Origin: Octopus bimaculoides
Lineage: Eukaryota
Direction: 5' to 3'
NCBI RefSeq assembly: GCF_001194135.2
Contig: NC_069000.1
Span: 23,582,589 to 23,646,588 of the forward strand
DNA length: 64,000 bases
Program-made: the position numbers and the translations under genes
Shown: positions 1 to 64,000 of the stretch, one piece after another
Layout: the number at the start of each line of letters is the position of its first letter
Numbering within the stretch: position 1 is the first letter of the stretch
The notes under the pieces: generated by a model
The model's input: only the letters and a program-made list of their open reading frames with translations
Database searches by the model: none
What the model was told of the DNA's origin: nothing

Positions 1-1111
1 TGCAGAATGGCTTAATATTTATTATAATTTTACAGATGATGAATGGTAATTGTTACTACAAGTCTTCCATAAAAACTAACTGTAGAGCAGTGAAACTGGC
101 ACGTTAGGCAGAGTACCTTATGTTGTCTAGTTTGGTACTCTTCATTTATGATTTGCAGTTCCACCAAGTGTCTTATTTTTTTGTCCTTCTTGAATCAATA
201 AATGAATGTACAAAATGATACTGTATTCCAAAATAATGCTATACAAACTGATTTTGTTTCAGAAAATGGGTCCATAAAAATCTAGACTAATCATTGCTAT
301 TGCACAGTTCTTATTACCTGAAGACTTATTTACATAAGAAATTAAAAAATATTTGTATGATACATGGTAGCTTTATCATGGATTGACAGAGAAAAACAAA
401 TTTAATGTATTAACATGTTGTTATGTATTTCTACAATAAATGCTTCTTATACAAAAACTGAAGTAGTTCAATGAAAATAGAGAACTTTTTTTTTTAACAT
501 CTCAACTTGATTGAGACATTAATTTATGACAGAAAATAAAATTTTCAAACCATCCAGATTATGTTCATATGAAAGTTAAAATCAATAAAAATTGTAATTA
601 AAGTAGTGACTTACTATTTTTTCATTAACTTTTCTATTTCTAAATTATCAGGTAATCTTTCTGCCAACTTAAAGAAAAAGTTTTACAAAAATAAATTTCT
701 CTTTTTACATGGGCAAAATGCTCCATAGTGTTTGAAGTCCAGTATCTTACATTTGGTGCCATAACACCTGGAAAATAATGGGGTTTTTTAATGCCAACAC
801 TAAGATCATAAGATATTGTTGCTCCTTTATAAAAGGAACACCAGAAGTAGTACACTGAATTAAAAAAATCAAGGTAGCTAGGTCAGAGATTTGACAATAT
901 AATGTTAAATCAATTTTCCCAGTTGAATATTTATAGAAATCACTGGAGACAAAGTAAATTTTTTATGATACCAATTTCTTACATACCCAAAGAATTTTAG
1001 AGAAACGGAAATGTAGTTTGTGTTTACTTAGCAATATCTTTAGTAATTGTGGCTCACAACACTTCCTCACAAAAAAACAATTATTCTATGGTTTCTTGTC
1101 TATGTTTTCTC

Positions 1112-1158
1112 TTTATTGAAGATAATATTATGATGTCACACAAGTTCTTCCATTTATT
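1112..1158 (-). promoter_or_regulatory. Candidate URB2 polyadenylation signals
   Basis: AATAAA on the minus strand at 1158-1153 and 1117-1112, just past the stop codon. These are common by chance in AT-rich DNA. Confidence 0.3.
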
Positions 1159-1185
1159 CCATAAATGAGTCTTCTCTGATGTGCC

Positions 1186-1341
1186 TCAGATATATCCCTT
1201 GTATTCATAGTTCTTGGAGTATATCTTGTAAATGGACTCAAATACATGCTTCATGCTTTGTGGAAGAATGGCATTTAGACTATTAAGCATATGGTTGTTG
1301 CAAGACATGAGTAAACAATAAAGGCTGGAGTTTAAGATGTT
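1186..1341 (-). CDS. URB2: URB2 exon 28 (last coding exon)
   Basis: ttttttgcag| NILNSSLYCLLMSC..LPQSMKHVFESIYKIYSKNYEYKGYI-TGA; typical Urb2 C-terminus. Confidence 0.93.
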   Translation of the reverse strand, partial: NILNSSLYCLLMSCNNHMLNSLNAILPQSMKHVFESIYKIYSKNYEYKGYI

Positions 1342-4300
1342 CTGCAAAAAAAAGGTAAAAAAGAGAAACAGAAAATTGCTTAAGTAAGAAGAATTTTGTT
1401 TCAATCATAGAAATTAGTCATATGAAAGTTATTAACTTTCAAACAAGAGATTTTTTTTTCTTTTTCATTTATACAAGAATTGGTTGGTTAGTTTTGCAAA
1501 AATTGTAAATATGTAGAAATTGTTAAGAATCAAAATTTTTTCACTTGGTCACTTATTTGCAATTAAAGAATAAAGTGGGACTTGAAATATTTTTCTGTTT
1601 CATAGAATGAGTTGAGATATTGTAAACTTAAGATTTTTACAGCTGTGACAGAGAACAGTGAAATGTAGCCCTATCTTAAACACCAATAGCATTGTTTAAC
1701 AGTTACTACCAGCAGTATAACAGCTACTGCCACCATTAGCACTCAGTAATAGCCTCAGTGAGAGCTATTGCCAGCAGTATTCAATAGTACTTACTACTAT
1801 CAGTACTCAATAATCACTTCTACTAGCAGTACTCAGTAATAGCTACTGTCAGCAGCATTTGTTAACAGCTATAACTATTGCAACTATAAAAATGACAGGA
1901 ATACAACAGAGTATAATTGCTAAACAGTTCAGTATTTTGTAGCAAAACTACAAGTGATTGTATTGTGTCAGATATTAATCTATTTCAAACTTTTTCTGTT
2001 AATGTAGAACGAGTGAGGAAAGAATAAACATAGCTTTGCACATCTGCATATGATTTCCTTATCCATAAAATTGTTTGGTACTAATGATTGAATATGACAG
2101 TATAAACAGGTTTCTTATGTAATTAAATCAAAGGAGAATCTTACCTTTACAGTTGGTAAAAGAGTCACATTTGAATATGCAGCAATGAATTCAGCTATCA
2201 CATAATTGACCACACTGTTCAGCTCTGATTTGTGGATGGACATGCTATTTATCAGTCTGTAGGTAATAAAAGAGCAGTTTAAGTTGTATTTAGGTATACA
2301 AAACAGTAACTTGTGATAGAGAAAACTCCTGAACTGTAAAATAAGAGTAAGTATATCATTATCAACATTGTTTTGTGTGCGCTTTTCCATACTGGCATGG
2401 CTTGCACGTTTTCTGAGGTAGTGTCATCTGGTTGTAGCCAGATGTTCTTCTTGTCACCCTTTTTAGTCACATGTGCAGGGACAGTGTATTTATATCTGTA
2501 CCTATCTATACAGACATATATATACCATTTTTTAAAGAAAAGGTACATTATATGCCTGCATGCTGTTAGAATTAAAGACAAGGAGTTGGAATCAGAGTTG
2601 TAAAAATGTATGAAATCCAACAAGATGTCAATAGTAATGTACTAAAACTTCCAATTTCACATATGCTTATATAGTGTATGTGGTGCTGACATGTACACAT
2701 CAGCCACTTGCTATATACACTGTGTGCACACAAACAGACTCAAAATATGCTGTTAGAAAACATTAAATAATGTGCCAATATGCATTTTACTTTTAATTAT
2801 ATACATATCATAGGGCCATTAGGGAAAAGAAACAGGTATGGAAAGACTGGAAGAACAGTAGTAGCAGGGAATTGTATCAGACTGCCAGAAGGGAAACTAG
2901 GAGACAGGTTTATTTAGCCAGACAGGAAGGAGATAACAAAAAGTTTGCCAATGTTCTGCATCATGAGGATGAAAGACTTGAAGTATTTCGTGTTGCAAAA
3001 CAGTGTGTGAGAGAGAATCGTGATGTCATAGGTGAGAAATGTGTCTGCATGGATGATAGCTCACTTGCATTTAACGAAGTTGCAAGAAGAGAGACTTAGA
3101 GATGCCACTATGGGACGTTGCTAAATGAAGAGAATGAATGGGAGAAAGATAGTCTGCCAAATGTTGACCCAACAGAGGGACCAGCTATCCGAATTGACAG
3201 TACCTTGGTAGATAAGGCAATTAATGGTATGAAGACAGGGAAAGTCCCTGGCCAATCGAGAATCACTGCAGAGATGCTTAAAATATCTGGCGGTGTTGGC
3301 TATAGTCTAGTCAACCAGGTGATACATGGAGTCATACTCAATGAATGGTGTAGGAGCACCATAACTGCTACAAAGATAAAGGTGACACATTAGATACAAA
3401 TAATTATGGAGGTGTCAAGTTGTCAGATCAGGTAATGAAAGTCACAGAGAGGGTCATAGCACGACTAATTCGGTAGAGAGTCAGTCTAGATGAGATGCAG
3501 TTTGGATTTGTGCCAGGGAAAAGCACCACTGATGCTATATTTCTGGTAAGACAGCTGCAGGAGAAATACCTAGCCAAAGATAAACCTCTGTGCCTGGCTT
3601 TCGTTGACATGGAGAAAGCCTTTGACAGGGTTCCCCGATCCCTTATCTGGTGGTCAATGAGGAAACTAGGGATAGATGAATGGTTAGTGAGAGCTGTACA
3701 AGCCATGTACAGGGATGCTGTCAGTAAAGTAAGGGTTGCCCTGTTTGATCTGTAGAAAAGGCGTAGGTAGAAACCCCATAAGGTGTACCCAGTTTAAGCT
3801 ATGGACACATAAGAGGTGCAGCAATATCAAAGGAAGGCTAACAGGGAAGATAATTTTTGTGTGTGGCAAATGCTCAGGAGCAATAAACACTGAAAATGTG
3901 CAGAGAACAGCTTTCGTCACATTCCAGGGGAAAAAACTACAAGTAGTTGATAGCTTCCATTACCTAGGTGACCAAGTTAGTAGCAGGGGTGGGTGCACTG
4001 AAAGTGTAGCTGCTAGAACAAGAATGGCCTGGGCAAAGTTGAGAGAGCTCCTACCTCTGCTGGTGACAAAGGGCCTCTCGCTCAGAGTAAAAGGTAGACT
4101 TATGACGCATGTGTGCAAACAGCCATACTACATGGTAGTGAAACATGGGCCGCAACTGATGAGGACATGCGCAAGCTTGCAAGGAATGAAGCCAGTATAC
4201 TCTGCTGGATGTGTAATGTCAGTGTGCATACACAACAGAGTGTAAGCACCCTGAGAGAAAAGTTGGACTTAAGAAGCATCAGATGTGGTGTGCAAGAGAG

Positions 4301-7300
4301 TCGACTGTGCTGGAATAGTCATTTGTTGCACATGGATGAAAACAGCTGTGTGAAAAAGTGTCACACCCTAGCAGTTGAGGGAACCTGTGGAAGAGGTAGA
4401 CCCAGGAAGACCTGGGATGAGGTTGCCTCACCGAGGCAATGACAAGTGAGCAAGACCTTTGGAGATATGCTGTGCTTGAGAAGACCCGGTAAGCCAAGTG
4501 AGACTGTAACCATGGCCTATGTCAGTGCTGTATAACCAGCCCATTTAAGAGTACCCTTCAATCATTGGACAATAAACTATGCTTGTGAAGACCCGTTGCG
4601 GCAAGTGAAATCGTTGTCGTGGCCTGATTGGCAACTGTGCCAGTGGAACATTAAAGACACCATTCAAGTGTGGTTGTTGCCAGTGCCACTGGACTGGCTG
4701 CTGTGCAGGTGGCATGTAAAAAGCACCATTTGAGCATGGCCAATGCCAGTACCACCTGACTGGCCCTTGTGCCGGTGGCACGTAAAAAGCACCCACTACA
4801 CTCTCGGAGTGGTTGGTGTTAGGAAGGGCATCCCGCTGTAGAAACTTTGCCAGATCAGATTGGGGCTCGGTGCAGCCTTCTGTCTCACCATCCAAACCAT
4901 CAAACCCATGCTAGCATGGAAAGCAGACATTAAATGATGATAATCATGATCATCATCTTTTGTTATAAACAGCATCTACATTTTGCCATGTATGTGTGAA
5001 TCTGCAGTGTTTGTCTTTGTGCAGCAATACTGATATTGTATCAGTTTCAAAAGACACTACATTTACAGAATTTTTTACTTTGCAAAGACAACACCTTGAC
5101 TTGAACACTGCTTTATCATACACCTGGAACAAAACAAAATGGTCAAGAAGGAAAAAAGGTGTTCTTGTTGAAGGTTGTAAACATGTCTAATTTCATTATA
5201 ATTTGGGAAGTCTCTATAGGTGCAGGCATGGCTAAGTGGTAAGAAGCTTGCTTCCCAACCACATGGTACTGGGTTCAGTCCCACTGTATGGCACCTTGGA
5301 CAAGTGTCTTCTACTATAGCTTTGGGCTTACCAAAATCCCCGTAACTTAGCAGTTTGGCAAAAGAGACCAACAGAATAAGTACTAGGCTTAAAAAATAAG
5401 TGCTGGGGACTATTCATTGGACTAAGAATTCAAGATGGTGCCCCAGCATGGATGTGGTCTAATGATTGAAACAAATAAAAGATATAGAAATAATACATTT
5501 CTAAATCTCTCAGAGAGATTTATACAGTAGTAACATGATAAAATGGTGGTATGTTGTCAACTTATTGTGACAGTCCCATGAAAGGGAAGAATACTACTGC
5601 TATTTAGCCCTAGGAAGCACCACTTCCTGTCGGCCTTGACACATTTCCTGTGTCCTTATGTTTACAAAGGGGGAGATAAGCACCTCCACCCAGCAAAGCN
5701 NNNNNNNNNTGTTTACAAAGGGGGAGATAAGCACCTCCACCCAGCAAAGCCAGCATCCAGAGACTAGTTTCTGAGTCATTGCTTGTCATCAGTCTGGAGT
5801 AGCATGGCTTGCTAGCTGTCGATGCCTATCTGCCTCTGTAAACATAAAAAAATAAAAGATACTCTTCATATAAGTCAGGAAAGTTTCTACTTAACAATGC
5901 TCTTACATGAAAAACTCAGCTTTGAGCAGTGGATAGTCACATTTGTGCTACATACAGAGAAATAGGTTTTCCGTGAGGCTTGATACAAAATGGTGATCAG
6001 TGGGGAGTAGCAGCTTCACAGTCACATTTAAGACAGTGAAGCCTCTTTACAGTTCTATTATTGGACTTAGAAGTGAAATAACTCTTGAAGAACATCATTC
6101 ACATTTTTTTTATATCCATAGTCTTTTGCTTTTGTCTCATGAAATGCAGCTCTGTTATTTCTGCCCAGTGAGCTGTGTTCTGCTCCCGCTAATAGAAGAA
6201 AGCTGGTAACACGAATAAGAGTTATTACTTAGATTTATTTACTTACCTTGACAATAAATTAGCACAGTTACATATTGCTTTTTCTGCAGATTTATTGTTG
6301 CTTAATTTATCTTGGGTTCCTTCACCAACCACAGCAACTATCAAACGTTAGACAGGTCAAGGAGAAAAAACGGACTAACACCAAGAAAGATTCAGTCTCA
6401 AAAATATAAAAATGATTAACATAATGCTTCATTAGACTAAAGATTCAATTGTTTTGCCATCTCTAACCTAAAGTGTATCCTAATTTTCTATTATAAAACA
6501 AAAGAAAATGAAAATATTCACTTTCCTTAAACAGCTACTAAGCTTATCAGATGAACTGTATATAGTAATTTAGCTTCATTCCTTTACAGCCTCTGCACAT
6601 TGTTTTTGGCTCTTAGCTCTTGTGGAAGGTGCGAGCAATAGAATAAGAAAAAAATACCTTCTGCATAATAATGCCAAATTTTTTCGTCTTAAATAAAATT
6701 AATAAAATTTACATGATATATGATGTCCAAAATATCTTATGAAATACATCATCTACAAAAAGTTAATCTAAAAATAAATCTTGAAATACTAGTTTGCTTA
6801 AAGTACTCATTGAAATATAAATTTGTAACACTGTTCTTGTGTAGTGACCATCACTTTTGTTTAGGGGGCATCTATACTAAGATGGTTGACCTGGCATTTC
6901 TGCACAACATTATACCATCATCATTTTACAGCTGCTTTTTCATGCTTGCATAGGTTAGAGACGTCTTCTCTTGCACAGTGTCTCACCATCCTTTGTCATC
7001 TTTGTGAGGTTCAGCTTCTTGAGATCAGCTTTCCTGTCTCAAATTAGAGCTTGTATTTTTTAATATCAATTGCATAAAAAATACCTAGAAAAGGATATGT
7101 TTTACTATTCCAATGAAACTTGGAAGTGTCAGCAAGATGACATCTGTGTATTCTGTGAGCAGAATGTTCAAGACATCATAGAGAGCTTGGAAAACAGCCT
7201 CAAAGGTAGCTGCATCAAGGTTTGAAAGAGGCACGAATTGGCAACCAAATATAATGTGTAAAGCTGTCTGGGGTGGTATGTTTTTCTGAAAGGAAACAAA

Positions 7301-10300
7301 GCAATGTTGTTAGATAAAAATTGATTACTTTAACACTGATTTTGTAGGGAAGGAATGCATTTTTCTTTGTGGGAACAATTTGTTGCAATTATGCAAAAGT
7401 GTTGTAAGTCCAAAACGTTGCTTTTTCAGAAAACGAAAAAATAGTTTCTCCATTCCATTTCTTTTTATATTAGCAACAGTTTGACCTTAATACTTTGTTG
7501 GGTGCATAAAATCTTAACTCCATGCATGTATGATATTTTCAGTTAGAAATATTTTTGCAAAACTGTTGTATGTGAGGCTTACTACACTTTTGAAAAATTC
7601 TAAACTTTTGTACTACACTTTGACAATTTTCATCTGAAGCAGCTGGAGATACACTAGCTTGACCAAAAGAACTGGCTATTGCAAGCAAAATTAAATATTG
7701 AAAAAGATGCATTTGGACATATGACAGTTTACCATAATTGCAACAAATTGTTTTTAATAACCCTTCTTACCATTAACCATTTTGTAAAGTAAGGATTGGA
7801 ATCAGTTTCTTATTTTCATCCTGTCTGATAAAGTAAGTAGAGTTAAGAGCATTTCTCAAGAACACAATGCAATGGTTGTTGTTGATAGTCATAAGTTGGC
7901 CTTGGCTAAACGGGTATTCTGTCTGTGGCTCCAAAATTCTGTCAGTCTAGCACTGCATTGTTTGTTTGTTTGTTGTTATTACATAAGTGATCAAAGTGTT
8001 CCAGCTGTGGCCAGTCTGTTTTATTTTCAGACATTTTAGACTACATTATCCAATGTGTCCTTCCATTACTGAAACTGGTTTCTGACGAATTTTATTCAAA
8101 CTTGATTCTAAATAGATGCCAAAATATTTAAGAGGACCCTACCAGACGACCCAACTGAGGAAGATTATATTTACTGGAAACAGATGCTACACATCTACAT
8201 AGCAAAAGCAAAAGTTCTACATGAATCTAAACTGGAGGTACTCTTAGTCCTCTGCAGAGCAAGGACCTACCCCATTGTTGAAGAATCTAAAACCTTCAAG
8301 GCAGCAATATAACGCCTGAACTCAACGTTCATAAAGAAAGGTTCAAACATAATGATGTGCCATAAGCTACTAACTTGAAAACAAAAGAAAACGAGTCTAT
8401 AGAAGAATTTATGTCAAGCCTTCAGGTGCTGGCCAAGAAGTGTAAAATCCACGCCCTAACGGCAGACCATTACCAAGAAATTCTAATTGGTAATGCCTTT
8501 ATGGTTGGGCATCAATCAGACAAGGATTTCTTGAGTCATCAGATGACAGCTTAGAAACACTATAAGCTTGCTCAAACCATCGAGGTGATCATTGAAGATA
8601 CTCGCAACTTATTGCAAGTCTCAGCTGGTATCAATCAACCACCCTATCTTGCAGCTGCCAAATCAGCATGCTTTTGGTGCAGTGGAGACATCCATAAAAA
8701 AAAATCAATGCCCGGCAAGAAACTCCAGTTGCAAAAGGTGTCAGAAGAAAGGCCATTGAGAGAAAGTCTGCCTCTCAAAAAAGCCCCCAAGAAACAAACA
8801 AAACTTACCTAAAACAACAGCTACCACAGAGCCCGAGAGTGACTTGGAGGAAAACAGTGATGGGACCTTATCCATCATTTTAGCAGTAACAAATAGTACA
8901 GGACAGCTGGTACCCGTTAAAATTAAGGACAACAATACACAAGCCCTTCTTGACACAGGTTCTGACAGGAAATTTATAGAAGCAAATCTTCTTGCAGTCT
9001 GGGGATTACAATATGATCATACCTGGAAGTTAAAGGCAAATTCAGCAGCAAACTACAACTGGGAAATAATGCATATAATGCTAATTTCCTTGTGGCCAAC
9101 CACCTTGTAGCTCTGGTCATCATCGGAATTAATATCCTCAGTCAACACTCGGTAGTAACAATTGACTTCAAGGTTATGCTCAAACCTGTGTCATTCTGCA
9201 TGTCCATGTCAAGCCTCAAATGCACCATGTACAAACTACTTCCTGGCATTAAGACCTCTAAGTTCAAACCAATTACAACTTCAAGACACAGTCCTAGAGA
9301 TGCAGAGTTTATTAAGCACAAAATAGACAGGTTACTTTCAGAGGACATAATTCAGGAAAGCCTTCTTTGAACTGGTTTATGACAGTGTGACTTAAAAGAA
9401 GTTTGGTTGCTATCTCTAGATGTAGATTTAGAGAACTAATACCAAGACATGCCATAATTGAATATATAGCATTGTAAAATAGCACCATGCAGTCAACTCT
9501 AATATATGGAACCATTAAGCGATACAGAGAAAGAGATTATTAGCCAAATCTCTCTCAGTACACTTCTTAATCTTTTTGAAATGAAGGGCTACATTTTTTT
9601 AACTTAAATTCTTAGGAGTGCACAACCCATGATTGATGGCCACAACTTAGACACAGATTAAATGATTCAACTTGGACTGCAATGACCAGACATGTTACTA
9701 TCATCATACTTATATATTCCAGTAACATGATCTGCTATTTGTGCTGAAGGTTTAATGAAACAGAGTCGGTTGGAATAACTTAATTACATCAACAACAGTT
9801 CTAATTTGATAAAATTAACCATATGACACTCTTCCCAACTCCTGTATCCACAATAGCCATGATTTCTGAACGTTTCATATCCACTGTTACCTTTGGATCT
9901 GAACTTCATCCTTCCATTTGGTTTCTACTCTACAGTACCACCTAGAAGAGAAGATTACACAATCCGAAAGCATAAGGTACCCTCATTAAGAATAGCTTCT
10001 TTTGTAATGGCACTTTCAAATGCAATGTTCACAGTCTTCGCGAGGAAGATAGCAACTGTCATGATATAATCAACGTTTAATAAACAGCACAACTTACCTT
10101 CAACATTTTCACTTCCAAGTGAAGCAGTGGTATGTATATTTTAGTCATCTTGTCCATATTACAATGCCATTGTAGCTGCTGGAACATCAACTGTGTCGAG
10201 TTCAATATCTACAAACAGAAACTGAAGTCTGAGGGAAAAATAGCAATAGCAAAAGGAATAAATGGCATCTTTTGAACAGACAAAAAAAAAACTCACATTT

Positions 10301-13300
10301 TTTGTCTGAAAGCAAGAGATAGCATAATCAACTGGATTACCTTTCATAATTTACATGGATATTATTTTAATTAATGTTGCAAGAATGAAAGTAAACTCAA
10401 CATTATTGGAATTTGAACTTGGAACTGTAAAAATCCAAACTATACACCAAAAGAAGGATCAAGGCTGTCACTGTTCCATCCATGATCCTCCCTCTTTTAA
10501 TAATGTATTTTCTGAGGGAGAAAAAAGTTAATTTTATAGTTGATCAGCCTTTTCATTATAATATAATATATAACGATATAATATAAGATACTATGTGTTT
10601 CAATTAAATTTGAAAATGAAAAAGTCAAAGAGATTCAATAAAACTTAGTCGTTTATTGGTATATTAAACTGGTGTTTGAAACATGGGTGTTGAATCAAAG
10701 AACATAAGACAGTCTGAAGCAAGATGGTACCAAAAGTGTCACATCAATTGCTAAAAAGCTAAGTGATGGTTTGGCAGAATTTTAAAGCCTCAGATAAAAT
10801 GTCTTGCAGTATTCAGTCACAGCACATCATGTTCTGAGTTCAAATCCCACTGAAAATCTACTTAGCAGGTCATCCTTCTAGGAGAAATAAATTAAACTAC
10901 CAATCAAATATTGGTGTTGATTAATCAATTGATTATACTCTGCCTGAGAAATATGTGACTTCATGTCAATTTAGAAACTGACCACTTATACAGTGGTCAT
11001 ACTTATTACTGTGGTGAGCTGTACATCTCATGGTATCTGTTTACAGCTAAGTTGAATGGGCCACAGAATGCTAAGTATCACAGTGACAGAGACAGTGCCA
11101 AAATAAGAAGACTACACTTTTTGAGCAGCCCACTCAAAAGTTATGGTTATACCAGTGAAACTATATCAAGCAGATATGTAATGTCGTTATAGCAACAAAA
11201 TTAGACAGGTACAAAACCATACATCTGCAGTGGAGAGACAGTTGACCACATTGATCCTATATGAATGGTACTTGTTTTAACAACTAGAAAGTTTCTATGC
11301 GTTGTTAGTCTTTTGACATACCAGCCAAGTTCCCCTGAAATTATATCTTATTATCTTTTAACAAAAAAAAAATCCTATTATCTTTAACAAAAAAAAAAGA
11401 CATATTAGATAATGTAATCCTAGACACTCCAAAAAGAGGATAAAATGGTGATGGCCTTTAATCATACATCTGCTTAATCAAAGTTGTCCAACAGTTTTTT
11501 GTGTTAGAGTGTTTGTGTGTGCACACTTGATTTAATACTTTACCATTTCCCACTCCTGGTCAGAGTACTTACAGTTTTTTGAAGCTGAGCATTTTCATCA
11601 AATACATTTTTCTCCAGTAGAACCTGAAACACTTCAGTTGCAGTGGTGATTTCAGTAAAGTTGTTCAATCCAACATCAGTTTTCTAGGAATAGTTAAAAA
11701 AAAAAAGCATTTTCATTATATGAAGCAGATATAGTTAAATGGTTCATTAGGTCTGTATGTGTGTGTATACACACACATCTGCCTTTTCCTGCTGGCATGG
11801 GTTGGACAGGACTTTTAAAGTCAGTTTTTTATGGTTAGATGCCATCCTGAGACCAACCCTTTTTAGAACATGCAGCGATATTGTGTACCTACTCCAAAAA
11901 ACAGTGGCTAACAATGATTACATATATCTGATGAGATGGGCGTGTCCTATACACCTACAAAACTTTAAGTCATATGGAACTCAGTCAAACTTATTAAATA
12001 CATGTAACTCTAACCAAATGTATTGAGTACTTTCTTTCATTTGTTCACTCACTCATGTAATTATATATATATATATATTATTTAGGAACTAAACCCTTAC
12101 ACCCACTGCATAGTTTCAGAGTAAATTTTAATGCAAGTAATATTAATGAGCCAAGAGAAAACAAGAACTACACCATTTTTCTCTCAGTATGAGCCCTGCA
12201 ATATTTCTTAGCCTGATTACAATCTCGCAAAGAGGAGATATTAGATAAACTGGGTTTAGATTCCTAAATAATAAAAAAGGATAATCAGCTTGAATAGCTT
12301 AGCTAATAGGTAAGCTAAATCCACAATGACCTAAACAACAATAACATCATCATCTTAGGACTGTATCCACTATTGTAGCATAGTTTGGGCTACAGAAACC
12401 AGTGTATGGGAAAAGAATGTATGCCAAATGAATTCCATACTGTTTGCATTTCTTGTCTTAGATAACCTGAAGGTCAGAAATCCAAAAATCCACGAGTATG
12501 AAACAATATTTGTACTCCAAATGTCTCAGTGAATAAGTAGGATTATAGCTACATTACTACAAGTTATCATGTTTAGATGAAAGATTGTTATGTGGCGAAA
12601 GAAGATTTGAAGTTGCTGAGTTTCATGAAGGGGATGTCTATGGAATGCCTTTAATCATAAGTCAACTCATTTAGGGTTAACCTGAGTCTAAAAACAAAAA
12701 GTAACACAAAGTAATACTTACTAAACACAATGCCAAATTCTCAAGGTGTATATGTTGTTCTTCACAACTCATTGCAGATATGAGAGACAACATTGTTGAT
12801 TTCACTGCTATATAAAGAGACTGTATGCAATTTTGTCTTGAGTAGAACTGTAGCTGACTACCATTTGTTATTGTTGATGAAGGAGCACACAGAGATGCTA
12901 ACTGAAGACCAGAGAAGCTTGATAGTAAACTAAAGGCTACTGCTGTATTCAAACTGCTCTCAACTGATGCAGCTGATGACGACTGAGTTTTTTGAGTAAC
13001 AGTAGAAGAGGTCAACAAGAAACTGAGAAGGTCTTTAAGACAATTCCAGAGATTGGAATGTTCTTCTGGAGAGATTACAGCCGATGCGTGATTCAAAGAA
13101 AACTTGAAAAATTGCACTGAAAGCAACAAACTGGTAAAGTTTTCCTGGAAAAGGGAGAAAACAAAAAATAAAATATAAAAAAAGAACAGTTAAAATAAAA
13201 TTGTTAGGATGAAAATTTTAATCAATTGTTCTATTATTAAGGTTTACATTTTATCACATAAATTATTCTTGTTAATGTAGAAACAGTAGCTAAAATAACT

Positions 13301-13917
13301 GGTGGTTACATATTACCTGTGTTTGAAATAATATCCTTTAAGAAATCAAAAATTTTCCTTTGAAATTAAGATTAAAAGTAATTGCACAAGACTTATTTTC
13401 AAATAATGAATAAATTTCAATATTTTTGTCATTTGTTTGGCAAGTGATTTGTTCTGAAATTGTATATTTAAACAAACATTGCTGTATTTTGGTAGGGTCA
13501 TATCATGTTTATTGAACTCAAGCATTATTGTTATTTATAAGAGAGATAGTCAGGAAGTGACAATGTCAAGCTAATAAATATTGAAACACACCGATGTTAG
13601 CAATTACAAAAAGTGAATAGCAGTAATACGAGGGTTGGCTGAAAAATTCATCTGTTTGGTCAAAAAAAAGTCATCAACAATAGGTGCAGGAGTGGTTGTG
13701 CAGTAAGAAGCTTGCTTCCCAATCACATGGTTCTAGGTTCAGTCCCACTGCATGACACCTTGGGCAAATAAATATCTTCTACTATAGCCTCGGGCTGACC
13801 AAAGCCTTGAGTGGATTTGATAAACAGAAACTGAAAAAATCTTGTCATNNNNNNNNNNCCTCGGGCTGACCAAAGCCTTGAGTGGATTTGATAAACAGAA
13901 ACTGAAAAAATCTTGTC

Positions 13918-13957
<40 letters not shown>

Positions 13958-16900
13958 ATGTCCTTGTAACTTAGTCATTCAGCAAAAGAGACTGACAAAA
14001 TAAGTTCCAGGTTTAAAAAAGTACTGGGGTCGATTCATTCAACTAAAATTTTTGAAGGCAGCGCCCCAGCATGACTGCAGTCTAATGACTGAAACAAGTA
14101 AAAGAATAAAAGAACAACAGATATGATGTTATTATCACTGTGATACTGGTTCCCAGGCAAGTGTTTTTTCATGGTGGGGAGCAGATGATAGTCAGATGGG
14201 GCCAAATCAGAAGAAGAGGGAAGGCAATCAGCCAGTTCCAACACAATCACACACAGCAGCCATTGAAAGCAAGGACTTGTGTGCTGGAGCATTGTCCTGG
14301 TGAAACAAGACCCCTTTTGTCAGTTTTCCTGGGTGTTTGGTCCTAATAGGCTTTCATAACTGTCTCAGCAAGTTGGCTTAGTACTCTCTATTGATGGTGT
14401 GACCCTTTTCAAGATTGTCAGTAAAAACAATGCCTTTTGCATCCCAAAAAACTGAGGCCATCACCATCTCTGCAGGTGAAATGACCTTGGTCTTCTTTGG
14501 AGCAGGGGAGGAGAGGTGTTCTCATTGCATGGATTGCCTTTTGTCTCTGGCTCAAAGTGATGAAGCTAACACCCATCTTGGGTTAGGAAATGTTCAAAGA
14601 AACCAGTTGATCTGCCTCAAACAACTGCAGATTTTCCCATGATATGATTAGCCTGGTGCGCGTTTGATCAGGTATCAGAAGACATTGCATTCACTGAACA
14701 CTTTTGACATGCCAAATTCCTTGTGCAGTATATTATCAACTCTTATGGAATATGCTAATAGCATTGGCTATTTGATTTATCACCATGTGGTGAACATGAC
14801 CAATGTCTTCTTTGATGGTGGCAATTGCAGAATATCCAGACCTTGGGTTTTCTTCAAGACTCTCCCATCCCCTTTTAAATTCAGATGCCTATTTTTGCAC
14901 TGTTGATAAAGCTGGAGTGTCATCCCCTAATGTAGCGACCACAGCAGCATGAATGTCCTTGGGGACTAAACCCTTTTTCTGCAGGTACTTGATAACGTCA
15001 CAATGCCAAATTTTGTCCATTTGCAAGAGAAATCACTACTGGTTACTTTTGAAGTGTTCTTTGAACAGTCAGATACCAGTTTATCAACCCTTGAAATACC
15101 AGTTTATCGACCCTCGAAATAATGTGTATTTAAATACACACTATTATCATCATTACTTTTATTAGAGTTAATTTGACTCTTTCAAAAAGAAAAACATCTT
15201 TAAAAAATCCTTCCTAACCACATGATTCTAGGTTCAGTTCCACTGCATGGGCAAATGTCTTCTACAATAGCCTCAGGCCAACCAAAGCTATGTGAGTTGA
15301 TTTTGTAGACAGAAGCTGAAAAATAAGTAGTGGGGTCAATTTGTTCAACTAAAGACTTCAAGGCAATGTTCCAGCATGGCCACAGTCCAATGACTGAAAC
15401 AAGTAAAAGGTAAAGTATTAATTACAAACCATTTTGGAGATGTTGTTTAGACAACAGACTGTCAATCTGGGGTTGTGTTTGTTACTTAAAGCCTTCTGTC
15501 CATTTGAAGTATTCTTCCGGGACTCCAAGAGAGAAGTGTACACAGCAAGTACGCAGTCTGCTACTTCAGAATCAATGGAATTGATCATTTCTAGGACAAC
15601 ATCAGAAAACATTTCCATATATTTTGTTGCTATGGCATGAGTGTCTTCTGATAATGTTTTCTGTTGTAATACCTGTGACATGAAAGAATAGTTTAAGTTA
15701 ATTTTATTCACAGTAAAGTAGCTAGTGATAGGTTGGCATACCAAAAATGATATGAAACATATAACAACACAGTTGACCGACTTTTCTCTGTTGTGGTGTG
15801 TGCTATGACTGCAGTGAGTGGTGAGATGTATCCAATCCATGCCAGCATGGAAAAACAGTTACTACAATGATAATGATGATGAATATAGAGGTAAAATGAC
15901 TGAGAGGATAAATTATTAGTTTAGCAGTCTATAGTTTCTAGGTTCATATCTATCACATCTATCAAAGGAATTCATTTGTATGTACCTATTGGTCTTTCTC
16001 TCACTCTCATGTATATACACACATTTACATTATATGTATATATCATCATCATTTGACATCAATATCACTTCCTTTAACACACACTAGGTTTTGCTCAGGA
16101 TAAATATCCTTAATAAACCAAACTCACCATATCATTATCTGTTGTGTCCATACACATATGACACAATCAAGAAAATGGACAAGAGATCATTAAGAATTCA
16201 ATAATTGAGAGGTGTGTAAAATCTAATAGCTGAAGAATTTGCCTTTCATCTGTTAAAAAAAAAAAATGGTGTGTTTCACAGGCCAAAGGAATTTACTTGT
16301 CAAGAGCCCAAAAGACAACACAACTTTCCTCCTCTTATCCTCATTCCCAGGTGGAAAACAAGGAACATGGATCAAACTGTTAGATCAATGGTTCTCAAAC
16401 AGTCTGCTACAAGACATATAGCAGTGCACTGAATGAGTATCTAAGTATGCTGCAAAAGATATTGAGGTGTACTACAAGGACTATCTAAGAGCACTGCTTT
16501 TATAAGTATATACATCCTTAACAACAAATCCTCACAATCAATGAGTGTCTTTTACATTAATGTAAGGCCTGCCTTGTATTAATGCAGGAAACTATAATAT
16601 AAATGAACACAACCCATTTCTGTCAACAAATAAGGTTCCTATGTTAAGCTAAACCCCTATCTATGTCAATGTTTAACAAACTAAACCAAACAACCATCAA
16701 TAACATCCACATTTAGAACAGGCAATAAGGGAGCCTATGTCTTGCTTGAATTAATAGAATAACAGCTAAATCTCTCTTAAATCACAAGCTACCATCTTTA
16801 AAAAAAGGAGGGGCAGTGTACTCTGATGAATTATGTCTGAAAATAAACGATTATGATTTTAATACCTTTCATCAAAGATTTGCTTGATAGAGCTGACTTG

Positions 16901-19900
16901 GGTGCTAAACAACAGTTAACAGACATGCAACATGTATGTGATCTCTGGCTCTGCCTCTCTCTTTCTCTCTCCCTCTCACACACACACAAATAGTACACAT
17001 ACATGCATCGTAAATGATGACAATACAAAACCATCAGACCTTGCCAAGTTCCTCAATAAATTTGGATGCAAAAAGAAACTTGAGTGAGTACTTCTTTTGA
17101 ATATATTCCATGGAATGTGACCTTTTGGAAATCCGATCTTTAGCCTTCTGGAGATATTTGAATAACTGTTAAGAAAAAGAAGAAACATAAGCCTTTATAG
17201 GTTCTCCTGTTTATTGTCATTTGTTGAATTAGTACGGCATCAGACAACAGTGTAATATTAGTTATATTTATGTTTTAGGTTCAAATTCATTTGGGAACAA
17301 CTGTTCACTTAGTCATGTCAATTTCGTCAATGTCACCCACCTTCATAAAATATACTGAAGGGCAACACCTCTCTACCTTCACCTTCTTCAATTCTTCAAG
17401 TGATACTTGAAGTTGGTGAGAATACAGTCCAAGATGAAAAGTTCTACCCTTAAACCTTTCAACAATATTCAATGGCCTTCACCATAGCTACAAGACAGAG
17501 GAAGACAATTTATACTTCCTTGCTGAAAGAAGACAGTGAATCCATTGTAACAATAAACTTGTGTGATAACCAAGTTTATCTTGCACATAATGAGTGCTGC
17601 TCAAGATAAACCCACAAATCAGCAGTGCATGGACACTGAACACTTTCATTACCTTGCATGCACCTCAGACAACAATCATGCTTGTATGTATTCCACACAA
17701 GGAAAACCCACTTACTATAGCAGTCCCAGGCCAAGAACTTCTAGAAATTCTACACAATCCCTGACCTGAAACTTTTCCAGAAGAAATTACTTGGACAGTT
17801 CTCAATGATGCTATCATTCCTCATACCCTCCACTAACCCTTATTAGAATGCAAACATTGAGGTTTTCATCAGCTGCATTGTTCTCTTTTATAGTGCAGTG
17901 AATACGTGGTAACATTCCAAATGTTAAATGCTTGGCCTTACTTGGCATTTTGTATCTCAATCAAAAAAGTGAGCTACACAAAGACATGTTGCACAAACAG
18001 CGACCACATTTGTTCATCATCATTGTCCAGAAATTTCTCCAGATACGTCAGCCCCAGCATGTGCCTGGTTATTACCAGCCAAGGCATCCTAAGACACTTT
18101 TCGAGCAATTGTAGCAGTAGATGGATCTTCTAACCAGTGGAACTTGTCTCTTCAACAAGAACATGGATGCATGCATGGTTGTTTAAGAATTTATAGTCCC
18201 ACATTTGTTATACTGCATGACACTTTGGGCAAGTATCTTCTACAATAGCCTTTATGGTTGACCAATACTTCATGAGTGGAATTTGGAAGGTGAAAGCTGC
18301 ATAGGACCTGTTTTGTGCGTGTGTGCATGCCTGTTATCTGCTGACACTGTAGGTAGTACTTTTAATACACAACTCTAAGAAATCTGAAGTTCCTTAACGA
18401 TTTCAGATTGACTTAATTTTACACATCTCAGTTATTCTGCACATGTTTTTTTTTTCATGTTATCGGATGTTTAACATATTGCATTACACCACACCAAAAT
18501 GCTGTGCACTTTGTCCATTACATGTATTTGAAACTTGGAACAGGACAATTTGATCTGAGTCTTGTAAGTTTCATTATGATTGCATATAGATCTTTACATC
18601 TGTTTTTCTATGCCCACCTCAGTTAGATGCTTACATATTACATCAAGGTATTGTTTTTAGAGCCAGATGCCCTTCCTCTTGCTAACCCATACCTATCTTT
18701 CAAGTAATGGCTCTCTTATTCTACACATCTTTGAAAGTCTACAGCCAGCAAACAATTTGCTGACAGGGAAATGGTAACAAGCAAATAGCTCAGCACTTTT
18801 AGATGCAAAGCACACAGAATGTAGATGTAACCCTTTAAACACACACACACATGTATATATAATGGGCTTTGTATAGTTTCTGCAACAAAATTCACTCACA
18901 AAGCATTGGTCAGCCCAAGCCTATAGTAGTAAGCACTTGCCCAAGAGGTGCACTGCAATGGGAATGAACCCAAAGCCATGTGGTTACAAAGCAAACTTCC
19001 TAACACAGTCATGTCTGCACCAAAACATATAAATGCATATACACACATGCATGCATACATGTGTGTGTGAGAGCGCATCTATATATGTACATGTATTTCT
19101 GTATAGGGATTTACATCCTGCAGGCTTTGCATGAAGAAGCACCGAGCTACAATTTGTTGTCATTTCCCTATCAATAAATCATCCATTGGTTCTGTGCTAT
19201 CAAAGATGTGTGGAATAAGAGATCCATAACTTTGTGTGTGTGTGTGTGTCATTATTTTTCCATATATCAATCATCATCATCATCATCATCGTTTAACGTC
19301 CGCTTTCCATGCTAGCATGGGTTGGACGATTTGACTGAGGACTGGTGAAACCGGATGGCAACACCAGGCTCCAGTCTGATTTGGCAGAGTTTCTACAGCT
19401 GGATGCCCTTCCTAACGCCAACCACTCAGAGAGTGTAGTGGGTGCTTTTACGTGTCACCCGCACGAAAACGGCCACGCTCGAAATGGTGTCTTTTATGTG
19501 CCACCCGCACAAGCCAGTCCAGGGGCACTGGCAACGATCTCGCTCGAAAATCCTACAGGAGCCAGTCAGGCGGTACTGGCAACGGCCNNNNNNNNNNNNN
19601 NNNNNNNNNNNNNNNNNNNNNNNNNNNNNNNNNNNNNNNNNNNNNNNNNNNNNNNNNNNNNNNNNNNNNNNNNNNNNNNNNNNNNNNNNNNNNNNNNNNN
19701 NNNNNNNNNNNNNNNNNNNNNNNNNNNNNNNNNNNNNNNNNNNNNNNNNNNNNNNNNNNNNNNNNNNNNNNNNNNNNNNNNNNNNNNNNNNNNNNNNNNN
19801 NNNNNNNNNNNNNNNNNNNNNNNNNNNNNNNNNNNNNNNNNNNNNNNNNNNNNNNNNNNNNNNNNNNNNNNNNNNNNNNNNNNNNNNNNNNNNNNNNNNN

Positions 19901-21359
19901 NNNNNNNNNNNNNNNNNNNNNNNNNNNNNNNNNNNNNNNNNNNNNNNNNNNNNNNNNNNNNNNNNNNNNNNNNNNNNNNNNNNNNNNNNNNNNNNNNNNN
20001 NNNNNNNNNNNNNNNNNNNNNNNNNNNNNNNNNNNNNNNNNNNNNNNNNNNNNNNNNNNNNNNNNNNNNNNNNNNNNNNNNNNNNNNNNNNNNNNNNNNN
20101 NNNNNNNNNNNNNNNNNNNNNNNNNNNNNNNNNNNNNNNNNNNNNNNNNNNNNNNNNNNNNNNNNNNNNNNNNNNNNNNNNNNNNNNNNNNNNNNNNNNN
20201 NNNNNNNNNNNNNNNNNNNNNNNNNNNNNNNNNNNNNNNNNNNNNNNNNNNNNNNNNNNNNNNNNNNNNNNNNNNNNNNNNNNNNNNNNNNNNNNNNNNN
20301 NNNNNNNNNNNNNNNNNNNNNNNNNNNNNNNNNNNNNNNNNNNNNNNNNNNNNNNNNNNNNNNNNNNNNNNNNNNNNNNNNNNNNNNNNNNNNNNNNNNN
20401 NNNNNNNNNNNNNNNNNNNNNNNNNNCCCCCACTACTAACTTGGTCGCCCAGATAGCGGAAGCTATCGACTACCTCTAGTTTTTCACCCTGGAATGAGAT
20501 AGAAGTTGTTTCCTGTTTGTTTGCAGTCTTTATTGCACCTGAACATCTGCCACAAACAAAAACTAACTTGCTAGTTAACCTGCCTTTGATGTTGCTGCAC
20601 CTCTTATGTGTCCATAGCTTGCACCGGGTACATCTTATAGAGTTACTACCTACTCCTTTTCTACATACTGAGCAGGGCCATCTACCTGAAGGGGTTTGTG
20701 TTTTATCTACCTTCCTACTTATTAGGATTTTGGTTTTAGCTAGGTTGACTCTAAGGCCCTTCAGTTCTAGACCTTGCTTCCACACCTGAAACTTCTCCTC
20801 TAGTCAATGATGGATGTAAACATCATTGAAAAATTGTTCCTTCAAATGACACCTAGCAAATTACAGATGCTCCCTTGTCAATCTCTCCATCAGAAATACA
20901 GCGAAAGAGTGATTGGTCCTTTGGAAACTTGTAACCAATGATGTTAATGCTTGTAAATCGTGATATTAGATAAACAAATAACATGATGCAATGCCAGTGC
21001 TGCTTGACTGGCACCCGTGACAGTGGAACATAAGAAGCACCATTGAAGCGTGGCCAATGCCAGCGTCACCTAACTGGCACCTGTGAAAGTGGTACATAAA
21101 AAGCACGATTCGAACATGGCCAATGCCAGTGTCACCTGACTGGCTCCCATGCTGGTGGTACATGAAAAGCACCCACTACATTCTCAGAATGGTTAGCATT
21201 AGGAAGGGTATCCAGCTGTAGAAACCTTGCCAAATCAGATTGGAGCCTGGTGCAGCTTCCTGGCTTGTCAGTTCTCAGTCAAACCATCCAACCCAATGCC
21301 AGCATGGAAAGTGGACATTAAACGACAATGATGATGATGGAAAAGAAGACATTAATAAT

Positions 21360-21407
<48 letters not shown>

Positions 21408-22081
21408 AAGAGAGGCAATATCAATACCAAGAGGTAATATTTATTCCCACCTAAAATGTGGATGCTCCATTTGAACAAACTTTACTGTTGTAGATACCAT
21501 GAAAGAAGCTCTCATATAGGTTCTTGGTGCAAAATACACACTAGTTTTTATCATTGGTGGGGATTTATCTCCCCACTAGCAACAAGCATGCTTTTTACAC
21601 AACAAGTCTATGTGAGAGTTTCTCTCATGGTATCTACTGCAGTAAAGTTTGTTCTAAGACAACATCTAAGTTTAAGTGGGAATAAAGTGAGAGTAGAATC
21701 CTACAGATTTCTCCAACATCCAGGTCCATTTGACCAACTATTTTAGTACACAAGATTGCTTGATCAAACTGACCTGAGTCAGTTTTTGATCAAACGATAC
21801 ATCAGAGAAATAGATAAAGAGAAGTACAGTTATAAAACGCTAGGCTTACTTACCTTCATGATATAAGTCTCTAATATAGAACATAATGTAGAACCTTCAA
21901 ACATGGAAGATATGGAATACTCCAGAAGCCTGTAGTAACACATCAATAGAGTCTGTTGGCTGTTGGATTTCTGTTATGGTAGAAATCATACAAAGTTCAG
22001 CAGTAGCAATAATAATAATAATAATAATAACAAATACAATTTCTTTCTAAGACAAACAAATTAATGTTGTGAAGAAAATAT

Positions 22082-22125
<44 letters not shown>

Positions 22126-22383
22126 CTAGGTGCAGGCATGGCTGTGCAGTAAGAAGCTTGCTTCCCAACTACATGGTTCTGGTTTCAGTCCCACATGTGN
22201 NNNNNNNNNNNNNNNNNNNNNNNNNNNNNNNNNNNNNNNNNNNNNNNNNNNNNNNNNNNNNNNNNNNNNNNNNNNNNNNNNNNNNNNNNNNNNNNNNNNT
22301 ATATATATATATATGTATGTATATATATATATATATGTATGTATATATATACATATATATGTATGTATATATATATATGTATG

Positions 22384-22435
<52 letters not shown>

Positions 22436-22454
22436 CGTGTGTGCGTGTGTGAGC

Positions 22455-22488
<34 letters not shown>

Positions 22489-25400
22489 GTGCCTTTGAGT
22501 TTGTTCCCCCCACCCATCACCGCTTGACAACTGACGTTAGTGTTTACATCCCCGTGACTTAGTGGTTCGCCAAAAGAGACGAACAGAATATGTACTAGGC
22601 TTTAAAGAAATAAGTCCTGGGGCTGATTTGTTTGACTAAGATCCTTCAAGGTAGTGCTCCAGCATGGCCACAGTCAAATGACTAAAACAAGTAAATAAGA
22701 GAATACAGATTTAATCCTCCATTACATTAATGATACTTAGTTGATAACAATGACATCAAAATTATCATCATACACTATTAGGTGCAGACATGGTTCCAGG
22801 TTCAATCCCCCTTGGACAACTGTCTTCTGCTATGGGCCTGGGCCTACAAAAAGCTTGTGAGGAGATTTAGTAGATGGAAACTGAAAAAGGCCCATGGTGT
22901 GTGTGTGTGTGTTACTGTCTCTATTATGCAAGCAGAGTCCTTCATTCCCAATTGTTTGTGATAACATGTCTGGTCGTGGGGAAATATTACCTTACTTGGA
23001 AAAAAGGCGAGTGCTGATGACAGGAAGAGCATCAAGTTGTAGAAATGTGCCACAATTCCATCTGATTCATGCAAGCATGGGAAAGTGGACAGTAAAACAA
23101 TGACGATAATGATATTCAGAGAAGTCTACATCAAATAGTGCAATATGTAACTGGCTGCCCAGCAACTAGTCATGTGATTTAAGTTCTATCAGTGAGCTTT
23201 TTCCTCTCTTCCACTTCAGGCACATAAAAGCATCCACTACACTCTCGGAGTGGTTGGCGTCAGGAAGGGCATCCAGCTGTAGAAACTCTGCCAAATCAGA
23301 TTGGAGCCTGGTGTAGCCATCTGGTTTCACCAGTCCTCAGTCAAATCATCCAACCCATGCCAGCATGGAAAGCGGACGTTAAACGATGATGATGATGAAT
23401 GTGATTTATATTGAAATTTTAGTCATTAATTCCTAATATCAACATCATTCAATGTCTACTTTTCTATGCTTGCATGGTTCAGATGAAACTTACTGAGGCA
23501 GATTTTCTACAGCCGGATGCTATTCCTGCACTAATCATCACTTGTATCCAAGTAAGGTAATCTTTCCCCTTCTCCTTCAAACAATGAACAGCTCAATGCT
23601 AGACATGTTTTCCTGGAAGTGAAGTGGCTGTGTGATAAGAAACTTACTTCCTAACCACATGATTCCAGTTTAGTACCACTGTGTGGAACTTTGGGCAAGT
23701 GTCTTCTGCTATAGCCTCAGGCTAACCAAAACCTTGCAAATGGATTTGGTAGACAGAAACTGAAAGAAGTCTGCCACACGCATGTGTATGTGTGTGCCCC
23801 ACCTCCATGTGACAACCAATGTTGGTGTGTTTACATCCCCACAACTTCACAGTTTAGAAAAGAAACTGACAGAAGTATTAGGCTTAAAAAATAATAAGTA
23901 CTGGGGTTGATTCTTTTGATTAAAAATTCATGGCAGTGCCACAGTCGAATGACTGAAACAAGTAAAAGATAAAGACCAATGTCACTATTTGTATGACTGG
24001 TGACTTTATTTCCAATCAGCACACAAATGTCGAGACAAGGGGGAACTCCAACACACTCACACATGCAAACACAAACACATAAATATACTTATATGACAGT
24101 TTTCTTATAGTTTCTGCCGACCAATTTCACTTAAAAGCAATGGTCAGTCCACAACTATAGAAGAAAACATCAACAAAAAGTGCCCATGAAGTGAAAAACA
24201 CACTTTAAACCATATGGTTCAAAAGTAAAGTTCTTAGACACACAGCCACAAGTTATTAATTATCCTGTGTGCGTAAGTAAAAGCAGGGTATTGTCATCAC
24301 ACATCTTTGTTTGTCTGTGTGTTGGCAAAATTACTGGAAAACAGATGAACGGATTTTCACCAAATTTGGCAGAAATACTCATTGGGTGAGTGACTTGAAA
24401 TGATGAAAATTTGGTTTGATTATCTTCAAACATACATAAATACGCTATTGTGTGCATGTGTATGTGTGTACAGTGATGGATTCAAGGGTTTTGTTTATTT
24501 ACGAGTTGATCTCTTAATTTCACTGGAGCGTAAATACTTATAATGGGGATACGTAAAAAAAATTTTTTTTTTTTAATCGAACTTACAAATTTCTCGATAA
24601 GCAAGTGGTCATATATTTATGTCCTACAATGAACAACAGTACATTTGATTCACCTGCCATCATTGAATGATGTTGCTATGCAATATTTTCCATAAGTATT
24701 TCATTTTGTTCACTTTCTTTTTCATATGAATTGACCCTCCTTTGTGTGTATAGATCAAGGTGTACCTATGCATGTAGACATGTGTGGGTGCATACATACA
24801 TAAATAAATACATACATAGATATGTGACTGTGTGTATGTGTGTGTGTGCATGTACATGTGTGTACAGTGATGGATTCAAGGGTTTTGTTTATTTACAAGT
24901 TGATTCCTTAATTTCACTGTTCTTAGGCTTCTAATCCTCTTTTAGTCAAACACTTACAAAGCTTAATTCAGTTCAATTAAAAAGCATGGGTAAGCAAAAC
25001 AATTTATCTGCGCACAGGGTATGCATCACTCCTCTGATGCCTTTTTTTTTACATTGCAAATAGGTAACTGGTCTTATTTCTAACTATTGAAAAATAAACC
25101 AAAGCAAAAAGACAATAAGTCTCTTGCCTATCTTGTCTATCCATACCTGTTCTTGAATTTTGCTTAAGGAAGTTTCTAGAAAATTAAGTACAACTTCTGG
25201 TCTGAGATAGTTGTATATAGAAACATTCTCTGAAGACTTCATCAAAGTGCTTAGGCAGTCAGTGCAGTTGGTAAGCAGAGAAAGTTTTTGGTCATTTGGT
25301 ACTGTACTAACTAGGTTACTATCATCTGGACAGATGTCACTGACAGAACAGCATGAAATTACAAGATGCAAGCCAAATATGATCTGGATTTTCTCATTTC

Positions 25401-28400
25401 GTGGAAGGAACCTCAGAGGTAGCAACTCAACAATCTATATGAGAAAGAAATTCAGAGACATTTTACAGTTAATCATTGCATTCAAGAGAAGAAATAACCA
25501 AAAAGACAATAAAACAACAACACTGATAAGAGTGCAGAATTAAGAAGCATAATTTTTGCTGTTTTTAGTCATTCCTTCAAGTTGGTGAAAATTTAAACAA
25601 GTCATTATGTTGCAAAAAAGTTCGAAAGGATAAGATTTGAATATTATAATAAATGTCTATTTAAATTAAAATACTGATCTAAGTCTCGCTCTTTCTCATA
25701 TACATACATATACATATACACATGAGGGTCAGCTGAAAAGTTCATAGGCTGACCTAGATACTCTCATGGAATGTGAGCAAATGAGGTTTATGTTTCAACA
25801 TAGACCCCTTGCAGTCCACACACTTCTTCCATCGGTGTTGCACTGCTTGGATCCCATTGGTGAAAGTCATCAACAGCAGATATAATGTTATCATCACTGT
25901 GATACTGGTTTGCAACCAATAGTTTTTTCATGGTAGAGAACAGAAGATAGTCAGATGGGGCCAAATCAGAATATGAATAGTGATCAACCAGTTCAAAGTC
26001 ACAATCATGCATAGGAGAAATTGAAAGCAAGGACTTGTGTGCTGGAGCATTGTCCTGATGAAACAAGACCCCTTTTGTCAGTTTACTTGGGTATTTGGTC
26101 TTGATAGACTTTCATAACTGCCTCAGCAAGTTGGCATGGTACTCTCCATTGATGGTGTGGCCCTTTTCAAGATTGTCAGTAAAAATAATGCCTTCTGCAT
26201 CCTTGCCTACAGATGAAACAGCCTTCGCCTTCTTTGGAGCAGGTGAGGAGAGGTGATTTCCACTGCATGGATTGTCTCTTTGTCTCTGGCTCAAAGTGAT
26301 GAAGCCAACACCTATCCTGGGTTAGGAAACGTTCAAGGAAACCAGCTGGATCTGCCTCAATGTCAGATTTTGCCATGATGTGATCAGCCTGATGCACTTT
26401 TGATCAGGTGTCAGAAGATGTGGCACCTACCAAGCAGAAATCTTCACCACGCCAAGTTCACTGTGCAGAATATTTTCAAATCTCTCATTGGATATACTAA
26501 TAACATTGGCTATTCAATTTATAGTCAATTGCCTGTCATCTATCACCATGTGGTGAATGCAATGGATGTTTTCCTTTGTGGTGGCAGATGCAGAACATGC
26601 AGTCATTGGGTCATCCTCAAGACTCACACTTCCCCTCCTAAATTCAGATGCCTATTTTTGTACTGTTGATAAAGCTGGAACATCATCCCCTAATGTAGCA
26701 ACCAGGTCAGCATGAATGTCCTTGGGGACTAAACCCTTTTTCTGTCAGTACATGATAACACCACAATCCCAAATTTCGTCCATTTTCAAGAGAAGTTGCT
26801 CCTAGTTACTTTTGAAGTCTTTTTTGAGCAGTCAGATGTCAGTTTAACTGGAAAAAAGCAATGTAGTTATTAATAATAAGGGCTGAAATTAATACATGCA
26901 TGATTTCACAGCTCTAGTATCACCCCTTCATGGTCATCCTATGAACTTTTCAGCCAAGCCTAAAATACAGAGACCTACAGGGTGGACATACAAATAAATA
27001 TGTCAAATTCAGCTATTTCTCCATAGATTGAAATAAATGACAAACAACCTTAATTGATTTTTTACCTTTATTGGGGTCTCATCGGGTGTCTACATCAAGT
27101 GAACAATCCCAGAGAAACAAGTAGCCAACCCATTTATATACACATTAAATCTAGTAGATTCAGAGAATTAGGATTATCAATTTGCATACTACAGATGCTT
27201 AACACTTTACTTAAAATCAGTGGCCTGTGAATGGGGAACAACACAGTTCACACATTACCAAGTTATTACGTATGTAAACCTAGATTATCATCATCATCAT
27301 CATCATCGTTTAACGTCCGCTTTCCATGCTAGCATGGGTTGGACGATTTGACTGAGGACTGGTGAAACCGGATGGCAACACCAGGCTCCAATTTAATTTG
27401 GCAGAATTTCTACAGCTGGATGCCCTTCCTAACGCCAACCACTCAGAGAGTGTAGTGGGTGCTTTTACGTGTCACCCGCACGAAAACGGCCACGCTCGAA
27501 ATGGTGTATTTTATNNNNNNNNNNNNNNNNNNNNNNNNNNNNNNNNNNNNNNNNNNNNNNNNNNNNNNNNNNNNNNNNNNNNNNNNNNNNNNNNNNNNNN
27601 NNNNNNNNNNNNNNNNNNNNNNNNNNNNNNNNNNNNNNNNNNNNNNNNNNNNNNNNNNNNNNNNNNNNNNNNNNNNNNNNNNNNNNNNNNNNNNNNNNNN
27701 NNNNNNNNNNNNNNNNNNNNNNNNNNNNNNNNNNNNNNNNNNNNNNNNNNNNNNNNNNNNNNNNNNNNNNNNNNNNNNNNNNNNNNNNNNNNNNNNNNNN
27801 NNNNNNNNNNNNNNNNNNNNNNNNNNNNNNNNNNNNNNNNNNNNNNNNNNNNNNNNNNNNNNNNNNNNNNNNNNNNNNNNNNNNNNNNNNNNNNNNNNNN
27901 NNNNNNNNNNNNNNNNNNGAGATATAACAAAAAAACCGTTACTCTGAGTTTCACGTTCCCGTTCATCGGACAGTTCGATGAACGGGAACGTGAAACTCAG
28001 AGTAACGGTTTTTTTGTTATATTTCTGCTGCTTTTAAATAAAGTATATATATATATATATATATATATTTGCACAGGACTGTGCCAAAAGGCCTCAATAC
28101 AAGGATAGATAAAACTTCAATGCAGATCAGTTGTTGAGAAAATCTCTATGTACACAACTCGCATAGTTTAGTAAGAAGTGAAAAAGCCAAAAGTAAAAGT
28201 ATCATTCAACTCATGAAAGCAGTTCAGGCTATGCTTGAGTTTACATTCTTAGAGAGGAAAATAAAGTAACAAGTATGTCAATGAATTGTCTTTATTTCAG
28301 CTTCTATTCAGCAAAGTTGTTAAAGTACAAAGATGTTCAAAATTATATATACCTATTAAAAACTTCTTCAGACAATTAGTCCAATACCTATTTTGGAACA

Positions 28401-31400
28401 GCAGCTAATAGCTTAAGCACACACACTAAAAAAAACTTGTATACTCAAACAAGCAAAAATGTACTGAACTCTTTATATGGTTTAATAACATTACCAAGTT
28501 TCCTAGATGACATTGTGCTTGGGATTGAGATAGGATAACTAAGGTTTAGTTGGGAATGAATAGAAGTTTAGTTAACTGTTAGCCAAATTTTTCTCTTTAT
28601 ACAAAAAGTAAACCAAGTTAAAACGAAGAGCAAGATGTATGATACTGTACGATAAAAAATATGGGAAATCTAAAAATTGGGCAGTTGACTAGGATTTATT
28701 GTGTTTTCAATGCTAACTTACAAGAAAGGTATTGTGTAAATGCAAGATAGAGCAAAAGGACATGCCAAAAAACACTGGTGAATGGATACTGGATGATAAA
28801 CTGATATGAGTTAGTGTGAAAAGGTACATAAAGTTGAGATATAGCAAAGACCTGAGATAGGATAGAATGAGACTAAAAAATTACTCATAGGTGAAGGGAC
28901 ACAAGATTGAGATAGAAGTAAAGATACATTACAAAAAAAAAACAAAAAAAAAAACAGATATCAGGATAATAATGAAAATAGTGAATTGTAAGGAAACATC
29001 CCATCTGACTTACTTTAATGATGGTTGAAGATTTCTGTAAAAAATTTTCTTGTGCATCACTTTGAGCAACGGAATTCTCAAATAAACTGCAAAGGCCTCC
29101 TCCAACAATCTTTAATGCTTTAGAAGTGTTTCTAGAGTAAGATAAAAAAAATATATATATATACATAATGAAGTATTTTCTGTTCAAAACAATAGATTTA
29201 AACATATGGGTATGCAAATATGATGAATGGCCTGCTTGACCTTCATATCTTCTCTCAACAAGAATGCTGTACAATTTTACATGCCTTCCAGTTATGATTG
29301 AACAGTGTAGTAATATCTAACAATGGCAACAACAAAAGTGTTATTTTAATAAATCTTCCCAAGGAATTTAAGACTGGCTACCCTTGGGAGCTCCTCTATG
29401 TTGACCATGTTCTTACTGCTGAGTCACAACCAGAACAAGAGAGGAGATTTCAGGTGTGGAAGCAAGGTCTGAAATCAAAGGGCCTCAGAATTAATTTAAC
29501 AAAGTCTGAAGTTCCAGTAAGCAGGAAAAGAGACGAATCACTGATCTCTTCAGGGAGATGAGCCTGCTTGATATGTAGAAAAGGTGTTGGTAGAAACTCC
29601 ATACAGTGTACCCAGTGCAAGCTATGGACACATAAGAGGCGCAGTGGTATCAAAGGAAGATTAATAGAGAAAGTAGTCTGTGTGTGGAAGATGTGCAGGT
29701 CCAATAAGCAATAGGAATGCACAGAAAATAGACTCCCTCGAATGTCCTGGGGATCCTTAGAAGTAATAGATAGTTTCCATTACCTAGGCGAACAAGTTAA
29801 CAGTGGAAGAGGAAGATCTGAAAGTATAAGTGCTAAAATACAAATAGGCTGGGCAAGAGAACTGCTACTTTTGTTGGTAATGAAGGGCTTCTCCCTCAGA
29901 GTGAAAGGCAGATTGTATGATGCCTGTGTATGAAGATGGCAGTGAAACATGGGCTGTGACTACAGAGGACATGTGAAGGTTTGAAAGAAATGAAGTCAGG
30001 ATGCTCCACTGGATGGATAATGTCAGTGTACATGTATGACAGAGTATAAGTGATTTGAAAGTAAAATTGGGCATAAGAGACAGATGTAGTATGCAAGAGG
30101 GAAAATTGCATGCATATGGTCATGTGATGTGTATGGATGAGGACAGCTGCATAAAGAAGCGCCAATTTCTAATTGTGGAGGGAACCTGTGGAAAGGGTAG
30201 ACCCCCGCCAAGAAGACATGGGACAAAGTGATGATAAAAGGATCTTCAGATATTGAATCTCACCAAGGAGATAACAAGGGTCTGAGACTTCAAGCAATTT
30301 GCTGTGATTGAGAAAATATGTCAAGCAACATAAAATCAAGCACCCATGCTGGCACCACATAAAAAGCACCCATGTCAGTGCTACATAAAAAGATCCATAC
30401 TAGCGCCACATAAAAGACACCATGATTGGTGCCATGTAAAAGAGCATTCATGCCAGTGCCACATAACAAAGCATCCAAGCTAGTAATGCATTTCCAACTA
30501 CTCATGTAAGTGAGTACTGTTTAACAAAACAACCAACTTTAAAATAATTTTCTTATAAATAAAAAAAAAATAAAAACATAAAAAAAGAAACATTCCATGA
30601 AATGGCAATGTAAAGAAGTTTAAAAATGTAATAAAGAATAGAAAAAAAGGAAATGTCTTACTTATCATTGGGGTTATTCCACTGTAACTCTGAGTTTCCT
30701 AAAGTACTGAATAAACTAGCAACAGTCTTCATATCTTCAGGTAAAGAACTTGAGTTAAAAAAAAGAAAAATAAGAAAAGTTGCTCAGTTTTTCAAATTGA
30801 AACAACAAAAATTGGGACAAAACCAACAAACTATATAAAACTTTAAAATATGTGGCAAAAATATATGAAATTTCAGAGATAAGAAAAAAAGTTTTTAAAA
30901 GTAAAAACAAAATTTTATGAGTAAAATAATTAACAAACACTAGGAAAGAGTTTAAAAAAAAATTATGAAAATGACTAAGATGGTAAGAATTGAGAATTTA
31001 CCCATCTTTTTTCAAAACTGAACCAGCCAGTGTAGAGAAAATGCAAGTGATAATGTGAGTATGGAATGAAGCCATTTCTTGAAAGAAGGGAGATCTGATT
31101 AAATTCCATGTAAAACTTGCTTCTGTTAACATTTCCCTAAATAGTTGAAAGAGAAAATAATTTTTTTAAAGTAAATACATCAAAACATTTAAAGGCAGTT
31201 TCTTTTTTTTGGTGATTAAAAAAAATACTTGAAGATATTTGGAAGAGCATTGATGTTTTTGGATTAGTAAGTAAAATCTTTAGCTGGCGACCGGAAGGGG
31301 AGTCTGTCCTCTCAACTAAAACACTGCTGTGGGTGCTGCTGGATGACAGACTCTCATGGCAATGTTATTCCATGCTTTCTGATCCATGACGCTGGCCTTA

Positions 31401-34400
31401 GCACACTTGAGGTCAAGGTGCTGTGACTTCAGGTTTTATTCAGTTTGTTTCACCCATGTCTTCTTTGGTGTGCTGCACTGGACTCTCCAGTACAAAGCTA
31501 CACATTGGTGAGTTTTCAATAAAATTTACCCAAGACTTTGACTGGTACCTTATTTTACTGAGAGGAACAAATGCAAAGTTCAAGTTGATGGAATTTGAAC
31601 AGAAAATATTAAAAGCCTGAAGAAGATATTGACAATGAATGATTTACCTGGCTGTCACTATCATTTTAACATTAATGTTTTTTCATACAAACATGCACTG
31701 AATGTCACCCCAATCAATTTTGCAATGTCTTATCTGTCAGCTCTAAAGCTAACATGTCTGTCCCAACCAATTTTGACATATATATATATTATGAAAAATT
31801 TCTTTTGGCCACTTTCTGTCTGGACAGAAATGACCCAGGGTATTGTAGCCATATCATTATCAGACACCAGATTTGGTAAATACAGGCAGAAAAGCTCCAG
31901 AGAAATATATACTATTTAGTATCATCACTTTACATTCTGAGTTCAAATTCTGACAAATTAACTTTGCTTATCACAAGTTGATAAAATAAAGTACCTGAGT
32001 TTGATAATGTGTGGCTTTGTACCAAAGAAATCAGCCAAAGAATGGCAGAATTGTTAAGGTGACAAACAAAATGCCATGTGATGTGTAGTTACAGACTTTT
32101 ACATTTCTATGTTCAAATCCTGCCAAAATCATCTGTCTTTCAGTTTCCTTGCATTGATAGAATTGACTATGCCATTCCCCAAAATGTGGTCTTGTGTTTA
32201 TATAAGAAATCATTATTATTACCATTATCGTCCCTTTAAAGAATGGATCTTTAAATTTGCTTATGCCACACTGCAGATTATAACAACTGAATTCCCTTCC
32301 AGTCATTCCTTTAACCTTTTTGATGCCAATCCACCTGAAACCCTTCTAAGTCAGTTCTTATTCAGAGTCAGTATCTTCCAAGATGGGTCAAAGGACTGTA
32401 GGTTGCTTGTACATTTCATTAAAATTAAAGCAATGTAATAAATGAAAATAAAATAAATGAAATTTCAAACCTTTCTGAATGTTCAACTGTGTCAGTAATC
32501 AGAGTTTGAACAATATATTGAGAGATAACCAAAATGTTTTGTGGAGTGAAAAGTGGAAACAAAATTGGAAGGTTAGTGGTGAGAAACCACCATGTAGCCT
32601 GCTTCATTGTCCTTACAGGAATATGAGGGTGCTGAAAAGAAGAAAATTACAAAGATAGTGGTTTAAATACTAAGGAATGAATGAATGATATTTATAATAA
32701 AATACAGGAGCCATTTAAAGTTAGAGGTTGAAAAACCAATAGGAATTATTATGAAAGGATAAGGAATTAGTATTCAACTTGTGTCAAATAGTGAATTGGT
32801 ATGGTTCTTGCAAAATCACATGGAATTTCATAACAGAATAAAGTAATGAATTATTTCTTAATTTGTGAAAATTAAAAGTGATAAACATCAGATGTATGAC
32901 TGTTGATAAACATTATAACAATGAGTAAATGAGCCCTGTGGACTTTAGGAAAGAGAGAAATAAATTTTGAGATATTCACTTCACCCTTCACTTTGCATCA
33001 GAAGGTTTAACTATGAAACTAAGCTAAACTTGTTGCAAGCAGAAATTGGCTTATTTGTTATCTTTGTGCCACAGAATTACTTCAAAAGAGGTCATTGAGG
33101 CTATTCAATGAAACTAACATCTGCGTCATCATCAGCACCAACACAAAACCTTTAAGCAGAGAGTGACTTTGGCTTATTCCTCTGGACCACTCCTCCTCTT
33201 CAAGTGCCCTTAATTCACAGGCAATTTCTTTGAAGCTCCACCAGTCTTTTGCCAGGTGTTCCTATAGTTATCTTTAGTTTATTCTGATTTCATTAGGTCA
33301 TTTTTAGCCAAGTCTTTTTCAGTACTCTTTTGTGGCTAGAGATGTGGAAATAGTCTGTATGGCAACTTTGAATAAGCCATTCAATTCACATAGTCATACC
33401 AGTACAACTGATTACTGAAGCAAGTTTATCATTGCAGACAGTTAATCCACAATACTCCAAGGATTAGACATTTTGCTTGAAAGACTATCAACATATCCAA
33501 ACCATTCTACAGTAATGTTTATGATTTGGTACCATACAACAAACAATGCAGGAAATAAAAAGTTGATTCATACATAAAGATTTTGGTGATATAAAGTTTT
33601 GTTGAACAACAATTAAGAAGACCAAAAGCAAACAAGTGAGCTGCTACATGATCATTCGATTTGCTAAAAAATAGCAGCAAAATTCCCTCAAAAGAAAGGA
33701 TATGTTTGATAATGTAATCCTACATATATCTAAAAGAATGGGATGATGACGGCTGCTATGTCTCTAATTGTAAGGTATGATCAATCAGAACTGACCTTGG
33801 ATTAAAGGACAGCAAAACAACCAAAGGTCAAGAATGCTAATGAACTTCCATTTTTGATATCCTAACATGCAGTAATTTTATTTTCTTCTATATATGATCT
33901 ATAATATTTAAACACAGTAACTTATTCTAACTAATGAGACACTGCTCTAAGAATCGTCCATAACAAGTAGTTTGTACTTATCAACATCAGCATTAAGACT
34001 AAACTACAAAGATATATTTTAGCTATTTTGTAGGACCTCCTTGGCCTTGTATTTCGTGTCAGCAAACATTGCACACAATCATCAGCAAACAGAAGACTGG
34101 TGATATAGGACTCTGACAAAATTGTAAATCTCTTTTGGAGATGTACATCTTCATTACTGCATAAATGACAATATTGAATAACAGAGTGAAATGCAGATTG
34201 TATAATGTATGTGTATGAATAGCTGAGCTACATGGCAGTGAAACATGGGCTGTGACCACAGAAGACATGCAAAGGCTTAAAAGAAATGAAGTCAGCATGC
34301 CCTGCTGGATGGGTAATGTCAGTGTGCATATGGATGAGGAAGGCTGTATAAAGAAGTGCTGATTCTAATTCTGGGTGAACCTGTGAAAGGGATAAACCCA

Positions 34401-37400
34401 AGAAGATGTGGGGTGAGGCTTTAAGTGTGAAGCCTCACAGAGATGACAAGGAGCCGAGACTTTCCAACATCCCCCCACCCACTGCAGGCCTCTCCACTCT
34501 ATCATGTGCCTACCTGCACACTCTACATGCTCTCACATATCTACCATACCCTCTGCCAACCACTCCAATTCTTCTCATCATCACTTGCTATCTCTAAACA
34601 TCACCCACAATCTTATGGAACATCCCCCTCTATCCCTTCTACTACTTATACTCCCCCCCCACACTGTTCCCTGTGAGTAGGCCCTCTCTTTCTCACTCAG
34701 ACTGTCTCTCTATCTTTCTCTCCAACTCTCTCCCACTTTCCTCTCCTCTGTTGTCCTACTGGGGTAGCCAAATGTCTCCTCTTTAGTAAGATGGCTATTT
34801 CTGTCCCTCTAACCTTTTGCCTGGCACACAATTACTTTTCTCAGTTCCACTCCCTCTCTCAGCTGAGAGGTATTTGTCTTGCAACCTACTTTGCAACCCT
34901 ACTGATACTGGTGCCATGTAAGAGGCACCTGAGCTGGTTCCACGTAAAAAGCACTGATGCTGGTGCCACATAAAAAACACCCAGCACACTCTGTAAAGTG
35001 GTTGGCATTAGGATGAGCATGTAGAAACCAGCTGAAGAAACCATGCCAAAAGAAACAATTGGAGCCTGGCACAGCTTTCTGGCCAGCTAGCTCCTGTCAA
35101 ACTGTGCATCCCATGCCAGCATGGACGTATCATGATGATGGATGATGAGAGGTGAGAGGACACAATCTTGTATAATGCCTATTTTAACTGAAAAATAGCT
35201 CTTCAACCACAATAATTACAACATACCACAATTTTATTCTGATTTTCAACAGGGACTTCACTATTTTCCTTTGACATCAACATGTTTACGATTCCACTCA
35301 AATCACAAATCTTTGCTTTTTTCTTTTCTGTTTCAGACTCTGGGAATACTTGTACTGCTTTAATACACTGCAATTGCAGTAAATACTGTCGAGAAAAAAA
35401 AAAATGTCATTTTTAACAACTGCAACAAAAAGTGTAATTTTCACATAAATTCATTCCTTAATGAAATGTCATTTTCCAATAAATTGAAACATTTACAAAA
35501 TGTGCACTTCTATTCTGAAAATTTGCATACAATTTATTCAATTTTAATTATAAATTCTGTTCCTTACTCCTTATTTTTGTTAAGTATGTGAATATTACAA
35601 ACTTGTTCATTTTAAAAAGGTACTTATGTTTTATCTCCATTTCATAAAAATATCCTTGCAATGTGCATCTATAAAATATTCACTGTGCTTTGTAACTATT
35701 TATGATGTTATATAAATCATTATCCTCATCATCTGAACATCTGCTTTATTTTATGCTAGCATGGATCAGGTGGAATTCACTGACGTAGATTTTCTACAGC
35801 CAGATACCCTTTCTGTTGCTAACCTTCACCTGTTCCCATGTATGGTAATATTTTTTTTTTGGTTGGATATATGTGTGTGTGCAGGAGTAAATCAAGTTTA
35901 TGTTTATTTTTAATTTCACTATTTCTAGTTTCATTTACAAAATGTAATTCATTTTTCCTTATACTTCACCATGTTATTTTTAATGCAGCCTTATACTTAA
36001 TTTAATGTGACCATCAAATATTAAGAAAGTTCCTCATCCCTGGTCTTAAACATTACAGTATTTAGTATGAACATAACTGCAGTTATTCAAATGCTTAGGG
36101 TAGAGGCTAGACTACCTAAAAAACTGAAGTGATGATGCTCAGCTTCTCTCTGGATCAGCAGTTTGGCTTGCCAGGCTGAGAAAGGTGTTATGAGAACAGC
36201 AGTTCACTTTTCTTACCTTACAAAACTTGTCACAGGTAATTGGGAGGAGACAATTATTTGTTATTGTTAAGGTGGCAAGCTTGGCAGAATCACTGGCATG
36301 CTGGATGAAATGCTTAGTGGTACTTCGCCCATCGCTACGTTCTGAGTTCAAATTCTGCCAAGATCGACTTTGCCTTTCATCCATTCAGGGTCGATAAATT
36401 AAGTACCAGTGAAACACTGGGACGATGTAATCGATTAGTCCCCTCCCCCAAAATTTCAAGCCTTGTGCCTATAGTAGAAAGGATTATTGTTGTTGAGTGT
36501 GGTAAGCTGGTAGAGTTGGAAATACCTTGTGGTATTTTATTCAATATTTTATGTTCTGAGTTCAATTCCACCAGAGTCTACTTTACTTTTCATCTCCCCA
36601 GAGTCAATAAAATAAAGTACCAGACATGTACTGGACTTGATAGTATCAACTAAATCCCTTGCCACAAAATTACTGGCCTTAGATCAATTGTTGTTATTGC
36701 TGAAGGCAGTGAACTGGCATAATTGTTAAAATGTAGAAAAAAACGCCTTGTTTGTCCCAGCTCTTTAAAACCCACATTGGGTTCAATTTTGCTTTTTATT
36801 CCCCTGGGATCAAGAAAAAAAGAAAAGAAATAACCAGTCAAGTGCAGGGGTATCAACTGACTTATCCCTTTTCCTCAAATTGTTAATCTTGAGCCCAAAT
36901 CAGAAACTATTATTATTATTATCAGAGTTGATTGCAGACACAGCATGAAGAACTTATTGTTTACACAACACTACTGACCTATAATTTAAAAACATGAATT
37001 AAATAATAAAACTAATGATCCATTAATTTTAATAGGCATCATCTGGTGGTAATGAGGAGGTAACTTACACAAACAACAGATCCATTTCCCCCAGACTTAA
37101 AAATCTTCTTCCGGATTGATGCAGATAGAAAGTTGAAGGTGGACAGGTCGAAAAGAAATTCCTCTTGGCCTGGTGGTGTGTAATAAGCTAATATGAATGC
37201 TATCTCCCACCATTTATAGATCAGTAGCAGGGTTGCTTCCAAAAGATGTGGATCACAATTAGGCTGAAAAATAGGTATTGCAGGCAAGATTGTAGAGTAA
37301 AATAACAGATCAATGAATCAACCAATTGAAATAGATAAATTTATAAAATGTCATGCAATGTATCAAGTTACATGATACTGGGATTCAGATGGAGATGAGT

Positions 37401-40400
37401 TAAGAAAAACCTATCAACAAACAGCAATCAACCACTTAGTACAATATAAGCCAAGGTTTATTTGATCTGCTAGAAATAGCAGCCAAATTTCCCTCAAACC
37501 ACACCCTACTGTCTCTGGAAAAGAAGGACATATTAGATAACATAATTCTGGATTATACACTGTGTGAATAAAGATTGGATGGTGTTGGGTGATACTTTTG
37601 TTAATAAATCTGCTAAGGGATTAATCCTTTATCATTCAGGTTACTCTGTCAAATGTAATGCTTATTTATTCATATTGTTTTGAATTATTCATATTGTTTT
37701 GAATTATTCATGCCTTATCTCATAGTTTTGAGATTTTGATGATGCAATTGCTTATTTTTAGCATGACATTATACAGAAGATGTGAGAGGCTGGATCTAGC
37801 CAGTTTGAACATAAAACAGGTAGAATCTGTAAGCCTGATAGAGCCAACTTAAATGCTGAAGTGTTAAACAGCAACAAAAACAAAAAGGTTAACAAAAGCA
37901 ACTTTACCTTACTAAGGTATAAGTATATTGAAGGGACCACAATTGATACCTTCATTCTGGTCTGCAAATTCTGCATTGCCAATGTATTTTTGGCAGTCAC
38001 TGACGGCCCAACTATAACAACATCACCCAGAAAGTTCAGCAGCAAACCAATTATACAAGAACACACATGTTTCTGGTTGGAAATGGAGTCATCACCTGGT
38101 TGAACAAGGAAGAAATATTAATCAGAAAATAATAAAAATACAGCAAGAGAGGTTAAGATGCTAGATTTTTGTTTCTTCACATAACTTAGGCAATCCTCTT
38201 GTTCGATAGTTATTGCTGTTTTCTCAGACATTAAGAGGAGGAGAAGCAAATCTCAGACTGGCCAGAATGCCAAGCTATCCCAAGCATGTTTTTCCTATAA
38301 TAGAGATCAATTTAGTTGTGCAACGCAGATCAACAAACAACTTACCAATTCTACAATACAGCTGTTGCTCAGTTACAATTTATGTTATGTAAGTTATATC
38401 TCTCTGCAGTGTTGGCTGGGTGAACTTAAATGTTGAAAGTTAAAGGCCATGGAAGCAATGCAGGGCCAGAATATAAAATACAGAATTCCCTTAAATTTAG
38501 ATGTTCTTGCTCTTGTCAAAATGCTTACATTACTAATATTATTAAGTAGAGTGGTAAATCAACCTGCTAGTCAAATCTCTCTCAAATCCCTCTCTGCCAT
38601 CTTACATTAGATAACGTAGTCCAACAACATAACCCTAAAAAGATGGGAAGGCCATGGCTGGAATGCCTTTCATCAAAGCTGACCTGGGTTAATCAACAAA
38701 AATATCATCATCATCATTGTTTAACATCCATCTTCCATGCATACATGGATAGGACAGTTGACAGGAACCAGCCAGGTAGAACTATCCTACCCATGCATAA
38801 AATCTTGTTGCAGCCCTTGTGCTGAAGCACTGAGGAAAGCATGTAATATTATTTGCCTCAGCCTGTGTAGCTGCAAAGTCAAGTGATTAGCAGACACAAG
38901 AACCAAACACTTTTAGCTGTAATAATACTTATTCCAAAAATTTTAACAAACACACCTAAATTTCTAGAAATATCTACTCACAGTTTAAATGTAAAAGATT
39001 GCAATAAAAATGAATGAGGCATACAAAGCAGCCATTGTAAAGTTTGAACTCATGACTTCATTGTCAATGATCCAGCATCTTAACCATACAGCCATTATAC
39101 AACTCTTACAAATGGTTACATTTTTCAATAAACTTAAATTAGTATTTTCCTAGTAACTTATGTTAGCTTTAAATGTCACCTTCATCATCTTTAAGCATTG
39201 GAGATAATTCCTTTTCAATTGCAGTCAGCAGCATCTCCCATATTTGTAAAGCAACAGTTTGGGGTAACACTTGCACAATATTCTGGAATCTATGAAAAGA
39301 AAACAAGAACAACAGACTATTGATAGATAACATGATTAAGAATAGTAAGTAAAAAAAAGCAGTAAGCTGACAAAATCATCAACATGTTAGGCAAAATGTT
39401 TAGAGGCACTTCATCTATCTTTACATTCTAAGTTCAAATTCTGCTGAGAGCTACTCTGCCTTTCACCCTGTCAGGGTCAGGAAAACAAGTACCAGTTAAA
39501 CACTGGGATTAATGTTATTGACTTACTCCTACTCCCAAAATTGCTGGCCTTGTGCCAAAATTTGAAATCGGGATTAACTGACACTCCATCAGTTACAAGG
39601 GCTCCAGTTGATTCAATCAACAGAAAAGCCAGCTCGTGAAATTTACATGCAAGTGGCTGATCACTCCACAGACACACATACTCTTAATATAGTTCTCAGG
39701 GAGATTTAGTGTGACACAGAGTGTGACAAGGCTGGCCCTTTGAAATACAGGTGCAGCTCATTTTTGCCAATTGAGTGGACTGGAGAAATGTGAAATAAAA
39801 CGTCTTGCTCAAAGACACAATGTGCTGCCAGGAATCAAACTCACCTAACCTAACAATTGTGAGCTGAATACACAAACCACTAAGTCAAGTACCTTCACTT
39901 AAATCATGATTAAGAATAATAAGAATAGTTAAATGTAAAATATGGTAGTAACTCTTATAGTTTTTCCAGCAACCACTGACTCAGAAATTGATAACAAATT
40001 GAAAATAAGGAATTACTCAAATAGTATTCACTTAGCTTGAAAAATTGCTGTCTTCCAAACGTACAAGCTTGTCGTTTCAGGTGCCAGTGCCACTTAAAAA
40101 GCACCCGTACTGGTGCTGCATAAATGCACCTGTGACACATTAAAAGCACCCAGCACACTTTGCTAAGTGGTTGGTAACAGGAAGGGCATCCAGCTGTAGA
40201 AACCGTATCACAACAGACAGTTGGAGTTCAGACAACTCCCTATATGATACTAAAATATAACGTTTTGAGGCAACTTTGTTGCATTGATTTGTTTCTATAG
40301 TGCAAACTCGTTGCCAACAACACTAAAGAATTGCATTAATTCTACATAGCAACCATTATAAAAGGGTGCAACTGAAACAGTCAAATGAATATGGTATTGG

Positions 40401-43400
40401 AATATCAAATCAGAGTTTGAAAACTTAAAGCAATTTAAATACATTTTGGTAATGTATTTTCAGTACACAAAATGTTACATTACTTAGCCCCAATAACTAT
40501 TGGAAATTGGTATTTGAATTATCTGGGAATGTTACTTGAGTTAGCTCATTTGGGTTTGGGAAACTTTTACATCTTATTTGTATTATGCAATGCTGCAAAC
40601 TGGTGTTAACTGAAAAATGTTTTGGTACTATTTTAGCCCTGTATCCATCACATACAACTACTGAAAGTTGTGGATATGTCAAAGAGAATTATGGAATGAT
40701 AAATAACACACAGTGCACTTACTTGACAGAAAATCGCTGAGACCACTTGCAGTTATATTCTACCGAGGATGCAATGACAGATGCAATTAACTTCTCAAAC
40801 AGGAATGGCATCTGTCGTAATTTGCTGTATACTTCTAAAATACTTTCTAGCAGACCATCAACTTGCTCAATTGTGGACTCATCACTTTCTGATAATACAG
40901 ACCAGCATAAAGATAAGATATGATCCAAATATTCTTTACTGATATCTGGATTAAGTAAAATCAAAGACTTCAAGCACAAAAACCATGAATCTGTTTTCCT
41001 GTAATAAAAAAGACAAAGATACAAAAGATATAATGACATATAATCATAAAATATATTTCACATTATTTCAAAGAAACAATGACTATGAAGATGAGATGCT
41101 GAACTAATAATCTGAAGATTATGTGTTCAAGCTTTATGACTACAGTCATAATGATGTGCATCCAAACAAAACAGAATTTGCTGGTCAATGTACAAGGCAG
41201 TGAACAACCATTAGAGCAGTCCAAGGTTCATATCCTGTTCTTGGCATTGTACTGTTCAAGTCCGGAGACTCAACTTTTAAATGGAGCAATCCACCAAGCA
41301 GTAAACATGCACCGCACAATAGGAATAACAGGTTTGAAACAACATTAACAGCACTGTTGATTTAGCAAGTGATTTGTTAGCTTTCAAGACCAAGTTCAAT
41401 TCATTATATGAGAAAGTTTATCCAGAATAGACTGAAGGGAATTTTGCTCCTTATTTACTTAATGTTAAAAATCTGGAGAACAAACACCGGACAATATAGA
41501 ACATTGAGACTTTAAATTTTCGCTGATCAAAATAAATTAACTCACGTTACACCACTTTGTCAGTGACAAACAGGTGTCAATTCCCAGTTTTTAGCTGTAG
41601 AAAAATCCTCAAGCTGTAAAAACAAATGCTCCAATAAAAACTATTCCCAGTTACCTACATAGTATTAATCCTTTCTACTATAGGCACAAGGCCTGAAATT
41701 TGGGGGAGTAGGATGGTCAATTACATTGGCCCCAGTGCTCAACTGAAAATTATTATAGTGACTCTGAAAGAATGAATGGCAAAATCAACCATAGCAGAAT
41801 TTGAACTCAGAACATAAAGACATGAAATACTGCTAAGCATCTTGTCCGACATGGTAACAATTCTACTAGTTTGCCACCTCATCCAAGTAATATTAATAAT
41901 AAACGTTGTGATACCTCCTGGAATCATTGAACCAAATTCTGACAATGATTTCATCTGGTCACAGATTCAAGGATACCATGCTCAAAAATAAGGTTTAATT
42001 AAAATAATAAAATGTTTTCTGTGAGTGTGTAAATGTGTATGTTTGTGCAAAGAGAAAGAAATAAAGAGAGATCAGTTTTTACTAATTTCTTATCCATTTA
42101 TATAATAATGGCAAAATGGTAGACAACTGAATACACAACCATGAATTCAAACCTAACTACATTCTGCCAGGCTAATAACTAGTTCCATACTCACTTCATC
42201 CATAATTAACAGAAGTGAAACATGAGCCGTGACTGCGGAGGACATGCGTAGGCTCAAAAGAAATAAAGCTAGCATGATACGCTGGATGTGTAATGTCAGT
42301 GTGCACACACAACAGAGTGTAAGCACCCTGAGAGAAATGTTGAACATTAGAAGCATCGGAAGTGGCATGCAAGAGAGACGTTTGCGCTGGTATGGTCATA
42401 TACTATGGATGGATGAGGAGAGCTGTGTGAAGAAGTGCCACTCCCAAACAGTTGAAGGAATCCTGGGTAGAGGTAGACCCAGGAAGACATGGGATGAGGT
42501 GGTGAAGCATGACCTTTGAATGATGGGCCTCACAGAGGCAATGACGAAAGACCAAGACCTCTGGAGATATGCTGTGACTGCAAAGACCTGGCAAATAAAG
42601 TAAGTTCATGGCTGTATCCTACACCAGTTTCGCATAACCAGCCCCAGCCCATTCAAAAGTACCTTGGATTGTAGGGTGACCTGCTGTGCTTGAGGAGACC
42701 TATTGAGTCAAGTACATCAACATCAAAATGAAAATCAAATGGAAATTGTAGTTGTGATACCCATGCCGGTGGTATGTAAAAAGCACCAACCAACAGTGGC
42801 CGTTGCCAGCCTCCTCTGGCCCATGTGCCAGTGGCACGTAAAAAGCACCTACTACACTCACGGAGTGGTTGGCGTTAGGAAGGGCATCCAGCTGTAGGAA
42901 AACTGCCAGATCAGACTGGAGCCTGGTGCAGCCTCTTAGCTTCCCAAACCCTGGTCGAACTGTCCAACCCATGCTAGCATGGAAAACAGACGTTAAACGA
43001 TGATGGTGATGAAGATGATCATCATAACCACCCACACAAATTAGAAGAATTAAATATAAAAGATGAAAGACAATAAGCGAAAAAAAAACAACAAAAAAGT
43101 GTTTGAACAAAAAAAAAAAAACTGACCTTTCAGCTGTGAAAAGAATTTGAGGGAGTTGTTTGGAGTACATGAACCAAAATTTCTTTTCATTATCATCATC
43201 TGCATTCAAATTGTAAATATTCATGTTGCTGATGCTATCCAATAACTGCCCCATAATTTCTATAGCCTTGTTTTCTTCAACAGCACCATGGAACTTGCCT
43301 TGTTCCAAATCAAACCCAAGTAACTTACTGATGTTGTCCAACATTATCTCAATCAACACAGAGCTTTCCCTATATATAGAGACAAAATAAAACAATTTGC

Positions 43401-46400
43401 TTTACAAACCAACAATTTCATGTATTACACCATGACTGCAATAGTTTTTCCAAAAACAGGCTTATAAAGAGAGATTATTGCAGAGAGTTGCATAGTAGTG
43501 AATTATAGAGAATTTGACAAATGCATTATTTAGAAATAGTGTACAAGTGGTAGTCAATATCATCCATAACTGTTTGTCCTTGAACCCCTTCTCTGTAATT
43601 TACAGATGCCCTTACTGTTACCAAATCCCACCTATTTCCAAGCATGGTAATATTTCTCCATGCCCAATCATGTTCTTGTAAAACATTAACAATAAAGGGC
43701 ACTACTTGTATGATAGTGACAATCATTTTACAACCCTCACACAATGTTAAAACAAAAAGACACAAACATACATACACATATATGGGGGTTGGACAAAATA
43801 ATGGAAACACCTTAAAATTTCAAACAAATTTATTTTAATATGGGGTAGGACCGCCTTTGGCAATAATTACAGCTTGAATTCTACAAGGTATGGACTCATA
43901 CAAAGTTTGAATTGTTTCCAAGGGAATTTTTGTCTATTCTTCACCTAAAACAGTCTCCAGTTCAGTTCTTGTGGTGATGATGATGGAGGATATCAACTCC
44001 TTACTTGTTTTTCTAAAATGCACCATAAATGTTCAATAATATTGAGATCTAGGGATTATGGTGGCCAGATAAGATAAGAATATTCCTCATGCCATTCAGT
44101 AACAACTTTAGTTGTGTGAATTGGTGCATTATCATCCTGAAAGATTACGTTTTCCTTCGGAAATAGTTCCACAACCATAGGATGAATTTGATCAGATAAA
44201 ATGCTTANNNNNNNNNNNNNNNNNNNNNNNNNNNNNNNNNNNNNNNNNNNNNNNNNNNNNNNNNNNNNNNNNNNNNNNNNNNNNNNNNNNNNNNNNNNNN
44301 NNNNNNNNNNNNNNNNNNNNNNNNNNNNNNNNNNNNNNNNNNNNNNNNNNNNNNNNNNNNNNNNNNNNNNNNNNNNNNNNNNNNNNNNNNNNNNNNNNNN
44401 NNNNNNNNNNNNNNNNNNNNNNNNNNNNNNNNNNNNNNNNNNNNNNNNNNNNNNNNNNNNNNNNNNNNNNNNNNNNNNNNNNNNNNNNNNNNNNNNNNNN
44501 NNNNNNNNNNNNNNNNNNNNNNNNNNNNNNNNNNNNNNNNNNNNNNNNNNNNNNNNNNNNNNNNNNNNNNNNNNNNNNNNNNNNNNNNNNNNNNNNNNNN
44601 NNNNNNNNNNNNNNNNNNNNNNNNNNNNNNNNNNNNNNNNNNNNNNNNNNNNNNNNNNNNNNNNNNNNNNNNNNNNNNNNNNNNNNNNNNNNNNNNNNNN
44701 NNNNNNNNNNNNNNNNNNNNNNNNNNNNGGTTTTTCCCTCTTTTTCAAAGGCTGTCATTATTTTTGAGACAGTACTTCTTGATACACCAAACATTTCAGC
44801 TGTTTTCGTTACGCTAGCGCCTGCCATACGAGCACCAGCAATTTGACCTCTTTGAAAGTCTAATAGATCTGTCATTTTAATGAATTTTAATTACCTTTCT
44901 CTAATGATATCTGAAAAGAAGCAGCAATTTTAGCAAAACATATTAAGCAACATTTATAATAAATCAAAAACATAAAAACAAGCTTTTGATGGTTTTATAG
45001 ATATTTCAAAATTATGATGCTATGATGCTAGGTGCTTCCATTATTTTGTCCAACCCCTGTATATGCCAGGAATGCATTTAATATATTCTACCTAAGTTAA
45101 GAAATGGTGATATGAGTGAAAATTTTGTAAATGTAAGTTTTCACTGTATAAATTGACAATAGGAAATAGTCATATATTTCCCATGTTGGAAAAAAATAGG
45201 TATTAGTACACCTGGGAATCAAACCCACACCTCTTATAATAATCCTAGGGCTATGATAGAAGACACCTGTTCAAGGTTTTATGCAGTGGGACTGAACACA
45301 GAACCATGTAGTGAGGAAGCAAACTTCTTAACATGCTGCCATGTCTGTGTCTCCGAGAAATATTAAGACAAATATTAATAACATTAAACTTAATCTTGGA
45401 GGGAGTGAGGAGTAGCCCTGCTTCTTGAGACTTATTTGAAAAAAAAAACAAAATCCACAAGACATAATATTTTTATTAAATGTCCTTTCTTTGTGTTATT
45501 TATTATTTTTATCATCAAAATGTTTTCTTATCTAATCTGAATCAGTAATTTTGTTATTTCCAGTTAGAAGATACTTCCCATCACATCACTAATAACTAGG
45601 GAAAAGCATGACCAATACAACATCTCATCTCATTTCCACAAATGACATGTTTTATTTAATTCATATTCTTTAATGATATTTCTAATGAAATACACAATGT
45701 AGTATTTTAATTAATTTTGAAAATAACCACATCAGCTCACAACACTTGAGAAAGCAGTAGTTTTAATGCTTAAACTAGATTACCAACATAATTTGAAGAA
45801 AACAAAAAACCAAGCTAAGTAACATTATTCTTTATCAATCTATATAGATTGTGAGCATTATAAAATAATAACCAATTCATTTAATTCTTTTGATACTAAA
45901 GTATCAGAGACTACTTCTGTAGGATATGTATAAATGAAAAAGTATATATATTCTCTTTGATATCTACTAAAACACATTGCTGCAAGATTCAGATATAAAA
46001 GTGTCTTGCATTAAGTTTGGTATCATTTTCAATGCTTTTGGTTCAGGCTCTATCTCCCACACAAATACATAAAAGATTTGTAGATAATGTCAAATAAAGA
46101 ACTCACGTCTCTCCTTCAATAAATAAAGCAAAAAGTTTTGGTAAATAATCCAAGACAGCAGCCCTGAAATCAACTGCTAATGCTTCATTGTCCTGAATAT
46201 CAAGGAAATATAACAAACAGAAGATAAGCACAATATTTTCCATCAAATGAATGAATTTAAAAATAAACTTGCTTAAAAACTTGTTAAGAACTATTCATAT
46301 TTTCAGTTTAGCTTTGTCAAGATAGAGGCTCTGTAAATTTAAAGAAACCTTTTCTAGACTGTTGGAACAAATTATGGCCTTTGTAAAGCCAGTGTAGTAG

Positions 46401-49400
46401 CTGTAATAACTATTGTCTACTAAAATCAACTGAAACAAGGTCATTTACGTTGCTCAAAAGTCACAGCAATAATGGCGTGGCCAAACTGGGGCACTAGATG
46501 AACAAGCAAACAAAATGATGGGTTAATTAGGTTAAGTTTTATTTGTGAAATACTGTTGTTTTGAATTTGCTGCAGAAAATGGCCTATGTTTGTGATGGTG
46601 AGTGGGGAGGAGACACTAGGAATATGGCCTAGGTGTCAAGGGGCCGGCAGCCTGAAAAGGTTTGGGAACCACTGATCTAAATATTGGTCACACATTTATA
46701 AACACTACTCAAATGTTGACATTTTCATAACTTGTAAAACAAAAAAATATATATATATTATTATTAAAACAGTTTGATTCAACCCCATATGACTGTTCAT
46801 TGCTGAATGTTACATATGTTATAAATAACATTGTGTTAATATCACTCAGCAATAGTGGCATATGTGTCTGTTCCAATGAGTAGAGTCAAAAGCTCTTTTA
46901 GATTATATTTTGAATTTCCACATTTTATATCTGGACTGAGATACAACTGAAGGAAAACAAAGAATGAAGAAACAGCATACTAATTCAACCATAAGCCACA
47001 AACCCATCTTCACTAATTGGAATTTTAGGAAAAATAACAATGAACATTTAAGGATAAGAACATCATAAAAAGATAAAGTTTATTAATTAATCAGCTCTTG
47101 CACTTATCATGGTTCCACTTCAAAGAAAACCAATGACATATCCTCGCTTCCTCAATTCAACATATAAAAATCATCATCATCCTTTAACACACATAAAAAT
47201 CATCCTCATCCTTTAACAGCCACTTTCTATGCTGGCATGGGTTGGACAGTTTCACCAGAGCTGGCAAGCTGGAGTACTGCACAAGGTTCCAGTCTGCTTT
47301 GGCTTGGTTTCTATGGCTGGATGCCCTTCCTAACACCAACCACTTTACAGTGTGTGCTGGATGCTTTTAACATGGCACAAGTGCTTTTATGTGATGCCAG
47401 CACAAGTACTTTTTGCATGGTGCCAGCAGAAGACATATACACAAAGGGTATCCATTAAGTTTCTATCCACCAATTTCAGACACAAGGCATTGGACAACCT
47501 GAGGCCAGAGGACACTTGCTCAAAGTGAAACAGTCAGAGAGAAACTGAAACCACATAATTATGAAGCAAACTGTGTCTACATGGCACCATCACACACACA
47601 CACACCCCAAGCAAGCTTCTGTACAGTTTCTATCTTCAACATTTCATTCACCAAGTATTAAACAACATGGACAGAAAACTCTGTTACATGATTCTGCACA
47701 GGGAACCGAGAACCATGTTGGTTGCAAGCTGAACTTCCTAGCCACACAATATGTCTATTAACCTTTTTAGCATTCAGGTTACTCTGTCAAATGTAAAGCT
47801 TATTTATTCACATTATTTTGAATTACTTGTGTATTATGTTGTAGCTTTCAGATTTCAATGATGTGGTTGTTTACAGTTAGAATAACAAATGTTGGGTAGG
47901 TGTGAGAGGCCAGATTGGGCAAGTTTGAACATAGAACAGGAAGAATATTTGGGCTGGATACAGCTGGTTTAAATGCTAAAGGGTTAAAATGAATATATAA
48001 ATATCTTACAGTTCTAGTAATAGCTTCTTCCATTATTGTAAACAGCTGACTTAGCCGAGACTTGATTTCTAAAATATTAGTTGCAGCACTCAGTTTTTGA
48101 AATTTCCTGAAAAACAATCTTTGATCTCTGAAAAAAAAAAAAAATATATATGAAACTACAAGGCATTTTTTCAAGGCAGCATGAAAACAACAAACTTTCT
48201 TGCAAAAAGAAACCTCAACTTACTTGTTAAAAACAGTATTTTTTATCATCTCATCAAGTAAACATGAAATGTGGTTGTAATCAGAACGGTGTTGACATTT
48301 ATATCGGAGAATTAGTACAGATTGAAATAATTTATTGCAGAACAACTTAAGAACCTGTAAAGAGAGAAGAAAAAAAATCTGATTTGAGAATGAAAATTCA
48401 AGAAACTGGGCAGGGATATAACTTGTTTTACAAAAATCATTTATATTTTAAATACTATTTACAACTATTATACATTGATTTATTTAGACTAATTTTGTAG
48501 ATATGGCTGTTTGGTGAGAAGTTTGCTTCCCAACCACATGGTTCAAAGTTCAGTCTCACTGCCTGATACCTTGAGCAAAGGTATTCTATAGCCTCAGGGC
48601 AACCAAAGCCTTGTGAATTGATCTGTAAGACAGAAACTGAAATAAGTATTTCATGTATATAGAAATGTGTATGTGTGTGTGTATTGCCATCTCTTTGCTT
48701 TGACATTGCATGACAGTTGTAAAAACAAGTGTCACTGTCATGCAAGTGGTGTTCTTCATTTCCAATTTTCCATGAAGACATTCATGTGGAAATATCACCT
48801 TACTTGGAAACAGGTGAGGATTGACAACAGGAAGGGCATCTGTCAGCAGAAAAATTTGCCTCAACAAATTCCATCTGATCCATGAGAGCATGGAAAAGTG
48901 GACATTAAAATGATGATAATGAATTTCCTCATTTTGATTGTTAAAGTTACGTTGTGCCCTCCAGCTTTCTTCGGATGTTGTTGAATTTGATAATATTCTT
49001 GAAATTCCAAACTAAACCCTTTATTCAGAACATGGCGGAATAGATTGTTCTCATTTCATTGTCCCTGTTTGGGATATTAGTTGTTAGTTAGTTCTGATGT
49101 TGCTTGCTCATTCTGCTTAAACTAGAGTATATAGATAGATACACTAAACCAGAGACTGAATTCATACCTGCTAAATAAACTATTGCCCTTAACTAATACT
49201 TATATTGCATAGTTACAGCTGCCCTTTGGCAAGGCAAAGCACCCATTCAGCAAAGTCATTGGACTGCAGCCTGGTAGAGTGTGAAGAGGTTGTGGAAGAG
49301 CTCAACTGAACCAACAGTGCTTCTTACATTGATTATGAGCAGAAGAATCCCAGAAGATCAATGGCCAGGATCACCAAGCTCCATCAAGAGAGTAACTGCA

Positions 49401-51552
49401 ATGCATCCATAAGGGAAGTATCTATGATTGTGTAATCAGCTAATGAATGATTCACTATGACTCAAGCTCCCAATTGAAACTCATAATAAAAAATGGATGG
49501 CAACAGGGAATCATAGGAATCTGCAAAAGCAATGAAAAGAAAATAGTGACTATATTATTGTCCCATAACTAATGGAAAATAGAAGCCTTAAATTTAATTC
49601 TTGATGAGGACAATAGTCTGAATGAATCAATGTATAAAAATGATAATTCCTCACTTTCAGACAAAATCTATTTTAGTTTATAACACAAGTTCTATGTTAG
49701 CATAAGTCCAGTAGTTAGGGAGTAAATTGACATGTTTGCATTGTCCCATTTGCTAACCACTCAATCATGAAATATATACTGTAAAATAGTGACATCTATC
49801 CCAAAAGAAGAAAGAATTTATACTCTGAATTTGGCTCAGATAAAAATACCTACACATAGCAATATCAACAGGTTTGTATCAAGAGAGAAAAGTCACTGGA
49901 AGACACACTATTCATTCCACAACTCAGATTTAAACATGAGATTGTTGCTAGACATTAGCCTAGCAACAATCTCATCTAATTTGATATCACATGACATGAC
50001 AACTTCTGACATTTTAAATGATAAGCAATAAAAAAAGCCATGTGGATTTGGTTCTAAGATAATGGATCTCAGATTATAATATTTATTCATCTGAAGGCAA
50101 TCAATTTTATTTTTTAGAGCACCTGAAAAGATAATATCAATTGACTTCTTTGAGTCTTTTTTCATCAGTTAATCAGTGAAGGAGGGACAGCATCCAAAGA
50201 CCTTTGTAGACTCTCCCAGATTGGGGAGGTTAATATAGCTGAACATGTACAGAAAAATAGTAGGCAAATAGGGAACTGGAGTCTGGTCCAAATGCTTCAG
50301 AGAGTTGACCTCAACAAAAACATTCATGGACCAAACAGAGGTGTCAAACTAGGCAACAGGTTTGACCTATTGTTCAATACATAAGTTTCCATTCCCATTC
50401 ACTGAGAATGATTAGTATTCATTTGGATTCTCAAATGAAAATCATGTTATAGATTTAATTATATAGTTAACCACATACACATACAACAGCATGGATTTCA
50501 TTATGCAGTTAATATACATTGCCACACATTTTCCCTGCCATTTTACATCTATGCTTCCCCTAAGTATGTATGAATGGAATGATTTATTAATATAATTCTA
50601 AATGTGTCAGACAAGCTGACAAGACGTTTCTACCTCCTATATTGTGATTGATTTAGGGTAGGAAGAACAGCCAACAGTTAAAAGTATTTGTTCCAGCAAT
50701 ACGTCAATATCAAAATGATCAAAAGCAACCCAATATAAACATGGTGCAAGAAATATAAAACATGTTAATTATCTCTAACAAAGAACACAGACATTTTGAA
50801 AAGAGATGGTTCAGTAAACTGCTGATTGTCATAATCATTTCAGCAAAGGAAAGCACAAAATGTGAAAAAAATTGTTTCACATCTTTTATCATACTGACAT
50901 GAGTGTGGTAATTTTGTAAATAATCCTTTACAGTAGTAATGATGATGACAGAAACAATAGCAATTGTGATACTGCTGCTGGTGGGCAATAATACAGAAAC
51001 CATGATGATGGTGATAATAGTCGTGCAGGGGCAAAAAAAGGCAGTGGCAAGGTAATGATTGTGGTAGTGATAAAAGAAATAGTGGTGGTGGTGTTGTAGT
51101 TGAAGAAATGGTGGTGCTGATAGTGGTAGTACTGGTAGAAGTAATGGTGTTGGTAGTGGTTTAAGAATGATGTGATGATGGTAGTACTAGTGGAAAGAAA
51201 AACAGTGATGGAGGTGGTGGTAGAGAGGTGGTGTTAGTTGTGGTAGAAATTATGAAGAAGTTGATTGAAGTAATGACAACATTAGCAAAGAAGGAATAAG
51301 TCAGCCTCTTTACCTGGACTTGGTTACAACTAATTTTTTGACAGTCACAGAAAGACTTAATCAGACTAGTTAACATGTCATCAATATGTTGCTCCATGTG
51401 ACCAGTTGTAGCAAGTTGTTGCAGACTTATGCTGCTGACAGCAGACAAAAGGTTAGCCTGAAGTAAAAAAAAATAAACAGATTTATGTTACTTTAAACCA
51501 TATTATCTGATTCACTTATATACAAGCACTTTAGCATTTGCCCTTTTTCACT

Positions 51553-51589
<37 letters not shown>

Positions 51590-54500
51590 CTTCTTACATC
51601 TAAACACATATATACTCGCTTATACAATAAAGCTATCATAGACAATCACATATATATACATTCATATACTTTCTGACAAACAAACTCACACAGAAGGCCG
51701 TGGATGTCAGAATCTGTAGAATATTGTACAAAATGTCTTAAGGTATTTGGCTACATCTCTTTACATCCAGAATTCAAATCCTACCTAGACTGACTTGTCC
51801 TTTCATTCTTCTAAGATTAATAAAATAACCAGTCAAGTATTTGGTGCCAATATAATCAACCGTACCCTGAAGGTAATGTTGGAGTATGGTCAGCCTACAT
51901 ACTGTTGTTTGAGCTCCTTGACTGCAAGACAGCATCATGGGAAATGTCCCTTTAAGATGCCAAATGTTGAAAAACACTAAATACCTCAAACAAGGCAAGA
52001 CAACTTTCCCTGTAAGCGATTGAGAACGGTGGATATCAATATTTTGCTGTTTTTCAGCTTCCCAGCACTATGTATTAAATCACGTCAGAATGGATCGCGA
52101 TGGCTGATTTGTGGTATATATGCAAATAGTGCAGTCTATCTGCTGATGTGCAACAGCACCACACAAGGAAAACAAAATAAAATTATGAATTATAAGCAGC
52201 TCTAATAATGCAAACATTATTATACCACATACTGTATGTGCTATATATATTATTCAAATGTCAATAATTCTGCAACAATTGCCAGATACTAAACTGCTTG
52301 CATACAATAATAATGTCCAAATGTAAAGTATTCTGAGAGCTCATCCAAGCTTTCAATCTCATCATTTTCTTGCCGCAGAAGCACTGAATCTAAAGCATTA
52401 AAGATTATAAACAATTGGTTATATGGGACTGAGTAATATTTGTGTAAAAGAATATTGCTGATACTTACCATGTTTTCAATGTTTGAGGTAAAAAGGCAGG
52501 ACAAGGCTGGAGATGACAACAACAACTTACAGCAAACTATTACACTGTCGGAGTACTTCAATTTATTTTGGGACACATTGGTCAAGCTGGAAATTAACAT
52601 CTGCAAAGAATATAAGAAATGTTTATATATTTTGTCTTGTCTGAAGAAGGGTGGGATGCCACAGCCTTTCAAGACTTACAGAAATACAGAGGAGGAGAAA
52701 GAGACATTGTATAGGTGAAATATTGAATTTGAACTTTTGAAAATTTGTAGATGAAGATAAACATATGAAGAGAGAGAGAGGGAGAGTAGGGGAATGGAAA
52801 CAGATTTCCAGAAGGAGACAAATATGAGTGGCATGTAAGATAATGGCACCAGCTAGACTATTTTATGCCTAAAAACAAATTATTTTAAAATATTACTTAA
52901 GCCTATAGTTTACTAGTTTCATAATTTTACACACACACACACACATATATATATATCACCTCCATCAGTGTTTTAATGTCCACTTCCCAAGCTTATATGA
53001 ATCAGACAAAATTCATTGTGGCAGATTTTCTAGGGCTGGATACCTGTCTTGTCACCAACTCTCACCTGTTTCCAAACAAGGTAATATTTTCCCATGGCCA
53101 GACATTTTTCATAAAAAGCTGGAAACAAATTATATCATTAGTATGATGCAATGTTCATTTATAACTAACGCATGATGTCCAGACAAGGATACATACATGC
53201 AACAGGTCTCTTTGAGTTCCCATCAACCAAATCCACTCACAAGCCTCTGGTCAGCCCAGAGCTATAGTAGAAGACAGTTGTCCACAGTACATGCAGTGAG
53301 ACTGAACCTGAAACCACTGCTTTTCCATGCTGGCATGGGTTTAATGGATCATCATGAACTGAATCAGTTCTTCATAGTTACTGCCCTCTCAGGCAGGTGG
53401 GGAGCCATGTCTTGCTTCTACATCCAATATCTGGCAGGTTTTAATGATTGGATGTTATTCCTATTGCCAATCACTTTACAGATCATACTGAGTGCATTTA
53501 GCAAAGCACCAGCACAAGAGAGATTGTCATGCTCCCCGCAACTCTAAAAACTTTCCTCTGCTCTATATTGTTTCTAATTGTTGACCAAAATTAGATGTTT
53601 ACAGTACCCGGATTCCCAAAGCAATCACCAGTATAAGAACTAGGTTTGATGATGACTAACTTCAATGATTGAACAACAAATGGTGTTGTCCAATAGTGCA
53701 CACACAGTTTGTATTGAGAAATATAAATATTCCAACTGGGTGAAACATCCATGTATACTTCAACAACTGTAGACATTGTAGTCTTTTGTAGGTTTGCAGT
53801 GTTGAATTAAATTTGTTTCAAAGTGAAAGCTACTTGCAACAAACCACCAACCTATACAGAAAAGATACATTTTTCATGTGCACAAAGCTGAACGAGAGTT
53901 CAGCACTGGCCCTATAAATTATTATGATTTTGTAAGAATTAGCTTATACTGTTATATGTATCTGTAAAAAGAGAAGAACAATGTCAATAAACAAAAAGAA
54001 AATGAAAATTTTACAATAAAAATTAATATGAAAATAAATAAAAAGAGAAGACAAATACTCACAGAGCTGAAAGATGGTTTCAGAACTATAACCTGCTTCT
54101 TGGATAACCGTTGCTGCATTTTCTTTGTAAGTAGAAGCCATTCCAGGCAATGCCATATGGCTTCAAAATCTTCATCAGACAAGTTTTTTCTATAAGAAGA
54201 AATTAAAACATTCCCAGAAACTACCAAATGTTGGTGATGGCAAAGATTAACTTTGCATTGCAGTTACCTACCTGCATCAAGGCAGTGAATATTTTGAGTC
54301 ACCAAGGAGCTTCTATATGAGATCTGATCAATAAGTATCTGGACTGTTGCCATAGTAATGAAGCTAAAGCATGCAGAGCAAAGCTGCTTGGCAAAGATTG
54401 ACTGTGAACTCTGCTGCGCACATGCACTAAGTTTTAACGTTCTAGCTCACTTCTGCTATTTACAGCAGTGCTTGGAAGGAAGGTGTGTAGCATGTAATCA

Positions 54501-57500
54501 TCGCATTGACTATGACAGAGGAAGTTGTCATGGCAAGATCTGCTCAGAAGCCTACATAAAGTTGCAGAATGTGTATAGAGAGGAGTGTATGAGCAGCACA
54601 CAAATGTACAATTGGCTCAGACGTTTCCAAGATGGCCAAAAAAAATGTAAATATTGACAAATGTTCTGGAAGACCCGCAACCAGCAGAACTGACCTGAGA
54701 AAAACATCACAGATGTGCGTGCGGCTGTGAAAGGAAATCGTCGAATCACCATCTGTGAGTTATCAGATTAGTTACAGTTCAGTTCAGTCCATTATCACTG
54801 AAGATTTGGGTATGAGACACATGTCTGCCAAGTTTGTGCCAAAATTGCTTTCAGCAGACCAAAAAGACACTCAGGTTTCAGTTGCACAAGATTTCCTTAA
54901 TCGTGTTGAGAACAATGAAAACTTTGCATAGGCCTCTGAGCAGGTATCACCAAGCTTTTGGCAAAATTTGATGCAGATTCTGTTCAACTTTTTCTGTCAT
55001 GGTCAATGCGACAATCACACACTACACACCTTCCTTCCAATCACTTCTGTAAACAGCAGAAGCAGCTTCACTCAGTGTGCTTTAGCTTCATTACCACAGC
55101 AACAGTCTGGATACTTATTGATCAGATCACGTATGATAGTTAAGCAGAATCCCTTCAAGCCACACCCTACTATTGGAAAAAAAAAATTAACATTTTGGAC
55201 AATATAATCTTGGATGACCAAAAAGACATGGTCGTGGTTGGAACACTTTGATCACAGGTCTGTTTAGTCACAGCTGAATAAGCGCTGAATCAACAATACT
55301 GAATACTTTATTGGTAAATCAGAAACCAACAACAAAATTACAAAAGCTCAAGTCCCAGACGATACTGCACAGGATTATGCAGCATAACCAAATAAGAATA
55401 TAACATTGTTATTATAACAAAGAAGACTATATATCATTACTATTATAATTGAACACATTGCTAAGAAGAAAGTAATTACTATGAACAAATTAGCTATCCT
55501 AACATTAAACTACTGACTGAAAGGTAAGGTAACTGAAATCTGACATTGCATTCAAAATTATTACAGAATAACTTGCTAAAAAATGTGCTTCCATAGCAAA
55601 TACAGAAATATGAATTAGTATTTATGGCACAAATATTTTTTAAATACCTTAAAAAAGTGATTGTAGTATCATCAAGTTGAAATTTAAGAGAATCTGATTC
55701 TAAAAGAACACACCAACAGAAAATAACATCATCATTTTAACATCTATTTTTCCATGCCTGCATGGGTCAGATGGAATTTTGTTGATGTGGATTTATATAC
55801 CAGAGGGTGCTCTTCCTGTTGCCATTCCTCATCTGTTTACAAATAAGATAATATTTCCCTGTGATAGACAAGTTTCCATGGAGGATTGGAAATAGACAAT
55901 ACTACTTGTATGACAGAGACATTTGTTTACAGCTATTATACAATGTCAAGGCAAGGAGAATAAAACACACATATATACTTATATATATGCAACAGGCTTC
56001 TTTGTTTCCATCTACCATATCCACTCACATGGCTTTGGTTGGCTCAGGGCAATAACAGAAAACACTTGCCCAGAGATGGCCCAATTGAACTCAGATCTTA
56101 ACAGTTGTTCATTGTACATCATTTTTTTTTTGGTTTGGTCTTGAGACATGGTTTGTACTATGGCCTTCAAGGCCCTCCAAAATCAGTAAGATCAACACAA
56201 TTAATATTTCTCTTGCAAACTGATGGCTGCAGAAAAAAATGCTAAGGAGAGATTTTCAGAAGGCTGGTATTTTGGGAAGAAAAGATTGGCAAAGATGGAG
56301 AATAGGTGGCCACAATGTAAAAGATGAGAAGAGACAAATGAGTCAAAAGTGTTTGTGTAGAGATGGCACAAGACTAACCAGTAATGAAGAACAAAGACCA
56401 ATGGTAGAAAAAGTAGATGAGACAGCATGTCTGTGGGCTAGATATTGAAGCATGTTGGTGAGTGACTCCAAGCCAATTAGTTGGGTGATCTCTTTTTTGG
56501 ACATATTCAGCAGCAGAATTGTCCTAGATATGTCAGTAATACTCTCCATGGTTCTCAATTGAGTTTTGTTGAGATTTAGCTGTTATTAGAACTAAAGTAT
56601 TTTCTAGAGCTGAAGAGGAAGAACAGTCTTTGTGATGCTGTCTCTGTTATGTTGAGGATGTATGTTAGCTAGGAGATATAATCAGATGGTGAGACCTAGT
56701 ATTTGTAATGACCTTGGAGGTTTTAACAGTGTGATATGTGGATATGTGATGGACATTTGTGATAATACAGTGTAACACAGTGATCAAACATCCCAACAGA
56801 TGCAGAAACAGCCATGGATTAGCAAAAGCTGATCAGATGAGATAGAGATGAAGCATGTTTGGAGTTTATTATGTATCAGACAGGGAGGAATGTAGAGGAA
56901 AAATAAACTAAATGCAGAGTTGAGGACTACAAAAGATTTGGTTTCTTCACTAGCAGCATCAATATAGGATGAGCGTGGAGCAAAGAAGTGTTGAAGTCAC
57001 AGAGGGTGGTCACTTGCAAGAGAATTGAGGTGAAAGCTATGTCTTTAATGCAGGAAGAGATATCGTCAAAGAAGTATATAGAGGAGTGAGGAGGGAAACG
57101 TTGTGCTAGAGTAATTGGAAGTTCTTATTGCTGATATACAAAAGAGGAGTGGTAGGCAGAGTGGAATCTATATATGCATAAATACCATCTTTTTCTTTTC
57201 ATGCAATTCTGGATAGAGATCAACTATAGGTAAGTAAATCAGTTCATAGCAACATTGTTGTCATGAATCCTTATCACGTAACTATTATACAAAATTGAAT
57301 GAGATAGTCAACATATCATCATAAGACAAGTAAATTAAAAATAGATATTAAAGATATACCCTTAAAACTTAATACAACATAGATAAAACAAACCATTTTG
57401 AAGTTATGAAACACTGAAAGAACTTAGTTAATCAGGAAAAAATATACAGAGAATTAATAATGAATAAAAGAACCTTAGAGTTAATCTAGCAAAAACCAAA

Positions 57501-60500
57501 GTCTTAGTAAGTAGAAGAGCAGACAAATCACAAATCTTTTCAGGTAGGTAGCCCTGCTCAATCTGTAGTAAAGGTGTAGGTAGAAACTCCACAAGATGTA
57601 GCTTGTGTAATCTATGGACACATAAGTGGTGCAACAATATCAGAGGAAGGTTAACTGGGAAAATAGTCTTTGTGTGTGGAAGGTGCACAGGTACAATATA
57701 CACTAAAAATGTACAGAAAATAGACTCCATCAAATGCCAGTGGGGATATCTAGAAGTAGTTGATAGCTTCTGTTACTGAGGTAACCAAGTCAGTAGTGGG
57801 AGTGGATGCTCCAAGAGCATAGCTGCTAGAATAAGAATAGGCTGGGCAAAGTTCAGAGAGCTTCTGTCCCTGTTGGTAACAAAGGGCCTCTTTCTCAGAG
57901 TGAAAGGTAGACTGTATGATGTCTGTGTGCAAATAGCTATGCTACACAGCAGTGAAATATGGGCTGTGACCAGCAAGGACATGCGTAGGCTTGTAAGAAA
58001 TGAAGCTAGTATGCTTCACTGTATGTGTAATGTCAGTGTGCATGCACAACAGAGTGTAAGCGTCTTGAGAGAAAGGTTGGGCATAAGAGGCATCAGACGN
58101 NNNNNNNNNCTGTGACCAGCAAGGACATGCGTAGGCTTGTAAGAAATGAAGCTAGTATGCTTCACTGTATGTGTAATGTCAGTGTGCATGCACAACAGAG
58201 TGTAAGCGTCTTGAGAGAAAGGTTGGGCATAAGAGGCATCAGACGTGGTGTGTAAGAGAGACGACTGTGCTGGTATGGTCATATGATGCGTATGGATGAG
58301 AACAGCTGTGTGAAGAAGTGCCAAACTCTAACAGTGGAGGGAACCTGTGGAAGAGGCAGACTCTGGAAGACATAAGACAAGGTGGTGAAGTACGATCTTC
58401 GAATGTTGGGCCTCATGGAGGCAATGACAAGTGACCGAGACCTTTTGCAATATGCCTTGCTTGAGAAGAACCATCAAGCCAAGTGAGATCATAGTTGTGG
58501 CTGATGCCAGTATCACGTAAATGGTACCCATGCTGGTGGCACATAAAAAGCACTATTTGAACATTGGGCCTCAAGAGGCAGTGACAGGTAACTGAGACCT
58601 TTGGCAATTTACTTGAGATCTGTCAAGTCAAGTGAGATCATAGTCATAGCTGATGCCAGTGTTATGTAACTGGCACCCATGCTAGTGGCATGTAAAAAAG
58701 CACCCATTACACACTCTTGGAGTGATTGGTGTTAGGAAGGGCATCCAGCTGTAGAAACTATACTAAATCAGACTGGAACCTGGTGCAGATCTCCAGCTTA
58801 CAAGTTTTCATTCAAACCGTCCAACCCATGCCAGCCTTGAAAATGGACGTTAAATGATGATGATGATGATGATGAAACTTATTGTTTTTTTTGTTTACCT
58901 TTTCTTGTTCAGCAGCAATCCAACAATAAAATCCAACAGGACTTCAGTCTTATTTGGTATAATGACTGACTCAGAGATCCATAAATATTTCACCAATTTT
59001 AACTTTACATTCAATGGTGTTGTTATGGACTTCAGACGTATAAACACACCTGAAAGAAATAAGTTTATTATATTGTATAAGCAATCATATTATATCATAA
59101 CTAGAGCTCATCACATGCCATTTTATGGCCTCATAACTTCCTACAAGATGTACATTTTTAGTGAAATTTTGCAAAAAATATATTTTTGAGGGTATACATT
59201 ATAATTTTGTTGATAACATTTAGGAAAAAAATCAGAGGGAAGAGACTGGATCGTATTCTTCCACACTCCATTACATAATTTACACTCTCAAAAACATATT
59301 TCTACAAAATGTCATTTTGTAAATGAGAAAACAAAAATCAGGAAAGAGAATGATCCAAAACTCCTTGAGATCTGTACCACTGAAAACGTATCTGCAATAT
59401 TTTATTTAAAGATGTGCATTTTTCAGAAAGTTATCAAGAAACAAAGTTGAAAATAGGAGCAATGTGTAGTTTTAACTATATTACAACACTTTCAGAATGG
59501 ATGCTTCTATAGCATTTTCTTGATCAACACAGTACAATCATTTAGTCATTCCTCATTACTTGGCAAAGAAATAGCTACGGTAGAAGTTAGCTGAAATACA
59601 AGTGAAATAGTAGATATGTTAGGTACTGATGCGGTGGAGATGGAGATATATCTGGTATTGATATATGGTGGGGGTACCTAAGATATTAGTGTATTGGGGT
59701 TGAGACTCTCATGTGAAGTGGATATCTGAGGGTACTGATGCAGTGTATATCTATATCGAAAAGTACTGATGGTGAAGATGGTGACATCTTAGGTTGATAC
59801 CCGAACTAGTTTGAGTATGGAGTGGAGAATATCGAAAATAATGATGGTGGAGATAACTAAGGTGCTAATAAAGAGAAGGTGGGATACCAGAAGTACTGAT
59901 GTACCGAGGTTAGATATCTGAGATACTAACGCTTGGGTCAGTATCTTAGATATCCCACTGCCTTGGGGTGAAGGTGGATAAATCTGAGTTACCAACGGAG
60001 TTGGGATGAGGATATTTGAAAACTATTGGTTTCTCAGGCATAACATTTAACAAACAAACGATAAATTGAATCATCTTTAATTTAGACGGCCAAATCGCAT
60101 TAACTTTTCAAAGAAAGTATCAATTTCTTAAAGGGTACTTTTTTTTTTACAAATTACAAGGTGTCATGAGCTATCGCAAGTTCCTACTGCGTCAACGAAT
60201 GCTAAATGTCTCCCTTGATACACGAAGTCAATGAATTACCAATAAATTTCGTTGAAGGTTTTATTAATAGACAGAGGATGTAGAAAGAACTGTTTTGATC
60301 CGAGATGCAACAAAAGCTATCAAGACACTAATGTTTTGTTTAATGATTGTTCTTATATTTCAATGGGAGAAGGGGTATGAAAGACTTACAATATTTGTAG
60401 ACAATTTATGCTTTCAGTGACATTGTTTTCAAATTAATGCAAAGATATTTAGAGAGTCATGTAAATAAATAGCACAAAATATGAAAATTTGGAAGCATAA

Positions 60501-60643
60501 ACCAAATAAAAACTAGACGTATGCAAATAAACTATGGCAATACTAAATATATTATAAATTCTACGATATTAAAAGTACTTGAAGGTAGAAAATAACGAAA
60601 AAGTTAAGAAACTCTTACCAGGAACAACATGCCGCACAGACAT
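1186..60643 (-). CDS. URB2: URB2 / Npa2 ribosome biogenesis factor, spliced gene model (28 coding exons, about 4.48 kb CDS, about 1,490 aa)
   Basis: Exons join in consistent phase with canonical splice sites, except one AT-AC intron and one uncertain donor. Matches to human URB2 as recalled: GVFIRLKS..KLKLVKYLWIS..IPNKTEVLLD (human GISLKLKS..KLKLAHFAWIS..LPNKEQVLLD); NMNIYNLNAD (NNNIYNIAAD); WFLCLKSLILLN (WFRCLKTLISLN); YSKLRQMPFLFE (YAKLRQVPRLFE); SPFFQEMASFH (SPLFPEMQSLH); VTLLPTVK (VTLYPAVK). Length is close to the roughly 1,520 aa human protein. Confidence 0.93.
1700..1880. repeat. Degenerate minisatellite (CAGTACTCAATAATAGCTACT-like units)
   Basis: Recurring cagtactca / agctact motifs. 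Confidence 0.55.
2145..2256 (-). CDS. URB2: URB2 exon 27
   Basis: tacctacag| LINSMSIHKSELNSVVNYVIAEFIAAYSNVTLLPTVK |GTAAGA; phase 2-0. Confidence 0.93.
2840..4950 (+). mobile_element. RTE-clade LINE, 5'-truncated and internally deleted, degenerate
   Basis: RT motifs QFGFVPGKSTTDAIFLVRQLQEKY, AFVDMEKAFDRVPR; PHD finger; FHYLG; LHGSETW; GRGRPRKTWDEV; 3'UTR ending in GAT repeats. Confidence 0.93.
5219..5490 (+). mobile_element. tRNA-derived SINE, family A (CORE-like)
   Basis: A box TGGCTAAGTGG, B box GGTTCAGTCCC, CORE-like ACCTTGGACAAGT, 3' GACTGAAACAAGTAAAAG-like end. Further copies near 15215, 18180, 18890(-), 22128, 22780, 23620, 45250(-), 47470(-), 48480(-), 53200(-), 56000(-). Confidence 0.85.
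6247..6346 (-). CDS. URB2: URB2 exon 26
   Basis: Follows an AC acceptor: (R)LIVAVVGEGTQDK..ICNCANLLSR |GTAAGT; matches human RLVFSVMREGRQKD..LKCARLVER. Confidence 0.92.
6347..7098 (-). other. URB2: U12-type (minor spliceosome) AT-AC intron, URB2 intron 25, 752 nt
   Basis: 5' end ATATCCTTTT (7098-7089); branch site TCTCCTTGAC (6365-6356); 3' end ..CTAAC at 6347. Only this junction restores the conserved K-R-L-I-V frame. Confidence 0.93.
7099..7285 (-). CDS. URB2: URB2 exon 25 (start of the Urb2 C-terminal domain)
   Basis: tcctttcag| KNIPPQTALHIIFGCQFVPL..LYDVLNILL..LPSFIGIVK-c |ATATCCTTTT (U12 donor); matches human NPHHVSLAF..LHNVLFSIL..IPSFLNSFNR. Confidence 0.92.
8105..9520 (+). mobile_element. 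Ty3/Gypsy LTR retrotransposon remnant (gag, zinc knuckles, protease, start of RT)
   Basis: Gag-like ESIEEFMSSLQVLAKKC; CFWCSGDIH..CPARNSSCKRCQKKGH; protease ALLDTGS; RT N-terminus EFIKHKIDRLLSEDIIQES; multiple stops. Confidence 0.85.
9790..10060 (-). mobile_element. Possible second LTR-element zinc-knuckle/protease remnant
   Basis: PKVTVDMKRSEIMAIVDTGVGKSVI plus an upstream decayed CEHC..H. Confidence 0.3.
10098..10208 (-). CDS. URB2: URB2 exon 24
   Basis: tctgtttgtag| ILNSTQLMFQQLQWHCNMDKMTKIYIPLLHLEVKMLK |GTAAGT; phase 0-0. Confidence 0.87.
11573..11683 (-). CDS. URB2: URB2 exon 23
   Basis: tattcctag| KTDVGLNNFTEITTATEVFQVLLEKNVFDENAQLQKT |GTAAGT; phase 0-0. Confidence 0.88.
12722..13144 (-). 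CDS. URB2: URB2 exon 22
   Basis: ccttttccag| ENFTSLLLSVQ..LENLALCL |GTAAGT; 423 nt; phase 0-0. Confidence 0.88.
13627..15118 (-). mobile_element. Mariner DNA transposon, degenerate, with a nested SINE
   Basis: TACGAGGGT.. terminus; SDLAPSDYHLL motif; HQDNAPAH on the minus strand; homologous to 25723-26961. Confidence 0.85.
13682..14113 (+). mobile_element. SINE family A copy nested in the mariner
   Basis: Full head, (GT)n centre and 3' end, inserted about 55 bp inside the mariner terminus. Confidence 0.85.
15430..15672 (-). CDS. URB2: URB2 exon 21
   Basis: atgtcacag| VLQQKTLSED..LNNISKM |GTTTGT; phase 0-0. Confidence 0.85.
17040..17165 (-). CDS. URB2: URB2 exon 20
   Basis: tttcttaacag| LFKYLQKAKDRIS..FASKFIEELGK |GTCTGA; matches human LLGYLQKGK; phase 0-0. 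Confidence 0.87.
19265..20790 (-). mobile_element. RTE LINE 3' part, well preserved, interrupted by N-gap 19588-20426
   Basis: WKQGLELKGLRVNLAKTK-PHD-EKLEVVDSFRYLGD is open; 3' tail ends in (GAT)n. Confidence 0.93.
20985..21340 (+). mobile_element. RTE LINE 3'UTR fragment
   Basis: About 60-bp TGGYACRTAAAARGCAC repeats, GGAAGGGCATCCAGCTGTAGAAAC-like motif and GAT tail. Confidence 0.85.
21361..21403. repeat. (TA)n microsatellite; others at 13927-13955 (GT), 22008-22030 (AAT), 22087-22120 (TA), 51555-51587 (CA), 50930-51250 (GGT/GTA)
   Basis: Direct inspection. Confidence 0.95.
22128..22700 (+). mobile_element. SINE family A copy with an expanded TA/TATG/GT microsatellite
   Basis: Head at 22128-22199, N-gap, microsatellite 22300-22490, 3' body to 22700. 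Confidence 0.8.
23221..23398 (+). mobile_element. RTE LINE 3' terminal fragment, young
   Basis: Nearly identical to the reverse complement of 19270-19450; GAT tail. Confidence 0.9.
24260..24545 (+). mobile_element. HINE/DINE-1-like non-autonomous element (Helentron-associated)
   Basis: TTATCCTG..CAGGGTA terminal fold-back, TGTC/TG microsatellite, GAACGGATTTTCACCAAATTTGGC core. Confidence 0.45.
25147..25434 (-). CDS. URB2: URB2 exon 19
   Basis: tttctcatatag| IVELLPLRFLPRNEKIQII..SKIQEQ |GTATGG; phase 0-0. Confidence 0.87.
25723..26961 (-). mobile_element. Mariner DNA transposon, near full length (about 1.24 kb), degenerate
   Basis: TIRs GAGGGTCAGCTGAAAAGTTCATAGGCTGACC / GGTCATCCTATGAACTTTTCAGCC; FHQDNAPAH, YSDLAPSDY, WLHHFEPETKRQSMQW. 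Confidence 0.92.
27287..27514 (-). mobile_element. RTE LINE 3' end, young, running into N-gap 27515-27918
   Basis: Nearly identical to 19265-19500. Confidence 0.9.
27922..28022. repeat. Perfect palindrome: 47-bp arms, 7-nt loop
   Basis: ATATAACAAAAAAACCGTTACTCTGAGTTTCACGTTCCCGTTCATCG-gacagtt-exact reverse complement. Confidence 0.95.
29014..29131 (-). CDS. URB2: URB2 exon 18
   Basis: ttactctag| NTSKALKIVGGGLCSLF..SSTIIK |GTAAGT; phase 2-0. Confidence 0.85.
29345..30480 (+). mobile_element. RTE LINE fragment, degenerate
   Basis: PWELLYVDH (decayed YADD), FQVWKQGLKSKGLRINLTK, decayed PHD, FHYLG, 3'UTR repeats. Confidence 0.9.
30662..30748 (-). CDS. URB2: URB2 exon 17
   Basis: Long T-tract then actcaag| SLPEDMKTVASLFSTLGNSELQWNNPNDK |GTAAGA; phase 2-2; AAG acceptor. 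Confidence 0.75.
31002..31136 (-). CDS. URB2: URB2 exon 16
   Basis: actatttag| EMLTEASFTWNLIRSPFFQEMASFHTHIITCIFSTLAGSVLKKDG |GTAAAT; phase 2-2. Confidence 0.92.
32471..32631 (-). CDS. URB2: URB2 exon 15
   Basis: cttcttttcag| HPHIPVRTMKQATWWFLTTNLPILFP..EHSER |GTTTGA; matches human AHWHLIVSNLTIL; phase 0-2. Confidence 0.9.
34190..35145 (+). mobile_element. RTE LINE C-terminal and 3'UTR fragments, split by a C/T-rich tract (about 34460-34870)
   Basis: HGSETWAVTTEDMQRLKRNE-like sequence at 34230-34320; tail motif at 34900-35145. Confidence 0.7.
35227..35385 (-). CDS. URB2: URB2 exon 14
   Basis: ttctcgacag| YLLQLQCIKAVQVFPESE..NQNKIV |GTATGT; phase 0-0; absent from the ORF track. Confidence 0.88.
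36271..36475 (+). mobile_element. tRNA-derived SINE, family B, best-preserved copy
   Basis: GGCAAGCTTGGCAGAATC..GAGTTCAAATTCTGCC..GACTTTGCCTTTCATCC..AAGTACCAG. Degenerate copies near 10780, 31910, 32030, 36490, 36710, 39355, 41680(-), 51720. Confidence 0.8.
37069..37263 (-). CDS. URB2: URB2 exon 13
   Basis: tatttttcag| PNCDPHLLEATLLLIYKWWEI..GSVVC |GTAAGT; matches human DSVLLLSYTWAQV; phase 0-0. Confidence 0.9.
37455..37620 (+). repeat. Unclassified interspersed repeat (GATCTGCTAGAAATAGCAGCCAAA..CACACCCTACTGTC..)
   Basis: Related copies near 11330, 33655, 38550, 55140 and 16740(-). Confidence 0.6.
37625..37863. mobile_element. piggyBac-type MITE, TTAA-flanked, with an internal 19-bp tandem duplication
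   Basis: TTAA-TCCTTTATCATT..AATGCTGAAGTG-TTAA; homologous to 47762-47983. Confidence 0.75.
37908..38095 (-). CDS. URB2: URB2 exon 12
   Basis: gttcaaccag| GDDSISNQKHVCSCIIGLLLNF..VVPSIYLYLSK |GTAAAG; phase 1-0. Confidence 0.85.
39180..39289 (-). CDS. URB2: URB2 exon 11
   Basis: cttttcatag| FQNIVQVLPQTVALQIWEMLLTAIEKELSPMLKDDE |GTGACA; phase 2-1; matches human LPPSQILDTW. Confidence 0.88.
39575..39900 (-). mobile_element. tRNA-derived SINE, third family
   Basis: Minus strand has pol III-like boxes, then TGTGTCTTTGAGCAAGAC and CTCCAGTCCACTCA body. Confidence 0.6.
40723..40998 (-). CDS. URB2: URB2 exon 10
   Basis: tattacag| KTDSWFLCLKSLILLNPDI..YSKLRQMPFLFEKLI..FSVK |GTAAGT; phase 2-2. Confidence 0.95.
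42185..43025 (+). mobile_element. RTE LINE C-terminus and 3'UTR
   Basis: AEDMRRLKRNKASMIRWMCNV..RLRWYGH..GRGRPRKTWDEVVKHDL; GAT tail. Confidence 0.92.
43127..43369 (-). CDS. URB2: URB2 exon 9
   Basis: ctatatatag| ESSVLIE..ISNMNIYNLNADDDNEKKFWFMY..FTAER |GTCAGT; phase 2-2. Confidence 0.93.
43783..45059 (-). mobile_element. Tc1-family DNA transposon (N-gap 44208-44728)
   Basis: TA-flanked TIRs GGGGTTGGACAAAATAATGGAAACACC; N-terminus MTDLLDFQRGQI..FGVSRSTVS; QDDNAPIH..WPP. Confidence 0.93.
46107..46192 (-). CDS. URB2: URB2 exon 8
   Basis: atattcag| DNEALAVDFRAAVLDYLPKLFALFIEGET |GTGAGT; phase 0-2; absent from the ORF track. Confidence 0.88.
47170..47420 (-). mobile_element. RTE LINE 3' tail fragment
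   Basis: Reverse complement of the GGAAGGGCATCCAGC..CCAACCCATGCCAGCAT tail. Confidence 0.8.
47762..47983. mobile_element. piggyBac-type MITE, TTAA-flanked
   Basis: TTAA-CCTTTTTAGCATT..AATGCTAAAGGG-TTAA. Confidence 0.8.
48010..48127 (-). CDS. URB2: URB2 exon 7
   Basis: (T)12cag| DQRLFFRKFQKLSAATNILEIKSRLSQLFTIMEEAITRT |GTAAGA; phase 2-0. Confidence 0.85.
48770..48920 (+). mobile_element. Short repeat family sharing the RTE 3' tail
   Basis: CCTTACTTGGAAACAGGTGAGG body, then GGAAGGGCATC..GCATGGAAAAGTGGAC..GATGAT. Also at 22960-23115 and on the minus strand near 23450, 35750, 43600, 53000, 55740. Confidence 0.7.
49924..50090 (-). CDS. URB2: URB2 exon 6 (boundaries uncertain)
   Basis: Open frame MNKYYNLRSIILEP..DIKLDEIVARLMSSNNLMFKSE has the length expected from human AHLLQP..DIRSQIEAMFRGGIFQPE. 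The phase-0 acceptor is ccttcag|, but only weak phase-2 donors are available (GTTGTG at 49923, GTGTGT at 49908). Confidence 0.5.
51314..51457 (-). CDS. URB2: URB2 exon 5
   Basis: tttacttcag| ANLLSAVSS..CQKISCNQVQ |GTAAAG; phase 0-0. Confidence 0.85.
52469..52600 (-). CDS. URB2: URB2 exon 4
   Basis: tctttgcag| MLISSL..VIVCCKLLLSSPALSCLFTSNIENM |GTAAGT; matches human VLRCCQGILSTPALAVIY; phase 0-0. Confidence 0.92.
54063..54189 (-). CDS. URB2: URB2 exon 3
   Basis: cttcttatag| KNLSDEDFEAIWHCLEWLLLTKKMQQRLSKKQVIVLKPSFSS |GTGAGT; phase 2-0. Confidence 0.9.
54318..55131 (+). mobile_element. Internally deleted mariner, TA target-site duplication, long inverted ends
   Basis: GATCTGATCAATAAGTATC termini in inverted orientation; transposase HTH (YNWLRRFQDG..SGRP..SAKFVPKLL); catalytic domain missing. 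Confidence 0.9.
56170..57170 (-). mobile_element. Possible highly decayed Penelope-like retroelement remnant
   Basis: Purine-rich + strand; weak motifs on the minus strand (CHLYTNTF resembling SLYTNIP). Confidence 0.3.
57440..58875 (+). mobile_element. RTE LINE 3' part with an intact C4HC3 PHD pattern
   Basis: LRVNLAKTK, CSIC..CSLC..HKWC..CGRC, GLFLRVKGRLY, 3'UTR repeats and (GAT)n tail at 58855-58874. Confidence 0.92.
58899..59049 (-). CDS. URB2: URB2 exon 2
   Basis: ttctttcag| GVFIRLKSITTPLNVKLKLVKYLWISESVIIPNKTEVLLDFIVGLLLNKKR |GTAAAC; phase 1-2. Confidence 0.93.
59620..60010. repeat. Degenerate tandem repeat (GTACTGATG..GGTGGAGATATC-like units) in URB2 intron 1
   Basis: gtactgatg occurs 4 times with gatatc motifs. 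Confidence 0.5.
60619..60643 (-). CDS. URB2: URB2 exon 1 coding part (MSVRHVVP-G)
   Basis: ATG at 60643 and donor g|GTAAGA in phase 1, matching exon 2. Aligns to human MAAVYSG. An in-frame upstream ATG at 60736 and a second phase-1 donor near 60669 are alternatives. Confidence 0.7.
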
Positions 60644-60773
60644 ATTTAAAGAACATGTGGTGTTCTTACCGGAAGTTGGTAAAATAAGTGTGCATGGGAG
60701 ATAACTACAAATTACTACCATTCCAGAAGCTGTCATGCTGACTCTACAGAAACAATTACATCAAGCAGAAGAT
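60644..60773. promoter_or_regulatory. Candidate compact bidirectional promoter with an ETS/GABP-type CCGGAAGT motif (60669-60676)
   Basis: Lies between the URB2 ATG (-) and a divergent ATG (+) and contains CCGGAAGT. Confidence 0.45.
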
Positions 60774-60819
60774 ATGGCTAACGTTTCTTGCAAGAATCTC
60801 TATTCCTTCAAGACATTAG
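60774..60819 (+). CDS. Exon 1 of a probable divergent gene (MANVSCKNLYSFKTL; in-frame upstream ATG at 60735)
   Basis: ATG followed by ag|GTATAT donor in phase 1, which joins in frame to 63651. Confidence 0.5.
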
Positions 60820-61310
60820 GTATATCTATTCGTAGCACACCAATAAACCTCACCTTTTTTTATTTGATATTGCTATTATATCCAGTCTGTGTTGTTCATT
60901 TATCCTTCTGGATAAATGATTGAACAAGATAAACATGTTCTTATATTAAACTAGCAGTAAAACCTGTCGTTGATCGGGTAATTATTTTTACTGTTTATCG
61001 GGAGCCACATTAAAAGTATTATTATATATATAATTTACTCCTCCTGTATGTGTCTATTTTTAGAAGAGAAAACCATGTAATAACTGGAGTAGAAGAAAGA
61101 TCATTATTATACATGAGGTTCTCTTTGTTTATTACATGATAATAAAAAGTGAGATGTATGTTTTATTTTATTTATCAATACAGTAATGACAATTATATAA
61201 TCCAGTTCATTGAAATAGGTAATTTACTCATTCTTGAATATAATGATAGTAATGGTAAATGAACTTATTGAAGCATTCATGTTGCATTAAGAATGAATAT
61301 TTCTTTATGA

Positions 61311-63410
61311 ACAATGCTTGCAAGACAAAACGCGGAGCTACATAAGAAGCACCTAGTGCCTCTTTTTGATAGGCTGGAACATTATGGTTTAATAATCAAC
61401 CCCGCCAAGTGCGTTTTTGGTGCGACAGAAATCGACTTCTTGGGACATTGAATTCCAAGTGCCGGCGCTACACCCCTGCCAGAAAAAGTTAAAGTTATCC
61501 TATCCTTTCCGCGCCCCACCACAAGCAAGACTCTACATCAATTCGTGGGCATGGTAAACTTTTACCATTGCTTCATCCCTTCTGCAGCAAGAGTGATGAG
61601 ACCCCTATACAAGGCACTGTCAAAAGAGGGTTCAAAAAGACAGGTGGAGTGGGATAGTACAATGACTTCAGTCTTCGAATCCACAAAACAAGCCTTGGCT
61701 CAAGCAACCATGCTGCCCCATCTTCATGTCAGCTCGGAATGCACTCAGTTGACGCATCCGACACAGCCATTGGAAGCGTTTTAGAACAACACATCAACAG
61801 TCAGTGGCGACTGCTCGCCTTCTTCACACGACACCTACGACCCTCTGAACAGAAATACATTGCTTTTAACAGGGAACTACTGGCTGTCCATCTAGGTGTC
61901 CGCCACTTTCGCTATTTCCTTGAAGGCCGCACGTTTACAGTATTCACGGATCACAAACCATTCACCTTTGCTATGAGCAAGCTCTCGGAGCTTTGGTCTG
62001 CACGCCAGCAACGACAGCTATTGACCATTTCTGAGTACACCACAGACATCCAACACATAGCCGGGAAGGGCAACCAAGTTGCCGACGCACTTTTTCGTGC
62101 TCCTACCTGCTCTCACACCTACTTAGCCCCGATAACGGAAGGCCTGGATTACGAGGCTATGGCTGCAGCCCAACAGACAGATGACGAGATCAGGACCTAC
62201 CACACTGCCATCACAAGACTTTCTTTGCAGGATATACACTTTGACTCTAACAGCACAACCCTATTGTGTGACGTATCCACTGGGAAGCCACGACCGATCG
62301 TCCCATCAGCCTGGCGGAAGAAAGTTTTCACGGACTTTCCCACCCATCTACTAAAGCCACACTGCGGCTGCTGTCAAGCAAATTTATCTGACACGGTATG
62401 GCCAAGCAAATCAGGGACTGGACCAGGACCTGCATCCCCTGTCAACAAACCAAGGTCCATCAACACTCCAAAGCACCCCTCGGTAACTTTGAACCACTTC
62501 AGACCTTGTAAGCCACCTACCACTTTCACGGGGTTGCTCGTATCTACTGATCTTGGTAGACCGCTATGCCCTTTTGGCCTGAGGCAATCCCTCTCCGCAG
62601 CACGGAAACACAAGAAGTCAGCCGAGCCTTCATCGCAAACTGTGTCGCTAGTTTCGGTGTCCCAGACAGTATCTCATCTGATCGAGGTCCATAATTCACC
62701 TCAAAGTTGTGGAATGACATGTGTGAGCTTTTTGGAATCACAATGAACCGCACAACAGCCTACCACCCTCAAGCCAACGGATTAGTGGAGAGATTTCACT
62801 GCTGCTTGAAGGAATCCCTGACAACCAGACTTAATGGGTCAAATTGGATTGCCCAACTCCCATGAGTGACGCTGGGCAGCCGCACCACCCCAAATGAAAA
62901 NNNNNNNNNNNNNNNNNNNNNNNNNNNNNNNNNNNNNNNNNNNNNNNNNNCTCCGCGGAAATGATGTACGGTGCCCCCCTTACAGTGCCAAGAGAGTTCC
63001 TTTCGAATACGAAGTCAGACCCGGATGTCAAAAGGTACCTCGCTCAACTGAGTAACAGCGTGGGCTAGTTGCACCCTGTTTCCATGTCGACACACGGTAC
63101 ACCCAGATCTTCCGTACCAAATGACCTCCACATGGCTAACTATGTGTTCGTTCGACGTGACACACGACGAAAACCCCTCCAGTCACCCTACGATGGTCCA
63201 TATCAAGTCATTCATCCAGGAGATAAAACTCCTAATTGGCAGACGATAGATTGAAACCGGCCCATCTTGGTATTGACAACCCCGTTCAGGTAGCCCAGCC
63301 ACCAAACAGGGGCCGCCCTAGGCAAATCACACCAACCCTTGACAAGGAACAGTCACCAAAGAACCGAGTAGTACACGCATGGGCAGGACAATTAAAACTT
63401 AAGCTCTGAT
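61311..63410 (+). mobile_element. Ty3/Gypsy pol remnant (RT end, RNase H, integrase), probably CsRn1/Kabuki-like
   Basis: GLIINPAKCVFG..DFLGH; VDASDTAIG; RELLAVHLGVRHFRYFLEGRTFTVFTDHKP; NQVADAL; SDRG..TTAYHPQANGLVERFH; PYDGPYQV; frameshifts and stops. Confidence 0.92.
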
Positions 63411-63650
63411 GTACGTAAAGTAATAAACCTTTGATGAATGTATTCTCGTCTCCACTAGTTTGTTTGCGTATAGCTTAAGAAAACTATACCATGACTAGTT
63501 GGTGGTCTATTCACTAACTGATGGTTGCTCTCACTAACTGCTTTTTCCTAACCAAATTCTAGTATTTATAACTATCCAAAATCAACTAGAAGGATAGACA
63601 TATTGTTGAGAACAATAGATTTCATTGGAAGTCTGTTATCTCTATTCTAG

Positions 63651-63722
63651 CTTATGGTGACCTAGAAGAGGTTAGAAGAGTCAAGTGGCAGAGACATTAT
63701 TCCGGCTTAGCGAAGGCATCTG
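63651..63722 (+). CDS. Exon 2 of a probable divergent gene (AYGDLEEVRRVKWQRHYSGLAKAS-G); the gene continues beyond the window
   Basis: tctctattctag| 72-nt open phase 1-1 exon |GTAAAT; GC-richer than its flanks; protein not recognised. Confidence 0.5.
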
Positions 63723-64000
63723 GTAAATGTAACTGCTGTCATAGAAAAACTATTGTTTTACCGTGCGAAAAGTACTGTTGAACTGTTAAGTGAAATTTGG
63801 TGATTGAGGATCGATTCTACGCCATGCCAGCATGAAGCCACTGCATATATNNNNNNNNNNNNNNNNNNNNNNNNTATATATATATATATATATATATCGT
63901 CCGTAAACATAAACCCGTACGTATATAATATGTATGTGTGGAGGGGGAGTTGCAAAATTGGTAACCGGGGTAAAATAAGTAATTTCTGATTTCTAGCTAT

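Follow-up and report, generated by a model that had tools for sequence, protein, structure and literature searches.

The window analysed here is a 64,000-nt stretch of the Octopus bimaculoides genome, and its minus strand carries a complete URB2 coding region (1186..60643) divided among about 29 coding exons. The reading frame opens with an ATG at 60643-60641 and closes with a TGA at 1188-1186. This exon structure was traced by tblastn with the 1513-aa URB2 protein of Octopus sinensis (XP_029647240.1), all parts of which align to the minus strand in their original order. The DNA of the window is AT-rich and contains gaps. An Rfam scan of all 64,000 nt returned no matches, and neither an snRNA gene nor an intron-hosted snoRNA was detected in it.

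Four exons at the end of the gene supply the 184-aa C-terminus used in the searches described below. The first (7099..7285, minus strand) follows a canonical acceptor, ...TTTCCTTTCAG|AAA, and encodes KNIPPQ...TLPSFIGIVK together with the first base, C, of a split arginine codon. The second, on the same strand, is only 100 nt long (6247..6346); it encodes (R)LIVAVVGEGTQDKLSNNKSAEKAICNCANLLS(R) and ends AG|GTAAGT. These two exons flank the intron that is the subject of this analysis. They are followed on the minus strand by an exon encoding LINSMSIHK...LLPTVK (2256-2145), with GT-AG introns on either side, and by the terminal coding exon (1341-1186), which encodes NILNSSLY...YEYKGYI and the stop codon.

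When joined, the last four exons match the Pfam family Urb2/Npa2 (PF10441) with a score of 57.8 bits, against a gathering cut-off of 27.1. The match is a single uninterrupted stretch that aligns residues 7-182 of the spliced C-terminus to profile positions 21-208 of 209. Pfam searches with the junction peptide alone and with two large upstream exons gave no match, and the Urb2 family is recovered only with the four C-terminal exons joined.

An exhaustive HMMER search with the same 184 residues found 154 relatives at E <= 1e-3. Source names were looked up for some of these, and in most cases the name is URB2 homologue. The best of them is XP_029647240.1 itself, annotated as 'unhealthy ribosome biogenesis protein 2 homolog', which is 95% identical over the 184 aa. 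The octopus spliced product aligns without gaps through the exon junction to about 40 orthologues, and the O. sinensis RefSeq protein has the identical junction peptide, TLPSFIGIVKRLIVAVVGEGTQDK. The host gene is thus identified, from its sequence, as URB2, because of the 57.8-bit match to PF10441 and the colinearity with XP_029647240.1 over some 29 exons. URB2 is a factor of the nucleolus that helps to assemble the large ribosomal subunit.

The intron between the first two of these C-terminal exons occupies 7098..6347 on the minus strand. It is 752 nt long, interrupts the reading frame in phase 1, and has AT-AC termini that can be read directly from the window sequence. The upstream exon ends ...CCA AGT TTC ATT GGA ATA GTA AAA C, with the final C at 7099, and the bases that follow on the minus strand are ATATCCTTTTCTAGG. 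The intron therefore starts at base 7098 and opens with ATATCCTTTT. Its 5' splice site, ATATCCTT (7091..7098; extended form AAC|ATATCCTTTT), has no mismatches to the U12-type consensus RTATCCTT. Near the other end, a core branch-point sequence, TCCTTGAC (6363-6356), lies within the extended sequence TCTCCTTGAC (6365-6356) and has no mismatches to TCCTTRAC. The predicted branch A, at 6357, is 10 nt before the final intron base, a spacing inside the short range of roughly 8 to 15 nt that characterizes U12-type introns.

The last bases of the intron and its branch region (6365-6347) read TCTCCTTGACCTGTCTAAC, ending in the dinucleotide AC at 6348-6347, and the downstream exon continues from 6346 with GT TTG ATA GTT GCT GTG GTT GGT GAA GGA. 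AT-AC termini fit the U12-type class, in which either AT-AC or GT-AG ends are permitted. Splicing out 7098..6347 restores the phase-1 arginine codon C|GT (CGT) and yields the peptide TLPSFIGIVK-R-LIVAVVGEG, which continues as ...TLPSFIGIVK-R-LIVAVVGEGTQDK.... A preliminary description of this DNA had reported a U12-type AT-AC intron in URB2 at 6347-7098, and its coordinates, motifs and peptide all prove exact on the minus strand. The branch site that it had placed about 10 nt from an AC-terminated intron end is likewise found where it was claimed to be.

The 8-mer ATATCCTT is observed five times in the window, compared to an expectation of 3.1, and TCCTTRAC occurs four times, compared to 3.9. 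Counted alone, both 8-mers are present at chance frequency. The argument for a U12-type intron rests instead on where the motifs lie: the 5' motif begins exactly at the homology-defined end of one exon, the branch motif precedes by 10 nt an AC that falls precisely at the point required for the start of the next exon, and the resulting join is in frame. A rough estimate from the observed motif densities gives a probability of about 2e-7 that both would occur by chance within a few nucleotides of an in-frame junction that is fixed by homology.

The remainder of the gene provides an internal control. The 22 URB2 introns that are resolved in the window were scored by counting mismatches to RTATCCTT and TCCTTRAC. 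Only the intron at 7098..6347 has no mismatches at either the 5' site or the branch site. All 21 of the others are GT-AG introns with three to five mismatches at the 5' site, and the best branch-like word in any of them has at least two mismatches to TCCTTRAC. No other U12-type intron is present among these 21.

Ten genomic URB2 loci, nine from invertebrates and one from a marsupial, were compared with the window by mapping each deposited protein exactly onto its own DNA. The invertebrates sampled are two cephalopods, a scallop, an abalone, an annelid, a spider, a crinoid, an acorn worm and amphioxus, and they represent six phyla. In all nine, URB2 contains one U12-type intron in phase 1 at the orthologous codon. 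None of these genes, which have 25 to 31 introns each, contains a second U12-like intron. RTATCCTT is matched without mismatches at every orthologous 5' splice site. Branch motifs are more variable, with zero to two mismatches, and the branch A is located 8 to 11 nt from the 3' end. The termini are AT-AC in eight of the nine introns.

Most of these introns share the 5' site ATATCCTTT and end in AC. They include the introns of the cephalopods O. sinensis (766 nt, branch TCCTTAAC) and Acanthosepion pharaonis (3086 nt, branch TCCTTGAC), the scallop Argopecten irradians (245 nt, branch TCCTTAGC), the amphioxus Branchiostoma lanceolatum (259 nt, branch ACCTTAAC), the crinoid Antedon mediterranea (85 nt, branch ACCTTGAC), the spider Parasteatoda tepidariorum (1589 nt, branch GCCTTAAT) and the acorn worm Ptychodera flava (589 nt, branch TCCTCAAT). 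The intron of the abalone Haliotis asinina (1180 nt) also ends in AC and has the 5' site ATATCCTTC and the branch sequence ACCTTAAC. In the annelid Owenia fusiformis, the intron is 174 nt long, with the 5' site GTATCCTTA, the branch sequence GCCTTAAC and a 3' end of AG.

Switching between AT-AC and GT-AG subtypes is a known evolutionary behaviour of U12 introns. The Owenia intron is of the GT-AG subtype (GTATCCTTAA...TGCCTTAAC) and differs in its termini from the octopus intron, as expected for a subtype switch. It nevertheless shares with the octopus intron its codon and phase, a U12 5' site (GTATCCTT), and a branch sequence (TGCCTTAAC) located 10 nt from the 3' end.

The O. sinensis intron, of 766 nt, has the same codon, phase and termini as the 752-nt intron of the window and is 94.5% identical to it over its length, with a few small indels. 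The sequences fit an origin of the window in an octopod that is near O. sinensis and yet distinct from it. Its branch sequence is TCCTTAAC rather than TCCTTGAC, and both fit TCCTTRAC. Identity between the two introns is uniform, and they are too close for any specially conserved internal element to show. Molluscs are reported to be relatively rich in minor introns in a pan-eukaryotic survey, which also compares minor-intron conservation in a set of species that includes O. sinensis (PMC10639083).

The preliminary description had cautioned that gene predictors limited to GT-AG introns often mis-model junctions of this kind. That concern does not apply to the relatives, since the deposited proteins of all nine invertebrates encode exactly the URB2 U12-intron junction. 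It had also raised the prospect of a phase-1 U12 intron in the same arginine codon of other animals. This expectation holds for a bivalve, the scallop, and for an annelid, where the intron is of the GT-AG subtype, and it is not supported for the human counterpart.

Evidence on the last point comes from a mammalian gene and from published tables. URB2 of the marsupial Macrotis lagotis has eight introns, all GT-AG. None of them is U12-like, and none interrupts the junction codon; the 29 residues of the junction region are encoded on one uninterrupted exon. Olthof et al. 2019 (PMC6717393) tabulated the genes with minor introns in human and mouse; UBL5, VPS16 and ZNF207 appear in those tables, and URB2 does not.

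Comparison of these genes indicates that the URB2 intron is old, since the bilaterian groups sampled have it in common as a U12 type, and that it is missing in the single mammal studied. Because Macrotis lagotis URB2 lacks a U12-like intron and URB2 is missing from the human and mouse tables, it follows that the line of descent to mammals lost the intron along with about 20 major introns. The Macrotis lagotis gene has kept eight of roughly 30. Outright loss is described as a commoner fate for minor introns than conversion in the survey mentioned above (PMC10639083).

Taken together, the sequence signals, the protein homology and the deposited gene models of relatives place the junction at 7099/6346, and 7098..6347 is very probably a genuine U12-dependent (minor-class) AT-AC intron in octopus URB2. 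The steps of its removal can be predicted from the established model of minor splicing and from the consensus signals. The U11/U12 di-snRNP would recognize AUAUCCUU at the 5' splice site jointly with UCCUUGAC at the branch site, after which U4atac/U6atac.U5 would join and carry out catalysis. The branch A at 6357 would attack the 5' splice site. Ligation of exon base 7099 to 6346 would then rebuild the arginine codon C|GT.

Failure to remove this intron has a clear coding consequence. Translation of the retained octopus intron reads K-H-I-L-F-stop, adding four extra codons before the stop, and the conserved Urb2 domain would be cut short by about 120 residues. The truncated product loses its Pfam Urb2 match. 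A stop codon is encountered within 3 to 20 codons on retention in all ten species considered, comprising the octopus and its nine invertebrate relatives. Full-length URB2 is therefore predicted to depend on the minor spliceosome in these invertebrates. On the simplest reading, the minor intron was inherited and plays no special role.

A more elaborate proposal assigns the intron a regulatory function. The preliminary description had suggested that minor splicing gates the conserved Urb2 domain and so links ribosome biogenesis to the minor spliceosome, and this suggestion is retained here as conjecture. The intron would act as a valve, with slow or conditional minor splicing limiting URB2 output and coupling 60S assembly to minor-spliceosome activity. 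The premature stop that follows retention in every one of the ten species, and the loss of the Urb2 match from the truncated product, count in favour of such a valve. All nine invertebrate lineages sampled have also kept the U12 type, and in none has it been converted to U2 type. In addition, minor introns have been proposed to act as rate-limiting switches under the control of the unstable U6atac (PMC3728624).

However, neighbouring U2-type intron positions are kept about equally well across the same species, so the U12 intron does not stand out by how well its position is conserved. The marsupial gene lacks any U12-like intron, and coupling to the minor spliceosome is therefore not intrinsic to URB2 function. 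The pan-eukaryotic survey further argues that minor introns may have evolved to a large extent by neutral processes (PMC10639083). On balance, a regulatory valve is distinctly unlikely. Similarly unlikely is an extended version in which a minor intron was already present in URB2 of the bilaterian ancestor, its U12 identity was kept in nine invertebrate lineages to throttle URB2 and 60S assembly, and mammals lost the coupling while shedding about 20 introns.

The assignment to the minor spliceosome itself must be weighed against processing by the major one. If the U12-like motifs were incidental, a U2-type spliceosome could make the junction through a nearby GT-AG pair. All pairs of GT-AG, GC-AG or AT-AC sites near the junction that leave an open frame were enumerated. 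Each of the in-frame GT-AG pairs removes conserved residues, in agreement with the preliminary description, which had found no GT-AG pair that preserves the alignment. The least destructive one combines a donor with its intron start at 7119 (CAA|GTTTCA) and an acceptor with its exon start at 6337 (TTGATAG|TT), and it replaces SFIGIVKRLIV by a single I.

This 7119/6337 pair is in frame, leaves the reading frame open, and gives a product that still matches Pfam Urb2. The score, however, is 47.5 bits compared to the 57.8 bits of the AT-AC product, and the product loses 10 residues that are found without gaps in about 40 orthologues. The donor is also poor: GTTTCA differs from GTRAGT at +3, +4 and +5, whereas most other URB2 donors are GTAAGT-like. 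The O. sinensis RefSeq model does not use this pair. Finally, the U12 signals are kept in nine other species, which is not expected of incidental motifs. A GT-AG junction is accordingly very improbable.

A rare class of AT-AC introns is excised by the major spliceosome, and its members are marked by U2-like 5' splice sites together with a polypyrimidine tract. Although terminal dinucleotides alone do not decide which spliceosome acts, membership of the octopus intron in this class is the least probable reading of all, since it opens with the complete U12 consensus, ATATCCTT, and has a U12 branch motif without mismatches, TCCTTGAC, 10 nt from its end, and the Owenia intron has GT-AG ends yet retains both U12 motifs. 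It follows from the Owenia case that the conserved feature is the U12 signal and not the dinucleotides.

Assignment of 7098..6347 to the minor class has a practical consequence for annotation. To recover the conserved Urb2 domain, a gene model has to give this junction AT-AC ends, and modelling with the in-frame GT-AG pair 7119/6337 would silently drop 10 conserved residues. The evolutionary value of the intron is modest: it provides an example of a single U12 intron maintained at one codon over six invertebrate phyla, with one switch from AT-AC to GT-AG in the annelid. URB2 is also a further gene with a minor intron in invertebrates and none in human or mouse.

As a member of a well-known intron class, the octopus URB2 intron is unexceptional, and its junction is already included in the public gene models of relatives. 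What is new is its presence at one codon in all nine invertebrates sampled and its absence from the mammalian gene. A literature search found no paper that ties URB2 to U12 or minor introns; a co-occurrence of these terms in a review of maize kernels is coincidental.

There is precedent for a U12 intron in a ribosome-biogenesis factor. Intron F of P120/NOP2, a nucleolar ribosome-biogenesis gene, is the classical AT-AC model intron, and its splicing has been demonstrated experimentally. The gene and its protein are unrelated to URB2.

Closer comparisons can be made at the level of the splicing signals. Human AT-AC U12 introns, such as those of TRAPPC9, PHB2 and SRSF12 (PMC6717393), occur in different host genes from the octopus intron, whose splicing is predicted. 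They share with octopus URB2 both AT-AC termini and a short distance from the branch site to the 3' end. TRAPPC9 and octopus URB2 are also alike in having a single minor intron amid many major ones (PMC6717393). The resemblance is most detailed for TRAPPC9, whose human AT-AC U12 intron has the signals ATCATATCCTTT and TTTTCCTTGACC (Olthof et al. 2019, PMC6717393). The octopus signals are nearly identical to these, and AAC|ATATCCTTT and TTCTCCTTGACC in URB2 correspond to ATC|ATATCCTTT and TTTTCCTTGACC in TRAPPC9, such that the two introns carry the same extended sites.

The intron of the annelid Owenia fusiformis that is orthologous to the U12-type intron of octopus URB2 (27293-27466 of the Owenia URB2 locus) belongs to the GT-AG subtype. 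It starts with GTATCCTTAA and carries TGCCTTAAC, after which come 9 nt, the last two of them AG. Since the other eight orthologues are AT-AC, this form represents a switch of subtype. The range of the Owenia URB2 gene also contains a nested gene, called separately on the same strand (18433-20361), that encodes a 642 aa protein with Somatomedin_B and DUF8401 domains.

The URB2 gene of the marsupial Macrotis lagotis has only 8 introns, whereas its invertebrate orthologues have 25 to 31, and none of its intron positions in the C-terminal domain coincides with an invertebrate one. Together, these two differences indicate wholesale loss or turnover of URB2 introns in the lineage leading to mammals. 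The Macrotis intron at 25867-30846 of that locus, located 15 codons downstream from where the ancestral U12 intron lay, is likewise in phase 1. It starts with GTATTTCAC and carries TGTCTTAAT about 10 nt before its AG. Its 5' site has 4 mismatches to the U12 signal, and this faint likeness is probably coincidence.

Nine assembly gaps, seen as runs of N, interrupt the window (at 5700, 13849, 19588, 22200, 27515, 44208, 58100, 62901 and 63851), and none overlaps a mapped URB2 coding exon. A TG/TA-type microsatellite (22126-22562) lies on either side of a 100-N gap. The URB2 introns also house two ORF fragments of transposable-element origin, which are related to each other and lie in opposite orientations. 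The first is at 3736-4245 (+). The second, at 19553-20785 (-), matches the PHD finger (PF00628) at 28 bits; an 839-N assembly gap (19588-20426) splits it. Pro/Gln-rich ORFs that resemble each other adjoin both copies, at 4545-4895 (-) beside the first and from 19345 onward (+) beside the second.

A second copy of ATATCCTT on the URB2 strand (33696-33703, -) is deep within the GT-AG intron 35226..32632, away from any exon edge. Its presence is consistent with chance expectation, which is about 3 copies per window. A GT-donor-like site, TAG|GTATTT (7087-7080, -), is situated 12 nt inside the U12 intron. Because it is downstream of an in-frame TAG, its use is incapable of yielding a full-length ORF. 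It could nonetheless serve as a cryptic donor when minor splicing fails. Where the window has TAG|GTATTT, the URB2 intron of Octopus sinensis has TAATTATT.
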